From Candidatus Omnitrophota bacterium (GTDB lineage: Bacteria; Omnitrophota; Gorgyraeia; Zapsychrales; JANLHA01): 64,000 nucleotides of DNA. The stretch lies in the NCBI GenBank assembly GCA_022711395.1, contig JAKLFA010000002.1:195864-259863 (forward strand). The letters are read 5' to 3'. Numbering within the stretch: position 1 is the first letter of the stretch; every line of letters starts with the position of its first letter. This document shows, piece by piece, positions 1 to 64,000 of the stretch. Both the position numbers and the translations under genes were made by a program. A model generated the notes under the pieces. It was not told the origin of the DNA, searched no databases, and was given only the letters and a program-made list of their open reading frames with translations.

Positions 1-687
1 CAATTCTTCGACTTCCGTCACCGTCAGTGTTGAGATCAATGACTCCGGGTTATTGGCGTCTTTTAACACGCCGGTCACATTGGTCAGGAAGACCAGTTTT
101 TCGGCGTTTAAAGAACCGGCGATCGCGCTGGCGACTTCATCGGCGTTGACGTTATGCGGTTGCTGCTGTTCCATATGGATCCCCATCGGGGAAAGGACTG
201 TGATGTGTCCTTTATGCAGATGCTCTTCAATGGCTTCGCGGTCGACTTTGGTGATGGTCCCCACAAAACCAAGATCCTGATCGGCCTGTTTTTTTTCCAC
301 GTGGATGATGTTCTCATGGCCTTTAAGACCGGTCACATCTCCCTTGGCGGCGCGGATCTCATTAACGATGCGCGTGTTGAGCTTCTCCAATTCTTCTTCA
401 ACGATCTCAAGGGTGTCCTTATCCGTGACGCGGATCCCGTTATGGAATTTTGCGGCGATCCCCCGTTCTTTCAATCGTCCACTGATGTGGGGCCCTCCGC
501 CGTGCACCAGGATCGTGCGAATGCCCACATAGCTTAGAAAGACGATGTCTTCCAGGACGTTCTTCCGGATGGTTTCATCTTCCAGGATACTGCCTCCGTA
601 TTTGATAACAAAAACCTTGCGACGGAATTGATGAATGTAGGGAATCGCTTCAACAAGGACACTGGCTTTTCGTATGTAGGTTTCCAT
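1..687 (-). CDS. argB: N-acetylglutamate kinase; N-terminal ~229 aa present, C-terminus lies beyond the window start
   Basis: Minus-strand ORF running off the window edge. Translation METYIRKASVLVEAIPYIHQFRRKVFVIKYGGS...ILVHGGGPHI matches the amino-acid kinase/ArgB N-terminus. Its ATG overlaps the argJ stop (TAATG), so the two genes are translationally coupled. Confidence 0.8.
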   Translation of the reverse strand, partial: METYIRKASVLVEAIPYIHQFRRKVFVIKYGGSILEDETIRKNVLEDIVFLSYVGIRTILVHGGGPHISGRLKERGIAAKFHNGIRVTDKDTLEIVEEELEKLNTRIVNEIRAAKGDVTGLKGHENIIHVEKKQADQDLGFVGTITKVDREAIEEHLHKGHITVLSPMGIHMEQQQPHNVNADEVASAIAGSLNAEKLVFLTNVTGVLKDANNPESLISTLTVTEVEEL

Positions 688-1832
688 TAATTGTACTTTC
701 CGTTAATTCGAATGTATTCTTCCGTTAAATTACAGCTGTAGACGGTCGCCTCAGCTTTGCCCATGTGAAGGTCGGCCTCAAGGCGTACGATGTTTTTTTG
801 GTTTTTGACGCTGATCTTGAGCGTCTCCTCATCGATCTTGATGCCGAGCGATCCGATGGCAGCGGCGATACGGCCCCAGTTCGGGTTGGGTTGGTCGTAG
901 TCCGCGGTCTTTACCAGGTTTGAATTCGCCACGGCTTTAGCGGCCTTCAGCGCTGTTTTTTCGTTGGGGGCTCCGCCGATATGAACTTCAATGAATTTGG
1001 AAGCCCCTTCTCCATCGAGAACGATCTTCTTGGCCAAATCAAGACAGACCACGATCAGAGCTTCACAGAAAAGTTTGAAATTTTTATCCTCTTTGGTGAT
1101 GAGGGCATTTCCGGCTGCGCCGTTAGCCATGATGGTCACCATGTCGTTGGTGCTCATGCATCCGTCGACCGTGATGCGGTTAAACGAAAGGTCCGTAGCG
1201 ATTTTTAATGCCTTTTTGAGCATGGTGGAATCGATCGCGGCATCGGTCGTCAAGAAGCCCAGCATGGTCGCCATATTCGGCTCGATCATTCCTGAACCCT
1301 TCGCGCAGCCTCCGATCGTGACGGTCGCGCCATCCAGTTCGACAGAGACGGCGATCTCTTTGGTCATCAGGTCCGTTGTCATGATCCCGAGCGCGGCGGC
1401 CGTTCCGTTGATGCGGCGGCTTCCTAAGCTGTGCACAAGAAGCGGGGCTTTGTCCGCGATCTTTGCAAATGGCAGCGGCTGGCCGATGATGCCGGTCGAG
1501 GCGACGATGACATCGGATGTCTTGATCTTAAGGAGCTTGGCAGTGATCTCCGCCATACGTTTGGCATAGATCAGGCCGAAACTTCCCGTAAAGCAGTTGG
1601 CATTGCCGCTATTGCAGATAACAGCACGGGCTGTTCCATCCTTCAAATGGCTTTTAGAAATGATCAGCGGTGCCGCCTTGACCGAATTTTGCGTATAAAC
1701 CCCGGCAGCAGAACAAGGGAATTTGCTATAGATCAACGACAGGTCTGGGCGCCCGGAACGCTTGATCCCGCAATAAATGCTGTTGGCTAAAAAGCCCTTA
1801 GGTTGAGTCACGCCTGCTTTGATGATTTTCAT
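687..1832 (-). CDS. argJ: bifunctional ornithine acetyltransferase / N-acetylglutamate synthase
   Basis: 381-aa ORF with the ArgJ autoproteolysis site context PNMATMLGFLTTDA (ATML motif); arg operon context. Confidence 0.9.
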   Translation of the reverse strand: MKIIKAGVTQPKGFLANSIYCGIKRSGRPDLSLIYSKFPCSAAGVYTQNSVKAAPLIISKSHLKDGTARAVICNSGNANCFTGSFGLIYAKRMAEITAKLLKIKTSDVIVASTGIIGQPLPFAKIADKAPLLVHSLGSRRINGTAAALGIMTTDLMTKEIAVSVELDGATVTIGGCAKGSGMIEPNMATMLGFLTTDAAIDSTMLKKALKIATDLSFNRITVDGCMSTNDMVTIMANGAAGNALITKEDKNFKLFCEALIVVCLDLAKKIVLDGEGASKFIEVHIGGAPNEKTALKAAKAVANSNLVKTADYDQPNPNWGRIAAAIGSLGIKIDEETLKISVKNQKNIVRLEADLHMGKAEATVYSCNLTEEYIRINGKYN

Positions 1833-1849
1833 AATGTCCTCGTATCTTC

Positions 1850-2893
1850 TTATGCTAATCCGGTTGTTTCAGGAACACCAAAAAGGATGTTCATGTTCTG
1901 TATGGCCTGACCCGCAGCGCCTTTGATCAAGTTGTCAATGGCAACGGTGATGATAAGCTGATGTTTTTCTTTACTAAAAGCTAAGCCGATGTCGCAGAAG
2001 TTCGTTCCGACCACATTCTTGATCTCGGGGGCTTCACCCAGCTTAAGAACTCGGACAAAGGGCTCAGTTTTATAGAATTTTTTGTATAAGTTGTGGATCT
2101 TGCTGGCGGAAAATCCATCCCCTGCCAGCTCTACATAGATCGTTTCATAAATCCCGGTCGTGATCGGAAGAAGATGCGCGGTGAACGTCGCGTCGATCTC
2201 CTTTCCGGCGATGATCGAAAGGTATTGATTGATCTCCGGCGTATGCTGGTGGCAGAAAATCTTGTAGGCTTTCAGGCTTTCATTGACTTCTGCGAACATC
2301 ATTGATGGCACAGCCTTCTTGCCGGCCCCGCTTACTCCGGATTTTGCATCGATGATGATCGAGCCTATGGCTTTGGTCTGCAGACCCACCAAAGGCGCCA
2401 GCCCTAAAATCGCAGCGGTCGGATAACAGCCTGGATTGGCAATAAGCGTTGCCTTGGCGATTTTGGCGCGGAAGATCTCCGGCATGCCATACACAGCTTT
2501 GGAAAGTCTTCGGGGGTCCAAGTGCTTCTTTCCGTACCATTTTTTGTAAGCGGCGGCTGAATGGAGACGATAATCCCCGCTTAAATCGATGACGGCGATT
2601 TTCTTAGCCAGCAATTGAGGCGTGATCTCCATGGAAACGCAATGCGGAACCGCCAGAAAGACCACGTCACACAGTGACGCAGCTTTGTCCGCGTTGAACT
2701 GTTCGCAGTATAGCTTTGTCTTCCCGTTTAATTGGGGCCAAATCTCCGCTAGTTTTCCCTGGGTTGTATTGGCGCTGACATAGGTCAATCGAACATTCGG
2801 ATGATTTAAAAGGAGTTTGATCGTTGCAAGACCTGAATAGCCGCTAATTCCGACAATACCAACACGAATATGCTCGTTCATGCGATGTTCCAT
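1850..2893 (-). CDS. argC: N-acetyl-gamma-glutamyl-phosphate reductase
   Basis: 347 aa with IRVGIVGISGYSG Rossmann N-terminus and the LIANPGCYPTA catalytic-Cys region; adjacent to argJ. Confidence 0.9.
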   Translation of the reverse strand: MEHRMNEHIRVGIVGISGYSGLATIKLLLNHPNVRLTYVSANTTQGKLAEIWPQLNGKTKLYCEQFNADKAASLCDVVFLAVPHCVSMEITPQLLAKKIAVIDLSGDYRLHSAAAYKKWYGKKHLDPRRLSKAVYGMPEIFRAKIAKATLIANPGCYPTAAILGLAPLVGLQTKAIGSIIIDAKSGVSGAGKKAVPSMMFAEVNESLKAYKIFCHQHTPEINQYLSIIAGKEIDATFTAHLLPITTGIYETIYVELAGDGFSASKIHNLYKKFYKTEPFVRVLKLGEAPEIKNVVGTNFCDIGLAFSKEKHQLIITVAIDNLIKGAAGQAIQNMNILFGVPETTGLA

Positions 2894-2929
2894 CCCTATT
2901 ATTGATATAAATATATATAAAATGAATGA

Positions 2930-2987
2930 TTAATATTAAAATAAAAAGCCTATCTCGTCAACTCTTTTCTCGAGGGAGATAGGCTTT
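2930..2987 (-). terminator. rho-independent terminator downstream of rpsI
   Basis: 12-bp perfect inverted repeat AAAGCCTATCTC/GAGATAGGCTTT (2945-2956 and 2976-2987), followed on the minus strand by TTTTTATTTTAATATT. Confidence 0.6.
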
Positions 2988-3013
2988 AAATTTACTAAAT
3001 TTGTTCGAAAATC

Positions 3014-3409
3014 TTACCGTTTAACCCATTGGAACTTCCTACGTGCTCCCTTCTGACCCGGCTTTTTCCGTTCTTTCATCCTAGCGTCGCGCCTGAGCAG
3101 GGTTGCTTTTTTGAGCGTGGGCTTAGAATCAGTATCAAAATTCACTAAAGCCCGGGCAAGGCCCATCTGAATGGCGCCTGCTTGGCCGGAAAGACCTCCT
3201 CCGGTCACACTGGCTTCAATGTCAAATTTACCAAGGGTGTTTGTTAACTTTAACGGCTCCAAGATCAGGATCCGGTCTGTTTCACGAAGAAAATAGTTCT
3301 CGAACGGACGCTTGTTGACATGAATAACGCCTGTTCCCGGGATGACATTTACTCGGGCGACTGAACATTTTCTTCTGCCTGTTGCGGCATATTTGACCAT
3401 TTCTACCAT
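3014..3409 (-). CDS. rpsI: 30S ribosomal protein S9
   Basis: C-terminal KKPGQKGARRKFQWVKR is typical of S9. ATG at 3409 with an AGGAG RBS 7 nt upstream; the ORF track's GTG at 3424 is less likely. Confidence 0.9.
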   Translation of the reverse strand: MVEMVKYAATGRRKCSVARVNVIPGTGVIHVNKRPFENYFLRETDRILILEPLKLTNTLGKFDIEASVTGGGLSGQAGAIQMGLARALVNFDTDSKPTLKKATLLRRDARMKERKKPGQKGARRKFQWVKR

Positions 3410-3432
3410 GAAAAAACTCCTCACTCAAAATG

Positions 3433-3870
3433 TTAAATATCTAATGGAACCGGTTTCTGCGCTGTATGGGGATGTGAATCACCCGCATAAACTTTGAGCC
3501 GGGTTCTTAAAGTGTTTCCTAATTTCCCCTTGGGAAGCATGCGGTCAACAGCCAGGCGCATTGCTTTTGCCGGGGCCTTCTTTATCATTTCTTCAAATGT
3601 AACGGTCCGTAAACCCGACGGATATCCGGAATATCTTGTATAAGTCTTTTGCTTTGTTTTATTTCCGGTAACACGAACTTTTCCGGCGTTAATGATGATC
3701 ACCCGGTCCCCCGTATCCAGATGGGGTGTGAAGATCGGTTTGTGCTTTCCGCGTAAAATTGTAGCCACGCGTGTTGCCACACGGCCTAAAATTTTATCCT
3801 GGGCATCCACAATAAAATATTTGTGCTCGATTTCGTTAATTTTTGGGATATATGTTTTGTCTTGTTTCAT
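3433..3870 (-). CDS. rplM: 50S ribosomal protein L13
   Basis: 145 aa; YFIVDAQDKILGRVATRVATILRGKHKP is the L13 N-terminal signature; classic rplM-rpsI pair. Confidence 0.9.
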   Translation of the reverse strand: MKQDKTYIPKINEIEHKYFIVDAQDKILGRVATRVATILRGKHKPIFTPHLDTGDRVIIINAGKVRVTGNKTKQKTYTRYSGYPSGLRTVTFEEMIKKAPAKAMRLAVDRMLPKGKLGNTLRTRLKVYAGDSHPHTAQKPVPLDI

Positions 3871-3966
3871 TTTTACACCTGTGTGTTATTTTTAAATAAT
3901 GAGCTAAAATTATAACATTTAACGATTGAATGTCAACTTTTTTTATTTATTGGCCAGGGCAGAATT

Positions 3967-4722
3967 TTAGTATACAACTTCCATCAAGCATAAACCATGG
4001 GCTGGGGCGGTGTCTCCAGCCATCGTGCGGTTTTTGGATTTTAAAATTACGGCAACCTCCTGGGGGGTGAGTTTTCCGCTTCCTACAAAAAGAAGCGTGC
4101 CGATGATGCTGCGCACCATCTTATACAGAAAACCGTTCGATTGAGCATCAATAAAAATGAAGTGCTTTTTTCGTGTGATCTTTAAGGAGAACAGATTGCG
4201 AACGGTGTCCTTTTCGGGGGGGGCCTTTCGCTGCCCCGGATCGCCGGTCATGAATGACCGAAAGTCATGGCGTCCTTCTAAAAGGCGGGCGGCTTCACGC
4301 ATTCTTGCGATGTTCAATTTATAGGGCACGTGAAGACAGAAATTTCGTTCCATTACGGGTGAAACGGCGCGATTGAGGATCGTGTATCGGTATGTTTTTG
4401 TTTTGACATGGAACTGAGCGTGAAACTTCGGGGACGCTTCTTCGATCTTGGTGATGCGGACGTCATCGGGCAGGTTGCCGTTTAAGGCGCATAAAAATTC
4501 CTGAAGTCCCATTTTGGTCTGGGACTTAAAATGAGCGACCTGCCCCTTAGCGTGGACTCCGCTATCCGTTCGTCCCGAACCAAAAACGCGCACTCGTTTT
4601 TGTGTGATCGTTTCGAGTGCGCGTTCAATTTCGCCTTGTACGGTCCGGGTGTTTTGCCCTTGGACCTGCCAGCCGCTAAAGTGGGTGCCATCGTATTCGA
4701 TGGTGATCTTGAAATTTTTCAC
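3967..4722 (-). CDS. truA: tRNA pseudouridine(38-40) synthase
   Basis: 251 aa; YDGTHFSGWQVQ and GSGRTDSGVHAKGQVAHF are TruA catalytic-Asp region motifs. Confidence 0.85.
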   Translation of the reverse strand: MKNFKITIEYDGTHFSGWQVQGQNTRTVQGEIERALETITQKRVRVFGSGRTDSGVHAKGQVAHFKSQTKMGLQEFLCALNGNLPDDVRITKIEEASPKFHAQFHVKTKTYRYTILNRAVSPVMERNFCLHVPYKLNIARMREAARLLEGRHDFRSFMTGDPGQRKAPPEKDTVRNLFSLKITRKKHFIFIDAQSNGFLYKMVRSIIGTLLFVGSGKLTPQEVAVILKSKNRTMAGDTAPAHGLCLMEVVY

Positions 4723-4723
4723 T

Positions 4724-5728
4724 TTACTTTAAAAGGTTCTGCCTGATCAGTTCTTCGGCGATCTGAATGGCATTTAATGCTGCGCCTTTGCGAATGTTAT
4801 CTGAGACGACCCAGAGATTCAGACCGTTATCGATGGTTTCGTCCTCACGAATTCGTCCGACGAAGGTCTCATCCTTGCCGGCCGCCAGCAGCGGCATCGG
4901 ATAGATATTTTTTTCCAACTCATCCATGACGATCACTCCCGGAGCTTTCGAAAGAAGCTGAATGGCCTTTTTGCGTGTGATCTTCTTTTCGGTTTCGATA
5001 TTGACGGATTCCGAATGGCCAAAAAACACCGGGCAGCGCACGCAGGTGGCCGTGACGCGGATATTATCATCATGCATGATCTTTTTTGTTTCCTTGACCA
5101 TCTTCATCTCTTCTTTGGTGTAGAGATTAGGCATGGTGACGTCGATCTGCGGGATCAGGTTGTGCAGGATCTGATAAGGAAAAGCCTTTGCCTTTTTGCT
5201 TCCTTTGATTTGGGCATTAAATTCATCGATCGCCGGTGATCCGGCACCGCTGACCGCTTGATAGGTCGATACCACGATTCTCTTGATGCGCGCATAATCA
5301 TGCAGCGGCTTAAGAGCCACGACCATTTGGATCGTTGAACAGTTGGGATTGGCAATGATTCCGTTATGTTTGGCAATATCTTCCGGGTTGACCTCCGGGA
5401 CCACGAGCGGCACATCCGGATCCATCCTGAAATGGCTGGTGTTATCGATCACCACCGCGCCGGCTTTCACGGCAGACGGTGAATACTCTGCTGAGATCTT
5501 CGCGCCCGGCGATGACAGGACGATATCGATTCCCTTAAACGCATCATGGTCAAGCTTCGAAAGTTTGAATTCGCGCTTGTTGATCTTATATGTGCGCAGT
5601 GCCTCATTGGGGTTAAACGACAGCAAACGTAATTCATTGAGCGGGAATTTGCGTTGTTTGAGGATCTCGAACATGCAATCTCCGACAGCGCCGCGAATCC
5701 CTGTAATAGCGACATTATATTTTTTCAT
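4724..5728 (-). CDS. asd: aspartate-semialdehyde dehydrogenase
   Basis: 334 aa; N-terminal VAITGIRGAVG Rossmann fold, IANPNCSTI active-site Cys region and SGAG motif. Confidence 0.85.
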   Translation of the reverse strand: MKKYNVAITGIRGAVGDCMFEILKQRKFPLNELRLLSFNPNEALRTYKINKREFKLSKLDHDAFKGIDIVLSSPGAKISAEYSPSAVKAGAVVIDNTSHFRMDPDVPLVVPEVNPEDIAKHNGIIANPNCSTIQMVVALKPLHDYARIKRIVVSTYQAVSGAGSPAIDEFNAQIKGSKKAKAFPYQILHNLIPQIDVTMPNLYTKEEMKMVKETKKIMHDDNIRVTATCVRCPVFFGHSESVNIETEKKITRKKAIQLLSKAPGVIVMDELEKNIYPMPLLAAGKDETFVGRIREDETIDNGLNLWVVSDNIRKGAALNAIQIAEELIRQNLLK

Positions 5729-5752
5729 CTTCCAATCCTTGTTTAAATAACG

Positions 5753-6808
5753 TTAGAGATGTTTTACGACAAGGTCTCCGACTTCAGCCGTGGAATATCC
5801 CATTTTTCCGGCAGCCACGCTTTTGAGTTTTGTGGTGACGACGGTCTTCACGGATGTTTCCACCTGCGAAGCAGCCCCTTCTTCCCCGACTTCACGCAGC
5901 ATCATCGCCATGGCGCAGACGGCAGCCAATGGGTTGATGACGTTCTTACCGGTATATTTCGGGGCAGATCCGCCGATCGGCTCGAACATCGAGACGCCGT
6001 TGGGATTGATGTTGCCACCAGCGGCCAGGCCCATTCCACCCTGGATCATGGCGCCCAGATCAGTGATGATATCACCGAACATGTTGTCGGTCACGATGAC
6101 ATCGAACCATTCCGGGTTTTTAACGAACCACATGGTAGTCGCATCAACGTGTGCGTAATCTGTTTTGATATCAGGATATTCCTTGGCAACTTCATAGAAC
6201 GTTCTTTCCCATAAGTCAAAGGCAAAGGTCAGGACATTGGTCTTTCCGCAGAGCGTGAGCTGTTTCTTTTTTCCGTAATTTCTCGCATATTCAAAGGCAT
6301 AGCGGATACAGCGCTCGACGCCTTTGCGCGTATTGTGGGAGACCTGGATCGCGACTTCTTCCGGGGTCCCTTTATTTTGGAATTCACCCAGCCCTTTATA
6401 AAGGCCTTCTGAATTTTCACGAACGACGACAAAATCGATGTCGGATGGTTTTTTGTCCTTAAGTGGACAGAAGCGTTCGTCAAAAAGCTGAACCGGACGC
6501 AAGTTGATGTACTGGTCCAGGTCAAAACGCAATTTCAAGAGGATCCCTTTTTCCAGGATGCCTGGTTTCACGTCCGGATGCCCGATGGCGCCAAGAAAAA
6601 TACTGTCGAATTTCTTGAGGTCTTCAACAGCGGTCTTAGGAAGGACTTCTCCGGTCCGCATAAAACGCTCGCCTCCGAAATCAAAATGCGTGGTTTCATA
6701 TTTGAAACCGTTCTTTTGGGCCACAGCGGCAAGGACCTTTAATCCTTCATTGACAACTTCCGGGCCGGTTCCATCACCGGGGATCACGGCAAATTTGTAG
6801 CATTTCAT
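5753..6808 (-). CDS. isopropylmalate/tartrate dehydrogenase family (LeuB/TtuC-type decarboxylating dehydrogenase)
   Basis: 351 aa; [30 protein letters not shown] and NMFGDIITD motifs of beta-decarboxylating dehydrogenases. It is closest in feel to the TtuC / Thermus-type LeuB group, so substrate is uncertain. Confidence 0.75.
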
Positions 6809-6843
6809 AACAACATCCCTTCCTTAGATATGTCTATCATCAA

Positions 6844-8091
6844 TTATTCAACAAACCGTTTCATAACGATCGTGGCGTTGTGGCCACCGAAACCCAAAGA
6901 GTTTGAAATGGCAACGTCAACTTTCATGGCCCGCGCTGTATTGGGAACATAATCCAGGTCACATTCGGGGTCAGGTGTTTCGTAATTGATCGTTGGCGGA
7001 ACAATATTATCTTGGATCGCCATAACGGAAGCTACAGCTTCGATCCCCCCGGCAGCACCTAACAGATGGCCGGTCATGGATTTGGTTGAGCTGATCGCTA
7101 CACGGCGCGCCTGTTCTTCCCCGAACGCGATCTTGATCGCTAACGTCTCGATCTTATCATTGAGGTTTGTGGAAGTTCCATGGGCGTTAATATAGGAAAC
7201 ATCCGCTGGAGTCAGTCCAGCGTCTTTTAAAGCGAAAATCATCGCGTCCGCCGCGCCTTCTCCACTGGGTTCCGGTGCGGTTGAATGGAACGCATCAGAT
7301 GTCCGGCCGTATCCGACAAGTTCCGCCAGGATCGTTGCCCCGCGCGCTTTTGCGTGTTCGAGCGTTTCCAGCAAAAAGACCCCGGCGCCTTCTCCCATGA
7401 TAAACCCATCACGGTTGAGATCGAACGGACGGCTGGCCTTTTCCGGTTCATCATTGCGCGTCGATAACGCTTTCAGTGAGGCGAACCCTGCAACAGCCAA
7501 AGGTGTGGTCGCATTTTCGGTTCCTCCAGCCAGGAGAATATCCGCATCGCCGTATTGGATCATACGAAGGGCCTCACCGATCGCATTGGTTCCGGTCGCG
7601 CAGGCCGTGACCACGCAGAGAGCGCAGTTACGGGCACCAGTGTCGATCGCGACTTGACCCGCGGCCTCATTGATAATGATCTTGGGGATCAAAAGCGGTG
7701 AAACACGGCTTGGGCCACGCTCCATCAATTTGGTGTGCTCCACTTCGATGGTATTCATGCTTCCGATCCCGGAACCGATTAGAACGCCAAAGCGTTTCTT
7801 ATCGACTTTTTCAAGGTCAAGTTTCGCATGGGCAACCGCTTCACGGGATGCCACAACGGCAAACTGCGTGAAACGGGCGATCTTGCGAGCTTCTTTGCTG
7901 TTGAAATAATCCTCGGGATTAAAATCTTTAACGCGCCCGCAGATTTTAGCATCAAAGGCCGATGCGTCGAAATGTTCTATACGGGCGATCCCGCTTTTTC
8001 CAGCCTTCAGGGATTCCCAGAATTTTTTTACCCCTGTTCCGACAGGAGAAACAACCCCCATTCCGGTGATCACAACACGACGTTTTTCCAT
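6844..8091 (-). CDS. fabF: 3-oxoacyl-ACP synthase II
   Basis: 415 aa; RRVVITGMGVVSPVG N-terminus, active-site ACATG Cys, HGTSTNLND and NSLGFGGHNAT His/Lys motifs. Confidence 0.9.
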   Translation of the reverse strand: MEKRRVVITGMGVVSPVGTGVKKFWESLKAGKSGIARIEHFDASAFDAKICGRVKDFNPEDYFNSKEARKIARFTQFAVVASREAVAHAKLDLEKVDKKRFGVLIGSGIGSMNTIEVEHTKLMERGPSRVSPLLIPKIIINEAAGQVAIDTGARNCALCVVTACATGTNAIGEALRMIQYGDADILLAGGTENATTPLAVAGFASLKALSTRNDEPEKASRPFDLNRDGFIMGEGAGVFLLETLEHAKARGATILAELVGYGRTSDAFHSTAPEPSGEGAADAMIFALKDAGLTPADVSYINAHGTSTNLNDKIETLAIKIAFGEEQARRVAISSTKSMTGHLLGAAGGIEAVASVMAIQDNIVPPTINYETPDPECDLDYVPNTARAMKVDVAISNSLGFGGHNATIVMKRFVE

Positions 8092-8135
8092 AGAATGCTC
8101 CCAACGATTTGGAATATTATGCCGCTATATATAGG

Positions 8136-8161
8136 ATTGCCCCGATGAATACCGGGGCAAT
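8136..8161. promoter_or_regulatory. stem-loop in the acpP-fabF intergenic region (possible attenuator or processing hairpin)
   Basis: 9-bp inverted repeat ATTGCCCCG ... CGGGGCAAT with an 8-nt loop. There is no clear T-run, so it is not a confident terminator. Confidence 0.3.
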
Positions 8162-8200
8162 CGTTATCCCACTTAACTTATCGTAAGACCGCTTTAAAGT

Positions 8201-8443
8201 TTAGCTTTTTGAGGCAGTCTTTTCATCAATGTATCGGATGGCATCACCGACGGTTGTCATCTTTTCCGCATCCTCATCCGGGATCTCGATGCCGAATTCT
8301 TCTTCCAAGGCCATGATTAATTCGACAGTGTCTAAGGAATCTGCTCCCAAATCATCAATGAATGATGCTTCAGGTTTTGCCTCTTCAACTTTGACACCAA
8401 GCTGTTCAGCGATAATTGATTTGATTTTGTCTTCAGCTGACAT
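8201..8443 (-). CDS. acpP: acyl carrier protein
   Basis: 80-aa product [17 protein letters not shown]...[22 protein letters not shown] with the phosphopantetheine Ser in DSLD. GGAGG RBS upstream; the longer 116-aa ORF in the track is an N-terminal over-extension. Confidence 0.9.
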
Positions 8444-8472
8444 AAAAGAGCCTCCTTTTAAAACTCTTTGGG

Positions 8473-9213
8473 TTAAATCCCCATACCCCCATCCACTAGG
8501 ATTGTTTGTCCGGTTATATAATCTGCATCTGATGATGCCAGAAACAGGCACGCATTGGCGATGTCCGCCGGTGACCCAAGTTTCTTTAAAGGAATCGCTG
8601 CTGCGAGTTCCTCTTTGACCTGGTCGGTCAATTTGTCGGTCATGGCGGTTTGAATGAACCCGGGAGCTACAGCATTGGCGGTAACCCCTCTGGAGGCGAA
8701 TTCCTTAGCGGTGGTCTTTGTAAGACCGATCAACCCTGCCTTGCTTGCGGAATAGTTCGCCTGACCGGCATTGCCTATGACGCCAACGATCGAAGCGATA
8801 TTGATGATCTTACCCTTGCGGGCCTTCATCATGCTTCGAACAACGGCCTTTGTGCAAATAAAAGCGCCTTTTAAGTTTACGTTGAGAACGGCATCCCATT
8901 CTTCTTCGCTCATACGAATCAGCAAATTGTCTTTGGTGATGCCAGCGTTGTTAACTAATATATCAATGCGGTTATGATTGTCAAGAATTTTGTCTACCAT
9001 TTCTTGGACGGCTTGGCCGTTTGTGACGTTGCAAGCCACGGCGTCCGCTGAGTAACCCTGTTTTTTGAGTTCTTCGGCGGTCGCCAGACACGCTTCTTGG
9101 CTGATATCAGAGATGATCACCGTTGCGCCTTCTTGGGCGAACTTTAGTGCGATCTCTTTGCCAATCCCGCGGGCGGAGCCCGTGATCAAGGCGATTTGGT
9201 CTTTAAGTTTCAT
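8473..9213 (-). CDS. fabG: 3-oxoacyl-ACP reductase
   Basis: 246 aa starting [22 protein letters not shown]; NNAG, YSASKAG and PGFIQT motifs of SDR FabG. The 358-aa track ORF is an upstream over-extension. Confidence 0.9.
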
Positions 9214-9280
9214 GCGATATCCTTTTTTTAAATTCAAGCTGTTCTTCATCTTAACAACTGGTTTTGATTTTTCAAGTGAA

Positions 9281-9315
9281 AAGTCAAAAAACAAGCGTCT
9301 CATTGAGAGACGCTT
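9281..9315 (-). terminator. rho-independent terminator downstream of the rlpA-like gene
   Basis: AAGCGTCTC-attga-GAGACGCTT hairpin, followed on the minus strand by GTTTTTTG. Confidence 0.5.
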
Positions 9316-9350
9316 ATTAAAAAAGAAAATTTGTCTTACAGGGCTGCTAT

Positions 9351-9794
9351 TTAGAGAAGCTCGAGCTGGACTTTGACCAGTCCCTTTTTTAATCCGGCGA
9401 TGGACTGGAATGCGGCTTTGGATAGGTCGATCACGCGGCCTTTTCTCACATATCGTTTGTGAGGACCCCTGTCGTTGACGCGGACGATCACGGATTTTCC
9501 GTTTTCCAGATTGGTGACCTTGATCTTTTGGTTGAATGGGACTCCCCACATGGCGCAGGTCAGCTCCCTGTCATTGAAGATTTCCATATTGGCGGTGTGC
9601 TTACGAACGCCCGGGGATTGTTGAGAATACCAAGACGCTTGGCCAATGATGAGATCCTCGTCATCAACATCCTTCTGGATGAGCGGCTGAGGGGTTATCA
9701 TGACATTGGCGGTGCTTTTTGCGTAGACGGCGTGAGTCAACGTTCCGCTGGCAAAGGCCATGATGAAAAGCATGTGAAGTTTTACGTTTCTCAT
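9351..9794 (-). CDS. RlpA-like double-psi beta-barrel (DPBB) lipoprotein / septal lytic transglycosylase-like protein
   Basis: 147 aa with a signal peptide; GQASWYS...TANMEIFNDRELTCAM...IKVTNLENGKSVIVRVNDRGP matches the RlpA/DPBB domain pattern. Confidence 0.7.
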   Translation of the reverse strand: MRNVKLHMLFIMAFASGTLTHAVYAKSTANVMITPQPLIQKDVDDEDLIIGQASWYSQQSPGVRKHTANMEIFNDRELTCAMWGVPFNQKIKVTNLENGKSVIVRVNDRGPHKRYVRKGRVIDLSKAAFQSIAGLKKGLVKVQLELL

Positions 9795-9989
9795 TTTCCG
9801 ATTTTCTCCTCATTGCCATGTGGAGTGATATTGACCTAAACCATAACATAAGTCGGATAGAAGTGGCAAGGTCTTACATGAATCCGGGTGTTTTATAACT
9901 TGTTGTGGATTGGCAATTTATGGAGAGAACAAAAATTTTTTTAATGATTTTTTTAAAAGAGGTCAAAAAACAATGCGGATGCAAAAAAT

Positions 9990-10436
9990 CTACTCTCGAA
10001 ATTCAGCATCTTCTGCCCCATTCACGAAGGTTGGACCATGCGCGGAAGGTCTTCTTTTATTGGCAGTTTGACCAAAGATCCGGAATTCGATCTTTTTCCG
10101 GACCCAATATTTGATGGGTTTGCGGGCGATTGGTATGAGAAACAGAAATCCTAACGAGTCGGTGATAAATCCCGGTGTTAAAAGAAGGATCCCTCCGATC
10201 AGGATCAAAACGCCATCTAACATATCTTCGGTCGGCATCTCTCCCCGTTCAAGACTGGTTTGGATATTGCGCACCACGATGAATCCCTGGAGTCTTGCCA
10301 AGTGCGCGCCGAATACACCGGTCATGATGATCAAAAGAATGGTATTCAGACTGCCGATATGTGATCCAACATGGATCAAAAGGGCCAGTTCAAGGGCCGG
10401 TAAAACGGTAAATAGAATGATCATGTAGGGCATCAT
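9990..10436 (-). CDS. fxsA: FxsA family membrane protein
   Basis: 148 aa; LPALELALLIHVGSHIG ... LLLTPGFITDSLGFLFLIPIAR closely follows the FxsA (UPF0716) pattern. Confidence 0.7.
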   Translation of the reverse strand: MMPYMIILFTVLPALELALLIHVGSHIGSLNTILLIIMTGVFGAHLARLQGFIVVRNIQTSLERGEMPTEDMLDGVLILIGGILLLTPGFITDSLGFLFLIPIARKPIKYWVRKKIEFRIFGQTANKRRPSAHGPTFVNGAEDAEFRE

Positions 10437-10446
10437 AAAGAAGTCC

Positions 10447-10830
10447 TCAAAATTTCATGTCCGGAAGAAGCTCGGAAATCTCTTTTCGGAGAAAATCACG
10501 GGTGTCAACATCAGGGTCAATAATAACATTATTCCATACTAAAATATCAAGGTCGATCGTCCGGGGTCCGAATTTCGGGGCGGAACGGTCACGCCTGAGA
10601 TCATCTTCGACCTTCTTAAGCAGTGAACGTAATTTGTTTTGCGAAAGGGATGTTTGGATCAGCCATGCCCCGTTCCAAAATTCCGGCTGATCCTTGATCC
10701 CAATGGGCGTTGTCCTTGAAATTCCGGATTCCGCAAGTAATTGAAACTGGGATACGATCTGAGTTTTGGCCCTGTGGATATTGAGCTCCGGTTCAATATT
10801 GGACCCAAAGCCGATGACAGCTTGATTCAT
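10447..10830 (-). CDS. folK: 2-amino-4-hydroxy-6-hydroxymethyldihydropteridine pyrophosphokinase
   Basis: 127 aa; IGFGSNIEPE N-terminus and GPRTIDLDIL motif typical of HPPK. Confidence 0.85.
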   Translation of the reverse strand: MNQAVIGFGSNIEPELNIHRAKTQIVSQFQLLAESGISRTTPIGIKDQPEFWNGAWLIQTSLSQNKLRSLLKKVEDDLRRDRSAPKFGPRTIDLDILVWNNVIIDPDVDTRDFLRKEISELLPDMKF

Positions 10831-11189
10831 GGCGTTTGGCCCCGGTGTTTACTGAGCTCAATGGAGACTGAATCGGCATAGCGTAAGGCGTTGGATTTGT
10901 CAATACGGACGCTGGCGAATTCGACCTTCGGATCCGCCATGATGAGGTCCAGGACTTCTGATGTCAGTCGTTCTAAAAGATGGAATTGGGAAGAATCCAC
11001 GAAATTCACGATCTCCCGCTTGATCTTTTTATAATCGAACGTGTGGGCCAGGTCATCCGTTTCGATCGCCATGGTCGCGTCAAAATCGATGATGATATTA
11101 AGCACGATATCCTGCTTGATCGTTCGTTCCCAGTCGTTCGCGCCGATGATCGTTCTGAGCTTTAAGTTCGTGATCTGAATCCGTGCCAT
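10827..11189 (-). CDS. folB: dihydroneopterin aldolase
   Basis: 120 aa; IQITNLKLRTIIGANDWERTIKQDIVLNI is the FolB N-terminal pattern; 4-nt overlap with folK. Confidence 0.8.
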   Translation of the reverse strand: MARIQITNLKLRTIIGANDWERTIKQDIVLNIIIDFDATMAIETDDLAHTFDYKKIKREIVNFVDSSQFHLLERLTSEVLDLIMADPKVEFASVRIDKSNALRYADSVSIELSKHRGQTP

Positions 11190-11204
11190 TGCATCAGCTC
11201 CTTT

Positions 11205-11936
11205 TTAAAGTAGATGGGCCCCCCCATCTTCAAAAAGCAGTTGCCCAGTCATATAGTTGTGATCAATGAGCATCTCCACGGCATCACAAATATCTTCAGG
11301 GCTTCCGGATTTTTGAAGTGGAACGGTCCGGGCAGCATTTTTAAGATAATCAGAAATCTTCCCTTCGGGAGCAAGGATCGGCCCCGGGCATACCCCATTG
11401 ACCCTGAAGGCTGGGGCCAGCTCAACGGCAGCCAGACGTGTTAGATCGGCCAATGCTTTTTTAAAGAGCAAATATGGAACATGCGTTACCGCATTTTGAG
11501 AGATCTTGGTGTCTAAGATGTTGATGATCTGTCCTCTTTTTTGCAGGGAGGCGAACTCTTGCATGAGGATATAAGGCGCGCGCAAATGGATGGCGTAACT
11601 CCGGTCAAGTTCGGAAACACGAGCGTCCTTTAAGGGGCCGGGCTTGAAAACAGAGGCGTTATTAATCAGGATATCCAAACGGCTAAATGTTTTTAGGACG
11701 CTTTTGATCAAACTGCAAACGGCAGCGGGGTCTGAGAGGTCGCAGCAGAACAGTTCACAGTGCCCTTGTCTTTGCCGGATCCTTCGCGCGGTCGCGGAGG
11801 CTTCAGCTTTGGAAGAATGATAATGAAGCGCGATCGCATAACCGCGGTTTGCAAGGCGTATGGCAATCGCTTTTCCGATGCGTTTGGCGCCTCCGGTGAT
11901 CAGGGCGACCGGCACTGTTTTTTTTGTCCGGGTCAT
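11205..11936 (-). CDS. short-chain dehydrogenase/reductase, pteridine-reductase-like (FolM/PTR1-like) by context
   Basis: 243 aa; [19 protein letters not shown] and YxxxK (YLLFKKAL) SDR motifs; sits between folE and folB. Confidence 0.6.
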
Positions 11937-12475
11937 GATTTGATCAGTGTAAGGAATTCATTGCGTGTTGAGTTATCGTTTCGAAAAGCCCCCAGCATGC
12001 AGGAGGTGATCATTTCAGAGTTCTGTTTTTCAACGCCTCTCATCATCATGCACAGATGCCGGGCCTCAATGACGACACCGACTCCTAACGCGTTGGTGTA
12101 TTTTTGAATGGCTTCAGCGATCTGCTGGGTCAGGTTTTCCTGGATCTGCAAACGGCGTCCGAACACATCCACAATACGGGCGATCTTGGAAAGCCCGAGC
12201 ACCTTACCGTTTGGAAGATAGCCGACATGGCACTTCCCGAAAAACGGCAGCAGGTGATGCTCACATAGCGAGTAAAGTTCAATATCCTTAACGATCACCA
12301 TTTCATCATTAGTGGTCTCGAATATCGCTTGATTGACGATCTTGTCAAGATCTTCATGATAGCCTTTTGTCAGGTATGAAAAAGCCTTGGCGGCTCGTCT
12401 TGGGGTGTCGATGAGGCCTTCACGGTCCGGGTTTTCACCGATATGGTGCAAGATGTGCTTGTAGAATTCTTCCAT
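11933..12475 (-). CDS. folE: GTP cyclohydrolase I
   Basis: 180 aa; [19 protein letters not shown] active-site Cys/His block. Confidence 0.9.
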
Positions 12476-12639
12476 GGGGCTGACTTCCTTTCGATTAATG
12501 CCTGCATCTTACCACAGGCGGCTGGTTATTGCAACGCGCCTAAATTTCCTAAAGGTCTTGCGAAAATCATCCTCTCAGGTAGAATGTCACTAGGTTGGGC
12601 CGACTCAATATTCAGTGAATAATTCAAAGTGAGGAATTC

Positions 12640-13446
12640 ATGAACCCATGGGTTGATTATCATATGCATACTCCCCTTTGCGGCCACGCATCGGGAGAAC
12701 CGCGGGAATACGCGCAACGGGCCCTGGATGTAGGCATCCGGGAGATCGGATTCTCGGATCACGCCCCTTTTGTGCGGGGACTTCTGCCCGGGATCACGAT
12801 GAGCGATGGCGAACTTCCACGATATCACGATATGGTGCGGACGGTGCAGAAAGAATTTAATGACCGTCTCACGATCAAGTTCGGGATCGAGGCGGATTAT
12901 ATTCCGGGGTATGAGGAAAAAACCCGCAAGCTCTTGGAGCGTTACCCTTTTGATTATGTTTATGGGTCCGTCCATTTTATTGATGGCTGGGGATTCGACA
13001 ATCCCGATGAACGTCGGGCCTGGTCCCAGGTTGATGTGGATGAAGTCTATCGCGCCTATTACCGGCTTTTAAGAGCTTCGGCTGAAACGGAATTGTTTGA
13101 CATTATCGCGCATGTGGACCTGGTCAAAAAGTTTGGCTACCGCCCCAGTGCTGACCTGACGGCCGACCTTAAAGAGACAGCGCGTGTGTTTAAAGCGCAC
13201 GGCCTTGCGATCGAGATCAATACCGCCGGCCTGCGCAAAGAGGTCAAGGAAATCTACCCGTCGTTGGATATTTTGAAAGCCTATGTTTCTGAAGGCGTGC
13301 CGGTGACCTTCGGTTCGGATGCGCATCTTCCTTCCGATGTCGGGGCTGATTTTGACAAAGCCCGCGATCTTGCCCTTGCCGCAGGATGTAAGGAATACGT
13401 CCTCTTTAAAGACAGAATGATTGAAAAGACAGTCTCTCTTCTTTAA
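12640..13446 (+). CDS. histidinol-phosphatase family PHP-domain protein (HisK/HisJ-type)
   Basis: 268 aa; DYHMHTPLCGHASG and GFSDH metal-binding motifs of PHP histidinol phosphatases. Confidence 0.75.
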   Translation: MNPWVDYHMHTPLCGHASGEPREYAQRALDVGIREIGFSDHAPFVRGLLPGITMSDGELPRYHDMVRTVQKEFNDRLTIKFGIEADYIPGYEEKTRKLLERYPFDYVYGSVHFIDGWGFDNPDERRAWSQVDVDEVYRAYYRLLRASAETELFDIIAHVDLVKKFGYRPSADLTADLKETARVFKAHGLAIEINTAGLRKEVKEIYPSLDILKAYVSEGVPVTFGSDAHLPSDVGADFDKARDLALAAGCKEYVLFKDRMIEKTVSLL

Positions 13447-13465
13447 GCCATGATCAAAGGAGGAT

Positions 13466-13939
13466 ATGATGGGTTTGATCCAAACGAATCAACCGGCGCC
13501 GGATTTTTCTCTTCAGGCGAGCACTGGCCAAGATGTTTCTCTCGCTGATTTTCGTGGTAAAAACATTGTCCTGTATTTTTATCCCAAGGATGATACCCCT
13601 GGCTGCACGATAGAGGCCTGCGGTTTTCGGGACGGATTTCAGAAGATCGAATCGACCGGAACATTGATCCTGGGTGTGTCTCCGGATGATGAGGCCAGTC
13701 ATAAAAAGTTCATTCAAAAATATAATCTCCCCTTCCTTCTTTTGAGCGATCCAGAAAGCAAAGTCTGCGAGCGTTATGGCGTTTGGGTGGAAAAGACCAT
13801 GTATGGTCGAAAATACATGGGCGTGGCGCGCACGACCTTTATTATTGATAGAAATGGAACGATCGTCCGGATCTTCGAAAAGGTCAAGCCTGAAGAACAC
13901 GCCGATGAGGTCGCAGCTTTTCTTAAAACGCTTTCCTGA
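13466..13939 (+). CDS. bcp: thiol peroxidase Bcp / peroxiredoxin Q
   Basis: 157 aa; FYPKDDTPGCT peroxidatic Cys motif. Confidence 0.85.
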   Translation: MMGLIQTNQPAPDFSLQASTGQDVSLADFRGKNIVLYFYPKDDTPGCTIEACGFRDGFQKIESTGTLILGVSPDDEASHKKFIQKYNLPFLLLSDPESKVCERYGVWVEKTMYGRKYMGVARTTFIIDRNGTIVRIFEKVKPEEHADEVAAFLKTLS

Positions 13940-15590
13940 TTTTTTGGCAGGCGTTTGCGGCAAGAGCCAAAGACATGGCCAGAAGAAAAATGGATGATCC
14001 CGCCAAAAGCCAGTTGGCGTTTTTGATATTTTCGATGAGAAGTTCGATCAACGCCCAGCCCGAGATCACCATCATGAACACGAACGGAATAAATGTTACC
14101 CAGAAGTTTTTTCGTTTATGGATCAGGATCACGGTTATCCCCAGAAGCGTCAGGGCTGCCAAAAGTTGATTGGATGCGCCGAAGACCGGCCAGATCCTTC
14201 CTGCGTCACCGGAAACGGTCAGATATCCAGCCAGGCTTAAAACGAGCACTGTTGCAAGATAACGGTTGCTTAAGACTTTTTGAAGAACATTCTTTTGTTT
14301 ATTTGAGCCGATCCTTGGGATCGCCAGTTCCTGAACTGTAAAGCGCGTCAAGCGCGTTGCGGTGTCGAGTGTTGTCAACAAGAATGCCGAAATCGTCAAT
14401 GAAATAAAAGTTTGCCCGCTTGTGATGGGCAGCCCGAGATGGACGCTAAGCGAGGCGATCCCTTTTGAGAACGCGCTCACGGGCCCCTCTGCTGAAAGCG
14501 TTTGGAGAAACTCACCTCTGTTCAAAATGGCCACGGAAATCAGCGCGATGATGGCGAGGATCCCTTCAAGCAGCATGGCGCCGTATCCGATCGGCAAGGC
14601 ATGGCTTTCGCGGTTGAGCTGTTTGGCAGTGGTCCCTGATGAAACCAGAGCATGAAAACCCGAACACGCCCCGCAGGCGATCGTCACGTAAAGGATCGGA
14701 AACAGAGACCAGTTCGTTAGTCCTTTGGTGGGCTCTGCCACAACGAATCCGGAGAAGGCCGGAAGTTGAATGGCGGGCGCCGTGACAAAGATGCTGGCTG
14801 CCGCCAAAATCAGCATCGCATACAACAAAAATGAGTTGAGGTAGTCGCGTGGTTGAAGCAGGATCCAGACCGGGGCAACGGACGCGATAAAAATGTAGAT
14901 GAATAGAAAACCGATCCATAAAAGGCGGCTTCCTTCCGCGGAAATTCCCAGAAGCGCAACCCAATCCAACGGCAGCGCGATTCCCGCATAGATGGCGGCG
15001 AACATCAGTGGCACGAAGATCGCTGAACGCACTTCAAGGCTTAGGATCTTTTGTCGCTCCATGAGGCCGAACACGAGCGCCAATGCCATAAACATCACCG
15101 AAGCTGACGCGACCGCCGGGTTTGTGATAAATGTTTGGGCGATCAGAAGCGCGAAGATCGCTATGACCAGGATCAGAGCGGCTGTGCTGAACAATAAGAA
15201 CATTTGGCGTCCGGAATAGGATAAATATCCTTCCAGGATGTGGCCGATCGAACGTCCCTCATGCCGAATCGAGATGATAAGTGAAGAGAAATCATGGACG
15301 GCCCCGATCAACGCACACCCCAGGATGATCCAAATTGCCACCGGGACCCATCCAAAAACAGCTCCCAGCACAGGTCCTACGATCGGCCCTGCGCCGGCGA
15401 TCGATGCAAAATGGTGCCCGAACAAGACCGGTGATGCGGTCGGGACATAATCAATACCATCTGTCTGAGTATGTGCAGGAGTTGGGGCGCTATCATTGAC
15501 CTCAAAAACCTTGGCAAGATAGCGCCCGTATATAGCGTAGCTTAAAAGAAGAAAAAGTCCGGAAGTAATTAAAAGCAGACTGCCGTTCAT
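13923..15590 (-). CDS. cstA: carbon starvation protein A family transporter
   Basis: 555 aa polytopic membrane protein; N-terminal LLSYAIYGRYLAKVF ... HHFASIAGAGPIVGPVLGA is the CstA signature. Confidence 0.85.
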   Translation of the reverse strand: MNGSLLLITSGLFLLLSYAIYGRYLAKVFEVNDSAPTPAHTQTDGIDYVPTASPVLFGHHFASIAGAGPIVGPVLGAVFGWVPVAIWIILGCALIGAVHDFSSLIISIRHEGRSIGHILEGYLSYSGRQMFLLFSTAALILVIAIFALLIAQTFITNPAVASASVMFMALALVFGLMERQKILSLEVRSAIFVPLMFAAIYAGIALPLDWVALLGISAEGSRLLWIGFLFIYIFIASVAPVWILLQPRDYLNSFLLYAMLILAAASIFVTAPAIQLPAFSGFVVAEPTKGLTNWSLFPILYVTIACGACSGFHALVSSGTTAKQLNRESHALPIGYGAMLLEGILAIIALISVAILNRGEFLQTLSAEGPVSAFSKGIASLSVHLGLPITSGQTFISLTISAFLLTTLDTATRLTRFTVQELAIPRIGSNKQKNVLQKVLSNRYLATVLVLSLAGYLTVSGDAGRIWPVFGASNQLLAALTLLGITVILIHKRKNFWVTFIPFVFMMVISGWALIELLIENIKNANWLLAGSSIFLLAMSLALAANACQKIRKAF

Positions 15591-15614
15591 GATTGAGGAA
15601 GACCACAGCCAGTG

Positions 15615-15905
15615 TTATTTTTTCGTGTTCTTGGCGATTTCAACCTGGCAAAGGGCCTGTTGAGCCGCAAGCTTCATTTCGAACGCGCGGCTTTTACCTG
15701 TCCCGTATCCGATCACGCCGCCGATGAGGACCCCGATCGAAATGATCAAGAAATCAAAATCAGTGACCAGGATCTCAGAGACCTTCCAAAAAACGAGCAT
15801 GCCGAGGAATACACCAATAAAAAAATAGCAAGTCACCACAGATTTGGATTGCTCATATAACCCTTTGGCGTATTCTTCGATGACGTTTGGATCATACCCT
15901 ATCAT
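15615..15905 (-). CDS. small hypothetical membrane protein (2 TM) downstream partner of cstA
   Basis: 96 aa with two hydrophobic helices; no family recognised. Confidence 0.4.
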   Translation of the reverse strand: MIGYDPNVIEEYAKGLYEQSKSVVTCYFFIGVFLGMLVFWKVSEILVTDFDFLIISIGVLIGGVIGYGTGKSRAFEMKLAAQQALCQVEIAKNTKK

Positions 15906-15920
15906 GCGTGTCTCCTTTGT

Positions 15921-17132
15921 TTAAGTTTGAAATCGTTTGGAAATATAATCATCCAGGAGCCTTAAAAAATCATTTTTTATGGCGGGCCCTTTCAGAACGC
16001 AAATCTGTTTTCCATCCATAAAAACCGGAGCTTGCGGCTCTTCACTTTTCCCGGGCAGTGAAATTCCGATATCGGCATCTCGGCTTTCACCAGGCCCGTT
16101 GACCACACAGCCCATGACAGCGATCTTTAAAGACTCCACTCCAGGATACTTTTTTTTCCACTCTTCAAGATTTTGTAAGATATAGTGATTAATGTCAAGC
16201 GCTAATTGCTGATAAAGAGTGTTATCTGTGCGCCCGCATCCGGGGCAGCTGGTAATCGTCGGGGAAAAATAACGTAACCCTAACGATTGCAGGATATTTT
16301 TGCAGATCTCGATCTCCCGGGTCCTTGGAGTTTCGGGGTCTGGTGTCAAAGAGACCCGGATCGTGTCCCCGATCCCTTGATTTAAAAGGATGCCCAGAGC
16401 GACGGAGCTTTTGACGGTCCCTTCTGTTCGTAGACCCGCCTCGGTGAGGCCCAAATGGATCGTCAGGCCTGAACGGCGGGCCAGTTCCTGATTGACATAG
16501 AGCAATTGCTGAAGATCGGAAAGCTTGGCGCTTAGGATGATGCGGTCCTCCGGCATGCCAAGATTTTGAGCGTGTTCAGCGCTTCGCAGGGCGCTTTCGA
16601 TCACAGCTTCGCAGAAGACCTTTTCGGGTGTGTTGGGGCGCGGATTTCTGGCATTGCGGTCCATCATGTCCTTCAAAAGGTCCTGGTCCAGGGAGCCTCC
16701 ATTCACTCCTATCCGAACAGGCTTTTCGTGTTCCAGCGCGACTTTGAGGAACATTTCAAAATGCTCATCGTGTTTCTGCCCATGTCCGATATTGCCGGGA
16801 TTGATCCGGTATTTCGCGAGGGATTTTGCCAATTCCCGGTAGCGGTTTAAAAGAATGTGGCCGTTAAAATGAAAATCACCGATGATCGGATTCGAACAGC
16901 CCCGGTCTTTTAGTTCTTTGCAAATTTCAATCGCCGCTTGGGCGGCTGCGTCATCATTGATCGTAATACGGACAAGTTCACTTCCTGCGTTCGCAAGTTC
17001 CAGCACCTGCTCAACAGTGGCTTTCACATCAGCAGTTGGGGTGTTTGTCATGCTTTGAATAACGATCGGATGGCCATACCCGATCTTGATATGTCCAATG
17101 GAAACCGTGGGAGTTGTTCGGCGTTTTATCAT
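15921..17132 (-). CDS. ispG: 4-hydroxy-3-methylbut-2-en-1-yl diphosphate synthase
   Basis: GcpE motifs VSIGHIKIGYGHPIVIQSMTNT and C-terminal CPGCGRT / GCVVNGPGE Fe-S Cys. The start is taken at MIKRRTT (17132); the track's 17225 start adds 31 non-conserved residues. Confidence 0.85.
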   Translation of the reverse strand: MIKRRTTPTVSIGHIKIGYGHPIVIQSMTNTPTADVKATVEQVLELANAGSELVRITINDDAAAQAAIEICKELKDRGCSNPIIGDFHFNGHILLNRYRELAKSLAKYRINPGNIGHGQKHDEHFEMFLKVALEHEKPVRIGVNGGSLDQDLLKDMMDRNARNPRPNTPEKVFCEAVIESALRSAEHAQNLGMPEDRIILSAKLSDLQQLLYVNQELARRSGLTIHLGLTEAGLRTEGTVKSSVALGILLNQGIGDTIRVSLTPDPETPRTREIEICKNILQSLGLRYFSPTITSCPGCGRTDNTLYQQLALDINHYILQNLEEWKKKYPGVESLKIAVMGCVVNGPGESRDADIGISLPGKSEEPQAPVFMDGKQICVLKGPAIKNDFLRLLDDYISKRFQT

Positions 17133-17246
17133 ATTTTGACGAGATTTTTTTAAAGAAGCTAGGATTTTCCTGTTGATAGTGCTATAACGTTTACATATAA
17201 TAATACGCCCACAACGCTCACGCAAGGGTTAACAGCGAATTTCATC

Positions 17247-18164
17247 ATGGAAATTTATCTCGCAAGAAAACAAGGCTTTTGTTCCGGAGTCGCATCCGCG
17301 ATCGAGATCGTTGAGCAGGCACTGGCCAAGTATGGACCCCCTCTTTATGTGTATCATGAGATCGTTCACAATACCTTCGTGGTGGAGTATTTCCGCAAGA
17401 ACGGTGTTTTGTTCGTGGAGAACCTGCGTGATATTCCGGAAGGCGGGCGGCTTGTTCTGAGCGCCCATGGGGTCGCTCCCTCGATCATGGAACAGGCCAG
17501 GAACCATGGGTTTACGGTGATCGATGCAAGTTGCCCACTGGTGAAAAAAGTCCATCGAGAGGCAATGGAATTCGTCCGGGAAGGCCGTCATGTGATTTTG
17601 ATCGGCCACAAGGGGCATCAGGAGATCATTGGAACGTCGGGTTATGTTCCGAAAGAAAAGTTGTCGATCGTTCAGACGGTCGATGATGTTAAAGCCCTTC
17701 AACTGTCTTCTGAGACGCCGGTCGCGTATCTGACCCAGACCACGCTTTCGATCGATGAGACCAGGGAGATCATCGCCAGCCTGCAGAAAAAGTTCGTCAA
17801 CCTTACAGGCCCCGCCCAGAAAGATATTTGTTATGCGACCCAAAGCCGTCAGGATGCGGTCAAGGAGTTGGCCAAGGTGTGCGATGTGATCCTGATTTGC
17901 GGTTCGCCAAACAGTTCGAATTCCAACCGGTTGCGTGAAACCGGAGATCGGGCCGGAGTGCCTTCTTATATCATCGATTCAGCGGATGAACTTAATATTG
18001 AATGGATCAGGGGGAAAGAACGCGTGGGGATCTCTTCCGGGGCTTCGGTCCCTCATTGCGTTGTCCGGGATGTGATCGAAAGGATTCGATTGATGTTTCC
18101 GGACAGCGAGGTCAAATATTTCAAGAATTTTGAAGTGCCGGACCAGTTCCCCAATAATCCTTAA
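17247..18164 (+). CDS. ispH: 4-hydroxy-3-methylbut-2-enyl diphosphate reductase
   Basis: 305 aa; MEIYLARKQGFCSGV, VYHEIVHN and SAHGV motifs of IspH/LytB. Confidence 0.9.
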   Translation: MEIYLARKQGFCSGVASAIEIVEQALAKYGPPLYVYHEIVHNTFVVEYFRKNGVLFVENLRDIPEGGRLVLSAHGVAPSIMEQARNHGFTVIDASCPLVKKVHREAMEFVREGRHVILIGHKGHQEIIGTSGYVPKEKLSIVQTVDDVKALQLSSETPVAYLTQTTLSIDETREIIASLQKKFVNLTGPAQKDICYATQSRQDAVKELAKVCDVILICGSPNSSNSNRLRETGDRAGVPSYIIDSADELNIEWIRGKERVGISSGASVPHCVVRDVIERIRLMFPDSEVKYFKNFEVPDQFPNNP

Positions 18165-18174
18165 AGGAGAATGA

Positions 18175-19101
18175 ATGGAAGCGTTGCGACAGCTGTGCTG
18201 CGAGCAGCACGCGCATTTTGAACACGACGTGAAACTTTCGGATTACACAACGTTCCGTATCGGTGGAAAGGCCCCTGCGCTCATTACCTGCCCCACGCCC
18301 CAGTCGTTGGAGGGCGTCTTGAGGGCGGTTTTAAGAGAGAAATCCGATTTTATTGTCTTGGGCGAAGGGTCCAACGTTCTGGTATCGGATCAAGGCCTTG
18401 ATACGCTCGTGGTCCGTGCGTTTGGAGAGCGCCCGGTCATCGAGCGTTCCAAAAATGTCCTTACAGCCTATGCGGGAACGCGCATGGACGATGTCGTTAA
18501 GTTCGCCATGGGATCGTCCTTAGAAGGGCTTGGTTTCGCAAGCGGCATCCCGGGCACGTTCGGTGGCGCGATCGTCGGTAACGCCGGCGCGTTTGGAAAA
18601 CAGATCTCAGACTGCCTTCTTGAGGTTGAGGTCATGGACCGGCAGGGGTGTAAAAAGCGGATACCTGGCCATGACTTGAATTTTTCTTACCGGGAGTCCG
18701 CGTTGAAACATTCGCAGGATATTGTGATCTCGGCGGCTGTTCAATTGAAGGATGGCGACTTATCCAAGCTGCGCTCCGAGCGTGAGGAGATCCTTGCCCT
18801 GCGCCATTCGAAGCATCCGGATTACCGCAAGCTTCCCTGCGCCGGAAGTTTTTTTAAGAATATTGTGTATCCGGATGGGACGCGCAAGGCTTCGGGGTGG
18901 TTCCTTGATCAGGTTGGATGCAAGGAGATCAGTGTTGGGGGTGCGGCGGTCTTTGAGGGCCATGCCAATATCATCATCAACCGCGGGCAGGCAACAGCGC
19001 GGGATGTCTATGAATTATCCCAGGTCATGAAACAGAAAGTTTTTGAGAAATTCCAGATCCGGCTGGAGCCGGAAGTGCGGATGCTGGGGGTTTTTAATTG
19101 A
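18175..19101 (+). CDS. murB: UDP-N-acetylenolpyruvoylglucosamine reductase
   Basis: 308 aa; FAD-binding FRIGGKA and LGEGSNVLV motifs; C-terminal MurB domain. Confidence 0.85.
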   Translation: MEALRQLCCEQHAHFEHDVKLSDYTTFRIGGKAPALITCPTPQSLEGVLRAVLREKSDFIVLGEGSNVLVSDQGLDTLVVRAFGERPVIERSKNVLTAYAGTRMDDVVKFAMGSSLEGLGFASGIPGTFGGAIVGNAGAFGKQISDCLLEVEVMDRQGCKKRIPGHDLNFSYRESALKHSQDIVISAAVQLKDGDLSKLRSEREEILALRHSKHPDYRKLPCAGSFFKNIVYPDGTRKASGWFLDQVGCKEISVGGAAVFEGHANIIINRGQATARDVYELSQVMKQKVFEKFQIRLEPEVRMLGVFN

Positions 19102-19413
19102 TCATTCGTTAAGATCGATCTCGATTCCCGCCTCCCCTTTGGCCTGCGCGACACCGTCACTTTCCCACTCTTCGAACATAACGGCGTTTTCAAGGAGAAA
19201 TGAGATCTCTCGGCGAGTATCGCCGTGTTTTGGGTGCTTAACGAGCATGTCGATGAGCTTCTCTCGGATCTCAGAGTGGAAATTGCCTTCCAGATAGATC
19301 CGGTAGTCACCGTATTCTTCTCGAAACACGACCCCTTCGACCGGGCGTTTGAGTTTGGTTTCCTTCGCGAATTTCAACAAATGATCAAGGACTTCTTCGG
19401 GATGATAAAGCAA
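19102..19413 (-). CDS. hypothetical protein
   Basis: 103-aa ORF convergent with murB; no recognisable motif. Confidence 0.35.
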   Translation of the reverse strand: MLYHPEEVLDHLLKFAKETKLKRPVEGVVFREEYGDYRIYLEGNFHSEIREKLIDMLVKHPKHGDTRREISFLLENAVMFEEWESDGVAQAKGEAGIEIDLNE

Positions 19414-19490
19414 CGGTAACTCTCTTTTTAAATTTAGTTTTTTGTATTATAAGCATAACCGATATGTGCTTCAAGGCAAAAGAGCGTTTA

Positions 19491-19961
19491 TTATTCCGTT
19501 GAAACGGATTCTTTTTGTTCCAGTGCGCCGGTCATCGTATGCCAGGATAGTGAAGCGCATTTGACCCGCGAAGGGTATTGCCAGATCCCAGCAAAGATCG
19601 AAAGCTTACCCAAATGATGGGGATCTTTTGCCGGATCAAGCTTCTTTAAAAGCATATCATGGAATTCATTGAAAAGTTCTTTTGCGGTGTTCAAAGGCTT
19701 TCCTTTGAGAGATTCTGTCATCAAAGAGGCGGAAGACCGGGAGATCGCGCAGCCATCGCCTTCAAAGCTCACATCCTGAATGATCTGATCGGCCCCAACC
19801 CGCAAATAGACGTGCAGGTGGTCGCCGCAAAGCGGGTTGTATCCTTCCGCGTGATGAGTGTAGTGCTCAAGTTTGCCGAAATTGCGTGGCTTTTTATGGT
19901 GCTCAATGATCGTTTGCTGGTAAAGTTCGTTAATGTCCGGCATGGAAAACCTTTCAGGCAA
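19491..19961 (-). CDS. sufU: SUF system Fe-S scaffold, NifU-N-like (SufU/IscU family)
   Basis: 156 aa; NPLCGDHLHVYL, GDGCAISRSSASLMTE and KCASLSW cysteine ligand blocks. Confidence 0.8.
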   Translation of the reverse strand: MPERFSMPDINELYQQTIIEHHKKPRNFGKLEHYTHHAEGYNPLCGDHLHVYLRVGADQIIQDVSFEGDGCAISRSSASLMTESLKGKPLNTAKELFNEFHDMLLKKLDPAKDPHHLGKLSIFAGIWQYPSRVKCASLSWHTMTGALEQKESVSTE

Positions 19962-21177
19962 AGATGGTTTTAACGGTTTTTAAGGCGCTGACTAGCTGAT
20001 CGATCTCGTCGTAGGTATTGTAAAAGGCCAGGGACGCTCGCGATGTCGCGGGGATCTGGAAATGCGCCATGACCGGCTGAGTGCAGTGATGGCCGGTGCG
20101 GATGGCGATCCCTTCTTTGTTGACGATCGTCCCAATGTCGTGCGGATGGATCCCAGGCAGTGTGAATGAAAGGATCGCTGCCTTCTGGGAAGCGGTCCCG
20201 ATCAGGGACAGGCCGTCGATCGTCAGAAGTTTTTCTGTCCCATATTCAAGAAGGTCCTGTTCGTATTTTGAAATGGCCTCAAAACCGATTTCTTTCACAT
20301 AATCCAGGGCTGCCCCCAGGCCGATGACTCCGGCGATGTGCGGTGTTCCAGCCTCGAATTTGTAGGGCAATGTGTTAAAGGTCGTTTTTTTGAAGGTGAC
20401 CGATGCGATCATGTCCCCCCCTCCCTGATAGGGCGGCATGGCCTCAAGAAGCTCTTTTTTGCCATAGAGAACACCGACACCGGTCGGGCCGAACAGTTTA
20501 TGCCCCGAAAAGACCAGGAAATCACAATTGAGGTCATGCACATCCACCGCAAAGTGATTGACGGCCTGGGCCGCATCCAAAAGGACCGGGACCTCATATT
20601 TGTGTGCTTCCTTGATCAGCTTTTTGACCGGGTTGATGGTGCCTAATGAATTGGAGATGTAGACCAGCGAAACAAACCGGGTTTTTTCATTCAGGAGTTT
20701 TTGGAATTCGCTAAAGATGATCTCTCCCCTGTCATTCATCGGGGCGACCTTAAGGACGCATCCTTTTCGTTCACATAACAATTGCCATGGAACGATATTG
20801 GAATGATGCTCCATTTCTGAAATGATGATTTCATCGCCAGCTTTAAGGAACGCTTCTCCGTAGGCGGATGCCACGAGATTGATCGCTTCGGTGGCTCCTT
20901 TCGTGAAAATGACCTGTTCCGACCGATGGGCGTTGAGGAAAGCCCGGGCCTTTTCACGAACAGCCTCATAACGGTCCGTGGCCTCTTCGCTCAAGGTGTG
21001 CACCCCTCGATGGATGTTGGACGTGAAGTTTTGATAGTAATCCATTTCAGCCGAAATGACCGTTTGCGGTTTAAGGGTGGTCGCGGCATTGTCCAAATAG
21101 ACCAACGGCCGGCCGTTAACCCTGCGCGAAAGAACAGGAAAGTCGCTACGGATGCTCTTTGGGTCAAAGGTATTCAT
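19954..21177 (-). CDS. sufS: cysteine desulfurase
   Basis: 407 aa; SGHKLFGPTGVGVLYGK PLP-Lys motif and RTGHHCTQP active-site Cys loop. Confidence 0.9.
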   Translation of the reverse strand: MNTFDPKSIRSDFPVLSRRVNGRPLVYLDNAATTLKPQTVISAEMDYYQNFTSNIHRGVHTLSEEATDRYEAVREKARAFLNAHRSEQVIFTKGATEAINLVASAYGEAFLKAGDEIIISEMEHHSNIVPWQLLCERKGCVLKVAPMNDRGEIIFSEFQKLLNEKTRFVSLVYISNSLGTINPVKKLIKEAHKYEVPVLLDAAQAVNHFAVDVHDLNCDFLVFSGHKLFGPTGVGVLYGKKELLEAMPPYQGGGDMIASVTFKKTTFNTLPYKFEAGTPHIAGVIGLGAALDYVKEIGFEAISKYEQDLLEYGTEKLLTIDGLSLIGTASQKAAILSFTLPGIHPHDIGTIVNKEGIAIRTGHHCTQPVMAHFQIPATSRASLAFYNTYDEIDQLVSALKTVKTIFA

Positions 21178-21180
21178 GGA

Positions 21181-22488
21181 TCAGCTCATATCCTCAAGTT
21201 TGGGTTGTAAGATTTTCATCAAATGCGTGCGTGCGTCTGGATGCCTCTGCGCCAGGATCAGGTCAAGGGCGAAGCCTTCCGCGAGCATGCGCACGGCGGA
21301 GCGTTTCGAAACGCCCCTTGAGCGTAAATAAAAAATATGGTCATCACTGAGCTGGCCCACGGTAGCGCCATGCGAGCACTTGACATCATCGGCCTCGATC
21401 TCGAGCTCCGGTTTGGTATGGACTTTGGCATCTTTTCCGAGGAGAAGATTTTTGTTCAGTTGATATGATTCCGTGCCCTGCGCCTGGGGGCTGACCCGGA
21501 TCTTGCCGTTAAAGACGGCGTTTGAGCTGTCCATCAGGATCCCCTTATACTCCTGCCGGCTGCGGCACTGCTCGACCGGATGCTGGATGATAGTATGGTT
21601 ATCGACCAGTTGATCCTTGTTCACGCAATAGAGTCCGTTGAGCAGGGATTCGGCGCGTGGTTCACGCAGCTGAACACACAAGTTATTGCGGGTCAACAGC
21701 CCTCCTGTAGAGAGGCAAAAGCTTTGGAAATGCGAATCATGATGAAGAACGGCGTTGATGCTGCTGAAATGAAAGGCGCCTGCGGGTTCGTTTTGAGCGT
21801 GGATAACATCAAGCGACGATTCATGCTCCAGAACGATCTCGGTCAGTGGGGCGTTCAAATAAACCGCGGATGGCTCTGTCGAAACACAGGTCTGCATGAT
21901 CTGGGCGCTTGAGTGCTGCTTGAGATGGATCAGGACGCGCGGAACGAGAAGGCGGTTTGGAATTCTTCCTGTTGAATAATGAACAATGTGGATCAAGGGC
22001 TTGATATGGGTATGTTCATTGACCTGCAAAAAAACACCGCTGTAGAAAAAGGCTTTGGCCAGGCTTGAAAAAAAAGTCTCTTGCATGCCATCAAACTTCA
22101 TCAGTGCCGAGGACATATCTTTTTGGTAGGTTTGCGCGCCTTGTCCCCATGAAATGATCTGAAGAGCGTCAAAGGCGACTTCCGGGAGGCGCTCGATCTC
22201 AACCAATTGGCCATCGCAGAAAATAATATTGATATCTGAAGGCTGGACCAGAGGGGTTTTGGCCCTATAGGGCGCCGTGCAAGATTCTGCGGGAGAAAGC
22301 CTAAAGGAGTTTTTAAGCACTTTATCAAGTGGGGTGAAACGCCAGTCCTCCTGTTTCGGGGATGGAATGGGTATTAAGGAAAATGAATGTCGAGCCTTGG
22401 CCCTCAAATCTTCGACCCAACTGGGAAATCCGGGAAGTGTTTCGCTTAAGTCCAGGAAGTTTTGGCTATGTGTGAGTGTGGAGTCCAT
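21181..22488 (-). CDS. sufD: Fe-S cluster assembly protein SufD
   Basis: 435 aa between sufC and sufS; C-terminal GATVGQLSDDHIFYLRSRG block shared with SufB/D. Confidence 0.8.
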   Translation of the reverse strand: MDSTLTHSQNFLDLSETLPGFPSWVEDLRAKARHSFSLIPIPSPKQEDWRFTPLDKVLKNSFRLSPAESCTAPYRAKTPLVQPSDINIIFCDGQLVEIERLPEVAFDALQIISWGQGAQTYQKDMSSALMKFDGMQETFFSSLAKAFFYSGVFLQVNEHTHIKPLIHIVHYSTGRIPNRLLVPRVLIHLKQHSSAQIMQTCVSTEPSAVYLNAPLTEIVLEHESSLDVIHAQNEPAGAFHFSSINAVLHHDSHFQSFCLSTGGLLTRNNLCVQLREPRAESLLNGLYCVNKDQLVDNHTIIQHPVEQCRSRQEYKGILMDSSNAVFNGKIRVSPQAQGTESYQLNKNLLLGKDAKVHTKPELEIEADDVKCSHGATVGQLSDDHIFYLRSRGVSKRSAVRMLAEGFALDLILAQRHPDARTHLMKILQPKLEDMS

Positions 22489-23237
22489 TATTTCAGCCAG
22501 TCGTAGCCTTTGTTTTCGACCGCCAAAGCCAGGTCCTTGTTCCCTGAGGAGACGATCTTTCCGTCCTGAAGGATGTGGACAAAATCAGGGACGATATAAT
22601 TCAGCAGACGCTGATAATGCGTGATCACCACAAAGGCATTGTTTTTCGTCCGCAGGGTATTGACGCCATTGGCGACGATCTTCATGGAATCCACATCCAG
22701 GCCTGAATCGGTTTCATCCAGGACGGCAAGCCTCGGATTGAGGATCGCCATCTGTAGGATCTCATTTCGTTTTTTTTCGCCGCCAGAAAAGTCGACGTTC
22801 ACGGCGCGGTTGATGAATTTATCATCCATGTCCAGAAGCTTCATTTTTTCATGCAGGTAGACATCAAAATCCAACGGGTCCATTTCATCGGCGCCCTGAT
22901 GTTTGCAAGCCTCATTATACGCGGCCCTCAGAAACATTGATGTGTTAACGCCGGGAATTTCCACAGGATACTGGAATGCCAGAAAGATCCCCTCCCGCGA
23001 GCGGGTCTCCGGCTCCATCTCGAGGATGTTGGTCATTTTGCCGTTGATGAGAAAGAGGATCTCCCCTTCGGTGACCTCATAATCAGGATGGCCCACGATG
23101 ATCTTGGAAAGGGTGCTCTTTCCTGAACCGTTGGGACCCATGATGGCATGGACCTCCCCGGGGTTGACCTTGAGGTTGATGCCTTTAAGGATCTTATGGC
23201 CATCAACCGTTGCGTGTAAATTCCGGATCTCAAACAT
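22488..23237 (-). CDS. sufC: Fe-S cluster assembly ATPase SufC
   Basis: 249 aa; GPNGSGKST Walker A, LSGGEKKR signature, LDETDSGLD Walker B. Confidence 0.9.
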
Positions 23238-23258
23238 AGTTCTTCCTTCGTATTGATT

Positions 23259-24725
23259 CTATCCTACACTATTTTCCAGTTTCATCTCCAAAAGGCGCAC
23301 GGCTTCGACCGCGAATTCCATGGGAAGCTTGGTAAAGACTTCCTTGCAGAACCCATTGATGATCAACGACACGGCGTGTTCCAGGTCCAGACCGCGGGAT
23401 TGCAGGTAGAAGATCTGCTCCTCACTGATCTTAGAGGTTGAGGCCTCATGCTCCGTGATGGCCGTATTGTTGCGCACGTCGATATAGGGATAGGTGTTGG
23501 CCTTGCAGCGGTTTCCCACCAGCATGGAATCGCATTGCGAAAAATTGCGTGCGTTTTCCGCCGACGGCAATATTTTTACGAGCCCGCGGTAATTATTGTT
23601 GGCCTCATCCGTTGAAATGCCTTTTGAAACGATGCGGCTGCGGGTGTTCTTTCCGATATGGATCATTTTCGTTCCCGTGTCGGCCTGCATGCGGTGATTG
23701 GTCAGGGCCACGGAATAAAATTCACCGATCGAATCATCTCCCATCAGAACCGTGCTGGGATATTTCCAGGTGATGGCGGAGCCGGCTTCCACCTGCGTCC
23801 AGGAGATCTTCGAATGCGCTCCTTTGCACAGCCCGCGTTTGGTCACAAAGTTATAGATCCCTCCGCGGCCGTCTTTGTCTCCGGCATACCAGTTTTGGAC
23901 CGTGGAATACTTGATCTCGGCCCTGTCGAGGGCGATCAATTCAACGACGGCGGCGTGGAGCTGGTTTTCATCGCGCATGGGCGCGGTGCAGCCTTCCAGA
24001 TAGGAGACATAACTGTCTTCTTCCGCGATGATCAAGGTCCGCTCGAACTGCCCTGTTTGGGCGGCATTGATGCGGAAATAGGTGGACAGGTCCATCGGGC
24101 AGCGCACGCCTTTTGGAATATAGCAAAATGAGCCATCCGTGAACACCGCTGAATTTAGCGCCGCGAAATAATTATCTTTAACAGGAACGACCGAACCCAG
24201 GTATGCCTTGACCAGCTCGGGATGCCTCTGGATCGCTTCAGAGATCGAACAAAAGATGATCCCCTGATCTTCGAGGATCTTTTGATGGGTGGTCCCGATC
24301 GAAACGCTGTCAAAGACCGCGTCCACGGCCACTCCGACCAGGCGTTTTTGCTCGCTTAAAGGGACTCCCAGGCGCTCGAATGTTTCAAGGATCTCGGAAT
24401 CCACTTCATCTAAAGATTTCGGTTTTTCCTTCGGCGCGTTAAAGTATGAAATTCCCTGATAGTCGATCGGAGGATGAACGATATTCGCCCACTTGGGCTC
24501 CTGGAGCGTCAGCCAGTGACGGTAGGCTGAAAGCCGCCATTCCGTCATCCAGTCAGGCTCGTTCTTTTTTTTCGAGATCATGCGGATGGTGTCTTCGTTC
24601 AGGCCTTTCGGAATGCTCTCGGACTCGATATCAGTGTAGAAGCCAAAACGGTAGTCCCGGGAGGAAAGTGCGTTTTCCTCCATTGTTTTAGCGTTCAGCA
24701 ATTTTTTTTCGTTCACCTGGGCCAT
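23259..24725 (-). CDS. sufB: Fe-S cluster assembly protein SufB
   Basis: 488 aa; SufB-type N-terminus ([19 protein letters not shown]) and C-terminal [21 protein letters not shown]. Confidence 0.9.
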
Positions 24726-24728
24726 GGT

Positions 24729-25199
24729 CTATCTTTCCGTGATACAGCTTAATTCTTTTTGAAGCGACGACCCGATCGATCTCGTGGGCGCTTCAGCCTT
24801 GATCAGTGACGAAATAAGGATCTGATCAAGAAATTTACTGACCCGTTCATTCAAAGCCAAGAGCGGGCTGATCATCGAGCAGTTCTCCGCAGAGGGACAG
24901 CTTAACGGCTTTCCGGTCAGGCAGTTGGTGATCTTTAACGGTCCGACCAGGATATCATTAAGGTCTTTCAGCGTCACCCTTTCAAGGTTTTTGATGATCT
25001 GATAGCCTCCATGCGCTCCCTGCTCGGCGTGAAGGATCCCGTGCTGGGTCATGATCTGCAGCGTCCGCGCCGTTGGATCAAAGGGAACTTTGTAGGCATC
25101 ACAGATCTCCTTGGCGGATGTCAGCTGGCCGGGTTTTTTCCCGGACATGTGCTTCAGCGCGATCAAGGCGTAACCGATCTTTTTATTGATCTTGAACAT
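24729..25199 (-). CDS. Rrf2-family transcriptional regulator (IscR/SufR-like)
   Basis: 156 aa; N-terminal wHTH KIGYALIALKHM... and Cys residues (CLTGKPLSCPSAENC) as in cluster-binding Rrf2 regulators; immediately upstream of sufB. Confidence 0.75.
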   Translation of the reverse strand: MFKINKKIGYALIALKHMSGKKPGQLTSAKEICDAYKVPFDPTARTLQIMTQHGILHAEQGAHGGYQIIKNLERVTLKDLNDILVGPLKITNCLTGKPLSCPSAENCSMISPLLALNERVSKFLDQILISSLIKAEAPTRSIGSSLQKELSCITER

Positions 25200-25210
25200 C
25201 GTTTTCCCTC

Positions 25211-25756
25211 TTAAGCCGGAATAACTGCCACGTCCGGGTCAAATTGCTCTTTGAGTATATTTTCGATCAGCTGCAGGGTGCCGAATGTGGCGCTCGGGCA
25301 TGAACCGCAGGCGCCTTGATAATTGATCCGCAGGATCTTGTTATGGTAATCCACGATCTCCAGGTCCCCGCCATGCATATTAAGCGCCGGCCGGATCGTT
25401 TGGTCAATGATCGCTTCGATCTTGGCGATATCCGGATTGTCGGAGTGATTGACCGTTGTTTCCTGAGTTTTAAAATTTGGGTTATGGAACTCGATCTCTG
25501 ATTCCAGGATCGCTTTGATCTGCTGTTCGAGCGCGTCCCAGTCATCCTTTCCATCCTGGGAAACGGTCACAAAATTCCCGGACAAACAAACTTCCACGAC
25601 ATGATCCAGGTCCAGGATCTTGGAGGCGAGCGGGATGTCTTTGCAGTCCGAGGAGGATTTATAAACGGCTTTTCCTTCAGACTTGACCAGAGTGTCTAAA
25701 ATGAATTTCACCGAGTGCGGGTTGGGTGTGTTTTGGATAAATATTCGGGCAGGCAT
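25211..25756 (-). CDS. nfu: Nfu-type Fe-S cluster carrier (Nfu_N plus NifU C-terminal CxxC domain)
   Basis: 181 aa; C-terminal GACGSCPSATFGTLQ CxxC motif; heads the suf operon. AAAGGAGAG RBS. Confidence 0.75.
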   Translation of the reverse strand: MPARIFIQNTPNPHSVKFILDTLVKSEGKAVYKSSSDCKDIPLASKILDLDHVVEVCLSGNFVTVSQDGKDDWDALEQQIKAILESEIEFHNPNFKTQETTVNHSDNPDIAKIEAIIDQTIRPALNMHGGDLEIVDYHNKILRINYQGACGSCPSATFGTLQLIENILKEQFDPDVAVIPA

Positions 25757-25905
25757 AATGATCTCTCCTTTGAGCGTTTCTTTTTTGTCTGGTTTACCAG
25801 TGATTTCTTACAAATGCTTTTATTTTTTACTTATTTAAGGAAAACTCCATATTAAAAAGCATAACCTAAAGATGGATTTTGTCAATAAATACTTCAAAAT
25901 TTAAC

Positions 25906-26865
25906 TTATATTGATGGCGTGAGCATCCGGCATCCTCCGCGGCATTTTTTGATCTCACGGCAGGAAGAGCATCGGGTGGGGATTTGCCGGACAAAGTCGC
26001 GGGTGGTTTTGGAAAAGGGTTTAAAAAAGAAGTTTTCAGTCCGAAGATCACCGTGTCTTTGGCTGCTTTGTTCGCACAGTCGTAAGTTGCCGACCGGATC
26101 GATGATGAACTTGGAGATCCCCCCCATGCACATCGTAAGCGGTATGTGTCTGGGCAATTGGTCCAATTCGCAAGGAGCGATCGGGATCCCGATCTTGATC
26201 GGGGTTTTGAGCTTAGAAGCGAGTTCATCAAGCTTTGACACGGCTGAGTTGATCTGCTGACGGCTTGGAAGCAAGGCGGATTGGCCGTTTATCTTTCCGT
26301 CGGTTGGCACGAAACGGTAGAGAATAAATTCATGCGCCCCCAGTTCAATGGCCTTGAGCGCGGTCTGAGGGGCATGATCGATGTTCTCTGCCGTGACGGT
26401 CATGGCGGCGCGCAGGAAAAGATTGCGTTCGCGCACGGCGGTGATCGCCCGGCAGATATGGTTGAAATTTTCCGGATCGCCGCAGGCCCGGCCATGGACT
26501 TCGGAGTTTGGCCCCAGAAGGGTCAGTTCAAAACGTTTGGCCCCGGCCTGAACAAGGCTTTCCAAACGCTTTTCCGTTAAAAGAGTTCCATTCGTGGAGA
26601 TGGCGACATAGATCCGTTTTTGCGTGAAATAATGGACGATCTCCTCTAAGTCTTCCCTTACCAGGGGCTCACCTCCGGTTAAATGAATGGTCTCGGTCGG
26701 TAAGCCAAAGAGGACCTTATTGAAGAGAGATCGGATCTGTTCGAGATTCAGTTCACCTTTGGGATAATGCGGATCGTGTTTCCAGACGTTGTAGCAGAAC
26801 CGGCAGTTGAGGTTGCATCGTGCGGTGACCTCAAACGAAAAATTGAAAAGGTTATTCCATCCCAT
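25906..26865 (-). CDS. radical SAM enzyme with C-terminal SPASM/twitch-like Cys-rich domain (peptide-modifying-maturase-like)
   Basis: 319 aa; CNLNCRFC (Cx3Cx2C) at residues 17-24, GGEPL and ISTNGTLL motifs. C-terminal Cys cluster CE...C..C.....C, consistent with an auxiliary Fe-S (SPASM/twitch) domain. Confidence 0.8.
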   Translation of the reverse strand: MGWNNLFNFSFEVTARCNLNCRFCYNVWKHDPHYPKGELNLEQIRSLFNKVLFGLPTETIHLTGGEPLVREDLEEIVHYFTQKRIYVAISTNGTLLTEKRLESLVQAGAKRFELTLLGPNSEVHGRACGDPENFNHICRAITAVRERNLFLRAAMTVTAENIDHAPQTALKAIELGAHEFILYRFVPTDGKINGQSALLPSRQQINSAVSKLDELASKLKTPIKIGIPIAPCELDQLPRHIPLTMCMGGISKFIIDPVGNLRLCEQSSQRHGDLRTENFFFKPFSKTTRDFVRQIPTRCSSCREIKKCRGGCRMLTPSI

Positions 26866-27415
26866 CGGGGGAAACCTGCCGAGGTTGGTCCTGAGTTTGG
26901 TTAAGAAGTTCCGGTGGAACCACGATCATGCGCGATGTTGTGGTGTCATAGTAGTAGGGTTCGTAACGGTAGCTATAGGATCCATCGGATGGATAGACCG
27001 TGCGGATCCTGGCGCGCAGGGCCCTTCGGCTATAGGTGACAACGGCCCAAAGGCCAACATTCCATAAAACAAAAAAGAGCCAGAAAAATATGAAAGCCGC
27101 TTTTTTCAGCAATCCCTCAGGCGCGATCTCGGAAGACAGGACGATGATGGACAAGGCGATCGCGGCTAGAATGCTTCCCAGTCCCAGAAAGGGAAGCGCG
27201 GTCGCGTTAAAGTGATAGAACAACGACCCATTCGCGGTATACAGAATCGTCAATAAACCAAACAGCGTGGGAACGGCTGCGAGAAAACAAATGAGATAAA
27301 CTTTGATCGGATGGTCTTTTTTGTGGTGATGGACAAGACCTGCCAGATACATCAGGATCTTGTAGAGGCAAAGGCCATAGATCAGCAGAAGAATTCCACT
27401 GACGATAAACGTCAT
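26852..27415 (-). CDS. hypothetical 4-TM membrane protein with Tyr/Ser-rich C-terminal tail
   Basis: 187 aa with four hydrophobic helices and an HHHKKDH loop. The hydrophilic C-terminal tail is SDGSYSYRYEPYYYDTTTSRMIVVPPELL. Its stop overlaps the rSAM start by 14 nt. Confidence 0.5.
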   Translation of the reverse strand: MTFIVSGILLLIYGLCLYKILMYLAGLVHHHKKDHPIKVYLICFLAAVPTLFGLLTILYTANGSLFYHFNATALPFLGLGSILAAIALSIIVLSSEIAPEGLLKKAAFIFFWLFFVLWNVGLWAVVTYSRRALRARIRTVYPSDGSYSYRYEPYYYDTTTSRMIVVPPELLNQTQDQPRQVSPDGME

Positions 27416-27465
27416 AGCATATCCTTTTTAAGTTCAACTTAGTATACGGAATGTGACGCCGGAAG

Positions 27466-28674
27466 TCAATTGACAGGTTCAAGAATGAACGACCGGCAAA
27501 CAAATTCCGCGAAAGGGAACGCGCATGTAAACGCCGGGGAAACGGCGTTCAGGACATGGATGGACCTTTTATCCCCTTCTATCACAAAATCCTGCACCAG
27601 TTCACGGGTCTTCAGGTTCAAAAGCTGCGCGCGGATACCCGGCCGGGTGTATTCCGTAAATCCTGCCGGATCGATCGATCCAACCATTTTTTGCGCCAGT
27701 CCGATGAAATAGGACTTGGAATATTTGCGCATTTCCTCAAAGGCCAGATCGCGGAAATGAAAGGAATTCATCAGAAAAAGCCTCGCCTCCTGCGAAAGGA
27801 TGGTCATGAATTCTGAAAAGCGGAAATGGTCCAGGTCGGAGGTGTAGTTCTCTCTCCAGAAGGCCGGGATCGCGGTGGGCCCGATCTTGATATGGCCGTC
27901 CACGGTCTTTGTGAAATGCACTCCAAGGAACGGATTTCGGAGATTGGGAACTGGATAGATGTTGGTGGAAATGTCGGTTGTGTTTTTGGTATATTTCAGG
28001 TATAGCCCTTTAAACGGGATGATCGTGTAATTTTTGCCGAAGCCGAAATCCCGGGCGACCTTATCCGCGTAGAGCCCGGCGCAGTTGATGATGCGCCCAG
28101 CTTTGAGCTCCCCTTGTGTCGTTGAGACCCCGTCAGGGATGTTTTTAAGATAACAGCAGTTGAATTTAAACTCAACGCCGGCTTTGATAAGGTCCTTTTT
28201 TAACGCCAGGCACACATCCAGTGGATCGACCGTGGCCGTGTCGGGTGAAAACAGGGCTTCCTTGAACGTCCGGACGTTCGGCTCAAGGCGCCTGGCTTGC
28301 TCTTCGGAGATCAAGGCGACATTCGAGCCGTTGCGCTGACCCCGGGCATGAAGTTCATGAAGAGCGGCAAGCTCATTTTGGTCCTGAGCAACGACGAGCT
28401 TTCCGCAGGCGTTGACCGCGATGCCTTTGGCCTGGCAATATTCCCTGAGGGCACGGTTGCCGCTGACCGTAAAGCGCGCTTTCAAACTGTCAGCGGTGTA
28501 GTAAAAACCGGCGTGCAGAACTCCGCTGTTGCGGCCGGACGAATGCTGGGCCGCTTCAGGTTCCTTTTCGATGATCAGAATGCTGGATCCGGGCTGATGA
28601 ACGCGGATGGCCCGGGCGATGGAGAGTCCCACGATGCCTGAGCCGATGATAAGATGATCGTATGACGGGCGCAT
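27466..28674 (-). CDS. lhgO: L-2-hydroxyglutarate oxidase/dehydrogenase family FAD-dependent oxidoreductase
   Basis: About 402 aa from ATG at 28674; the TTG at 28707 in the track is a less likely start. DHLIIGSGIVGLSIA dinucleotide fold and SGRNSGVLHAGFYYTADSLKARF closely parallel E. coli LhgO. Start lies 2 nt after the tautomerase stop. Confidence 0.8.
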   Translation of the reverse strand: MRPSYDHLIIGSGIVGLSIARAIRVHQPGSSILIIEKEPEAAQHSSGRNSGVLHAGFYYTADSLKARFTVSGNRALREYCQAKGIAVNACGKLVVAQDQNELAALHELHARGQRNGSNVALISEEQARRLEPNVRTFKEALFSPDTATVDPLDVCLALKKDLIKAGVEFKFNCCYLKNIPDGVSTTQGELKAGRIINCAGLYADKVARDFGFGKNYTIIPFKGLYLKYTKNTTDISTNIYPVPNLRNPFLGVHFTKTVDGHIKIGPTAIPAFWRENYTSDLDHFRFSEFMTILSQEARLFLMNSFHFRDLAFEEMRKYSKSYFIGLAQKMVGSIDPAGFTEYTRPGIRAQLLNLKTRELVQDFVIEGDKRSIHVLNAVSPAFTCAFPFAEFVCRSFILEPVN

Positions 28675-28676
28675 GC

Positions 28677-28856
28677 TTACCCTAAAAGATGGTCTCCGAC
28701 TCCCCAATTTTCACCGGCGATTTCATCAATGACCACGTAGGTGTGGTCCTTGGGTTTGTTGGCCACGCGTTCTAAAGTCGCGGTGAATTCTTTGACGATC
28801 TGTTCTTTTTGCGCGCGGGAGATTTTCCCGACCAGTTTCAGGTTGACGTAAGGCAT
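28677..28856 (-). CDS. 4-oxalocrotonate tautomerase family protein
   Basis: 59-aa ORF not in the supplied track: MPYVNLKLVGKISRAQKEQIVKEFTATLERVANKPKDHTYVVIDEIAGENWGVGDHLLG. It has the Pro-1 after Met and the typical 4-OT length. Confidence 0.7.
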   Translation of the reverse strand: MPYVNLKLVGKISRAQKEQIVKEFTATLERVANKPKDHTYVVIDEIAGENWGVGDHLLG

Positions 28857-28871
28857 AAAGAGCTTCCTCCT

Positions 28872-29480
28872 TTAAGATTCCAGCAAGAAGATCCCCAATA
28901 TCGCGAAAAGATTGGGAAATATGGAGACCCGCTTTGTGTTCCCGATTCCGATGAAATTTTTGATCCGGATGTTCTTTTTTTTGCAGAACGAACGGAAATC
29001 CTTCAAGCTGAAAAATCGCACGTTGGGCGTGTTGTACCATTCATAGGGAAGGCATTTGGTCTTGGGGACGCTGCCGCCGAAAAAGATCTGGAACCGCGCC
29101 GGTAAGAAGCAGAAATTCGGAACGCCGACAATGATCTGCTTGCCGATCCGCAGAGCTTCGGTAATGACCCTTTCGGCATTGACGACCTGCTGAAGGCTTT
29201 CGTTTAAAATGACATAATCAAAACGCTTGTCAGGGTAATGCGCAAGCTCTTCATTGATATCCGCGTGCGAAACGGTGATCCCCTTTTCGATGCATTGATA
29301 GATCGAGTGTTCATCGATCTCGATGCCGGAGGCGTGGCAGTTCTTTTTCTGTATCAGATGGTAGAGTAGTTCCCCGTCGCCGCATCCCAAGTCGAGCACC
29401 TTGGAGCGAGGCTCGATCAGATCGAAGATCGCCTGGGAGTCCGAAGCGAGTTTTTTAAGTTCAAAGTTCTGGTCGTTCAT
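28872..29480 (-). CDS. metW: methionine biosynthesis protein MetW
   Basis: 202 aa; KVLDLGCGDGELL SAM-fold motif and overall MetW pattern; immediately downstream of metX. Confidence 0.8.
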   Translation of the reverse strand: MNDQNFELKKLASDSQAIFDLIEPRSKVLDLGCGDGELLYHLIQKKNCHASGIEIDEHSIYQCIEKGITVSHADINEELAHYPDKRFDYVILNESLQQVVNAERVITEALRIGKQIIVGVPNFCFLPARFQIFFGGSVPKTKCLPYEWYNTPNVRFFSLKDFRSFCKKKNIRIKNFIGIGNTKRVSIFPNLFAILGIFLLES

Positions 29481-29481
29481 A

Positions 29482-30618
29482 TTATGAAACGCCTTTTGAG
29501 ATCCGTTTTAAAAAATGGCCGATGGCGTGCTCCTGCCGCTCTGTTTCGATCAAAAAGGCGTCATGGCCATAATCCGATTCGATAATGACGTTGGAAACAT
29601 CATGGTCATTGGCCTTTAAGGCCTTCACGAATGTTTTGAGCTGATGCGATGGATACAGCCAGTCCGATGTGAAGGAAATGACCAGGAATTTGGCTGACAC
29701 ATGTTCCAGCGCCTTGGCAAGGCTGCCGGCGTCCTCTTCCAGATCAAAATAGTCCACGGCCTTTGTTATATAGAGGTAGGAGTTGGCGTCAAAGCGTTCC
29801 ACGAAGCTGTCCCCTCTGTAACGCAAATAATTCTGCACCTCGAAATCCATGGAGAAGTCATAACCGACCTTTTCTTTCCCAATAAGCTTGCGGCCGAATT
29901 TTTCATCCATGGATTTTTCGCTCATGTAGGTGATGTGGCCGATCATGCGCGCTAATGCCAGCCCCTGTTTCGGGACTTTTTTGCCGTAATAATTCCCCTG
30001 CTGCCAATCAGGATCGGACATGATCGCTTGGCGTCCGACCTCATGGAGCGCGATCTGCTGGGCGTTATGGCGGTAATTGGTGGCGATCACCACTGCGGAT
30101 TGAACCATGTCCGGATATTCCACGCACCATTTCATGGCCTGCAGCCCGCCCATGGACCCGCCGGCTATGGAAAGCAGCCTTGTGATCTGAAGGTGGTCCA
30201 AAAGATGTTTCTGCACATGGACCATGTCATCGATCGTCACCACCGGAAAGCTTAAGCCGTAGGGTTCCCCTGTTTTGGGATTGATCGAAGACGGCCCGGT
30301 CGTGCCGCGGCAGCCGCCTAAGACATTGGAACAGATAACAAAATATTTGTTGGTATCGAAGGCCTTTCCCGGGCCGATCATGATATCCCACCAGCCGGGC
30401 TTTTTGTCCCCATCATGCCTTCCGGCGGCATGGGCGTCCCCGCTTAAGGCGTGACAAATAAGAATGGCATTGGATCGGTCTGGATTGAGCTGGCCGTAGG
30501 TTTCGTAGGCCACCGTGATGGGGCCCAACTTTTCACCGCTTTTAAGAACAAGTTCATGAGGCGGTTCACAGCAGGTGAAATATTGCGTGACGACGTTGCC
30601 GAGACCTTCCGTGCTCAT
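29482..30618 (-). CDS. metX: homoserine O-acetyltransferase
   Basis: Alpha/beta hydrolase with [23 protein letters not shown] and GGSMGG (nucleophile Ser) motifs. Start taken at MSTEGLG (30618) with an AAGGA RBS. Confidence 0.85.
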
Positions 30619-30711
30619 TTCCGGAAATCCTTTATTTTGATGAAACTTGAGAAAAATATTAACATAAACCCAGATGTCTTGCAAGAAACCTTATGGAAAG
30701 TCTCGACCTGT

Positions 30712-31740
30712 CTAATCAGAGAATTGGAACATGGCCTCGATGCTTTTCAGGGCTTTAAGGCGGAGAGATTCTTCGATGACCACGCGTTCATGAGGGGCAG
30801 GATCAGTCATGACGCGATAGATATCTTCTAAGGAGTTTGACTTCATAAAATCACAGATACGGCAGGTGCCGACCAGGTTTTTTCCCGGGTTCTCCACCTT
30901 GATCCGGTGGCCCAGCCCGCACTCGGTCAGCATCAGAAAATCTTTGGCCGTGGAATTTTTGATGAAGGAAAACATCTGCGCGGTGCTTCCGATGAAGTCC
31001 GCCTTCTGGCAGACTTCGGGCTTGCACTCAGGATGCGCCACAACGACCACATCGGGATATTCCTGGCGGATATGGTCGATCTCTTCGGCCGGGATCTCTT
31101 CATGCACCGTGCAGCTGCCGTGATAATACCGGATATCTTTTTTGACCCCGCGTCGGTTCATTTCAAAGATCAGGTTCTGCCCCATGTATTGGTCCGGCAG
31201 AAAATAGATCTTATCGCTGGGGATGCTGGCGACGATATTATAAACGTTGCTGGATGTCACACAGACGTCGCACTCGGCTTTCACGTCGACCGTGGTGTTG
31301 ACGTAGCAGACAAAGGTGTGTTCCGGGAACTGTTTGCGCAGTTCGCGGACCTTTTCGCCGTTGATCGAATCAGCCAGGGTGCAACCGGCGTCCCTTGCTG
31401 GGACAAGGACCTCTTTTTCAGGATTAAGGATCTTAGCGGTCTCTCCCATGAACCGCACAGCGACGAAAACGATCTTTTGAGCGGAGGTTTCACAGGCCTT
31501 TTTACTGAGGCCATAGGAGTCGCCGACATGGTCGGCCACGCCATAGATGATCTCAGGAGTGACATAGGTGTGGGCCAAAATGACCGCGTTCTGCTCCGCT
31601 TTGAGGCGGTTGATCTTATTAATAAGAGGAACGAGCTCTTCACACTTTTTCAGGGAATATTGGCAGCAGCTGGCGCCCAGCTTGATGTTCTTCAGCTTTT
31701 CGTAGAGGTCTTGGGCTGTGATATTCTTGATCGGCGGCAT
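30712..31740 (-). CDS. nadA: quinolinate synthase
   Basis: 342 aa; NAVILAHTYV, three conserved Cys (CYVNTT, HPECKPEVC, CRIC...) and overall NadA pattern. Confidence 0.85.
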   Translation of the reverse strand: MPPIKNITAQDLYEKLKNIKLGASCCQYSLKKCEELVPLINKINRLKAEQNAVILAHTYVTPEIIYGVADHVGDSYGLSKKACETSAQKIVFVAVRFMGETAKILNPEKEVLVPARDAGCTLADSINGEKVRELRKQFPEHTFVCYVNTTVDVKAECDVCVTSSNVYNIVASIPSDKIYFLPDQYMGQNLIFEMNRRGVKKDIRYYHGSCTVHEEIPAEEIDHIRQEYPDVVVVAHPECKPEVCQKADFIGSTAQMFSFIKNSTAKDFLMLTECGLGHRIKVENPGKNLVGTCRICDFMKSNSLEDIYRVMTDPAPHERVVIEESLRLKALKSIEAMFQFSD

Positions 31741-31879
31741 GATGCCTCCTTAAATAATGTTATCCACTATACTCCAAAAGATTTTAGAAATCAAGGGGCA
31801 TTATTGGGTCTTACCCGAGACAGTAGCCATCAATACAATAAATTTCAGATCAGACCTGAGGTGATCAAAATGATCCAAA

Positions 31880-32767
31880 TCATTGGATTATGGGCTGAAA
31901 TTCCGCGGTTCCGTAGAAGGCAAAATACTGAAGGTAATATCCGTCACACGAATTGAAATACAGACAAGGTTTGCAGCTAGGAAGCTTATGGCGCTCGAGC
32001 CTAAACCGGCTGCCCGGCTGAACCCGATCCGTATATTCTTTTTGAACACCAGGTATTCGCTTGTTACGGTGTATACAAGGAAGAAAAGGTTCCATATCGT
32101 TCATGACATCTAACGGGATGTCACTGAATTTAGCGGCGCACCGGTAATATTCAATAGCTTTTTCTGAGTCTGGATGCAAAAGATTGAATTCGAGCCGCTT
32201 TTTGAACGTGTCTCGACAGAATTTTTTAAGGTCGGGAAGATTGTGCAGGTTTTGTTTCAGAAGCAATGTGTGGATTGAAAATTTAATTTTTTGCTGGAAC
32301 AGGTTTTTTAATCCCAAAATGGTTTCGTCAAAGCTCCCCTTTGACTGTGTGATCTGGTCATGCAGATCAGCTGTGGTTCCATAAAGAGGGATCCGAAATT
32401 GAGTCACGCCGAGATCGATCAGTTCGGATAAGAAGTCCCCCTTGCTGAGTTTCCGGCCGGTTGTCTGGATATAGATATCATGAAAACCGCTGGCTTTTAG
32501 GTGGGAAACAAGCTCACGGATCTTTTTGTAGTTTAAAGGTTCATCAGACCCGATCTCAACGCAGTCATAGTTTTGCGCCGGGTACTTTTTGAGCTCAGAA
32601 ATGAGGCTTGAATAAGGGGTCTCCTCCTTTCCGGAAAGTTGGCTTCTTGAGCAAAAGATGCATTGGTTGCTGCAGGATGTTTTGACAGGGATCAACAGCG
32701 AGCGGGCGGTGTGGGCCGCAAAAGAAGATTGTTCGGGTTTTTGGGTCATTGGAGGTTTTTTTGTCAC
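31880..32767 (-). CDS. radical SAM domain protein, function unknown
   Basis: 295 aa; CSNQCIFC Cx3Cx2C motif near the N-terminus; no further family recognised. Confidence 0.6.
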   Translation of the reverse strand: MTKKPPMTQKPEQSSFAAHTARSLLIPVKTSCSNQCIFCSRSQLSGKEETPYSSLISELKKYPAQNYDCVEIGSDEPLNYKKIRELVSHLKASGFHDIYIQTTGRKLSKGDFLSELIDLGVTQFRIPLYGTTADLHDQITQSKGSFDETILGLKNLFQQKIKFSIHTLLLKQNLHNLPDLKKFCRDTFKKRLEFNLLHPDSEKAIEYYRCAAKFSDIPLDVMNDMEPFLPCIHRNKRIPGVQKEYTDRVQPGSRFRLERHKLPSCKPCLYFNSCDGYYLQYFAFYGTAEFQPIIQ

Positions 32768-32787
32768 GGCGTATTCCGGCAGTGTTT

Positions 32788-34191
32788 TTAAGGGTTCTTA
32801 TGGGAGTCCGCAAGACGGCATTTTAAAAGGTGCGGAGTCGCATCATGGATTTTGACAGAGAGTGTTTCTCCCAGTCGCAGTTTCCCTATTTCTGAAGTTT
32901 TTGCGGCGATCTGGGTCCGCTTATTATGAATTGTGCGTCCTTCCACCGCATTTGGCCTTATGTTGTCGATGAGGCTCTCAAGCGTTTTTCCGATCATGGC
33001 CTGATTGCGCTGCAGGGCAAATTTTTGTTGGAGATCATTGAGGAGCAAAATCCGCTCAGTTTTCACCTTTTCAGGGACATCATTTTTGTAATCGCGTTCG
33101 GCCTTGGTTAACTTACGCGGAGAATATTTAAAAATAAAAGCGGAGTCGTAGCCCACTTTGTTGTAAACATCGACCGTGTCTTTGAACTGTTCATCGGTTT
33201 CGGTCGGAAATCCCACAATGATATCCGTGGTGATGGCGATTTCGGGACAGGCGGCGCGCAGTTTATCCACGATTGTCAGATAGTGTTCTTTCGTGTAGGG
33301 ACGGTTCTTCTTTTTAAGGACTTCATTACTGCCAGCCTGCAGCGGCAGATGAATGTGTTTGCAGAGTTTTGGGTGACGGGCGATCAGTTCGATCAATTCA
33401 TCCGCAACGTCTTTGGGGTGCGGCGATGTGAACCACACGCGTTTGACTCCCTCCACATCGCAAACCTGCCTCACAAGGTCCGGGAAACGTGTGTCTTTGT
33501 AGCTGTAGGAGTTCACATTCTGCCCGAGGAGTGTGACCTGGGCGAAACCCTCTTTGACCAGCTTGCGTGTTTCATTGACGATTCCTTTGGGTGAACGGCT
33601 GCGTTCTCTCCCGCGGGTGTAGGGCACCACACAGTAACTGCAGAAATTATTGCACCCGCGCATGATGGCGATCCAGGCATTGGCCGCGCTTTCACGGTTG
33701 GGATAAATGTCCTCATAGGTCTCGGTATCGGAAAGCTGGATGTCGAAGGATTTTTCCTTTCCGGCCTTTTGGATCAGGTCAGGGAGCTTTTTATAGGAGT
33801 CCGGGCCGACGATCAGGTCCAGGTCCAAATGCGGGTCGCTGATGAGTTCCTCGCGCAAATTGGTCGCCATGCAGCCCAGGATGCCGAAGATCGCGGGAAC
33901 GCCCTGCCGGTCATGACGGATCCGGTGAATGAGTTCGAATATTTTGCGGTTGGCGTTCTCCCGCACCGAGCAGGTGTTAAGAAGGATCACGTCGGCGTCC
34001 TGTTCGCTGTCCGTAAACGTAAACCCCTTCTCCGCCAGGATCGACCGGATGAGCTCGGTGTCATACTCGTTCATTTGACATCCGAAGGTGACCAAAAGTA
34101 TGCGTTTTCCTGCTGAACCGGCAGGTAACTTCTCTTGGTCTTTTCCGTCGGAATCGCCGCTTTGCCCATCGTTTCGCATTTTTTCAGACAT
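32788..34191 (-). CDS. miaB: tRNA-2-methylthio-N6-dimethylallyladenosine synthase (methylthiotransferase family)
   Basis: 467 aa; MTTase N-domain FGCQMNEYD...NTCSVRE, radical SAM CNNFCSYC, C-terminal TRAM domain. The start is uncertain: the low-complexity N-terminus overlaps the recombinase gene. Confidence 0.85.
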   Translation of the reverse strand: MSEKMRNDGQSGDSDGKDQEKLPAGSAGKRILLVTFGCQMNEYDTELIRSILAEKGFTFTDSEQDADVILLNTCSVRENANRKIFELIHRIRHDRQGVPAIFGILGCMATNLREELISDPHLDLDLIVGPDSYKKLPDLIQKAGKEKSFDIQLSDTETYEDIYPNRESAANAWIAIMRGCNNFCSYCVVPYTRGRERSRSPKGIVNETRKLVKEGFAQVTLLGQNVNSYSYKDTRFPDLVRQVCDVEGVKRVWFTSPHPKDVADELIELIARHPKLCKHIHLPLQAGSNEVLKKKNRPYTKEHYLTIVDKLRAACPEIAITTDIIVGFPTETDEQFKDTVDVYNKVGYDSAFIFKYSPRKLTKAERDYKNDVPEKVKTERILLLNDLQQKFALQRNQAMIGKTLESLIDNIRPNAVEGRTIHNKRTQIAAKTSEIGKLRLGETLSVKIHDATPHLLKCRLADSHKNP

Positions 34192-35777
34192 TTCATCCCC
34201 TCTTCATAACAAATTTTCCAAGGCTCGTTAATATCAACCTTGACTATCTCCTGATTTTGAATGTAGACCGCCCTAAAAATAATCCGCATGAACGTCTTGA
34301 CCAGATAGTCCCTCTGCTCGTCCTTCGGATTACTGCGCAGGCGAACCAAGAAATCCTGCGTGGCCTTGACCAGATTAACCGAATTGCGACGCTCAAGCAC
34401 CTTTAACTGGATCGCCTTAACGTCCTGCTTTAACTTTTTCTCCTCGTTACGCAAAAGATCAGCGCGCTCTTTGTAGATATCGGCGTTGATCTTATCCTCC
34501 GAGAAAACCTCATACAGCACCTTCTGCTTCTCGATATTCTTGCCAAGCGCCTTCTCCTTCGCGTCCAGCTCGTCAATAAGATGCTGTTCCGGTTCGGTCG
34601 CGGTCATCTTGATCACGTCACCCAACTCCTCGATCACGTGAAGGTTTTTGCTGATGATATCAATAATATCCCAGACCTGCTTATTGACAGCGTCCGCCGT
34701 CACCGACTTATTACCGCATTTGACGTAAGACACGCCCACAGACGAACAACAATACCACGGCCTGCGCGCTTTCGTGCGATGATTGGCCGTTAGCGTCAAG
34801 CCCCGGTAATTCCGTCCGCAAAGGTTACACTTTAACACGCCGGACAAGTGATACACATTATTCCTGAACCGCACAACAGCATTCGTGCGATTTGTAGCCA
34901 GCCGCTTTTGCGCGGCATCAAACGTCTCTTGCGTGATGATGGACTCATGAGCGTTCGGCACCTCGATGATCTTTGACGGATCATTATGGACGTAACGATA
35001 TCCCTTGCCCTCGCCGTTCCTTGTCTTGGTCTTCATATCGTAATGCTTACGATTCCAGACGAGCGTGCCTAAATAAGTTTTATTGCGCAAAATATCGGAA
35101 ATAAACTTGCCGTAAAATCGTCCGCCCTGTCTTGATGGAATACCCAAGTGATAATAATGCCCGGCTATCTGCGCGGTGCTCTTACCGCCAAGATAGAGCG
35201 TAAAAATATCTTTAACGATCCTCGCCTCATCGGGATTCACTTCAAGCTTCTTGGCTTCTTTATTATAGCGGTAGCCATACGGCGCGTAGCGGGCTCCCTG
35301 CCAGTGGCCTTTCTTGACACCAACAATCATGCCCGGGAAAACACGCTCAACCAGACGATTGCGCTCAAACTCGGCGCAACTGCCGAGCATCTGAATCGCC
35401 ATCTTACCGGCGCTCGACGTTGTATCGAACGGCTCGGTCGCTGACTTATAGCCAATACCGAGTGCCTCAAATTCCTCAAGTAACCCCAACAGATCTTTAA
35501 GCCGACGGCTCAAGCGATCCTGTTTATATACCATGACCAGATCGAATTGCTTATTGCGAGCATCCAGCAATAACCGTTTAAGCGCCGGGCGATCCATATT
35601 CCCGCCGGAATACCCGTCATCCATATAAACGTCTCTGCCCGACATTGTGCAAATAACATCCCAGCCGAAATTCTTCGCATATTGCAAAAGATAATTTCTC
35701 TGCACCTCCAGCGAAAAGCCTTCGCGCGCCTGATCCTCTGTGCTAACTCTTGTGTATAATGCTACCTTCATTGTCAT
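34071..35777 (-). CDS. large serine recombinase (integrase)
   Basis: 568 aa; resolvase catalytic domain VALYTRVSTEDQ (nucleophile Ser), recombinase domain, Cys-rich zinc ribbon (CNLCGRN...CCSSVGVSYVKCGNKS) and coiled-coil C-terminal region. Confidence 0.85.
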   Translation of the reverse strand: MTMKVALYTRVSTEDQAREGFSLEVQRNYLLQYAKNFGWDVICTMSGRDVYMDDGYSGGNMDRPALKRLLLDARNKQFDLVMVYKQDRLSRRLKDLLGLLEEFEALGIGYKSATEPFDTTSSAGKMAIQMLGSCAEFERNRLVERVFPGMIVGVKKGHWQGARYAPYGYRYNKEAKKLEVNPDEARIVKDIFTLYLGGKSTAQIAGHYYHLGIPSRQGGRFYGKFISDILRNKTYLGTLVWNRKHYDMKTKTRNGEGKGYRYVHNDPSKIIEVPNAHESIITQETFDAAQKRLATNRTNAVVRFRNNVYHLSGVLKCNLCGRNYRGLTLTANHRTKARRPWYCCSSVGVSYVKCGNKSVTADAVNKQVWDIIDIISKNLHVIEELGDVIKMTATEPEQHLIDELDAKEKALGKNIEKQKVLYEVFSEDKINADIYKERADLLRNEEKKLKQDVKAIQLKVLERRNSVNLVKATQDFLVRLRSNPKDEQRDYLVKTFMRIIFRAVYIQNQEIVKVDINEPWKICYEEGMKCLKKCETMGKAAIPTEKTKRSYLPVQQENAYFWSPSDVK

Positions 35778-35949
35778 CTTTTAAAGTTGACCGCCATTTT
35801 TTGATCTCGGCGATGCACTCATCTGTAAACACCGGCCAGTTCCTGTAATCCCGCTTTGGCTTAATCCAGCCCTTGCGCACCCAAGCGAGCATGGTCTGCC
35901 GGTGCACGCCCAGTTTTTTTGCCGTCTCTTTCATGTTGTAAGTCTTCAT
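35743..35949 (-). CDS. excisionase/MerR-family HTH DNA-binding protein (Xis/AlpA-like, candidate RDF)
   Basis: 68 aa; MKETAKKLGVHRQTMLAWVRKGWIKP HTH pattern; overlaps the recombinase start. Confidence 0.65.
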   Translation of the reverse strand: MKTYNMKETAKKLGVHRQTMLAWVRKGWIKPKRDYRNWPVFTDECIAEIKKWRSTLKDDNEGSIIHKS

Positions 35950-35996
35950 ATCAGCACCCTCTATGATTGGGCTTTAGTATACCCTGATATACACCA

Positions 35997-36194
35997 TCAT
36001 ACAAGGTTTTTCTTCTCTTCCCCGTACGAGAGAAAAAACATTTTCGATAAGAGCTCAATGCCGGATTCAAAGGATTTTCGAGCGTCCGCTATCTCAAGTG
36101 CAGACAGACCCCGGGCTTTGAGCTTTGCTTCCAAAGCGTCCCAGCCCCGCGGCTCTGCCCTGACTTCGTTTAATATGCTCGATTCCTTTTCCAT
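35997..36194 (-). CDS. hypothetical small protein
   Basis: 65-aa ORF in the element, same strand as neighbours. Confidence 0.3.
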   Translation of the reverse strand: MEKESSILNEVRAEPRGWDALEAKLKARGLSALEIADARKSFESGIELLSKMFFLSYGEEKKNLV

Positions 36195-36235
36195 GTTCTC
36201 TTCCTGCTACGACTGACATACTGACATTCGGCGTG

Positions 36236-36547
36236 TCACTGAATGTCACTCAAATTCCCCTCATTCGTGCCTAAAACGCCCTGTTTTGAAGCGGAATCCG
36301 CCCCATTTGGCGCGTTTTCGCCATCCCACTGACACTGACACGAGTTTTTGAAATTGATATCACTGACAGACTGCGCCTCGGCTGACCCGCGCCAAAGCCC
36401 CTCCAGAAGGACCCACTGCTTAAAAGACGCCGGGGTCACATGCAGACGCGCGGTCACGCTCCGGCCATCGGGTGACGGAAAACGCACATACACCCAGAAG
36501 CCCGGCTTCCATTTCTTCTTCCTGTACTTAAAGCTGTACCATCCCAT
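36236..36547 (-). CDS. hypothetical protein
   Basis: 103-aa ORF with a basic N-terminus (KYRKKKWKPGFW). Confidence 0.3.
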   Translation of the reverse strand: MGWYSFKYRKKKWKPGFWVYVRFPSPDGRSVTARLHVTPASFKQWVLLEGLWRGSAEAQSVSDINFKNSCQCQWDGENAPNGADSASKQGVLGTNEGNLSDIQ

Positions 36548-36651
36548 GATTCACCTCGATTAAGAGATGGCGCGGAGCTGGGCGTGAAACCGCAGGAGGT
36601 TGCGAAAGACGCCCGGTACTTCATCGTTTGAACACTCCGCGCCAAATTGGT

Positions 36652-37290
36652 TCACTTTTTCACCTTGCGATGACGCTCAATCTTCGCCTCGAATTCCTTG
36701 TCCAGATCGAACTCGCGAAAGCGCAGGTGATAACTGTCCTTCTCAATTTCCTTTTCAAAACAAGTCGGATGCGTTAGCGCGCGCTCCGCCCGCTCCTTTT
36801 CAATCATAAAAATATGATTGGTTTGACTGTTAAACCGAAACAGTCTTCCGTCACTCATATAAGTGTCAGCAACGGCTCCGAGAAAAGACTGCGCGAACAC
36901 CAACAACCTCGCGTGCATGCGGGCAAATTCCTCGTCGCAAAACCTTCGTTCCGCGCATATTTCCTGATTCAATCTGTTTGCCTCTGTCTTTAACCCTTCC
37001 TTTTCTTCTTCAAGCGCCATCCGCAATTTATCTTTGAGCTTGTTGATGCTTTCAATGATCGCCTCATGATTAAGCGTGGCGTCTTCCATCCGCGCGTCCG
37101 CTTCTTTGATCTGATTTTCTCCTATCGGCTCTCCGCACAGTTTCTTCTGTCGCAGGCCTTTTGACACCGCGCGGAGCGCCTCTTTTTCTTTTGCCGCTTC
37201 TTCTTGCCTCGCTTCAAGAAGCACAATCTGCTCGGCAACCTCATCCGATGTGCTCTTGCGACTTAACACGTTCAAGAAATTGATCTTCAT
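36652..37290 (-). CDS. hypothetical coiled-coil protein
   Basis: 212 aa, heptad-rich (EARQEEAAKEKEALRAV...); no family recognised. Confidence 0.4.
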   Translation of the reverse strand: MKINFLNVLSRKSTSDEVAEQIVLLEARQEEAAKEKEALRAVSKGLRQKKLCGEPIGENQIKEADARMEDATLNHEAIIESINKLKDKLRMALEEEKEGLKTEANRLNQEICAERRFCDEEFARMHARLLVFAQSFLGAVADTYMSDGRLFRFNSQTNHIFMIEKERAERALTHPTCFEKEIEKDSYHLRFREFDLDKEFEAKIERHRKVKK

Positions 37291-37389
37291 TTTTCGTTCC
37301 TCCTGTTTTGTTAAATGATTTATCTTCTACCCATTGCCCTGCTTTTTTCGTCTACATCGCCTCACCTCCTGTTCCCTGAACGTTGTGAA

Positions 37390-37665
37390 CGTCGACTACC
37401 CTACTTTTTCTAAGCGCTCTTTATGTGCCTCTACGGAGCTTTTTCTCTCTCTTTTTCTTTCTTGGAAAAAGAAAGAAACGACATTCACAACATTCACAAA
37501 CCACATAACCTCTTGTGGATTATGCGGATAATCCGTGACCAGCGTTGTGAACGTAGCCCCTCGACAGTCACAATGGTCACGCCTTTTAATACGGCCTCGT
37601 GTCGTCTTCTTCACAGAATCCAGCCCCTTGTTCACGTTCGTTCACGCCTTCGTTCACACTGTTTT
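37390..37665. repeat. array of GTTCAC-type iterons (P4 ori/crr type-I-iteron-like TGTTCACC) overlapping the 3' end of the primase gene
   Basis: CGTTGTGAACGT occurs twice (37391 and 37543), ATTCACAACATTCACAA once, and TTGTTCACGTTCGTTCACGCCTTCGTTCACA (three GTTCAC in 32 bp at 37630-37662). Confidence 0.5.
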
Positions 37666-39961
37666 CAAAAAGCGAATTACCCTTCACCTTGCGTAAAATA
37701 ACCAGCTTCCTGCCTGTCCCGCCCTCCCGTTTTTCAGGCCGCAAAATATCGATGCCCACACTGCGCATGACCGGAGCGATACGCATAAGTTCTGAACCAA
37801 GCGCTCGGGCATTGCCGGGTATGGTCTTATCAAAACCCGTTTCCGGCTGAATGCACTCAAGAAGCGTGGTCGCTGATCCCTGCCACTCTCCTCCGTTTGA
37901 TTCCACAAGATAAACCAGCCGCTGGGCGAAGGTGCTCTCCTCGGCAGTGTCCTCCCATTTGTGATCAACGGATTGCTGATACCGCTTAAAGAACTCCTCC
38001 CGGGAAAAGCCTAAATACTCAGCCAGTGCCGCGCCCCACTGCGCGAAGTCCGACATCCGGAAACGCTCATGGCCGGACACGCCGTCAATAACCGCCATGG
38101 CATTTGAAATAGCCGAGAAGAATCCGCCGAGAATGCCGGGAAGCGAAGCCCGCCATTCATAAGCGATAACCTTCTCCGGACGGGTTTCTCTTAGGATTGG
38201 GATATCGAAGATAATCGAGCGGTCTAACAAGTCCGGGCGGCAAATAGAACTGCCGATCCCATTAAGAACAAAACACCGGCGATAAGTCCGGATGAACTCC
38301 TCATCATTGGTGTAAAGCGAACGCTTCATATCGCCTTCGCCAGTCACAGCCCGGCAGAGAAAATCGCTGAACCATTCGGACACCCGGGAAAGATTGTCAA
38401 AATTATTCACCCAGTGCTTGTCCGCGATCATCTGTGCCTGCTCCAAATCCTTGGGCACGGAAATGGACATCACCTTGGAAGGATCGCACAGACTTTTAAT
38501 GAGGCGTGAGTTATTAGATTTGCCTGTTCCCTGCTCGCCGATCTGCACCGGTATGACATGAGGAATATCGGGAATAAAGAACGTCGCGATAGCCATCATA
38601 AAAAGACAGGCATCGTTTTTATTGATATTGCAAAACTCCAAGAGCTTTTTGGGGTCAGAACCTTTGACCGGCAAAACCTGCTCTGCCTGATGCGAGTATC
38701 GCTTGAATATCGGCGGCAAGAAAACGACTTCCCAGCCGTCTTTGGTAATAACTATCCCCCGCCAGTCTTGGGTAGTGAGATCATAATAAATAGCCCCGTT
38801 ATGCCAGCCGACACGGTTATAAAGCTCGACCTGTCGCCCACTTTCGCACTTGGCTTCAATCTGGACTTTCGCTTGCTTTAAGGCTTCACTTCCCGGAGGA
38901 TGGCCAAAATCATGACGGTAGCGCATCGCGCAGTAATTCCTGAAACGGGAACTGCTGGTCTGGCAGACTTCAAGATGTTTATCAAACGGCAGAACAATAT
39001 ACGGATTCCCCTGCTGGTCGCGCAGATACTCGCTGATCGTCTCTTCGCAGTCGCGGGTAATGATCTCGCCTTGGGTGAGCTTCTTCTCTTTCGGGAATCC
39101 TGACGCTTCAAACACATTTTTGACATCTTTAACGGCCTTATCAATAACGCTTTGCCCATATGTCCTGCCATCACCGAAATGCTTCTCATCCCACTTTGGC
39201 CGCATGAGCCCGGACTGACGAAAAAGCAAATCCATCAGCCCGTCATCCTTTCCAGTCCAAAAGGCCAGCTTATTGCAAAGTGCCAAGTCAGCTTCTGATT
39301 GAGATGGATATGATTCCTGCCACCTGCCTTCATAAAGGGCGAAGAACGCCTCGCTGTCATTGCTCTTTTTTATCTTGCCAAGTATGCTTCGGACGCTCTT
39401 CTTTTCTTCCTCGGCCTGCTTCAATTCTTCAAACAGCTTCAAGAGCTCGTCTTCTCTTGCTTCGATCGTTCTTTTGCACCCCGGCACGATATCGCCTGTG
39501 ATCGTAAAGAACCTGCCTCCGGAATACATCTCAACACCAAGCTCGCTAAACTTGCGATCGTTGGGAAGCTCGCCTTTACAAAGGATATGAATACCGGTGC
39601 CGCTGGGAGAGAATTCGGTATAACTGTCCAGTACCGATATGATCTTTCGGGCATACGATGCGATAACGCCATTCATCACGCATCCGTCAATATCAATGCC
39701 GACGGTAGGCTTGGTTATTGCAAAGCCGATCGCGTCAAGGCCCAACGCTAAAGACCGGGCGATGACCTCACCAAGCGGCCGCCATGTTTTTGGATCATTG
39801 GACTTGGCATTGCCGCCGGTTGCGACATTGACCGGGACCTTTTTCGCCTTCTTGTCTTTTTGGGGGATGAATTTGAACCCAACGCCTATTGGCGGGCTCA
39901 TGATTTCCTGCGGGATATTCTTCTCTTCCCACCTCTTCACTTTTCTTCTCTCTTCGCTCAT
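37586..39961 (-). CDS. primase-helicase (prim-pol domain plus D5_N plus SF3 helicase; P4 alpha-like)
   Basis: 791 aa; archaeo-eukaryotic prim-pol motifs VGIDIDGC ... SPSGTGIHILCKG and SF3 Walker A GEQGTGKSN. The architecture is typical of phage/plasmid P4-family primases. Confidence 0.8.
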   Translation of the reverse strand: MSEERRKVKRWEEKNIPQEIMSPPIGVGFKFIPQKDKKAKKVPVNVATGGNAKSNDPKTWRPLGEVIARSLALGLDAIGFAITKPTVGIDIDGCVMNGVIASYARKIISVLDSYTEFSPSGTGIHILCKGELPNDRKFSELGVEMYSGGRFFTITGDIVPGCKRTIEAREDELLKLFEELKQAEEEKKSVRSILGKIKKSNDSEAFFALYEGRWQESYPSQSEADLALCNKLAFWTGKDDGLMDLLFRQSGLMRPKWDEKHFGDGRTYGQSVIDKAVKDVKNVFEASGFPKEKKLTQGEIITRDCEETISEYLRDQQGNPYIVLPFDKHLEVCQTSSSRFRNYCAMRYRHDFGHPPGSEALKQAKVQIEAKCESGRQVELYNRVGWHNGAIYYDLTTQDWRGIVITKDGWEVVFLPPIFKRYSHQAEQVLPVKGSDPKKLLEFCNINKNDACLFMMAIATFFIPDIPHVIPVQIGEQGTGKSNNSRLIKSLCDPSKVMSISVPKDLEQAQMIADKHWVNNFDNLSRVSEWFSDFLCRAVTGEGDMKRSLYTNDEEFIRTYRRCFVLNGIGSSICRPDLLDRSIIFDIPILRETRPEKVIAYEWRASLPGILGGFFSAISNAMAVIDGVSGHERFRMSDFAQWGAALAEYLGFSREEFFKRYQQSVDHKWEDTAEESTFAQRLVYLVESNGGEWQGSATTLLECIQPETGFDKTIPGNARALGSELMRIAPVMRSVGIDILRPEKREGGTGRKLVILRKVKGNSLFENSVNEGVNEREQGAGFCEEDDTRPY

Positions 39962-39963
39962 CT

Positions 39964-40194
39964 CTACACTCCGTTTTGAAATAAAAAGTCTTTAACCCTT
40001 CTGTAACACTGAAATAACTGCTCCTCTTGGGAGTTCCTGAAAAACTCATCCGCGAGCCTCTTTGTCTTTTCGCTGTCTTCAAAAAGCACCCGTTTCTGCC
40101 TGCCAAAGCCCGAGATGCCTTTCATGGCCAGCCCTTTTGACACAAGGTAAGCCGCCAGATAAATGTTACCCGCTTCAAAATACTGTTCTTCCAT
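39964..40194 (-). CDS. small phage-type protein (possibly DUF5659-like)
   Basis: 76 aa; YLAAYLVSKGLAMKGI...VLFEDSEKTKRLADEFF pattern reminiscent of small phage proteins; 2-nt gap to the primase. Confidence 0.35.
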   Translation of the reverse strand: MEEQYFEAGNIYLAAYLVSKGLAMKGISGFGRQKRVLFEDSEKTKRLADEFFRNSQEEQLFQCYRRVKDFLFQNGV

Positions 40195-40229
40195 CGTTAA
40201 CCCTCGTTTTCACTTCCCACAGTAGGTAT

Positions 40230-40720
40230 CACCTGTTTGCCTGTGAAATTTCGCATCTTTTTACTGCCCTCATATATGAACACGCAAAAAATTCGAAAGT
40301 GTAACACCCCTAAAGCATATATTCCGGTTTTTCCTGTAAAGTGTCGGATCATTACCCTCCCACAGGTGATTACAGGAAAATTCCGAAAGTGTCGAAGCCT
40401 TCAAGGCGTATATACAACTTTTTTTGCCAAACTGTCCCACCCCTAAGGCGTATATTCCGGATTTTTCCGGAAAGTGTCGGAACTTTCTTTCCCCTCATAG
40501 GTGATTACGCAAAATTTTCAAAAGTGTCGAAGCTTTTGGCCAACTTTTTTGCCCTCCCATAGGTGATTACAGGAAAATTCCGAAAGTGTCGGGGCTCTCT
40601 ACCATAGTTATTACGTTTTTAGGGTCAAAATTTCGCACCCTTACCGTAGTTATATGTATTCCGGGCCAAGATTTCGCACCCCTCAGCTATGAACACGCAC
40701 TATTTTTTAAAGTGTCGAAG
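40230..40720. repeat. dense non-coding iteron array (putative replication origin/operator region)
   Basis: Seven AAAGTGTCG(R) cores embedded in two alternating ~42-bp repeat types (CTAARGCRTATATTCCGGnTTTTyCnGnAAAGTGTCGGA and CCCAYAGGTGATTACrsrAAAwTTyCrAAAGTGTCGrrGC). Also TATGAACACGCA twice and ATTTCGCACCC three times. No ORF. Confidence 0.6.
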
Positions 40721-40721
40721 C

Positions 40722-40781
40722 CCAAAAATAAAAAAGCCACTTCCGGCCAATTGACTGGAAATGGCTTTTCCCGCACAGGCG
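40722..40781 (-). terminator. strong rho-independent terminator (minus strand)
   Basis: Minus-strand RNA AAAAGCCAUUUCC-loop-GGAAGUGGCUUUU (13-bp stem, one G-U) followed by UUUUUUAUUUUU. Confidence 0.65.
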
Positions 40782-40818
40782 GAACAGTGATCAGCTGTCC
40801 CGTAAGTCTATTTTTATT

Positions 40819-41030
40819 TTATAACAGCGCCAATCTTTCTCAAGATGGTCGTTACCAAAATATGGAATAAATCGCGCTTACGATTCCATCATATGACAAC
40901 GCCAATCTTTCTCAAGGGGGTCATTACTACAAAATAGCAAATCGCCCTCTCACGCTTTCATCATATAACAGCGCGAATCTTTCTCAAGGGGGTCTTTACT
41001 ACAGAATAGTAATAATTATTTGGGGTGTTT
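40819..41030. repeat. three tandem 72-bp direct repeats, non-coding
   Basis: Period of exactly 72 nt (AATCT anchors at 40832, 40904, 40976); unit is about TATRACArCGCsAATCTTTCTCAAGrkGGTCdTTACyACArAATAGnAA.... It lies between the PD-(D/E)xK gene stop and the terminator. Confidence 0.6.
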
Positions 41031-41142
41031 TGGAGGGCTAAAAACAAAAAATCGCCCAGGAGAGCGACAAATGAACTATTAAGTATTACTTACAAGTTGA
41101 ACTATTAGGAATTACCGAATAGTTCCCACATTCTCATCTATC

Positions 41143-42399
41143 CTATGCCTTTATTACCAGATCGATAAATGGCTTCAAAGATAAAAAGGCCTGTTCGAAT
41201 AGGTCAATGGCTTTAGGCGTATGAATCACTTTTGATTCCTGATATGGGATTTCGATGCCGATCTCAAACTGAATGTTTGACTTTTTGCCGGTCATTACCG
41301 TATATGTGGTCTCCAGCCATTCTGGTTGATATTTTTGAGATTTGCTATACCCATCGCGAATGACAGTGCGCAAATCATAACGCAACACAGCATCTTCGAT
41401 AGGAGGACTGCTTTGGCTGGGATAGTGCCGCTGGAGTACTTTCGCATAAGGCTGAACAGCTGGATCAATATGTATAACCTTATCGACTTCTCGTGCTATT
41501 GAAAATATCAATTCATTAAAAGAATCCTGCCCTTGTCCAAAAACTAATTTTCTGATTGATCGTTTAACTGCATTTGGCAAAGTAATCAGCGCAACTGCTT
41601 TATCAGCATGAATCACTACGGTTAAATGTGGATACTTCGTAAAATTTTGTGCATCCTTTGAAACCTTGAGCCGCATAAAATCCCATACGCTCCAGCCTCT
41701 ATACGCTTTTATTGCCCCTCGGCCGGGCAATGCGGGGTCAACCCCCAATTTATGGATGCTTTGTTTGCTTTTCAATTCATCCATGAGAAGCCCCAAAACT
41801 CTCTTGGCTTCCAGATAATTAAATTGATAATCCTTGCTAAACGGAATGCCAGCAAAGCGAGTTAGCGTTCCTTCTTTAAGATAAGCCTTTTGAACCATTT
41901 TTGCCTCCGCAACTTCCATATACGTCAAAATCTGCTTAGCCCAGTCAGAATGCGCAGACTGAACTGTTAGCCATTCATAGAGCCGATTCCATGGCAATCC
42001 CACGACATTTGTAGGCAAGCTCTTTAAATTATCTTCCGTAGCAAGCACCAATAACGTGCTATCAGGGAATCCGCGCCGACTTGCAATCTTAAGATGCCTA
42101 TCAAGCTGATGTAAATCAACCCGTGAAGCGACTTTGCTTTCAATCAGCAATGCCCATCCATCATCTGTAAAGATCCATGCATCTGGTAAACCGCGGTCGC
42201 CAACTTCAGCTTCATCTAACTCTATATCGCCCGGCAAAGTCTGCTCAACAATGTGCACTCTTGACGCCTTGCCGAGTCGCTTGCCAGTAACCCAAAGAAT
42301 AAACGCTTTTAGTAAACGTTGATCCTTGGTCAGACCAGAAACAAGTGCGTGAGTGAGCCGATTTTCTGGCTGTGAATATTGATCAAATATATGCCTCAT
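41143..42399 (-). CDS. PD-(D/E)xK nuclease-fold protein with unknown C-terminal domain (candidate defence effector)
   Basis: 418 aa; the N-terminal roughly 130 aa carry E...PDAWIFTDDGWALLIESKV (PD ... ExK); the remainder has no recognisable motif. Last gene of the hsdR-hsdMS operon. Confidence 0.55.
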   Translation of the reverse strand: MRHIFDQYSQPENRLTHALVSGLTKDQRLLKAFILWVTGKRLGKASRVHIVEQTLPGDIELDEAEVGDRGLPDAWIFTDDGWALLIESKVASRVDLHQLDRHLKIASRRGFPDSTLLVLATEDNLKSLPTNVVGLPWNRLYEWLTVQSAHSDWAKQILTYMEVAEAKMVQKAYLKEGTLTRFAGIPFSKDYQFNYLEAKRVLGLLMDELKSKQSIHKLGVDPALPGRGAIKAYRGWSVWDFMRLKVSKDAQNFTKYPHLTVVIHADKAVALITLPNAVKRSIRKLVFGQGQDSFNELIFSIAREVDKVIHIDPAVQPYAKVLQRHYPSQSSPPIEDAVLRYDLRTVIRDGYSKSQKYQPEWLETTYTVMTGKKSNIQFEIGIEIPYQESKVIHTPKAIDLFEQAFLSLKPFIDLVIKA

Positions 42400-42411
42400 T
42401 TGGAACCTGAT

Positions 42412-43125
42412 TTATTCTGTTTCTGCGACGTATGCTTCGTTGTATTTTTCTGCGATCTTGCGCAACAATCTTTTCTTTCCTTTTGCCTTCCCAAGGAATG
42501 ACTCAAAATCAAAAGCTGAACATGCTTTCAGATCTTGTTTCGAAAAATAATTCTTTCTCAATAGACAATCTTCAAAATGCTGATAGTCATAATCCTCTTC
42601 TTGCAATGCTCTCTCAAAAATAGACAACAATACAGTCGACATTCGTTGCTGAATTTCTTCGATATATGACAAGATTTCGTTAATTTTATCGTCGATCTGT
42701 TCTTGCGAATTCAAGTAGACATTACCATTAACGTGAGCACTATCATTGCGAAGCTTGATAATCTCTTTGTATTTGCCGATCCTATCCTGCAATCCGATGA
42801 GCCTTAAAAAACGAATGAATTGAGATTCACCAATAACCCAAAAGCCAAATGGATCGGACACTTTGGTCAGATCGGACTCATGTCGATCAATACAACCAAT
42901 CAAGCACTTTGAGAAATCTTCGTGCCGAACTGTTTTAATCTTCCAAACACAAAAATACGTAAAAAGCATAAACAGCATGTGATACGCAATGAACGCGAAC
43001 TGATATTTTCCGTTTTCATAATTACATTTAAATGAATCCCATAAAAAAAGAAGGTATTCTTGCTCTTTCTCGCTCCGAAAATAGCTTGGCAAATATTCTA
43101 AGATATGTTGGGCGTCATCGATCAC
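42412..43125 (-). CDS. HEPN-like (Rx4H) / DUF4145-like protein, candidate abortive-infection component
   Basis: 237 aa; KLRNDSAHVNG contains an R-x4-H motif as in HEPN/DUF4145 proteins often linked to Type I RM loci. Hydrophobic stretch FAFIAYHMLFMLFTYFCVW; start overlaps the hsdMS stop (ATGA). Confidence 0.5.
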   Translation of the reverse strand: MIDDAQHILEYLPSYFRSEKEQEYLLFLWDSFKCNYENGKYQFAFIAYHMLFMLFTYFCVWKIKTVRHEDFSKCLIGCIDRHESDLTKVSDPFGFWVIGESQFIRFLRLIGLQDRIGKYKEIIKLRNDSAHVNGNVYLNSQEQIDDKINEILSYIEEIQQRMSTVLLSIFERALQEEDYDYQHFEDCLLRKNYFSKQDLKACSAFDFESFLGKAKGKKRLLRKIAEKYNEAYVAETE

Positions 43126-45623
43126 TTTTCACCCCAAATCTTAGAAATACGCTCACAAATTTTTGTTGAATATATGTCTATAATTCTTCGATTCGAATTA
43201 ACAAGCTGTTCCGTTTCATCTAAAAAAGTCACTACTTTTTTTTGCGTATCAATATCGGGAAGTAAAAACTTTAGCTTATAAGCGTCATTACGATTGAGAC
43301 CAGGTACACCAGCTTGAGTATTAACCTTATCGAGCCGCATTGATAGCATTTGATAATAAGCGAATTTCAGATCTAAAGAATCTATCTTGTTGATTTTGAC
43401 ATAAAAAGTGGTATCAATTGGGTATCCTGATTTTTCTGAGTATGTAACAGCACCCGCTGTTCCTTTTCTCCCCACTACAACAAAAGGCCCATCCACTAAA
43501 TATTCATTATGCCAGCCGACTATGCCATTAGACCCAAAAACGGGATATTCACCAGCGATTCTATTTTCCTCTTTAAGTGGCTTCCCGTATTCCAAAGACA
43601 GAACATCTCCTAATTCTACAACTGGCCATTCGGGATCAGAGTCAATACGCGGATTATAATTATCAGTAACCTGACGAGCCCCCGCAACAATCTTTTGATA
43701 ACTACTTAATTCTTCAACTATTTCTTCCTGTACAGTCATCGACGGGAGTGGGATTTTGATTTCTTTGACCTCTAGGCTAATACCTCCGATAATTCCTTTA
43801 ATATACGGCTTCAATTTTTGTTGGAAATCATCCGACCTGATGATTGCATAAAGATATTCCGGAAGGATATTCTGCCGAGCCCTTAATATAAAAACATGTT
43901 CATTTACAGCGGCGGCTTCGTTGCAGTCAAAATATCCAGTCTTTCCAGTTGTTGCGCCATCTTTGACAATTAGAACATCTCCTTTTTTTAGAATACCTTT
44001 CTTCATCGATTGGAAATGTTCATTAGTGACATATTTCATTTTTTCAAACAGGATATCACCATGTTCATTTATCTGCTCGCCCCCGATGCTCGGAATGCCC
44101 GACGAAACCGCGCCTCCTTTTTGTCGTGATCCGCTTTCTATATCAACAACATCTCCTAATTCAACCATCGGCCACTTAACGTTAACATGAGTTTCCTTTA
44201 ACCCATATCGTTCGCCACTCAAGTTGTATGTGCCGCCTTTTGCGATCTTGCTTTTTTCAATTACCTTTATTTTTTGCCATGCGTCATCTTTAAATTTGCC
44301 TTCTGAAATAACGGCCTTCTTGTATTCCATGATTGCGCGATATGCATCCGGCAAGTCATTTTCTTGTATCGGACGCCTCTGCGCGCCAAGATCAAAGCCA
44401 TCGTTTTCGATCTTCACGAATAAAAGATTATCCGTTTTCTTAACAAGCTGTTTGTCGAGCCACAATATGGACGTCTTAACGCCAGAGTATGGATTAAAAA
44501 GTCCAGCTGGAAGAGAGATAACTCCAACCAGATACTCTTCAACAAGCATTTTTCTAAGCTGCCTATAGGCTGTATCGTTTTGAAATATTATTCCTTCTGG
44601 AACAATGATTGCGGCACGCCCCATTGAAGTAAGATGCTCAGCCATATAATCCACAAAAAGCACCTCTGAGCGCTTGGATTGGACAGAAAAACGCTTATGT
44701 GGTTTTATCCCACCTTTAGGCGACATGAATGGAGGGTTTGCGAGAATGACCTCTGCTTTTTCATCCCATTTGTCGTCTCGCGTTAATGTGTCATACTCAT
44801 AAATTTTTGGGTTGCTAAAACCATGGAGATACATATTCACCAAAGACAATCTAACCATATCCGGAGAAATGTCATATCCTGAAATATTATCAACAAGCCG
44901 TTTGCGATCGTCAGAGGTTAATTTTTCCCCACGGTATCCTTTGCCATTAATCGTGATCTCCGAAAGCTTGATATTTTGAAGCTCAAATGGCTTTGGATCA
45001 TTCTTAGGATCATAGTTCTTCGAGTTATGCTTAATAATATATTTGTATGCGGATATCAAAAACCCGCCCGTTCCGCATGCTGGATCCAATATCTTTTCGT
45101 TCTTTTTGGGCTCCAGAATCTCTACCATAAAATCAATGATATTTCGCGGCGTTCTGAATTGCCCGGCCTCGCCTTGACTTCCTAATATCGAAAGCAAATA
45201 TTCAAAAGCATCGCCAAGACGCTCAGAGTGATCGTATTCAAACTCATTAATTTCTTTTAGAAAACTTTTAAGCGTTTCTGGGTCCCGATATGGCAAATAC
45301 GCGTTCTTAAAGATATCCCTAAATAACTGCGGGACATTGGGGTTTTGATTCATATTCTGTATTGCTTCGCCATACAGATTTACAATGTCATAGCCGCTTT
45401 TTTGAGGTGAAAAAACGTTACGCCACGAATAATCTTTAAATTTATCGGTAAAGAATTTTGCCTTACCGCGAGGCAATAGCTCTGCCTGCCTGTCCATGTC
45501 ATCCATAAACTTATAAATTAGGGCAATTGTAATTTGCTCAACTTGAGATTTAGGATCAGGCAATTTACCGACTAAAATGTCTCGCGCAGTATTTATTCGC
45601 CTTTTTGTAATGTCATCTAGCAT
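43122..45623 (-). CDS. hsdMS: Type I restriction-modification HsdM-HsdS fusion (N6-adenine methyltransferase plus two target-recognition domains)
   Basis: 833 aa; methylase motif I LDPACGTGGFL and motif IV NPPF; C-terminal half has two TRD-like repeats (WPMVELGDVVDIESG... and WPVVELGDVLSLEYG...). Confidence 0.8.
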   Translation of the reverse strand: MLDDITKRRINTARDILVGKLPDPKSQVEQITIALIYKFMDDMDRQAELLPRGKAKFFTDKFKDYSWRNVFSPQKSGYDIVNLYGEAIQNMNQNPNVPQLFRDIFKNAYLPYRDPETLKSFLKEINEFEYDHSERLGDAFEYLLSILGSQGEAGQFRTPRNIIDFMVEILEPKKNEKILDPACGTGGFLISAYKYIIKHNSKNYDPKNDPKPFELQNIKLSEITINGKGYRGEKLTSDDRKRLVDNISGYDISPDMVRLSLVNMYLHGFSNPKIYEYDTLTRDDKWDEKAEVILANPPFMSPKGGIKPHKRFSVQSKRSEVLFVDYMAEHLTSMGRAAIIVPEGIIFQNDTAYRQLRKMLVEEYLVGVISLPAGLFNPYSGVKTSILWLDKQLVKKTDNLLFVKIENDGFDLGAQRRPIQENDLPDAYRAIMEYKKAVISEGKFKDDAWQKIKVIEKSKIAKGGTYNLSGERYGLKETHVNVKWPMVELGDVVDIESGSRQKGGAVSSGIPSIGGEQINEHGDILFEKMKYVTNEHFQSMKKGILKKGDVLIVKDGATTGKTGYFDCNEAAAVNEHVFILRARQNILPEYLYAIIRSDDFQQKLKPYIKGIIGGISLEVKEIKIPLPSMTVQEEIVEELSSYQKIVAGARQVTDNYNPRIDSDPEWPVVELGDVLSLEYGKPLKEENRIAGEYPVFGSNGIVGWHNEYLVDGPFVVVGRKGTAGAVTYSEKSGYPIDTTFYVKINKIDSLDLKFAYYQMLSMRLDKVNTQAGVPGLNRNDAYKLKFLLPDIDTQKKVVTFLDETEQLVNSNRRIIDIYSTKICERISKIWGEK

Positions 45624-45637
45624 GATAATCCCCTCTT

Positions 45638-48160
45638 TTAAATAAACGTGTTTAATGGCACGTAATCTTTGACGTATTCAATAACCGGATCCATCCACCC
45701 GTCTAAATCATGCAAATCTTGCATGTTAAAACGCGGATTCGTGGCAAGTGAACTGAATTCACCTGTCTCCATTATCTGCTGGATTTCCTTATCCAAAATA
45801 TATGCCTTCATGAAATGCCCGATAATTGATACAAACTCCGGCTCCGGGTGATATATGGAAATAAATTTCTGAACTTCTTCTTCAAGGAGCTCGTCTTTAG
45901 TCTTAAATTTTTTGATTTTGCCAAAAATCTTTTCAAGGATTTCTTTCAGGCTCAATCTGCGGTCGAGTTTGATAGATTTTCTCAGTTTATCCAGATTGAA
46001 ATAATCCTCGGGCTTATCAAAAACTTTGTCTTTGATATACGCCTCGGCTTCTTCGTACTTTCCCTCATAAATCTTATTCTTAATGTGCTCATCATGGCTT
46101 ACGATTTCCTCGAACTTCTCGAAGAACTTTCTGTCAATTCGCATCCCTTCATAGCCTATGGGCGTCTCATCGATCCCAACAAGCGGATCAGGATTCACGT
46201 TTTCATACTCTCTCGGATTGGGTGGCGGAAAAGGCCCGGGCCCCGTAGTTCCGGGAGTTGTGGGCGGTAACGCAATAACCTCGTCATAGGGATATTTTTC
46301 TTCAAAATATTCACAGTTCGCAAAGAAATCAAACAGCTTAAATCGCTCTTTTTCTTTTTGAACTTCGTCTATGCCCCCGATACCATCTGGCTGTTTATAA
46401 GAAAACGTGTATTTTCGGGTTCCTCGACCTTTCATTTGAATAAAATCGGTGGGCGAGAAAATAGGGCGCATTAAACACAAATTGAGGATATCTTGACAAT
46501 CATATCCTGTGGTCATCATTCCAACCGTTACACACACCCGCGTCTTTGATGAATTATACCCATCCAAGAATTTCGAATTACCGCTAAGGCGGTTATTGGC
46601 GAAATTGATGGCCATTTGTTGAGAACCATCGATATTTGATGTAACCTGTACCGCAAAATCAGAGTTATATTTTTCGGGGAAATATTTATGTGCAAGCTCA
46701 TTTAAAATTTGCGTAATCTTTGAAGCGTGATTTTGGCTTACACAGAAACAAATCGATTTTCCTATTTCATTTGTAAGGGGATCCTTGAGAGCATTGTCCA
46801 AGAATGTCTTACACAGGGACAAATTTGTTTCTTCCGAAAACAGCCTTCGTTCGAAATCTTTTCCGAAAAAGATCTTCTTTTCAGACTCCCCGTCCTCGTT
46901 CTCTATTAATACAGCGTACCCTTCTTCAGAAAGCAACTGGGTTGTAATTTCTGTTCTTGCATCAACCACGATGGGATTGATTAAGTACCCGTCTTTCACT
47001 CCATCTAAAAGGGTATAACGAAAAGTGGGATCGGTATCTTTACATCCGAAAGTCGTATACGTATCTAAGAGCTGGCGCCTTTCCAGCGCCCTTGGGTCAT
47101 GGTGCGCCAGCTGTTGCTCATCAACGTTTCGCAAATAGTTTTTCGGTGTTGCCGTTAATCCTAATTTATAGCCCGTAAAATATTCGAAAACTGCCCGGCT
47201 ATTCCCACCTATTGACCTATGAGCCTCATCAGATATGACAAGATCAAAGTCTGTTGGGCAAAATAAATCCTTGTATTTATTTTTAAATAACAATGACTGA
47301 ACCGTCGAAACTACAATCTCCGCTTTTGTCCAATCATCCTTGTTCTCTTTAAAAATGACACATTTAAAGTCTTTCTTGAGGTAGGCTACAAAATTCTTCC
47401 ATGCTTGATCTTCCAGCTCGAGGCGATCAACCAAAAACAACACCCTTTTTGCGTTACTTGTTCTTAAAAACAACTTAATCACGGCCGCCGAAACAAGCGT
47501 TTTTCCTGTCCCAGTAGCCATCTCAAATAAAAATCTGTCTTTCCCTTGAGAAACCGCTTCTTGTATCGAATGTATAGCCTTTAACTGGTACTTTCTCAAA
47601 AAACGAAGACCGTTATCTTCAACAAAAGATTTTCTTTGGCTGGGATCGACCCACCGTGGATCTTTTGAATAATTCTGGTTTTGAGTTAAAACTATATAAT
47701 CCTCATCAATCTGTTCTCGAACGATTGCGTCGGGATTAGGCTTAAAAGATTTCTTATGCGTTATAGAGGCCGCTGTAGGGAATGTTGTTATAACATACGG
47801 ATTGCCCGATTCTATGTCCCAGAAGTAATGAAGATTTCCATTTGAAAGAATAATAAAACGAACATTTAAAGAATTGGCATACTGCCGAGCTTGCTCTTTA
47901 CCATCCAAAGGATTTTTGCTTTCACTCTTAGCTTCAAGCACACAAAGAGGAAAAGAATTTTTATCCATCAAAAGATAATCAGCGTACCCTTTGCTGGCTT
48001 TTTCAAAGTCCTCCCCCAGCTCATTAATGGCGATTTCCGTGATTGGCGTATTTACCTCCAGCCGAATGTTTGCTTTACCATTCTGATCGTCAAAAAAACG
48101 CCAACCGGAATCTTCTAGTAACTTATTGATCTTGATTCGTGCTTTAGCTTCTTTCGCCAT
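45638..48160 (-). CDS. hsdR: Type I restriction enzyme R subunit (HsdR family, short EcoEI-like form)
   Basis: 840 aa; N-terminal PD-(D/E)xK nuclease (D...CVLEAKSE), SF2 helicase motif I MATGTGKT and motif II ISDEAH, C-terminal helical domain. Confidence 0.8.
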   Translation of the reverse strand: MAKEAKARIKINKLLEDSGWRFFDDQNGKANIRLEVNTPITEIAINELGEDFEKASKGYADYLLMDKNSFPLCVLEAKSESKNPLDGKEQARQYANSLNVRFIILSNGNLHYFWDIESGNPYVITTFPTAASITHKKSFKPNPDAIVREQIDEDYIVLTQNQNYSKDPRWVDPSQRKSFVEDNGLRFLRKYQLKAIHSIQEAVSQGKDRFLFEMATGTGKTLVSAAVIKLFLRTSNAKRVLFLVDRLELEDQAWKNFVAYLKKDFKCVIFKENKDDWTKAEIVVSTVQSLLFKNKYKDLFCPTDFDLVISDEAHRSIGGNSRAVFEYFTGYKLGLTATPKNYLRNVDEQQLAHHDPRALERRQLLDTYTTFGCKDTDPTFRYTLLDGVKDGYLINPIVVDARTEITTQLLSEEGYAVLIENEDGESEKKIFFGKDFERRLFSEETNLSLCKTFLDNALKDPLTNEIGKSICFCVSQNHASKITQILNELAHKYFPEKYNSDFAVQVTSNIDGSQQMAINFANNRLSGNSKFLDGYNSSKTRVCVTVGMMTTGYDCQDILNLCLMRPIFSPTDFIQMKGRGTRKYTFSYKQPDGIGGIDEVQKEKERFKLFDFFANCEYFEEKYPYDEVIALPPTTPGTTGPGPFPPPNPREYENVNPDPLVGIDETPIGYEGMRIDRKFFEKFEEIVSHDEHIKNKIYEGKYEEAEAYIKDKVFDKPEDYFNLDKLRKSIKLDRRLSLKEILEKIFGKIKKFKTKDELLEEEVQKFISIYHPEPEFVSIIGHFMKAYILDKEIQQIMETGEFSSLATNPRFNMQDLHDLDGWMDPVIEYVKDYVPLNTFI

Positions 48161-48177
48161 AGTGCTTCCTTGAAATT

Positions 48178-48885
48178 TTATTTGTTTAAAATCCCTATGT
48201 AATCCTCAAAACTATAATAATTACTGCCGCCAACTATTATGTGATCCAGTAGCCTTACTTGCATGGTCTTGCCAGCTTCGAACAATTGTTTTGTGAAGTC
48301 CTTATCAGGTGTGCTTGGTGTTGTGTCGCCAGATGGATGGTTATGAACGCAGACAATCGACTTGGCGAATTTCTGTAATGCGGCATGAATGATCTCCCGG
48401 ACAATCGGGAACGCCTGATCAACAGTACCGACCGAAGCGTCTGAAATATCAATGATGCGGTTCTTGTTATCAAGATAAATAACCTTGAACACCTCTGTTT
48501 TAAGGTCGCGGAGCTGGGGCAAAACAATATCCACAACGTCCTTGGCAGAGGCGATCTTCTGCTTCCCGGTGGACACATCGTCCTGTCGATAGCGCCGCCC
48601 GATTTCAAGCGCGGCCTGAATATGGGCGATCTTGGCCCCGCCCAAACCCTTGAATTCCTTCCAGTCGCGGGCGTCGGTGTGGGCCATACTCCTGAATGAA
48701 CCGAACTTTGCGAGGATCTTGCGGGAAAGGTCGATGGCGCTTGTGCCTTTGGAGCCAGTGCGAAGCAGAATGGCTAGAAGCTCTGAATTACTCAAAGCTC
48801 CCGCGCCCTTCTTGAGGAGTTTCTCTCTCGGCCTGTCATCCTCCGGCCAAGTCTTTATGCCTGTAGCTTTTCTTTCCTTCACCAT
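48178..48885 (-). CDS. radC: RadC-like JAB-domain protein
   Basis: 235 aa; LSNSELLAILLRTG HhH N-terminus and JAMM-like HNHPSGDTTPSTPD motif. Confidence 0.8.
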   Translation of the reverse strand: MVKERKATGIKTWPEDDRPREKLLKKGAGALSNSELLAILLRTGSKGTSAIDLSRKILAKFGSFRSMAHTDARDWKEFKGLGGAKIAHIQAALEIGRRYRQDDVSTGKQKIASAKDVVDIVLPQLRDLKTEVFKVIYLDNKNRIIDISDASVGTVDQAFPIVREIIHAALQKFAKSIVCVHNHPSGDTTPSTPDKDFTKQLFEAGKTMQVRLLDHIIVGGSNYYSFEDYIGILNK

Positions 48886-48912
48886 TCTTCTCTTCTCTGT
48901 TCTTCACTATTT

Positions 48913-48964
48913 CTGCAACCAGTGGTTGCAGATTTTGAGCCAATTCTTGCACCAATGGTGCAAG
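48913..48964. promoter_or_regulatory. pair of 8-3-8 inverted repeats upstream of radC (candidate operator); a third exact copy at 50152-50172
   Basis: CTGCAACC-agt-GGTTGCAG (48913-48931) and CTTGCACC-aat-GGTGCAAG (48946-48964). The 21-mer TTCTTGCACCAATGGTGCAAG recurs exactly inside the DUF1016 CDS. Confidence 0.45.
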
Positions 48965-48977
48965 AAACACATTACTT

Positions 48978-49433
48978 CTAAGGGCGCTTATTATCGCGTT
49001 TATTATCACGTTTACCTGACTTGTTATCAGGTTTGGACGCTTGCCCTGTCTTATACTCCAACATTTCAAGCATGATCTTCCGGCGTTTCCGATCAGGCAC
49101 CAGATTTGAATGCTCTCCAAGATGCCGATACTGCCGACCGGTACGGCCATGGCTTCCACCGATGTTATAGATACTGCACCAAACGCTCCCATCGCAACTT
49201 GATAAGGTGCATTCTTTAAATATGGGGCAATGACGCGTTTCATATCGCCTTACAGCGTCCAAAAGCGCAGGGGTCGATAGCGGAATATTCGTCCTCGTGG
49301 AAGCATCGCGCATTGCCAAAGCAATCTCGTGATCGTATTCAGGGCACGTTAAGATAGTCTGCGCCGCTTCAGGCATGCCGACCTTTTTGAAAAATTTCGC
49401 TATGAGATTCTGATGTTTAATCGTGTATTCCAT
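48978..49433 (-). CDS. hypothetical protein (Cys-containing; basic Lys/Arg-rich C-terminal tail)
   Basis: 151-aa ORF; no family recognised. Confidence 0.35.
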   Translation of the reverse strand: MEYTIKHQNLIAKFFKKVGMPEAAQTILTCPEYDHEIALAMRDASTRTNIPLSTPALLDAVRRYETRHCPIFKECTLSSCDGSVWCSIYNIGGSHGRTGRQYRHLGEHSNLVPDRKRRKIMLEMLEYKTGQASKPDNKSGKRDNKRDNKRP

Positions 49434-49446
49434 ATAACCTGCTGAA

Positions 49447-50469
49447 TCATATTTGATCTACCAATTCCTGAATCTGTTCCGGTGACGGTAATTGTTTCTT
49501 TAATTCTTTAGGCAATTTCGTTGTTATTTTATATTGCGCTACCGCGATCGGCTTGTTGCTTTCTTTTAGCGCGTATTCCACAATCGTCCGTTTCTTCTCC
49601 TTGCAAACGATAATCCCTATGGATGGATTTTCATATTTTTCTTTCATCTCGGCATCCAAGGCGGCAAGATAAAATTGCATCTTGCCAACATACTCCGGTT
49701 TAAACTCGCCGATCTTAAGCTCTATAGCCACCAGACAGCGTAATCTGCGATGATATAGCAGTATGTCGATAAAATATTCATTGCCCTCAATCTCAAGCCG
49801 GTACTGATTGCCCATGAAGGCAAACGCGCCACCCATTTCGATAAGGAAACGATTAACCTTAGCGACAATCGCGCGTTCAAGCTCCAACTCGCTATGCTCC
49901 TCTCCTAATTCGAGAAAGCCAAAAGAATACTCGTCTTTAACAGCCAGTTTTGCCTGCTTTTCTATCTTGGCCGGTAGGGTTTTGCCAAAATTAGTCTGGT
50001 TAACCATCGTTTTTTCGTACGTCTTATTTTCAACCTGATGGACAAGCACCTCTTTTGTCCAACCCATGCGTTTTGTCATGCGAATATAAAATTCACGCTC
50101 AAGGTCATCCTTACACTTCTCCATAACAACAATATTATGTGACCAGCTAATTTCTTGCACCAATGGTGCAAGTTTTGTGCTTTTCTCATAGCGAAGATAA
50201 AATTTACGCATTCTCCAGAGATTATCCTTTGAATATCCGGATACTCCCGGGAATTCCTTCTGTAAATCCTGCGCAAGGTTTTCAACCACAGATTTTCCCC
50301 AATTATGTCTCCCTTGCCTATCAACAATCTTTTTCCCGAGATCCCAATAAAGGCTTATAAGTACGCTGTTAACATTTTTCAAAGCATCATACTGAGCGGA
50401 TCTAATCCGCTCTTTAACTTCTCGCAAGAAATCCGAGTAATGTTTGTTATGAACCAAGCTCTGTGTCAT
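49447..50469 (-). CDS. YhcG-like PDDEXK nuclease (DUF1016 family)
   Basis: About 340 aa from MTQSLVHNKHYSDFLREVKERIRSAQYDALKNVN...LYWDLGKKI, which matches the DUF1016/YhcG N-terminal pattern. C-terminal restriction-endonuclease-like fold (IDILLYH...LVAIELKIGEFKPEYVGKMQFY). Confidence 0.7.
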   Translation of the reverse strand: MTQSLVHNKHYSDFLREVKERIRSAQYDALKNVNSVLISLYWDLGKKIVDRQGRHNWGKSVVENLAQDLQKEFPGVSGYSKDNLWRMRKFYLRYEKSTKLAPLVQEISWSHNIVVMEKCKDDLEREFYIRMTKRMGWTKEVLVHQVENKTYEKTMVNQTNFGKTLPAKIEKQAKLAVKDEYSFGFLELGEEHSELELERAIVAKVNRFLIEMGGAFAFMGNQYRLEIEGNEYFIDILLYHRRLRCLVAIELKIGEFKPEYVGKMQFYLAALDAEMKEKYENPSIGIIVCKEKKRTIVEYALKESNKPIAVAQYKITTKLPKELKKQLPSPEQIQELVDQI

Positions 50470-50485
50470 CTTTCTCCTCCAAAAT

Positions 50486-50671
50486 CTATTTTTTGGCCTT
50501 TGAGCGCTTCGTCTTGTATTCCTCAATCAACTCGCGCATGATCGCCGCGATGGAGGCTTCCTTGTCCTGCTTTTGACGCTCAAGAGCCTCCTGCTTTAAA
50601 AAGAAATAAAGGTCGTCCGGAATATCCAGCGTCGTCCGGTGCATTTTTTCATTGTTTCTCGTTACTCGCAT
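50486..50671 (-). CDS. ribbon-helix-helix (CopG/antitoxin-like) small DNA-binding protein
   Basis: 61 aa; TTLDIPDDLYFFLKQEA beta-strand/helix pattern of RHH proteins. Confidence 0.45.
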   Translation of the reverse strand: MRVTRNNEKMHRTTLDIPDDLYFFLKQEALERQKQDKEASIAAIMRELIEEYKTKRSKAKK

Positions 50672-50684
50672 GGTATTAACCTCG

Positions 50685-51431
50685 CTATTTAATGACTTTC
50701 CAGTTATTGAGGAAATATGTTACCTCGTGTTCCCGCCTGCCGAGATAGAGCTTATCAGCGACGAACTTCAAGGTCATACGATATGAATTCCCCTTGTTGA
50801 TCTCAAGAATCGCCCTCTCGTGCAGTTTCTGCTCTAAGACAAGATATGGGAATATCACAAAATCGGTTTTACTCTCGTCACGCAAAACACAGACGTAAAA
50901 AATATTGCTTGAATTAAACCGCTCAAACGATGTTCGTCGCACATCAAAAACGTAGGTATTATAACTATTGAGATTAGCGGTTTTAACCTGAATCTCAAAA
51001 CGTTTGTTATCCTTTATCGCCACGATATCAATGCCGGTATCCACGCTCATGATGCTGGCATTAAAACCCCTGAACAGAAGCTCACTGCAGACACGGAATT
51101 CTCCGCCTTTGCCGATAAAACCCGTCTCGACGGAATAGGTGTCCCCCTGCGCGGGAAGCGGAGCCGATTTTACTGGCACAGGTTCTTTATAATCCGGATT
51201 GATCGAAAAAGTGGCAGGCGATACTCTTTTGAATATTGACTTATCCCCGTAACGCTTTATATCCACAACGATTTGAGCGTTCATGGTCGCTTCGGGTGTC
51301 GCGCCTTGCGTCTCAAATAATCCTTCCTCTAACGCCTTGCGGGTGATCTCCCGATAATGAAGCGGTTCCTTGAACTTCTTGAGGATAGTAATCGCGGCCT
51401 GCTTAAAGGTATTCATGCCATATCCTTTCAA
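50685..51431 (-). CDS. HARE-HTH (Mrr-N-like winged helix) plus PD-(D/E)xK restriction-endonuclease-like protein
   Basis: 248 aa; N-terminal FKQAAITILKKFKEPLHYREITRKALEEGL... winged HTH; C-terminal GIDIVAIKDNKRFEIQVKT (D ... ExK). Confidence 0.55.
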   Translation of the reverse strand: MKGYGMNTFKQAAITILKKFKEPLHYREITRKALEEGLFETQGATPEATMNAQIVVDIKRYGDKSIFKRVSPATFSINPDYKEPVPVKSAPLPAQGDTYSVETGFIGKGGEFRVCSELLFRGFNASIMSVDTGIDIVAIKDNKRFEIQVKTANLNSYNTYVFDVRRTSFERFNSSNIFYVCVLRDESKTDFVIFPYLVLEQKLHERAILEINKGNSYRMTLKFVADKLYLGRREHEVTYFLNNWKVIK

Positions 51432-51517
51432 TTGGCTTTAATTATGGCATTATAGCATTTTAAGTTTTGAAAGGAAATGATTTTTTACGCTGATGCGGGT
51501 TTTGTTTTAAGGCGGGA

Positions 51518-51790
51518 TTAGAGGACGGATTCTTGAATCTTGCCGGTCGTGGCATCCACGATTCGGAAATGGGTCTTGCCGGTGCGGTCTTTCCACTGCT
51601 CTTCGATATTTAGGGTCCAGTCACCCAGAGGCATGACTTTCTGGATCTCCCGCAGGCGAAGCTTACCGGCCGGGACCGCACTCAAGAGATCGCCCTCGGT
51701 TGAGATGTTTTCCACATAAACTTCCTCACCAGCCAGCCGGACGCTGATATAGCGGGTTTTCTTAACCGATTGCTCGATAACTTTTGCCAT
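51518..51790 (-). CDS. hypothetical protein
   Basis: 90-aa ORF, first gene downstream of the palindrome-containing intergenic region. Confidence 0.35.
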   Translation of the reverse strand: MAKVIEQSVKKTRYISVRLAGEEVYVENISTEGDLLSAVPAGKLRLREIQKVMPLGDWTLNIEEQWKDRTGKTHFRIVDATTGKIQESVL

Positions 51791-51994
51791 ACGCCTGCCT
51801 CCCTTTTGGGGTCAAGTAGGCCATAGGGTCGAGCTATTGGCAAGGAATTTAATTGGGGTTGCAAGCCTAACCCCCTCATGTCAATAATATGTCACAACCT
51901 GATTTATTACAGATAGTTAGAAAGAATTTGGGAAGGCTGTTTTGTCAGAAATAATATATACTTTTTGTGACAAGATTAAATGTCTACTGGATGG

Positions 51995-52037
51995 AAATGT
52001 CCACTATTTAGTGGACATTTTGAAAAAGTGGACATTT
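51995..52037. promoter_or_regulatory. 26-bp perfect palindrome plus third half-site (candidate operator)
   Basis: AAATGTCCACTA-TT-TAGTGGACATTT (12-2-12, 51995-52020), then AAAAGTGGACATTT at 52024-52037. Lies in a 360-bp AT-rich intergenic region that also has a GGGGTT...AACCCC hairpin and TTGTCA/TGACAA elements. Confidence 0.45.
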
Positions 52038-52150
52038 ATGACCGCAAATCACTCCCCCACAATCGCAACGGCAAGCTCAGACATAGTGTTACGATAAATA
52101 GGCCAACCGCCATCCGAAGGTTTTAAGATAAACTTTGTTTGACATATTTT

Positions 52151-52849
52151 TCAGGCGTCTTTTTGGCAAAGATAAACAACGAAATTTGATGAAACAGATT
52201 TTTTTGATTTGATCGCGAAGCCGGCTCTGGTGAGCAAACCATCCATGATCCAATCATAGGTGCTAAACTCCTGCTTAACATGCCCTAAAGCTCCGGGGCG
52301 GACCTGCTCATTAAATGAATGAATAAATCTTTCAAAACACTGGTCAGGGGACTCGCCTTCCCTGAGGCTAAAGACCACATCCCTTAAAATAAACTTACCT
52401 CCGGTTTTAAGAACTCTTGAAATATTCTGCAAGGCGACAAGTTTCCAGGTGTCCGGCAGATGATGAAGCGCAGCGCCTGAAACCACAGCGTCGAATGACT
52501 CTGATGGAAAATCCGATGTCAGGAAGCCCGCGTGCTGCAGGATGATCGGGGATAAATTTTCTTCAGATATTTTTTTCTGGACATACTCCAGCATGATTTT
52601 TGACACATCCACAGCGCTGACCTTTAATCCAAAAGAAGCGGCGGCCCGTGAAAAGCGGCCCGTTCCACAGCCGATTTCTAAAACGGCCGATCCCTTTGGT
52701 AATTGAAGCATGGATAGCATTTCCTGATTTTCAAGATCAACATCACGAAAACTTTTCATGCGCTGGTCATACAGCTCAACTTCTTTCAGATCAGAATAAT
52801 CAGTCCCGATTTGGCGCATCTCGTCCCATTGCCATTCTGTTTTATGCAT
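52151..52849 (-). CDS. class I SAM-dependent methyltransferase
   Basis: About 232 aa from MHKTEWQW (GGAGG RBS); LEIGCGTGRFS motif I. The track's longer ORF overlaps the beta-lactamase gene and is rejected. Confidence 0.7.
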   Translation of the reverse strand: MHKTEWQWDEMRQIGTDYSDLKEVELYDQRMKSFRDVDLENQEMLSMLQLPKGSAVLEIGCGTGRFSRAAASFGLKVSAVDVSKIMLEYVQKKISEENLSPIILQHAGFLTSDFPSESFDAVVSGAALHHLPDTWKLVALQNISRVLKTGGKFILRDVVFSLREGESPDQCFERFIHSFNEQVRPGALGHVKQEFSTYDWIMDGLLTRAGFAIKSKKSVSSNFVVYLCQKDA

Positions 52850-52902
52850 CAGTTCCTCCCCCTTCAATCTGCATTCCCATATATTTTTCAAGAAATTCAA
52901 CT

Positions 52903-53694
52903 TTAGAGAAGCCCTTGCGACCGTAAAACATTTTCGACGATTGTTCTTGCGGTCCTGCCCGAGGGATTTTCCCCGCCGGTTATATTGCAGGCAAAGACAT
53001 ACGTCGTTCCTTCTGTTTCCAGAAACCCGACAAACCATCCTAAATTCCATTTTCCATCCGGCCCTGTGCCGGATCCGGTCTTGCCGTAAAGCGTTCCTTT
53101 GCCGGTCGTCTCTGTCTTCATAACATCGCGCAGTGTCGCGATATTCTTTTTCGAGAACGGAAGCTTGTCATCCAAAAGACTATTTAAAAGAGTGACCTGT
53201 TCATCCGCGCTGATCATGATCGGGACGCTGTCCGGCCTCGGAAGCCAGAAGGTATCGATCCCGGCTGAAATGTCCCGTGAACCATACCCGATCTTTTCAA
53301 TAAAGTCCTTCATCCGGTCTTCACCGATCTGCCGCGCCAGGATCTGATATGCAGGCACGGCCGACACCCGAAACGCCTCACGAAGCGTTAAATCCTGATT
53401 CCATCCTTCTATAGCTCGCGTCACCCCATCCCAGGTATACCACGGTTTGTCAGGCCCACTTATGAACTCCAGTTCAAGCCCGATGAGGGTATTGTAAATT
53501 TTGAATGTCGAACAGGGCGCAAAGCGTTGGCTGCTGCGCTCCGGATCAATGTTAATTGTCTCTCCGGTAACCCGGTTGTAGATCACCAGAGCTGTGTCAT
53601 ACCCCTGCAAAAGAGACTCGTCGATTTCTTGGGCGAAGGAAACAGCGGTGATCACAAGAAAGCTTAGAGAAAATACCAGCGTATTGAGTTTCAT
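52903..53694 (-). CDS. class D (OXA-family) beta-lactamase
   Basis: 263 aa with signal peptide; STFK (Ser-x-x-Lys), SAV, KTG and WFVG motifs in the canonical order and spacing of class D enzymes. Confidence 0.75.
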   Translation of the reverse strand: MKLNTLVFSLSFLVITAVSFAQEIDESLLQGYDTALVIYNRVTGETINIDPERSSQRFAPCSTFKIYNTLIGLELEFISGPDKPWYTWDGVTRAIEGWNQDLTLREAFRVSAVPAYQILARQIGEDRMKDFIEKIGYGSRDISAGIDTFWLPRPDSVPIMISADEQVTLLNSLLDDKLPFSKKNIATLRDVMKTETTGKGTLYGKTGSGTGPDGKWNLGWFVGFLETEGTTYVFACNITGGENPSGRTARTIVENVLRSQGLL

Positions 53695-53754
53695 GGAAGG
53701 TCCTTATTATTTCCCCGAAAGCGTTCGCTGAGTCCAAGAACGCGCACGGCTGCA

Positions 53755-54405
53755 CTATCGTTTTAAGCGGTCCTTTTTTCCGTATTCCTTCCCGGTCGAG
53801 CCGACAAACCATTCTTCCGGAAGAGATTCATCTTCCCACGGCGCCCGGGCAATATAATCACTCATGGTTCCATGCGCGCTGGGTCCGTAGTGAAAACCAT
53901 ACGTGAAATGAACTTCGTTCAATGTGCCGGGAATGGTGATGCGGCCTTGAGCGCTCTTGGATATCGAATCGATCCCGTTAAAGTTGGTCGCCTCCTCAAT
54001 AAATATTTTTGTCCCCGCGGGCAGCTGATGAACGCGGTAGGGCCCGCCGTAATTTTTGCGGTTGTCCCCTGCCCAGATCTCGGATTCGCGAAGACAGTAG
54101 ATCCGCTTGTGATAATCAGAAGCGGGGTACAGTTTTTGTCCCTGCTGATAACCATTTACAACGGTTTTCGCAGGCTTGGTCCACATCCGGTCATCATAAA
54201 CCAGATCGGTCGGCTGATCGTTTTCCCAGAAACTGTAAAGCGTCCCTTCATGATTTGCAATATACTCCTCCAAAACACAGGAACGCTTGAGCGTGACGTC
54301 TTGTCCGACATACCCGGAAAACGGCTTAAAGCGATTGAGCGATGTCGTGCATCCAGCCAGGAATACAACAAGCACCGCGATCCTGAGGATCGGGAGTTTT
54401 TTCAT
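53755..54405 (-). CDS. hypothetical lipoprotein
   Basis: About 216 aa from MKKLPILRIAVLVVFLAGC (lipobox LAGC); no family recognised. Confidence 0.5.
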   Translation of the reverse strand: MKKLPILRIAVLVVFLAGCTTSLNRFKPFSGYVGQDVTLKRSCVLEEYIANHEGTLYSFWENDQPTDLVYDDRMWTKPAKTVVNGYQQGQKLYPASDYHKRIYCLRESEIWAGDNRKNYGGPYRVHQLPAGTKIFIEEATNFNGIDSISKSAQGRITIPGTLNEVHFTYGFHYGPSAHGTMSDYIARAPWEDESLPEEWFVGSTGKEYGKKDRLKR

Positions 54406-54454
54406 GGTCTTTGCCTTCCGAAATATTTTCGATTCGAAGTGGCCGTTTCTTTTG

Positions 54455-55216
54455 TTATTTTTCCGCAATCACGAGCATTTCAAAATCTTCGGTCGTCAGT
54501 TTGTCGTTGCGCGAATAGGCGCCAAGTTTTGAGCCGAAGATCTCGATCTTTTTAAATCCAAGCGTCTTTAAAAGCCACGTGATCTCACTCGGCACATAGT
54601 AGCGCTCGTTGCAGTTCAATTCCTTTTTATTTCCAGCGTCATCTTCGAACACGACGGTGTTGTGATCGCGGAACGTCATCAGATCGAAAGAACAATTTTT
54701 ACATGCGGAATTGCCTTCTTTGGCGTTGGACTCATAAAATTCTTTGACTGAATGGAACAGCGGGAACAACCCGTTCAACGTTGTGAAAATGAATTTACCT
54801 TTATCTTTCAAGGCCCTGGTCGCGCTTTTGAGGATCTCGAAATTCATCTCATCGGTTTCCATCAAGGAAAAGCCGCCTTCGCAGAGCATGATCGCCAGAT
54901 CGAATTCGCCGTTAAAAGGAAGGCTCCGCGCGTCATGCCTCTGAAAATCGACCGCCACCCCTGTTTCAGTGGCTTTTTCTTTTGCCCGGGCAAGCTGTGA
55001 TTCGGATAGATCAACGCCGGTCACTTTATACCCTCTTTTCGACAGCTCGATCGAATGCCGGCCCGTTCCGCAACCGATGTCGAGGATCTTGAGGGATCTG
55101 TCATGGCCGATCTCAGCTTCAATAAAATCACATTCCCCGATCGTCCCCTGAACAAAACACTCGTTATCATACTTCCGCGCGTAATTTTCAAATAAGGACT
55201 CATACCATTGTTTCAT
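54455..55216 (-). CDS. class I SAM-dependent methyltransferase
   Basis: 253 aa; ILDIGCGTGRHS motif I and VDLSESQLARA post-I region. Confidence 0.7.
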   Translation of the reverse strand: MKQWYESLFENYARKYDNECFVQGTIGECDFIEAEIGHDRSLKILDIGCGTGRHSIELSKRGYKVTGVDLSESQLARAKEKATETGVAVDFQRHDARSLPFNGEFDLAIMLCEGGFSLMETDEMNFEILKSATRALKDKGKFIFTTLNGLFPLFHSVKEFYESNAKEGNSACKNCSFDLMTFRDHNTVVFEDDAGNKKELNCNERYYVPSEITWLLKTLGFKKIEIFGSKLGAYSRNDKLTTEDFEMLVIAEK

Positions 55217-55267
55217 TTCTAAAATTCCTTTTTATTTTTGATTTTTAGCGCGGCCCTGGCGCAGTCC

Positions 55268-56638
55268 TCAGACCACAACATCCTCGATCCACCCGATATC
55301 ATCCTGATGATCGTCCTTTTTTGGGAAAAGCGCGGCCCCGATCGACAGCGGCCCGATGCGGCCCAGCATCATGAGCGTGATAATAACGATCTTTCCCGGA
55401 GCAGTCAAGGTTCCGGTGATCCCCATGCTGAGGCCCACGGTCCCCAGGGCGGACGTCGCTTCAAAGATCACTTCAAAGAGCGGATGGCCGTCGGTCAGGC
55501 TCAAGGCGTAGATCCCGGCGGATAGGAGCACGATATAAAATGTGAAGTTGGCCGCGGCCATCCTCAAGCGGTAATTGGGGATCTGCTGCCCCAGAAAAAC
55601 GACATTGCTTTTGCCGCGGAAGGTGCTGAACATCTGAGCGAAGACCGCCACGATCGTTGTGGATTTGACGCCGCCTCCCGTCCCTGCTGGCGAAGCGCCG
55701 ATGAACATGAGAATGGTCAGCAAAAACAAGGAGCTGTGGGACATTTTCGCGATCGGAAATGTGTTGAAGCCCACGGTCGTCAGCGCGGTCATGGATTGAA
55801 AGACCGACATGGTCATTCTTGAACCCAGAGGGACATTTTCACCAAACGAATTGGTCATGAAGATCAGGACGGATCCCGCCGCGATGATAAGGATGGTCGA
55901 GGTCAGGATGATCCTGGTCGTGAATGTGGCGTGCTTTTTCTTGCCTCCGATCATATCCCAGAAGTCGGTCACAACAATAAAGCCGATCGCCCCCAGGAAG
56001 CTTAGAACAATGATGACGATGTTCAGCGCAGGGTCCACCGGAAAACCCTCGAAACTTGTGTTAAACAGGCTGAAGCCCGCCGTGCAGAAAGCGGAAATGC
56101 TGTGGAAGACCGCGTTCCAGAGAGGATCTTCAACCCCATGGCGGATGAACGCCAGATATAAAAACAGGGCCCCGATCACCTCCACGATCAGGGAAAAAAC
56201 GACCACGGAGGACAGGAAATCATAGATATTGAAATCATCCGGAAGGCCGAAGTCGTTTTTGACCAGGTTTTCATGGAGCTTTGAAAATTTCTTCCTTCCG
56301 ATCAGCAGGATGAGTGAGCCGAAGGTCATGTAATGCAGCCCGCCGATTTGGACCAGCAACGTGATAATGGACTGGCCGAAGAACGAGTAGTTGTCGCAAA
56401 CGCTGATGGATGTTAGTCCAGTCGTCGAAATGGCTGAGGCGGCTGTGAACAGGTTGTCTAAAACGCTGGTCGGAAGTTTTTGCGCGAACGGGAAGCAGAG
56501 CAGCAGAAATCCAGCCGCGGTCACCGAACAATACGTTAAGATCAGAAGGTTGACGGGATTCTGACGTTTTAAAAACGCAGAAACCGTTCGGATCTGGTCT
56601 GCCAGAGCGGAAGTTAAGGATCTTCTATTCATGGTCAC
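55268..56638 (-). CDS. trkH: TrkH/KtrB-family potassium transporter
   Basis: 456 aa polytopic protein with repeated selectivity-filter-like TTGL/TVGF segments (SAISTTGLTS, TALTTVGFN, ALGTVGLS). Confidence 0.75.
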   Translation of the reverse strand: MTMNRRSLTSALADQIRTVSAFLKRQNPVNLLILTYCSVTAAGFLLLCFPFAQKLPTSVLDNLFTAASAISTTGLTSISVCDNYSFFGQSIITLLVQIGGLHYMTFGSLILLIGRKKFSKLHENLVKNDFGLPDDFNIYDFLSSVVVFSLIVEVIGALFLYLAFIRHGVEDPLWNAVFHSISAFCTAGFSLFNTSFEGFPVDPALNIVIIVLSFLGAIGFIVVTDFWDMIGGKKKHATFTTRIILTSTILIIAAGSVLIFMTNSFGENVPLGSRMTMSVFQSMTALTTVGFNTFPIAKMSHSSLFLLTILMFIGASPAGTGGGVKSTTIVAVFAQMFSTFRGKSNVVFLGQQIPNYRLRMAAANFTFYIVLLSAGIYALSLTDGHPLFEVIFEATSALGTVGLSMGITGTLTAPGKIVIITLMMLGRIGPLSIGAALFPKKDDHQDDIGWIEDVVV

Positions 56639-56680
56639 CCCTTGTTTCAGCGATCTAACTGTTTCATTTAACGATAATGT

Positions 56681-57211
56681 TTAAAAAATAAAAGTCCCGA
56701 TCATTCCGCAAAGCAGGATGATCATAACAGGATGCAATTTCCGCTCGGAAATGATCAGTCCCAAAAATGCCATGACGGCAAGGGCCATATCCGTCCGGCT
56801 TTTGATCGCCCCCATTCCGAAAGACCCTATGGCAAAAAGGATCAGGCTCAATACTCCGAGCTGCAGCCCATCTCTGATCTTTCCGACTTTGCCGTCCGCC
56901 CTTCTGAATTTTTCCAACCAGGGCGTTAAGACGCTCAGGATCAGCAGTGAGGGCAATATAACCGCCGCGGTCGCCAATAGGGCCCCTGGAACTCCGCTTA
57001 AGCGATAGCCCGTGAATGTTGCCGCATTGATGGCGATCGGACCGGGTGTAATTTGGGCGATCGCGAGGATCTGCCCCATTTCATCGAATTTTAGCCATTG
57101 CCGGTTTTGGACCAGCTCATGCTGGATAAGAGGAATTGTGACCATTCCTCCGCCGTAAGCGCCGAGGCCGATCAGCATAAAGCTGACGGCCAGTTTAATC
57201 ATAAGCGGCAT
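56681..57211 (-). CDS. chrA: chromate transporter, short-chain ChrA (C-terminal-type half)
   Basis: 176 aa; ITPGPIAINAATFTGYRL CHR-family motif. Confidence 0.75.
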   Translation of the reverse strand: MPLMIKLAVSFMLIGLGAYGGGMVTIPLIQHELVQNRQWLKFDEMGQILAIAQITPGPIAINAATFTGYRLSGVPGALLATAAVILPSLLILSVLTPWLEKFRRADGKVGKIRDGLQLGVLSLILFAIGSFGMGAIKSRTDMALAVMAFLGLIISERKLHPVMIILLCGMIGTFIF

Positions 57212-57821
57212 CGCTGCCCTCCTCGCCTGATGTTCTGACCGGGGATAAAAGCCAATATCCCAGAACGCTTGTCAGTATGACCGAGCATATGGGATGAAGC
57301 CGGAGAGCCCCTACCGTGATGAGCCCTGTCGCGCAGATGACGCATTGCCGCCAGCCACGCAATAATTTTTTGCTGAAGATCAGGCCCGTAAAGGCCAGTT
57401 GCCCAACGATCGCGACCGTGCATCCTTTAAAGAACGCCACGGCCTTCGGGTGGTCAAAGAACCGGATCAGGGCCATGGCGATCAAAAGGATAACGCAGAA
57501 TGACGGAAGGACCGTCCCTAGAACCGCGGCCGCGCAGCCGGATCGTCCTTTCAGGCGTTTTCCTAAAAGAAAGGCAAGATTGACTGCGATCGGCCCCGGG
57601 ACGACCGCTGTCAGCGCCATGGTCGATATGAAATCTTTTTCCTTCATCCATTTTTTACGGATGACCAGTTCATGCCGCATGACAGACATCATGGCGAATC
57701 CTCCCCCCAGGGTCAGAAGCCCGATGCGAAAAAAGGTCCAGAACAGGCTTCGGGCTGAAACTTTAGAAACCGTTTCGAGAAGATGACCGGAATTGTTCTT
57801 TTCATAAATCATAGGCGGCAT
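57195..57821 (-). CDS. chrA: chromate transporter, short-chain ChrA (N-terminal-type half)
   Basis: 208 aa; LTLGGGFAMMSVMRHELV and VVPGPIAVNLAFLLG motifs; overlaps the partner by 17 nt. Confidence 0.75.
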   Translation of the reverse strand: MPPMIYEKNNSGHLLETVSKVSARSLFWTFFRIGLLTLGGGFAMMSVMRHELVIRKKWMKEKDFISTMALTAVVPGPIAVNLAFLLGKRLKGRSGCAAAVLGTVLPSFCVILLIAMALIRFFDHPKAVAFFKGCTVAIVGQLAFTGLIFSKKLLRGWRQCVICATGLITVGALRLHPICSVILTSVLGYWLLSPVRTSGEEGSDAAYD

Positions 57822-57872
57822 TATAAACCAGGATCGATCATAAAGCCAGGTTTACGGCGTATTCCTGAATGG

Positions 57873-58190
57873 CTATGCCATTTCGCTGGGGTTCGGGGTT
57901 TTTAGGACCAGGAAGGTCGCGTCAGTTGTTCCCGTATTTTTGATCGACATGGGCGTTTGAAAGGCGACCGGCAATAAGTCCCCCTCCTGGGCCGTATATT
58001 CGGTCCCGCGCAGGTCAACGCAGAGGTTCCCTCTCAGGATCAATAAATGCACGTTGGAATTCGCGTTATGGGATGGGACGCTTTGGCCCGGATGCAGGGC
58101 GATCTGCATGATCAGCAGATGCTTTTCATCGATGAGTTTGCGCTTGCCCAGCGTGTCGTTAGCGTATGGGATCTTTTCAAGCACGTTCAT
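57873..58190 (-). CDS. cupin-domain protein
   Basis: About 105 aa from MNVLEKIP; HPGQSVPSHNA...VHLLILRG two-His cupin motif. Confidence 0.55.
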   Translation of the reverse strand: MNVLEKIPYANDTLGKRKLIDEKHLLIMQIALHPGQSVPSHNANSNVHLLILRGNLCVDLRGTEYTAQEGDLLPVAFQTPMSIKNTGTTDATFLVLKTPNPSEMA

Positions 58191-58215
58191 GGGTCGGTCC
58201 TTTCGTGGTTTTATT

Positions 58216-59838
58216 TTAAAAAATATAGTCGGTCGAGAGGAAGTTGGATTTGTGTTCTTTGACGATCTCATCAATGATCGACTTGTTCGTATCGGTGTCT
58301 TTTGCTGCCACCAGAGAGCGGATCGAAAAGACCTTCAAGGCGTCCGACACCGAAAGGGTCCCTTCCGCTGAATCCTTGCGCCCTGTGAACGGGAAGGTGT
58401 CCGGCCCGCGCTGGCACTGGCTGTTGATATTGACCCGGCAGACCTGGTTGACCAAAGGATCGATAAGTTTCGCGATCACGTCCGGGTCGCTTCCGAAAAT
58501 ACTGACCTGCTGGCCGTAATTAGAATCGATCACGTATTGGACCGGTTCTTCGATCTTGTCGAACGCCACGACCGGGACCACGGGCCCGAACTGTTCTTCG
58601 CTGTAGAGGCGCATCTTGGCGTTGACCGGATAAACGACGGTCGGATAGAAGAAGGTCTTCTCTGAGAGCCCTCCGTGGCTGTTTAAGACGCGCGCGCCGT
58701 GGGCTTGGGCGTCTTCCACCAGGCCGCGCAGATAATCACTTTTTCCCGGTACAGGCAGGGGCGTGATCTGCGCGTCCTCCCAAGGCATGCCGCATTTGAG
58801 CTTTTCAACAGCTTCAACGAATTTTTTCAAGAACGCGTCAGCGATCTTGGAATGAACGAACAGGATCTTTAAAGCGGTGCAGCGCTGCCCGTTATAGGAT
58901 AAAGAACCCAGGACGTTCTCTTTGACCGCTATGTCGAGATCCGCGTCTTCAAGGATGATGGACGCGTTCTTTGCGTCCAGCCCGAGAACAAAACGGCAAC
59001 GGTGCGGTTTGGGGTGCTGTTTTTGAAGGATATTGGCGGACCGGCTTGATCCGATCAGGGCCAGCGCGCTGACTTTGCCTGAAGCCATTAACGGCCCAGC
59101 AACCTTTTCTCCCCGGCCATAGACCGTATTGACCACGCCTTGGGGAAAGGACTGCTGGAAGGCTTTCAAGAGCGGCTGATGCAAAAGGATCCCGAGCTTC
59201 GGCGGTTTGAAGATCACCGTGTTTCCCATGATCAAAGCCGGGATCAGCGTCGTAAATGTTTCATTGAGCGGATAGTTGTATGGCCCCATGCAGAGCACGA
59301 CCCCCAGCGGAGATCGGCGGATCTGACCGATCACCCCCTGTTCGATCGTGAATTTTGATGATGCGCGGTCCAGCTCTTTGAGCGCGGCGATGGTGTCTTG
59401 GATATAATCGACGGTCCGGTCGAATTCTTTTTGGGAATCGTTCAGGTTCTTGCCGATCTCCCACATCAGAAGATTGACGACCTCCTCGCGGACTTCTTTC
59501 ATTTTTTCGGCGAACTGCTCAAGATGTTCGATTCTTTTGGGGATCGAGCAGGTCGGCCAATAGCCCCGGCCGTTATTGTAAGCCTTGACGGCGGAATCCA
59601 AGGCTTCCAGGGCTTCTTTTTCGGCCATGAGCGGGTATTCGCCGATCACTTTTTGAATGGGCCCTTCTGAGGTCTGAAGGCAGATCGGAGAAAGAACCTC
59701 CTGAAATGGCCCATCCCAGGACCGGATCTCACCGTTTATGAGGTATTCCGTTTGCCGCAAAAAACCCTGAAGTTTCGCCTGCGGGGGGATCATATGTTCA
59801 TTCGGGAAAATAGAACCCATCGTGCCTTCCTTTCTCAA
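58216..59838 (-). CDS. aldehyde dehydrogenase family protein (GapN-like NAD(P)-dependent)
   Basis: 540 aa; FTGS/GPxNYP region (CMGPYNYPLNE), catalytic ELGGK-like and GQRCTA Cys motif. Confidence 0.7.
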   Translation of the reverse strand: MRKEGTMGSIFPNEHMIPPQAKLQGFLRQTEYLINGEIRSWDGPFQEVLSPICLQTSEGPIQKVIGEYPLMAEKEALEALDSAVKAYNNGRGYWPTCSIPKRIEHLEQFAEKMKEVREEVVNLLMWEIGKNLNDSQKEFDRTVDYIQDTIAALKELDRASSKFTIEQGVIGQIRRSPLGVVLCMGPYNYPLNETFTTLIPALIMGNTVIFKPPKLGILLHQPLLKAFQQSFPQGVVNTVYGRGEKVAGPLMASGKVSALALIGSSRSANILQKQHPKPHRCRFVLGLDAKNASIILEDADLDIAVKENVLGSLSYNGQRCTALKILFVHSKIADAFLKKFVEAVEKLKCGMPWEDAQITPLPVPGKSDYLRGLVEDAQAHGARVLNSHGGLSEKTFFYPTVVYPVNAKMRLYSEEQFGPVVPVVAFDKIEEPVQYVIDSNYGQQVSIFGSDPDVIAKLIDPLVNQVCRVNINSQCQRGPDTFPFTGRKDSAEGTLSVSDALKVFSIRSLVAAKDTDTNKSIIDEIVKEHKSNFLSTDYIF

Positions 59839-59847
59839 CGCGATCGC

Positions 59848-60234
59848 TTAAAGATATTTTTTTATCCGTTCCAGGATCGTTGAGGACGCTTCTTTATTTC
59901 CTTTTAGCCCGACACGGATCTCGACTTTTGATGTGGATGCGGTGAGCGGGCGCACGTCGATCCAGACCTCGCTCCCATCGCTGTATTGGCTGCGGAGCTG
60001 GGTCACTTCGGAGGACGTTGTCTCTTTGTTGATCTCCATATCAAGGGATTGGATTGCCTTTTTGGAGGCTTGGACGGTCTTTTCATAGGGTGCGCTGATT
60101 TCACTGGTCAGCTTTCCGGAAAGCCAGAACGCCGTTCCGGCTCCGCCGGCCACTCCAGCCACGAGCAGAATACATCCGGACAGGCTCATCACAAGAAACA
60201 AACCAAGGACCGAATAAAAAATATTTTTTAGCAT
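59848..60234 (-). CDS. hypothetical lipoprotein
   Basis: About 128 aa from MLKNIFYSVLGLFLVMSLSGC (lipobox LSGC). Confidence 0.45.
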   Translation of the reverse strand: MLKNIFYSVLGLFLVMSLSGCILLVAGVAGGAGTAFWLSGKLTSEISAPYEKTVQASKKAIQSLDMEINKETTSSEVTQLRSQYSDGSEVWIDVRPLTASTSKVEIRVGLKGNKEASSTILERIKKYL

Positions 60235-60256
60235 GTTTTTCCTTTCTGTGTCCGCT

Positions 60257-61504
60257 TCAGCTCTTTCCAGGAACATTCTGGGGCTCGGTGTCGATAATGA
60301 CCTCAAAAATATTGGAGCGGCGGATCTTGCGCAGGATAAATTTCAGGTTCTGATACGAGATCTTGTCCTCAACGGTAGGGATTTTGCCGGAAAGCTCCAG
60401 AAGCCATTCATTCAACGGTTTTTCAGATGCCGGAAGGCTGAGGCCGGTCTTTTCCGTTAAGTTCTCAAGCGTGATCCCGCCACCGGCCACGTATCGTTTT
60501 TCAGCGATCTGATAGACATATTGTGGCAACAGGTCATATTCATCCTCGATATCACCCATGATCGCTTCAATGGCGTCTTCCAGGGTCACCAGGCCGGAGA
60601 CGTTCCCCCGTTCATCCCGGACAATCGCGATATGCTGATAGCTCCTTCGAAGCCTGCCAAGGAGGGCGGACATCGGTTCGTTCTCCCTGGTCTCCAGGAT
60701 CGGCCGGCAGATGCCTTTGAGCGAGGCATCCTTTGGATTGGTCTGGAGTGCGCTTACGATGTCCTTGAAATTCACGTAGCCTGCGATCTCACCGGTTGCG
60801 GTATTTCGCAGCGGGAACCGCGTGTGATGGTGGATGTGGGCCTGGATCAGGGCGTCCATAAGAGACATATCCGTTGAGAAACATTTCATCTCTTCACTCT
60901 TGACCATCACATCTTTAACTTTGATGTCCGAAAGGCTGATCGTATGGGAAAGGATCATTTCCTGGTCCTTATTGATGATGTTCTTAAGCGCGGCGAGATG
61001 CGTCAAGACCGTGATGTCTTCGACCGGACCAGGTTCAATGGTCTTGCGTTTCCGATCTTCAAAAGGACGGTTCAAAAAATGGATGATGTTGATCAGCGGC
61101 GTGAAGGCGGCGATCAGAAATTTTAATGGTAAGGCGGTGAGCATGGCGATCGTTTTGTTATACCGGACCCCCAGTGTTTTGGGCAGGATCTCAGTCCATT
61201 GGATCATCGCCAGGGAAAAAACAACCGCGAATACGAAGATCCAACGGACACCGAAGATCTTTTCAAATTGCGCGCCTGAGAGTGAGGCTCCCATGGTATG
61301 GGAAAGTGTGTTGATGATCAAAATGACCGCGATAGGCCGCTCGATGTGTTTTTTGAAATTCTCCCAGGTCCGGGCCGCGGAAGGCTTTTTTTCCGCGATC
61401 CGTCCGATGTCGGCCAGGGACAGGCTCAACAGTGCCGATTCCAAAAGGGAGCAAAAAAATGAGATCCCCATGGTGATCACGATCGTAAGCACTAACACCG
61501 TCAT
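60257..61504 (-). CDS. HlyC/CorC-family transporter (DUF21/CNNM plus CBS pair plus CorC_HlyC)
   Basis: 415 aa; N-terminal 4-TM DUF21, CBS-pair region (DVMVKSEEM...) and C-terminal transporter-associated domain. Confidence 0.75.
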   Translation of the reverse strand: MTVLVLTIVITMGISFFCSLLESALLSLSLADIGRIAEKKPSAARTWENFKKHIERPIAVILIINTLSHTMGASLSGAQFEKIFGVRWIFVFAVVFSLAMIQWTEILPKTLGVRYNKTIAMLTALPLKFLIAAFTPLINIIHFLNRPFEDRKRKTIEPGPVEDITVLTHLAALKNIINKDQEMILSHTISLSDIKVKDVMVKSEEMKCFSTDMSLMDALIQAHIHHHTRFPLRNTATGEIAGYVNFKDIVSALQTNPKDASLKGICRPILETRENEPMSALLGRLRRSYQHIAIVRDERGNVSGLVTLEDAIEAIMGDIEDEYDLLPQYVYQIAEKRYVAGGGITLENLTEKTGLSLPASEKPLNEWLLELSGKIPTVEDKISYQNLKFILRKIRRSNIFEVIIDTEPQNVPGKS

Positions 61505-61602
61505 ACGCAGTTCTCCTTATTGTGTTGTAAATTTATCGGGTATTATAACGGATTTATATGGCCAGCACAATTGCGCAGATGCGCGCCGTGGCGGCCTGCG
61601 GG

Positions 61603-62664
61603 TCATGCCAGTTTATCCTTCGGCTGAGAAATGCGCTCTTGTTCTCCTGCCTTTGCCCATGGCTCCGGGGAGATCTGCTCAGGATCGAGCCAGGCGTTCT
61701 CGCGCAGCCTGTCGTGGTAGACAAAACACTGGGCACAGGGGATATCGGCGCGCGGGTCTTTTTTTCCGGTGAGCATCTCCCGGGCGTAATCGATCCGTTC
61801 ATTGTTCAGGCACGTTGCGACCCCCTCTTCGAAAACATTGCCGTAGTCGCCCCAATAGTTATTGCAGCAGCCCAGCATTTTACCGTCATAGTTGATCTGC
61901 GGGTGATTCCATAATTGGGAACAGACCCGGTCGCTGAGATAGCTTGCTTTATATGTTTGGGCATACTCCTCCCTGCTGCAGGCCCCCAGACCGGATTTTA
62001 TTCGAATCAGCTCTTTGTTCTTGATCGGGGAGAATTGGTCATCAGAGGCCAACTTGACCTGAAAGGTCATGCCGAGATCCGCCGCCATCCGTTCAGCGTC
62101 TTCGATCTGATGTTCATTGTGCCCAAACGCGATCAATTGCCAAGTCAGCCGCGGGAATTCAGAGCGATAGAATTTTTTATGCTCGTTGATCCGCTTAATG
62201 TTTGAAATGACACGGTTCAGATCTCCCCGGCGCCGGTAGATCTGATAGGTTTCCTGGGTGGTTCCGTCTATGGAACAGGTGATGCTGTGAAATTTGTATT
62301 TTACCAGGGCCTCCAGGATTTTCGGGGATACGGTATTCAAGTTGGCTCCATTGTAGGCTGTCAGCTGCACATTTTTTTGATGGGCGTAACGGATGATATC
62401 AAGCAGTTCGTTGTTCAAGAAGAGCTCCCCCCAGTTGGAGAGCTCAATGCCGCGGATAGATGGATTTTTATCAATAAATTTTTTGAAATGAGAAAATTTT
62501 AAAAATCCCTGGCCGATCAGGCGCCCCACGTCCCCTTTTGCTGTGGGACATAATGGGCAGTCAAGCTGACAGACCGTGGACGCCTCGATCCGGACATATG
62601 ACGGTCGGATGCGTGGGGACGGTTTATGCTTCCCTGGAATGAAAAGTCGCCATATGGAATTCAT
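61603..62664 (-). CDS. radical SAM protein with Cys-rich C-terminal SPASM-like domain, orphan
   Basis: 353 aa; CQLDCPLCP Cx3Cx2C; C-terminal CSQ...GCCNNYWGDYG...C...CAQC cluster. Confidence 0.65.
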   Translation of the reverse strand: MNSIWRLFIPGKHKPSPRIRPSYVRIEASTVCQLDCPLCPTAKGDVGRLIGQGFLKFSHFKKFIDKNPSIRGIELSNWGELFLNNELLDIIRYAHQKNVQLTAYNGANLNTVSPKILEALVKYKFHSITCSIDGTTQETYQIYRRRGDLNRVISNIKRINEHKKFYRSEFPRLTWQLIAFGHNEHQIEDAERMAADLGMTFQVKLASDDQFSPIKNKELIRIKSGLGACSREEYAQTYKASYLSDRVCSQLWNHPQINYDGKMLGCCNNYWGDYGNVFEEGVATCLNNERIDYAREMLTGKKDPRADIPCAQCFVYHDRLRENAWLDPEQISPEPWAKAGEQERISQPKDKLA

Positions 62665-62706
62665 GTTTACGATCAGAAGAGCTCCTTAGATCAAAAGGCG
62701 CGGAAT

Positions 62707-63753
62707 TTAAAAACAGCGCTTCCCCTCTTTTTTAAGACAGGTCGAATCGCATTGGTAACAGATCTCGTTTTTGAGGAATCCCCCGTCAAAGAATTCTTTG
62801 ATGTTGGTAAGCGTTGTTGTGGCAATGTTGCTTATGGCTTCTTTGGTGAAGAACCCCTGATGCGACGTGATCAGGACATTGGGAAACGTCAGGAGCCTCG
62901 CCAGGACATCGTCACTGATCATCTCGGATGAGAGGTCCTCAAAAAAGTATTCGCTCTCCTCCTCATAGACATCGAGGCCCGCAGCCCCGATCTGTTTATC
63001 TTTCAGGCCCTGGATCAGGCTTCCGGTCTCAATGATCTTCCCGCGGCTGGTATTGATCAGGATCACGCCTTTTTTCATCTGCCGGATGCTTTCAGCGTTG
63101 ATCAAATGATGGGTTTCTTTTGATAACGGGCAATGGAGCGAAATGACATCCGATCTTTGGTAAAGTTCGCTCAGAGCCACGTACTGGATATTTTTTTCTT
63201 TGGCATAGTCAAGGTCCGGGAATTTATCATAGGCCAGGACGTTCATTCCAAAGCCCAATGCGATATCGATGAGGCAGCGGCCGATCTTGCCTGTTCCTAC
63301 GATGCCGATGGTCTTTTGATACATATCGAAGCCCATAAATCCGTTGATGGAAAAGTTGCCGTCCCGGGTCCTGTAATACGCCTTGTGCGTTTTGCGGTTC
63401 AAGGTCAAGATGAGAGCGGCGGCGTGCTCCGCTACGGCATGCGGAGAGTATGCCGGCACGCGCACAACGTGGATGTTGCCGTAAGCGGCCTTGAGGTCTA
63501 CGTTGTTATAACCGGCGCTGCGCAGGGCGATGAGCGTCACGTGGCATTCCTTGAGAATACGGATCGTTTCGGAATCGACAGTGTCGTTTACAAAGGCGCA
63601 AATGACGGGGTATCCTGCGCTTAAACTGGCGGTGTTGGCGTTCAAGTGCGCAGGGCAATATTTTATATCGAATCCGAAGTTTGAATTCGCCTCGTCAAAG
63701 GCCTGCTGGTCGTAGGGTTTCGTGTCATAAAAAAATATTTTTGAAACGGTCAT
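62707..63753 (-). CDS. ldhA: D-lactate dehydrogenase / D-isomer-specific 2-hydroxyacid dehydrogenase
   Basis: 348 aa; GIVGTGKIG NAD-binding motif and catalytic R/E/H arrangement typical of D-LDH. Confidence 0.8.
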   Translation of the reverse strand: MTVSKIFFYDTKPYDQQAFDEANSNFGFDIKYCPAHLNANTASLSAGYPVICAFVNDTVDSETIRILKECHVTLIALRSAGYNNVDLKAAYGNIHVVRVPAYSPHAVAEHAAALILTLNRKTHKAYYRTRDGNFSINGFMGFDMYQKTIGIVGTGKIGRCLIDIALGFGMNVLAYDKFPDLDYAKEKNIQYVALSELYQRSDVISLHCPLSKETHHLINAESIRQMKKGVILINTSRGKIIETGSLIQGLKDKQIGAAGLDVYEEESEYFFEDLSSEMISDDVLARLLTFPNVLITSHQGFFTKEAISNIATTTLTNIKEFFDGGFLKNEICYQCDSTCLKKEGKRCF

Positions 63754-63769
63754 GGGTATCTCCTTCTTT

Positions 63770-64000
63770 TTAGTTCCAGACGCCGGAGATCACGGCCTGG
63801 CATTTTGTGCAGCGCCCCTGATGCAGCGAGATAGGGCCTGTCTTGTATCCTGAACGACGGATGAGCGGTTTACTGCAGCCCGGGCAGAACGTGTCGCTGC
63901 CTTCTGCGACATTTCCCAAATAAACATATTTCAGGCCCGCCTTTTTTCCGATCGCCAAGGTCCGCTCTAAGCTTGAAAGCGGGGTTGGCTCAGATCTGCT
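63770..64000 (-). CDS. PflA-like radical SAM activating enzyme, C-terminal fragment (gene continues past window end)
   Basis: C-terminal ...LERTLAIGKKAGLKYVYLGNV...CPGCSKPLIRRSG...CTKCQAV resembles pyruvate-formate-lyase-activating / AmmeMemoRadiSam-type radical SAM C-termini. Confidence 0.5.
   Translation of the reverse strand, partial: SRSEPTPLSSLERTLAIGKKAGLKYVYLGNVAEGSDTFCPGCSKPLIRRSGYKTGPISLHQGRCTKCQAVISGVWN

Follow-up and report, generated by a model that had tools for sequence, protein, structure and literature searches.

Type I restriction-modification (R-M) enzymes are canonically built from three separate subunits, with an M2S1 (2M:1S) core and a full enzyme of R2M2S1. The name 'Type IMS' was coined for an engineered EcoKI HsdM-HsdS fusion working with HsdR, and its definition covers HsdM-HsdS fusions with one or two TRDs plus a separate HsdR (Roberts et al. 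2012, PMC3510504). The EcoKI fusion, a single chain of M followed by a two-TRD S, is artificial, having been made by inserting one base into a Type IA system; together with its separate R it restricts and modifies in vivo, whereas in vitro the purified fusion depended on a supply of free M (PMC3510504). A natural HsdM-HsdS fusion is the 'intact MTase' M~S1/2 of V. vulnificus YJ016, whose crystal structure is available (PDB 7EEW); it has a single TRD, and its homodimer, described as recapitulating M2S1, restores 2M:2TRD (PMC12429846). The single-chain Type IIB/IIG enzymes AloI, CjeI and TstI also carry M followed by a two-TRD S and present the same puzzle of one M for two TRDs, which for AloI and CjeI is counted as unsolved in the main Type I review (PMC3874165); in these enzymes the nuclease is on the same chain, there is no ATP motor and cutting occurs at fixed positions. 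The Type ISP enzymes (LlaGI, LlaBIII) unite nuclease, SF2 motor, gamma-MTase and TRD in a 1:1 ratio within one polypeptide, which has just one TRD and whose site is asymmetric and uninterrupted. Literature searches (REBASE not included) found no described natural two-TRD M~S family, and no reported activity, methylation motif or stoichiometry for any member of the family considered here. The 'HsdMS' of the Pseudomonas and Zymomonas literature proved to be two separate genes or a fusion of the R N-terminus with M, and not an M-S fusion.

A locus that falls under the Type IMS definition lies within the stretch of DNA analysed here (the window), which comprises 64,000 nucleotides of metagenomic origin from a Candidatus Omnitrophota bacterium (assembly GCA_022711395.1, contig JAKLFA010000002.1). 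It is placed within a low-GC mobile island, where it represents one further cargo defence operon on the integrated element. The gene for R is the upstream partner, with that for the M~S fusion downstream on the minus strand, and both are present with their domains intact. The features are as follows, with coordinates being those of the window.

45638..48160, minus strand: hsdR-like gene (840 aa) with an N-terminal PD-(D/E)xK nuclease, an SF2 translocase motor and a family-specific C-terminal region
47801..47998, minus strand: nuclease core of R, aa 55-120 (D61, E76-A-K78), with HSDR_N_2 and HSDR_N matches
46415..47599, minus strand: SF2 motor of R, aa 188-582, with MATGTGKT (Walker A), DEAH, TATP and QxxGRGTR
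45641..46360, minus strand: C-terminal region of R, aa 601-840, family-specific
45624..45637, minus strand: R-M~S spacer of 14 nt, with a GAGGGG Shine-Dalgarno sequence (ribosome-binding site)
43122..45623, minus strand: hsdM~hsdS fusion gene (833 aa)
45225..45623, minus strand: N-terminal helical domain of M, aa 1-133, covered by the PADLOC MTase_I profile
44202..45224, minus strand: gamma-class N6-adenine MTase catalytic domain, aa 134-474, with motif I (LDPACGTGGFL) and motif IV (NPPF)
44181..44225, minus strand: flexible M-S linker, aa 467-481, with AlphaFold pLDDT <50 and low conservation (0.37)
43749..44177, minus strand: TRD1, aa 483-625, with Methylase_S and Specificity_I matches, hypervariable in the family
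43629..43748, minus strand: CR1, the central conserved region (helix aa 629-654), helical in the AlphaFold model
43254..43628, minus strand: TRD2, aa 666-790, hypervariable, aligning to the TRD of 7EEW
43125..43253, minus strand: CR2, the distal conserved region (helix aa 791-830), ending in the family motif WGE
42412..43125, minus strand: accessory HEPN-like gene (237 aa), whose GTG start overlaps the M~S stop by 4 nt

The first-pass annotation of this DNA had proposed a Type I-like system in which M and S form one polypeptide and R is separate, and domain searches and the conserved synteny of R with M~S bear this out. Its component observations also hold, namely an 833-aa ORF with LDPACGTGGFL, NPPF and two TRDs (now matched by N6_Mtase and two Methylase_S stretches), located 14 nt from an 840-aa HsdR with PD-(D/E)xK and DEAH motifs, the coordinates being as described. 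The pair is thereby confirmed as a genuine two-gene R-M system, with the methylase and the DNA-recognition subunit in one protein and the motor-nuclease in another.

Within R, ResIII matches with an E-value of 7e-38 and Helicase_C is sub-threshold (20.8 bits, cut-off 23.5). Among 63 full-length homologues, residues D61, E76, A77 and K78 are 100 % conserved, and the entire set of motifs, i.e. D61, E76-A-K78, MATGTGKT, DEAH, TATP and QxxGRGTR, is 94-100 % conserved. The nearest family is that of the Type IB EcoAI/FtnUII enzymes (NF046051), which have an R of similar length and are the best NCBIfam match of the window protein at 245 bits; however, the cut-off of 550 is missed, the match linking aa 12-584 to profile positions 12-515 of 768 and leaving the C-terminal 250 aa unmatched, and in EcoAI, unlike the window, hsdM and hsdS are separate. 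R also falls short of the NCBIfam hsdR equivalog cut-off, and its best PDB match is 3H1T, a V. vulnificus HsdR fragment. The C-terminal region (aa 601-840), with no Pfam or NCBIfam match and a column identity of ~45-47 % within the family, is a putative docking domain for M~S. The suggestion that this HsdR is short is correct as to its 840 residues but not as to any unusual brevity, since the EcoAI-type profile has 768 positions.

The fusion protein matches N6_Mtase over aa 134-474 (E 4e-50) and Methylase_S in two stretches (E 4e-28), both among the domains named for the search that the first-pass annotation suggested. Motif I is at aa 179-189 and motif IV at aa 296-299, with nearly every residue of both being invariant in an alignment of 32 sequences, and the N-terminal helical domain is the best-conserved part of the protein (mean pairwise identity 0.72 among 75 family members). 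All of the PDB matches of M~S are HsdM subunits, and by fold its best match is 7EEW (E 6e-29); the V. vulnificus protein is nevertheless only a distant relative, scoring 115-125 bits as against ~1000 bits inside the window's own family. The protein falls short of the NCBIfam equivalog cut-off for hsdM, and TIGR00497 scores 68 bits, below its cut-off of 243. Although two TRDs are present, they are not the mutual sequence repeats that had been supposed, for only an entry motif of ~20 aa, 'WP(M/V)VELGDV', can be aligned between them. The AlphaFold model has a pTM of only 0.52, such that its inter-domain geometry is unreliable, and it does not show which TRD faces the M domain.

Profile scores also bear on the idea that R and M~S belong to a methylation-linked defence system other than R-M, akin to MADS or BREX. 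MADS MAD2 is the best NCBIfam match of M~S (100 bits), MAD5 matches as well (35 bits), and PADLOC mad2 reaches 132 bits; however, the first two scores are far under their cut-offs of 720 and 400, the PADLOC Type I MTase profile (MTase_I) scores higher at 318 bits and is accompanied by many Specificity_I matches over both TRDs, and no further MADS or BREX genes are adjacent or were seen to recur in most of the related loci, R being the sole invariant partner. Such an identity is scarcely credible. The third gene of the locus is probably an operon partner of the R-M~S pair that is optional within the family. Full-length homologues of this HEPN-like protein are encoded downstream of M~S in 17 of 80 related loci, mostly directly adjoining it; R126 and H131 of an RNxxAH motif are invariant across the 17, and nine of them have weak matches to HEPN_RiboL-PSP.

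EcoKI engineering demonstrates that a one-base indel is able to join neighbouring hsdM and hsdS genes (PMC3510504), and the fusion could on that basis be suspected of stemming from an error in sequencing or assembly, or of being a pair of decaying pseudogenes in a non-working locus. The data already refute this. The identical 833-aa ORF occurs on five contigs that come from no fewer than three independent assemblies; it is matched by more than 8000 database proteins, and each of the 120 among the matches listed is fused (N6_Mtase plus Methylase_S), mostly with lengths of 790-880 aa; M and R both retain all of their catalytic motifs, which are conserved; and neither ORF contains a stop codon. 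Because the same ORF recurs in those assemblies, its listed homologues are fused and an R homologue is upstream in 75 of 75 loci with enough upstream DNA, the M-S fusion is not an assembly artefact, and the stop or frameshift separating M from S that had been named as refuting the original reading did not materialize. The chance that the locus is a non-working relic is negligible.

Separate M or S subunits might in principle arise by other routes, and these were looked for across the family. Neither slippery heptamers nor A/T runs are enriched at the M/S junction of 75 genes (2.3 vs 3.8 heptamers per 1000 codons, with any being present in 11 of the 75), and programmed frameshifting or transcriptional slippage was rejected as a source of free M. 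An in-frame start with a Shine-Dalgarno-like sequence exists at the junction in only four of the 75 genes, and internal initiation of a separate S was likewise rejected. A second M gene is absent from the window and from the 10 kb on either side of 80 loci, leaving no candidate for an hsdM supplied in cis, and no S gene other than that within M~S was found in the window or at the 80 loci.

The fused family is very large, widespread and poorly annotated, with the window locus being an ordinary member. Scanning a one-genome-per-species collection with patterns from the M region gave at least 582 confirmed stretches. Hence, the view that M-S fusion is uncommon applies to characterized enzymes and not to databases; likewise, the proposed distinct subfamily is real as a fused family, but it already exists in the databases, and its architecture had already been named Type IMS (PMC3510504). 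An R homologue (52-72 % identity) is directly upstream of M~S in all 75 related loci that have enough upstream DNA, the gap being ≤153 nt in 46 of them, and the pair spans many bacterial phyla plus one archaeal MAG (Methanoperedens). Carriers available in culture include Thiobacillus denitrificans RG, Propionivibrio soli SG131, Roseovarius lutimaris DSM 28463 and Paracoccus zhejiangensis J6 (plasmid pPZ02). When loci are picked by M-region patterns and not by total-score ranking, mean pairwise identity among 75 family members is 0.70 for M, 0.65 for CR1, 0.51 for CR2, 0.21 for TRD1 and 0.22 for TRD2. Based on these sequence comparisons, the pattern is that of classical Type I systems, in which M, R, the catalytic motifs and the helical spacers are kept and the TRDs are hypervariable. 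A first alignment, of top database matches, had made TRD1 seem conserved and TRD2 variable, hinting at a fixed half-site or pseudo-TRD; this arose because the matches were ranked by total score, and the figures of 0.21 and 0.22 led to its rejection.

Two TRDs are present in 267 of 340 sampled family members, and TRD types have been swapped among position 1, position 2 and single-TRD proteins. Based on direct matches between trimmed TRD cores, 166 of the 267 TRDs at position 1 match, with 50 % identity or more, a TRD at position 2 of another protein, and in 14 relatives the first TRD is of the same type as the window's TRD2; clustering of TRD halves by single linkage was discarded, as conserved flanks had drawn them into one giant cluster. 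This exchange argues that the two positions are equivalent, each being an M-served half-site. Single-TRD and two-TRD forms are interspersed, and the M regions of the two can be up to 87 % identical (complete, hand-checked proteins).

Taken together, the locus most plausibly encodes a functional ATP-dependent Type I-like R-M system of 'Type IMS' architecture with a two-chain M~S assembly, a reading to which we assign a probability of about 0.8. Judging by homology, M~S would read a bipartite asymmetric DNA site via its two variable TRDs, spaced by the CR1 and CR2 helices, and would methylate adenine (m6A) through the fused gamma-class MTase domain. R would dock onto M~S; at unmethylated sites its SF2 motor would drive DNA translocation, and its N-terminal PD-(D/E)xK nuclease would make the cut. 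The first-pass annotation held that fusion fixes the ratio of M to S, and it does so at 1:1; however, this conflicts with the canonical M2S1 and raises a question of stoichiometry, since one M~S chain supplies one M per two TRDs. Given that ratio, and given that the single-TRD forms in the same M clade can only work as (M~half-S)2 dimers, a recognition complex most likely contains two M~S chains, and a single M on its flexible linker serving both half-sites in turn is less likely. In the two-chain arrangement, the second M~S would donate its M domain, with its own S moiety being idle or on a second site. By analogy, the V. vulnificus M~S1/2 dimer and the in vivo activity of the EcoKI fusion speak for such a mechanism, with the caveat for an (M~S)2 assembly that the EcoKI fusion, once purified, depended on free M (PMC3510504).

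Other ways of living with one M per two TRDs have to be weighed against the two-chain assembly. Natural two-TRD M~S enzymes might not form an M2S1 equivalent at all, with a single M on a flexible tether of ~40 residues serving both half-sites, or with a one-strand R1(M~S)1 particle cutting via two converging complexes; this is unlikely, and if true it would mean a Type I enzyme of genuinely different stoichiometry, in which the 1(R)M:2TRD problem posed by AloI, CjeI and TstI would become tractable. Also quite unlikely is that R and M~S constitute a 'split Type ISP' or Type III-like enzyme, i.e. a monomer whose single M methylates only one half-site and strand, and which translocates one way and cuts upon the collision of converging complexes. 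A gene dosage of 1 R : 1 M : 2 TRD with no extra M in the window or the 80 loci, the lack of any recoding or internal start to give free M, and the flexible linker between M and S are all compatible with such a monomer, and the 1RM:2TRD ratio of the related AloI and CjeI is itself called an unsolved 'mystery' (PMC3874165). However, hypervariability is equal in the two TRDs, TRD types are shared between both positions and single-TRD proteins, where they must be served by M, M domains that are up to 87 % identical serve dimeric single-TRD forms, and Type ISP enzymes have one TRD.

A second M might instead be released by cleavage of some M~S chains at the linker, whereupon M plus M~S would make an active core equivalent to M2S1. 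In vivo, the EcoKI fusion could do without the added M that it required in vitro, and its authors suggested that the M came from proteolysis or stalled translation (PMC3510504); the linker of the window protein (aa 467-481) shows disorder and little conservation. On the other hand, the junction was not found to hold any conserved feature for cleavage or recoding, S moieties would be wasted, and free M was not clearly detected even for the EcoKI fusion (PMC3510504), making this route very improbable.

As to its place among described systems, the window locus has the nuclease-SF2 R, the HsdM-type MTase and the two TRDs with two helical regions of a classical Type I system, although M and S are one ORF in place of separate subunits. 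Compared to the EcoKI fusion, its M~S is natural, belongs to an ancient clade with its own EcoAI-like R, and has no free M gene. The PADLOC REase_MTase_IIG profile (1271 positions) matches M~S at 177 bits; however, the N-terminus of M~S is an HsdM-type helical domain with no nuclease match, and its nuclease resides on a separate SF2 translocase, which sets it apart from AloI, CjeI and TstI as Type IIB/IIG enzymes. Type ISP differs in that the window system has two polypeptides and two TRDs.

The annotation of the family may have practical consequences. PGAP labels the module only as 'DEAD/DEAH box helicase family protein' and 'N-6 DNA methylase', and rule-based R-M and defence finders that expect three genes may overlook it because there is no separate S gene; R-M barriers are thus probably under-counted in many genomes, E. 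coli F plasmids included. An E. coli IncF-plasmid locus (pVE769, NZ_AP018353.1, 79619-84247) of the same family, for which no published function was found, has an R that is 58 % identical over its full length and an M region that is 53 % identical, yet it encodes a one-TRD M~S (677 aa) followed by a TrlF-family ATPase. It is annotated as 'DEAD/DEAH box helicase', 'N-6 DNA methylase' and TrlF ATPase, and 78 of the 5426 complete E. coli genomes carry loci of this type. Its M~S is predicted to recognize a palindromic bipartite motif as an (M~half-S)2 dimer resembling 7EEW. With M and R in common, the closely related one-TRD and two-TRD forms amount to a natural experiment on how a Type I core handles 1M:2TRD. 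Isogenic one-TRD and two-TRD relatives exist for direct comparison, one of them being on E. coli F plasmids.

The reading of this locus as a type I restriction-modification (R-M) system with a fused HsdM-HsdS polypeptide is both real and correct, as ORF calls and domain searches confirm two long minus-strand ORFs at 43122-48160 that carry R and M-S domains. The two genes are separated by 14 nt, a gap that includes a GAGGGG ribosome-binding site:

45638-48160, minus strand, R, an HsdR-like protein of 840 aa
43122-45623, minus strand, M~S, the HsdM-HsdS fusion of 833 aa, downstream of R

Within M~S, an HsdM-type helical N-terminal domain is followed by a gamma-class N6-adenine methyltransferase domain (aa 134-474; Pfam N6_Mtase, E 4e-50) with motif I (LDPACGTGGFL) and motif IV (NPPF), and then by a C-terminal region containing two Methylase_S target-recognition domains (TRDs). 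PADLOC likewise reports MTase_I (318 bits) and many Specificity_I matches over both halves of that C-terminal region. R has an HSDR_N-type PD-(D/E)xK nuclease and a ResIII/DEAD SF2 ATPase, along with a sub-threshold Helicase_C match (20.8 bits vs a cut-off of 23.5); among curated profiles it scores best with the EcoAI/FtnUII-type type I R subunit (245 bits, below the 550-bit cut-off), and its nearest solved relative is 3H1T, an HsdR fragment of Vibrio vulnificus. The C-terminal 240 residues of R have no profile match and are family-specific. The first-pass annotation had also called this HsdR short, but at 840 aa it is of no unusual length for its kind, since the EcoAI-type profile has only 768 positions.

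The fusion is genuine, for the refuting condition set by the first-pass annotation, that a stop or frameshift separates M from S, was checked across independent assemblies and homologues and fails. Five contigs, drawn from three or more independent assemblies and including one of 516 kb from a JGI metagenome as well as two ENA assemblies, encode the identical 833-aa protein uninterrupted and in the same gene neighbourhood. At least 8000 M~S homologues were scored in the database search; N6_Mtase and Methylase_S are both present in all 120 homologues listed, most of which are 790-880 aa. A scan of one genome per species confirmed at least 582 family stretches, with carriers in the Proteobacteria, Bacteroidota, Chloroflexota, Verrucomicrobiota, Patescibacteria, Nitrospirota and Planctomycetota as well as one archaeal MAG (Methanoperedens). 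The window protein belongs to a very large family that the databases already contain, whose architecture has been named and of which a half-S relative has been solved, and interest rests on the question of stoichiometry and on the systematic under-annotation of the R plus M~S module rather than on any special feature of the locus itself. A search of the literature, REBASE being outside that search, turned up no description of the natural two-TRD M~S family.

Among 80 related loci that were fetched, an R homologue (52-72% identity) lies upstream of M~S on the same strand in all 75 that have upstream DNA, one of which (L038) holds a fragment only; the five loci without an R match have <450 nt upstream. 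The nuclease residues of R (D61, E76-A-K78) and its helicase motifs (MATGTGKT, DEAH, TATP and QxxGRGTR) are 94-100% conserved in 63 full-length homologues. No second M-like gene occurs within 10 kb on either side of M~S in the 80 loci, nor is there a second M gene in the 64-kb window. R and M~S are at most 153 nt apart in 46 of the 75 loci, and the remaining 29 have a variable cargo gene between the two; examples include GxxExxY/four-helix-bundle proteins, an AbiEii-like nucleotidyltransferase, a PIN toxin with its antitoxin, a HEPN protein, YhcG, ORF6N/KilA-N-like proteins and an IS200-like transposase. Across related loci L004-L079, the slot behaves as a cargo hotspot.

Mean pairwise identity across 75 family members is 0.72 in the M N-terminal domain, 0.70 in the methyltransferase domain, 0.65 and 0.51 in the central and distal conserved helical regions of S (CR1 and CR2), and 0.21 and 0.22 in TRD1 and TRD2. 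Judged from these alignments, the family follows the classical type I pattern, in which a conserved machine is fitted with two exchangeable specificity modules: the gene pair, its catalytic motifs intact, is under purifying selection family-wide, and the TRDs diversify. An apparent conservation of TRD1 in a first alignment of top database matches was rejected as an artefact of ranking by total score. When trimmed TRD cores were compared (≥50% identity over ≥90 aa, in another protein), 166 of 267 position-1 TRDs matched a position-2 TRD and 153 of 267 position-2 TRDs matched one at position 1; the TRD2 type of the window M~S is found at position 1 in 14 relatives.

The M region (aa 1-480), used by itself as a query against 1.8 billion cluster representatives, gave 894 matches below 1e-30. 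In a tally by hand of the best 150 of these 894, about half were ~780-900 aa, about a quarter ~590-700 aa, sixteen >900 aa and a dozen short fragments. Seven proteins of ~650 aa, inspected by eye, consist of a complete M, one TRD and one CR helix, and end in the C-terminal WGE family motif. Such one-TRD forms are interspersed with two-TRD forms, the nearest M neighbour being two-TRD for 27 of 29 (a set that includes a few truncated genes), and M identity reaches 87% in hand-checked proteins. At the other extreme of length, four family proteins of 940-1052 aa (P0140, P0144, P0214 and P0237) carry, between the methyltransferase domain and TRD1, a long, charged and probably helical stretch of 100-200 inserted residues, an extended tether seen in this subset of the family.

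A one-TRD member also resides on IncF plasmids of Escherichia coli. On pVE769 (NZ_AP018353.1, 79619-87167), an R of 849 aa and an M~S of 677 aa are directly followed by the gene for a 951-aa TrlF-family AAA-like ATPase; the IncF module has finO on one side and, on the other, the ATPase gene and then the replication region. The plasmid R is 58% and the M region 53% identical to those of the window. This locus is present in 78 of 5426 complete E. coli genomes, plasmid-borne in all, and its genes are labelled only "DEAD/DEAH box helicase family protein" and "N-6 DNA methylase", not R-M. A literature search under the name TrlF gave only unrelated papers among the matches listed.

By analogy with established type I biology, the window locus would work like a type I enzyme: M~S would bind a bipartite asymmetric site and make m6A, R would dock on M~S, probably via its family-specific C-terminal 240 residues, and at an unmodified site R would translocate DNA and cleave. 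That an M-S fusion plus R is viable follows from EcoKI, in which an engineered M-S fusion with R restricts and modifies in vivo (PMC3510504). The authors of that work put forward "Type IMS" as a name for precisely such an architecture, and the window locus falls within their definition, whereas it lacks the three separate subunits of a classical type I system. Its proteins score below the NCBIfam cut-offs set for hsdM (TIGR00497), EcoAI-type R and hsdR. Type ISP was rejected, as there are two chains and two TRDs; so were an AloI-like type IIB/IIG enzyme, as M~S has no nuclease and a motor is present, and MADS, for which scores are far below cut-off and partner genes are absent. The nearest curated relative of R belongs to type IB, a kinship that, as far as sequence goes, would at least be consistent with the proposal in PMC3510504 that an M-S fusion connects families IA/IC with IB.

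One M~S chain supplies one M for two TRDs, and the 1RM:2TRD ratio in AloI and CjeI is called "a mystery" in the main type I review (PMC3874165). At the M/S junction there is no recoding signal (slippery heptamers, 2.3 vs 3.8 per 1000 codons) and no conserved internal start (present in 4 of 75 genes). The favoured arrangement is that two M~S chains give their M domains to one S core, the other S being idle or holding a second site, because near-identical M domains serve the one-TRD forms, which must dimerise so that two M domains meet two TRDs, and because TRD types move freely between positions 1 and 2. Alternatively, a single M might alternate between both half-sites, or an R1(M~S)1 enzyme, "split Type ISP-like", might mark one strand only. 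Free M might also be released by proteolysis, a route put forward for the EcoKI fusion, to which M had to be added in vitro (PMC3510504).

The top fold match of M~S is 7EEW, "intact MTase from Vibrio vulnificus YJ016", whose 638-aa chain aligns with the M domain and TRD2 of the window protein; in the account of it in PMC12429846, citing Seo et al. 2022, it is a naturally occurring fusion of HsdM with S1/2 that, as two copies, reproduces M2S1. Other top-listed matches are HsdM and HsdS subunits, the PacII M1M2S complex, BpuSI and CamA. In an AlphaFold model from 32 sequences (mean pLDDT 76.6, pTM 0.52), domains are well folded and the inter-domain arrangement is unreliable; a disordered linker is predicted at aa 467-481, as are helices of 26 residues for CR1 (629-654) and 40 residues for CR2 (791-830).

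The gene pair sits in a tight same-strand block that runs from RadC to a terminator-like hairpin, with further genes on either side:

50685-51431, minus strand, HARE-HTH protein, farther upstream than RadC
49447-50526, minus strand, YhcG/DUF1016 PDDEXK nuclease (PADLOC candidate PDC-S02, 486 bits), farther upstream than RadC
48178-48885, minus strand, RadC/JAB protein, 17 nt upstream of R
42412-43125, minus strand, HEPN-like protein of 237 aa, its GTG start overlapping the M~S stop codon by 4 nt
41143-42399, minus strand, PD-(D/E)XK-family gene of 418 aa, 12 nt after the HEPN-like gene
41051-41068, terminator-like hairpin after the 418-aa gene
37586-39961, NrS-1-like primase-polymerase, same side as the recombinase
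34071-35777, large serine recombinase, on the side opposite YhcG and HARE-HTH

The R-M~S region is low in GC (0.39-0.42 vs about 0.50); GC falls to 0.39-0.46 across 40-52 kb, and GC skew flips sign at ~34 kb. With the recombinase, the primase-polymerase and YhcG/HARE-HTH around this low-GC block, ~34000-52000 is therefore probably an integrated mobile element with defence cargo. A MiaB-like radical-SAM gene (32788-34191) and the recombinase ORF share ~120 nt. RadC, YhcG and HARE-HTH are typical defence-island neighbours, and RadC also adjoins the module in a few related loci.

Full-length homologues of the 237-aa protein lie downstream of M~S, mostly directly, in 17 of the 80 related loci. They share an invariant RNxxAH (HEPN Rx4H) motif (R126 and H131), with weak HEPN_RiboL-PSP matches in 9 of the 17, and the protein may serve as a back-up RNase like PrrC/RloC. 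The 418-aa protein has no Pfam, NCBIfam or PADLOC match; its homologues of ~420 aa number at least 1000 in the database, some few under the name "PD-(D/E)XK nuclease family protein", and its N-terminal PDAW...LLIESK looks like a nuclease core. Its gene is missing from the other 80 R-M~S loci and is thus independent cargo. Just past the operon terminator is a 72-bp tandem repeat (40820-41009; 2.7 copies, 81% matches), each copy of which holds a promoter-like TTGAGA-16-TATGAT on the minus strand, and near it are two copies of a 41-bp repeat (40600-40681).

Follow-up and report, generated by a model that had tools for sequence, protein, structure and literature searches.

Exchangeable defence-type genes stacked beside a Type I restriction system on an 18-kb integrative element of an uncultured Omnitrophota bacterium

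From comparative genomics, Aravind and Iyer (2012, as cited in PMC4738411 and PMC10853773) predicted fusions of HARE-HTH with restriction endonuclease domains, and such HARE-HTH-nuclease proteins, in restriction-modification (R-M) and Dnd contexts, are predicted to discriminate modified DNA (PMC4738411, PMC10853773). No HARE-HTH-REase member has been characterised, and a 2024 survey of winged-helix endonucleases lists the reader role of HARE-HTH as unproven (PMC11037411). DUF1016 genes are enriched beside R-M genes of Types I and IIG (PMC9881135); the sole published representative of PDC-S02 that was tested gave no protection against T4, T5 and T7 (bioRxiv 10.1101/2024.09.26.614923), and PDC-S02 is still only a defence candidate. 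The biochemical function of the RadC family is still not established (PMC3239186, PMC5512222). Here we describe a locus in which members of these families occur together, in a 64,000-nucleotide stretch of DNA (the window) from an uncultured Candidatus Omnitrophota bacterium.

The locus lies on an 18.04-kb integrative element that has inserted in a miaB-like gene, at its 5′ end. The element is bordered by an 11-nt direct repeat, ACCTTCGGATG, which occurs exactly twice in the window, both times on the minus strand, against 0.06 copies expected. The attL core (52111–52121) marks the left end and sits in the displaced original 5′ end of the miaB-like gene, of which a remnant peptide, MSNKVYLKTFGW, is left at about 52145–52089; sibling elements whose host flanks differ also become homologous from attL onwards. 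The attR core (34079–34089) falls within the last recombinase codons and, in the restored miaB-like ORF (34191–32788), within the codons for TFGC. The backbone (34071–41124, minus strand) comprises iteron-like repeats (40600–41124), a DUF5659 gene (39964–40194), an NrS-1-type primase-polymerase (37586–39961), small genes and a large serine recombinase (34071–35777), and is 85% identical across 6.5 kb to that of a sibling element, L046, which abuts the same miaB-like gene. Just inside attL and upstream of p90, an operator-like array (51977–52038, minus strand) holds four 11-nt sites, AAATGTC(C/T)ACT, two direct and two inverted. Every sibling of the 18-kb element (L001–L006, L010, L011, L037–L039) has these four sites at identical spacing, and they were found in no other locus among 138 loci.

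Positions 48178–51790 are the attL-proximal part of a co-directional cargo array of about 10.4 kb at the attL end of the element. The earlier note had placed six co-directional genes here, following hsdR; all six ORFs are present at the coordinates it gave, on the minus strand, but they lie transcriptionally upstream of hsdR, in the order p90, HARE nuclease, RHH-like gene, DUF1016, p151 and RadC, with gaps down to hsdR of 101, 13, 16, 13, 92 and 17 nt. Two start codons had to be moved. The HARE gene starts at ATG 51416, giving a 243-aa protein that is recorded in exactly this form in 22 contigs and in a TTG-extended form in none, and DUF1016 starts at ATG 50469, giving 340 aa in agreement with public gene calls and with a profile alignment from residue 20, so that its apparent overlap with the 61-aa gene disappears. 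Co-directional packing is tight throughout, and the last array gene is followed by a terminator-like hairpin (41051–41068). An extended −10-like motif, TGCTATAAT (51449–51457, minus strand), can be read some 35 nt before the HARE start codon; it is kept as TG(C/A)TATAAT in phage L040 and in the HARE-less alleles L041 and L042, where it directly precedes the RHH-like gene. We infer that the cargo is co-transcribed from this conserved promoter, both promoter and operon structure being putative readings of sequence motifs. Against diverged homologues the tested genes gave dN/dS values of 0.03–0.16, which indicates purifying selection and therefore real coding genes. Along the array GC3 is a mosaic (0.45 in DUF1016 versus 0.65 in the RHH-like gene), with the hsd genes at 0.37–0.41, below the element backbone.

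The six genes are not one machine, the reading that the earlier note had implied, since sibling loci reassort every component. An identical HARE protein stands with p90 and the RHH-like gene before DUF1016, DUF4062-HATPase_c_4 or Fic. HARE-less alleles read p90-RHH-DUF1016 fragment (L041) or promoter-RHH-RadC-HsdR-RhuM-HsdM-HsdS (L042–45), and one sibling carries p90, an RHH paralogue, NYN, p157, HsdM, HsdS, HsdR, RadC and a second HARE-nuclease subfamily (33% identity). The p90-HARE-RHH block is also found in phage L040, between replication genes and terminase. We consider it likely that the array is made up of stacked, independently exchangeable anti-invader modules on an integrative element rather than of one multi-subunit system, and its cargo genes would then act in defence. 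The arrangement itself is an ordinary stacking of defence-type genes by a restriction system at an element end.

The 90-aa and 151-aa proteins, listed previously as unknowns, indeed match no family, yet both are conserved. p90 (51518–51790, minus strand) has no match in Pfam, PHROG or PDB, and its 90 homologous clusters come mostly from Omnitrophota. In L034 it lies behind a primase-polymerase block, in L036 at one end of a prophage, past the tail genes, and in the siblings L037–39 it is the first gene inside attL. Its dN/dS is 0.12–0.16; p90 is thus backbone of Omnitrophota integrative elements and prophages and not, as had been assumed, a member of the defence cargo. The Omnitrophota-only family of p151 (48978–49433, minus strand; dN/dS 0.16) forms 72 clusters and has four cysteines, C69, C75, C80 and C86, that are invariant in the alignment. 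Its AF2 model is all-alpha (pLDDT 79.5) and has no Foldseek or PDB match. In L037 and L053 the gene stands upstream of RadC/Type I genes, and in L049 it is part of an AbiE/DUF1016 island.

Downstream, the Type I R-M system (43122–48160, minus strand) consists of HsdR (840 aa, 45638–48160) and a fused HsdM-HsdS (833 aa, 43122–45623), both matched by Pfam and PADLOC. Two further cargo genes follow on the same strand (41143–43125): p237, which overlaps hsdMS by 4 nt and is HEPN-like (motif R-NDSA-H; HEPN_RiboL-PSP E 0.0013, below cut-off), and p418, which has no family match and in which an N-terminal PD...ESK motif can be read. The gene next to hsdR (48178–48885, minus strand) encodes a full-length RadC/YicR protein, confirming the JAB-domain assignment: UPF0758_N and JAB are both present, the NCBIfam equivalog scores 237 bits against a cut-off of 180, and the JAMM motif E...HxH...S..D is invariant. 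Five divergent systems have RadC directly beside Type I genes. In an unbiased metagenome sample it adjoins R-M genes in only 5 of 75 informative loci, so that RadC may be no functional partner but a housekeeping-type gene that was captured.

The 243-aa nuclease (50685–51416, minus strand) has a winged-helix reader at residues 1–76 (HARE-HTH, PF05066, E 3.4e-20), a disordered linker at 80–102 and a nuclease domain similar to Hjc and I-Ssp6803I at 103–243. Although PDDEXK_5 scored below cut-off (E 0.0078), the AlphaFold2 model (pLDDT 82.5) confirmed the nuclease fold, with Foldseek matches to I-Ssp6803I (the best, E 8e-5), Hjc/Hje and the SPARDA nuclease at E 8e-5 to 1e-3, and residues E106, D126, D130 and Q143-x-K145 are invariant across 34 homologues. 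Against phage L040 the gene has a dN/dS of 0.03. Together with the YhcG_C match of the DUF1016 protein (E 1.4e-61), this bears out two different PD-(D/E)xK proteins, one of them fused to HARE-HTH; the winged helix is of the HARE type, and the nuclease domain is not Mrr-like: a domain search matched neither Mrr_N nor Mrr_cat, and the closest folds are those of Hjc and a homing endonuclease. More than 700 distant homologues of about 245 aa usually stand at the end of R-M operons, and at least 11 of 18 are the last gene of a co-directional R-M operon, with the ATG 1–8 nt past the upstream stop, in agreement with the published prediction (PMC4738411, PMC10853773). Some sources call homologues 'Holliday junction resolvase'.

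These closest folds of the nuclease domain, junction resolvases and a homing endonuclease, would fit non-defence roles equally well. We therefore considered whether the HARE gene is a selfish homing-type cassette, which cuts cassette-less alleles, is copied in during repair and colonises R-M operons and mobile-element slots. Besides the match to I-Ssp6803I, itself a PD-(D/E)xK homing endonuclease, several observations favour this. Presence or absence of the gene is ORF-precise between conserved flanks in sibling elements. A 97–100% identical tract (51492–50593), in elements otherwise about 10% diverged, covers the HARE ORF with about 75 nt upstream and 90 nt downstream; this 0.9-kb tract resembles co-conversion, as the adjoining p90 is 7–13% diverged (dS 0.05 for HARE versus 0.22 for p90). 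The protein is always better conserved than the adjacent R-M genes (e.g., 89% versus 48–61%) and retains 45–60% identity across bacterial phyla and archaea. However, the 'empty' sites keep the last HARE codons (AAATAG), and L041 also a start-like remnant, and they therefore look like deletions rather than virgin targets. The ORF sits in tight translational packing behind R-M genes, with no conserved flanking target visible across loci; the second subfamily, found with RadC and Type I R-M in the sibling, points to a functional theme; and viral contigs seldom carry the family, an IMG/VR scan yielding 5 loci. Homing is accordingly an explanation to which we give some weight but which we regard as unlikely.

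The variable slot lies between the RHH-like gene as 5′ anchor and RadC as 3′ anchor. DNA homology to siblings runs up to the RHH-like gene's stop codon and ends precisely there; L002, L003 and L009 retain a radC fragment of about 50 nt at the edge of the slot. Here the slot is filled by p151 and the DUF1016 gene (49447–50469, minus strand), which encodes a PD-(D/E)xK nuclease with DUF1016_N (E 3e-46) and YhcG_C domains, a motif ID...ELK read in the sequence, and matches to PHROG 22762 (E 1.6e-91) and, over its full length, to the PADLOC candidate PDC-S02 (E 2.4e-146). Defence-type cargo adjoining a Type I system, as proposed earlier, is therefore present, although of the array genes PADLOC recognised DUF1016 and the Type I genes and had no matching model for the HARE nuclease, RadC, p90, p151 or the RHH-like protein.

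The 61-aa protein (50486–50671, minus strand) can be called RHH-like with caution: RHH_1 scores below threshold (E 0.015) and no significant PDB match was obtained, so the earlier assignment holds weakly. The gene is under purifying selection (dN/dS 0.03–0.04) and, at 83–98% identity, precedes DUF1016, DUF4062-HATPase_c_4, Fic, a Fic_N/TerS chimera with terminase, or RadC-hsdR. It could form a toxin-antitoxin or abortive-infection pair with the next gene, with DUF1016 as the toxin here and the cluster as a set of such Abi modules. The antitoxin-first order holds, the folds of the downstream genes (Fic, NYN, PD-(D/E)xK, HATPase_c_4) are classic ones for toxins or effectors, and overlaps of 4 nt join the gene to Fic (L003), NYN (L037) and the DUF1016 fragment (L041). 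This reading is nonetheless quite improbable, since the same protein, 92–98% identical, stands before structurally unrelated partners including RadC-hsdR and terminase, the 9-residue basic tail that follows its core of about 45 residues is too short for a toxin-binding domain, and L041 retains the gene with only a DUF1016 fragment.

It is very improbable that the cargo serves the DNA metabolism of the element, with the Hjc-like resolvase clearing branched replication or packaging intermediates and RadC and the YhcG nuclease processing DNA ends in replication, excision and repair: the HARE nuclease does resemble archaeal Holliday junction resolvases in fold, some homologues being so named, its block lies between replication genes and terminase in phage L040, RadC is annotated as DNA repair and the element replicates with its own primase-polymerase, but the HARE gene and DUF1016 are dispensable, as siblings with the same backbone do without one or the other, most HARE homologues are in R-M operons of cellular genomes with element replication genes absent nearby, DUF1016 is statistically linked to R-M loci (PMC9881135), and composition marks these genes as imported cargo.

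Under the preferred reading of stacked anti-invader modules, the HARE-HTH N-terminus would bind DNA, possibly reading a modified base, and the Hjc-like domain behind the flexible linker would cut; family-wide, the gene is an accessory that closes R-M operons, and the activity of the nuclease may depend on DNA modification. The RHH-like protein, at the head of the array, probably regulates the cargo, most likely by repressing or timing the transcription of the genes that follow it. The RHH-like gene and RadC flank a slot whose single effector gene is exchanged, here DUF1016/YhcG with p151, and RadC would be coupled to the Type I system, followed by the HEPN-like and then the PD-(D/E)xK-like gene. 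Both the RadC–Type I coupling and the homing-like behaviour of the HARE cassette are leads worth following.

P4-like satellites are small integrative elements that encode an integrase together with a primase-type protein for replication, and they carry defence hotspots between conserved anchor genes. The Omnitrophota element shares the integrase, the primase-type protein, the lack of structural genes and the variable defence block between anchors; it differs in using a serine recombinase and an NrS-1-type primase-polymerase, in inserting in a miaB-like gene and in that its sole phage link is the shared p90-HARE-RHH block. R-M controller (C) proteins are small helix-turn-helix proteins encoded at the head of restriction operons. 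The 61-aa protein is likewise a small putative DNA-binding protein heading a restriction operon on a mobile element, a position from which it may time the expression of the nuclease, but it is at best RHH-like. RadC shares the equivalog, the HhH-type N-domain with JAB and the intact metal site with the RadC/YicR family, whereas here it is mobile-element cargo tightly joined to Type I R-M. The DUF1016 protein has the domain architecture and R-M neighbourhood of PDC-S02; in siblings its slot is occupied by Fic or DUF4062-HATPase_c_4. With Mrr and other Type IV winged-helix nucleases (e.g., PD-(D/E)xK-wH enzymes, PMC11037411), the HARE nuclease has in common a small two-domain layout of winged-helix-type reader and D...(Q/E)xK nuclease beside Type I R-M. 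Its reader is HARE-HTH, however, and Hjc and I-Ssp6803I are the closest folds to its nuclease core. Mrr has a comparable neighbourhood in E. coli, mrr-hsdRMS. The Aravind and Iyer fusions, as presented in the papers that cite them, also combine an N-terminal HARE-HTH with a PD-(D/E)xK (REase-fold) domain and lie at or beside R-M or DNA-modification operons, often immediately downstream, whereas the gene described here stands upstream of its R-M system, behind its own putative promoter and before the RHH-like gene, and behaves as a cassette open to gain and loss.

Within 48178-51790, reading of the sequence gave six minus-strand ORFs of 90, 248, 61, 359, 151 and 235 aa, and the earlier claim of six co-directional genes was thus confirmed with two corrected starts. 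The gene for the HARE nuclease, a HARE-HTH plus PD-(D/E)xK protein (50685-51416), begins at ATG 51416 and encodes 243 aa, a form recorded in exact sequence on 22 contigs, while the TTG-extended form was found on none. The DUF1016 gene begins at ATG 50469 (340 aa), in agreement with public gene calls and with the onset of the PADLOC profile alignment, and its apparent overlap with the 61-aa gene thereby disappears. The genes had been described as following hsdR; they do adjoin it and share its direction, but because they lie on the minus strand they are upstream of it in transcription, in the order p90 (90 aa, 51518-51790), HARE nuclease, RHH-like gene (61 aa, 50486-50671), DUF1016, p151 (151 aa, 48978-49433) and RadC. 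From p90 through hsdR the gaps are 101, 13, 16, 13, 92 and 17 nt, and the close packing goes on through hsdR (840 aa), a fused hsdM-S gene (43122-45623, 833 aa, N6_Mtase followed by two Methylase_S target-recognition domains) and the genes of a 237-aa and a 418-aa protein (p237 and p418, 41143-43125), ending at a terminator-like hairpin at 41068-41051. Against diverged homologues, dN/dS was 0.03 for the HARE nuclease, 0.03-0.04 for the RHH-like protein, 0.09 for RadC and 0.12-0.16 for p90, which marks the ORFs as genuine genes rather than chance ORFs. A sigma-70 consensus scan returned 29 matches where shuffles gave 27.7, i.e., no excess, and no promoter claim was built on it; no Rfam family was found in 30-56 kb and no tRNA gene in the 64-kb window.

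The cluster forms the attL-proximal cargo of an 18.04-kb element in this Candidatus Omnitrophota metagenome-assembled genome, since a direct repeat and sibling elements fix the borders. The 64-kb window has only two copies of the 11-mer ACCTTCGGATG, each on the minus strand (attL core 52111-52121 and attR core 34079-34089; 0.06 expected by chance), and the repeat sits in codons for T-F-G-C that are conserved in a miaB/rimO-like radical-SAM gene. The miaB-like ORF (34191-32788) is intact because the element supplies a replacement 5' end, and the restored frame overlaps the 3' end of the recombinase gene by 121 nt; the displaced original 5' end (MSNKVYLKTFGW) is left at the other border (52089-52145). 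The last recombinase codons and the stop codon are host DNA past the att core. Homology to siblings with other host flanks begins at the 11-nt repeat, and a sibling on a 74-kb contig (L046), whose backbone is 85% identical, adjoins the same host gene. Downstream of the cargo come iteron-like repeats, a DUF5659 gene, an NrS-1-type primase-polymerase and a large serine recombinase with Resolvase, Recombinase and Zn_ribbon_recom domains. The tandem repeats (40600-41124; a 72-nt unit x 2.7, a 41-nt unit x 2 and a 26-nt unit x 2) fill a 948-nt non-coding gap by the DUF5659 and primase-polymerase genes, carry a TTGAGA-16-TATGAT promoter-like motif in each 72-nt unit, and are probably the replication origin of the element. 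The recombinase domains, the end repeats and the recurrence of the same ends in independent genomes are those of large-serine-recombinase integrative elements, and we consider the element a previously undescribed but conventional integrative-element type.

The motif AAATGTC(C/T)ACT occurs four times at 51977-52038 on the minus strand, twice direct and twice inverted, and the copies, whose starts are 17, 15 and 17 nt apart, form a palindromic array. Every sibling of the 18-kb element keeps this arrangement perfectly, and the related phage and other loci lack it. As an att site the array was rejected, since it is placed ~75-140 nt inward of the border and the true direct repeat, of 11 nt, is elsewhere. 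In another Omnitrophota genome, an island (L049-L052, ~2389-8409) directly upstream of a miaB-like gene encodes DUF1016, an HTH protein, AbiEi/AbiEii, a p151 homologue and HATPase_c_3, contains one copy of the att core, and could be a relative of the element that has decayed. On the host side of the attL border, the stretch 52151-54468, leading to the gene of a 253-aa SAM methyltransferase, holds ~1.9 kb of extra DNA relative to the syntenic loci L002 and L003. Encoded there are a methyltransferase of 232 aa, an unknown of 216/237 aa and a 263-aa class-D beta-lactamase/BlaR-like protein, in which a Transpeptidase domain and an STFK motif are present.

The HARE-HTH domain (PF05066) was detected at residues 8-76 of the HARE nuclease with an E value of 3.4e-20 (72.6 bits, cut-off 25.9), and a match to the Pfam family PDDEXK_5 remained sub-threshold. 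Across an alignment of 34 homologues the mean column identity is 76%, with E106, D126, D130 and Q143-V-K145 invariant. The AlphaFold2 model (pLDDT 82.5) consists of an N-terminal winged helix, a disordered linker (80-102) and a C-terminal alpha/beta nuclease core. A PDB sequence search gave nothing significant. Foldseek placed the nuclease domain closest to the PD-(D/E)xK homing endonuclease I-Ssp6803I, the SPARDA nuclease and the archaeal junction resolvases Hjc/Hje, with PvuII and DpnI as remoter matches. Most likely, the HARE-HTH would bind DNA and the tethered Hjc-like domain would cut, which would add a second nuclease specificity to the accompanying R-M system; the enzyme may need a modified base.

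Database searching recovered more than 700 homologues of ~245 aa in Patescibacteria (CPR), Gammaproteobacteria, Flavobacteriaceae, Firestonebacteria and archaea, 45-62% identical to the window protein. Of 18 distant genome loci, at least 11 have the HARE gene as the last of a co-directional R-M operon, be it Type I, D12 methylase pairs with an AlwI-type enzyme, or Eco57I-like methylases with a helicase; at the distant loci its ATG follows the stop codon upstream by 1-8 nt, and the flanks showed no conserved sequence. Its conservation is always above that of the R-M neighbours (e.g., 89% versus 48-61%). The protein had no match among INPHARED phages or PLSDB plasmids, and the family is rare in IMG/VR. 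The ~245-aa family has so far been read as modification-sensing restriction enzymes of R-M systems; instead, or in addition, it could represent new free-standing homing-type endonuclease cassettes that enter R-M operons and the cargo slots of mobile elements by gene conversion, in archaea and across bacterial phyla. We consider this improbable. In two HARE-less alleles (L041 and L042-45), the promoter and the RHH-like gene are kept and 38 or 12 nt stand in place of the 735-nt HARE gene, an ORF-sized presence/absence between conserved flanks as expected of free-standing homing endonucleases; however, these 'empty' alleles retain the last HARE codons and therefore look like deletions. The gain and loss at ORF precision and a homing endonuclease as the top fold match lend homing real support, and so does, as an indirect hint of biased inheritance, a 97-100% identical tract (51492-50593) that spans the HARE ORF and both of its flanks while the p90 genes of the same elements are 7-13% diverged (dS 0.05 for HARE versus 0.22 for p90). 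Against it, a second subfamily of HARE nucleases is likewise found with RadC and Type I genes.

Returning to defence modules, the earlier note had by implication taken the six genes for one assembly, and this did not hold, as every component is reassorted among sibling loci. An identical HARE protein stands after p90 and before the RHH-like gene in three contexts, followed downstream by DUF1016 (window), by DUF4062-HATPase_c_4 with a Type III methylase, or by Fic and then RadC and HsdM; DNA homology across these contexts runs from 52136 to the RHH-like stop codon at 50487, or ends within ~20 nt of it. Of the HARE-less alleles, L041 has the RHH-like gene right after p90 and before a DUF1016 fragment, and L042-45 (a 2.15-Mb contig among them) have it directly ahead of RadC-HsdR-RhuM-HsdM-HsdS, with a promoter-like TG(C/A)TATAAT motif conserved in both. 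A sibling 18-kb element carries p90, an RHH paralogue (~40% identical), NYN, a p151 homologue, HsdM, HsdS, HsdR, RadC and a HARE nuclease of the other subfamily (33% identical). At two further loci, p90 follows the primase-polymerase block of another element and precedes unrelated cargo (L034), or lies at a prophage end past the tail genes (L036). In an IMG/VR viral contig (L040, UViG 3300001095_000096), p90, HARE (91% identical) and the RHH-like gene are located between phage replication genes and the terminase. The ORF that follows there (10921-11451) joins the N-terminus of a Fic protein to the C-terminus of a small terminase in one chimera, residues 21-102 matching a Fic PHROG that is also matched by the Fic protein of L003 and residues 96-168 a small-terminase PHROG, which points to the fusion of a slot gene with that of the terminase through a deletion.

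A conserved p90-HARE-RHH trio was considered, given a 1.65-kb block 91-93% identical in three contexts, and was rejected: p90 occurs without the other two (L034, L036 and L037), the RHH-like gene without HARE or p90 (L041-45), and HARE with neither of them in the 18 distant loci. GC3 is 0.58-0.65 in p90, the RHH-like gene, RadC, the primase-polymerase and the recombinase, 0.53 in HARE, 0.45 in DUF1016 and 0.37-0.41 in the R-M genes, a mosaic that agrees with a variable slot as read from composition. The 'assembly' is a mosaic of known or predicted module kinds, and the array would represent stacked, independently exchangeable defence modules on the element. The defence interpretation was thus borne out in part: the cargo is of predicted defence kinds, stands beside a Type I R-M system and includes a PDC-S02 match, but it is not one system.

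The 61-aa protein had been called an RHH protein. The gene is real and the product has the beta-alpha-alpha residue pattern of RHH proteins, but the RHH_1 match is sub-threshold (E 0.015, 15.7 bits, cut-off 20.5) and the PDB search returned only a weak hit to AvtR (E 0.31). At 92-98% identity, the protein recurs ahead of DUF1016, DUF4062-HATPase_c_4, Fic or RadC-hsdR. This small protein most likely acts as a repressor or timer of the downstream nucleases, as it stands directly behind the conserved promoter-like motif, remains near-invariant (dN/dS 0.03) while the downstream partner changes, and has only a 9-residue basic tail past the fold core. For the same three reasons an antitoxin role is less likely, and no co-variation with one cognate toxin, as in a Type II toxin-antitoxin pair, was seen among the sibling loci; we rate a toxin-antitoxin pair below homing. 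A housekeeping role in DNA metabolism is likewise a weaker reading than homing.

RadC is, as predicted, a JAB-domain protein, of the full-length YicR type with UPF0758_N and RadC JAB domains (Pfam), and scored 237.5 bits against the NCBIfam equivalog NF000642 (cut-off 180), the only NCBIfam match among the cargo proteins. Its JAMM metal site is intact, with E164, H181, H183, S191 and D194 invariant in the alignment. Where the slot ends downstream in L002 (12735-12780), L003 (12266-12312) and L009 (2875-2917), a ~50-nt fragment of window-type radC could be seen only by eye or blastn. This intergenic segment of ~45 nt is 81% identical to the interior of the window radC (48602-48556) and translates to FRRCRQQDVVATGKHK where RadC has GRRYRQDDVSTGKQK; tblastn for radC protein remnants at the slot edge returned none. 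The segment is what remains of a replaced radC, and its survival at this edge makes RadC, with the RHH-like gene, one of the two anchors of the variable slot. Five divergent systems (window, L042, L046, L003 and L053) have RadC joined to Type I genes, and between these systems identity falls to 35-38% for RadC and 23-28% for HsdR. In an unbiased sample of RadC relatives the link is present in 5 of 75 informative loci, and in 3 of the 14 closest, and is therefore recurrent yet not general. The function of RadC has been unclear for decades (PMC3239186, PMC5512222); as an independent lead, it may be a functional accessory of Type I R-M systems, and one could speculate that it controls or clears HsdR on the resident chromosome upon entry of the element into a new host.

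Two different PD-(D/E)xK proteins had been claimed for the cluster, and the DUF1016 protein is the second, next to the HARE nuclease identified by model and Foldseek. Its DUF1016/YhcG identity is secured by DUF1016_N and YhcG_C domains (E 3e-46 and 1.4e-61) and by a full-length match to the PADLOC PDC-S02 model PDLC04831 (E 2.4e-146, residues 20-357 in the 359-aa numbering); nothing significant came from a PDB sequence search. With the motif ID...ELK, it is a PD-(D/E)xK nuclease of the 'R-M-embedded' class. The sole published test of a PDC-S02 representative, unrelated to that of the window, was negative against the three coliphages T4, T5 and T7 (bioRxiv 10.1101/2024.09.26.614923). The 90- and 151-aa proteins keep their standing as unknowns under purifying selection, with no match in Pfam, NCBIfam, PHROG or the other libraries searched and nothing significant in a PDB sequence search. 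The p151 family comprises 72 clusters, exclusively from Omnitrophota except for one bin labelled Elusimicrobia, and shares four invariant cysteines (C-x5-C-x4-C-x5-C); its predicted structure is confident and all-helical, and Foldseek found nothing similar in the PDB. An alternative 135-aa ORF (48836-49243), which one pipeline calls instead of p151, was set aside in view of these clusters and of the dN/dS of 0.16 for p151. At the end of the R-M operon, p237 and p418 are candidate effectors: p237 has a HEPN-type R-x4-H motif (RNDSAH) and a weak HEPN_RiboL-PSP match, and p418 an N-terminal LPDAW...LLIESK motif typical of PD-(D/E)xK nucleases, with no family match in profile libraries and no significant result in a PDB sequence search.

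As a whole, the element is a further example of defence genes stacked in a mobile-element slot, from a phylum that is little studied. The leads it offers are the reader specificity of the HARE-HTH, the possible homing of its cassette and the coupling of RadC to Type I systems, the recurrence of which turns into a concrete hypothesis for the role of RadC. What occupies the slot between the RHH-like gene and RadC can serve as a ready-made set of effector candidates, namely DUF1016, Fic, DUF4062-HATPase_c_4, NYN and p151. With 243 aa, extreme conservation and strong purifying selection, the HARE nuclease is a handy model for what HARE-HTH domains read, a question that also bears on the eukaryotic ASXL proteins, whose ligand is disputed.

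Type IV restriction enzymes adjoin Type I systems in E. coli. The HARE nuclease differs from the Mrr-type enzymes of this kind in lacking the Mrr_N winged helix and Mrr_cat, neither of which was matched in Pfam at E <= 0.01, and it matched no PADLOC model, mREase_IV included; of the proposed Mrr-N/HARE winged helix joined to a PD-(D/E)xK domain, the HARE-HTH and the nuclease fold stood and the Mrr part did not. Fusions of HARE-HTH to restriction-endonuclease folds are already described by published comparative genomics, which puts them in N6-adenine R-M systems and right after Dnd modification genes and proposes that they tell modified DNA apart (PMC4738411, PMC10853773). In a 2024 experimental survey of winged-helix endonucleases, the reader role of the HARE-HTH still counts as untested (PMC11037411). 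The window protein resembles these fusions in three respects: an N-terminal HARE-HTH, a C-terminal PD-(D/E)xK fold with an intact E...D...(E/Q)xK motif, as judged by model and alignment, and a gene that shares a co-directional array with a Type I R-M system.
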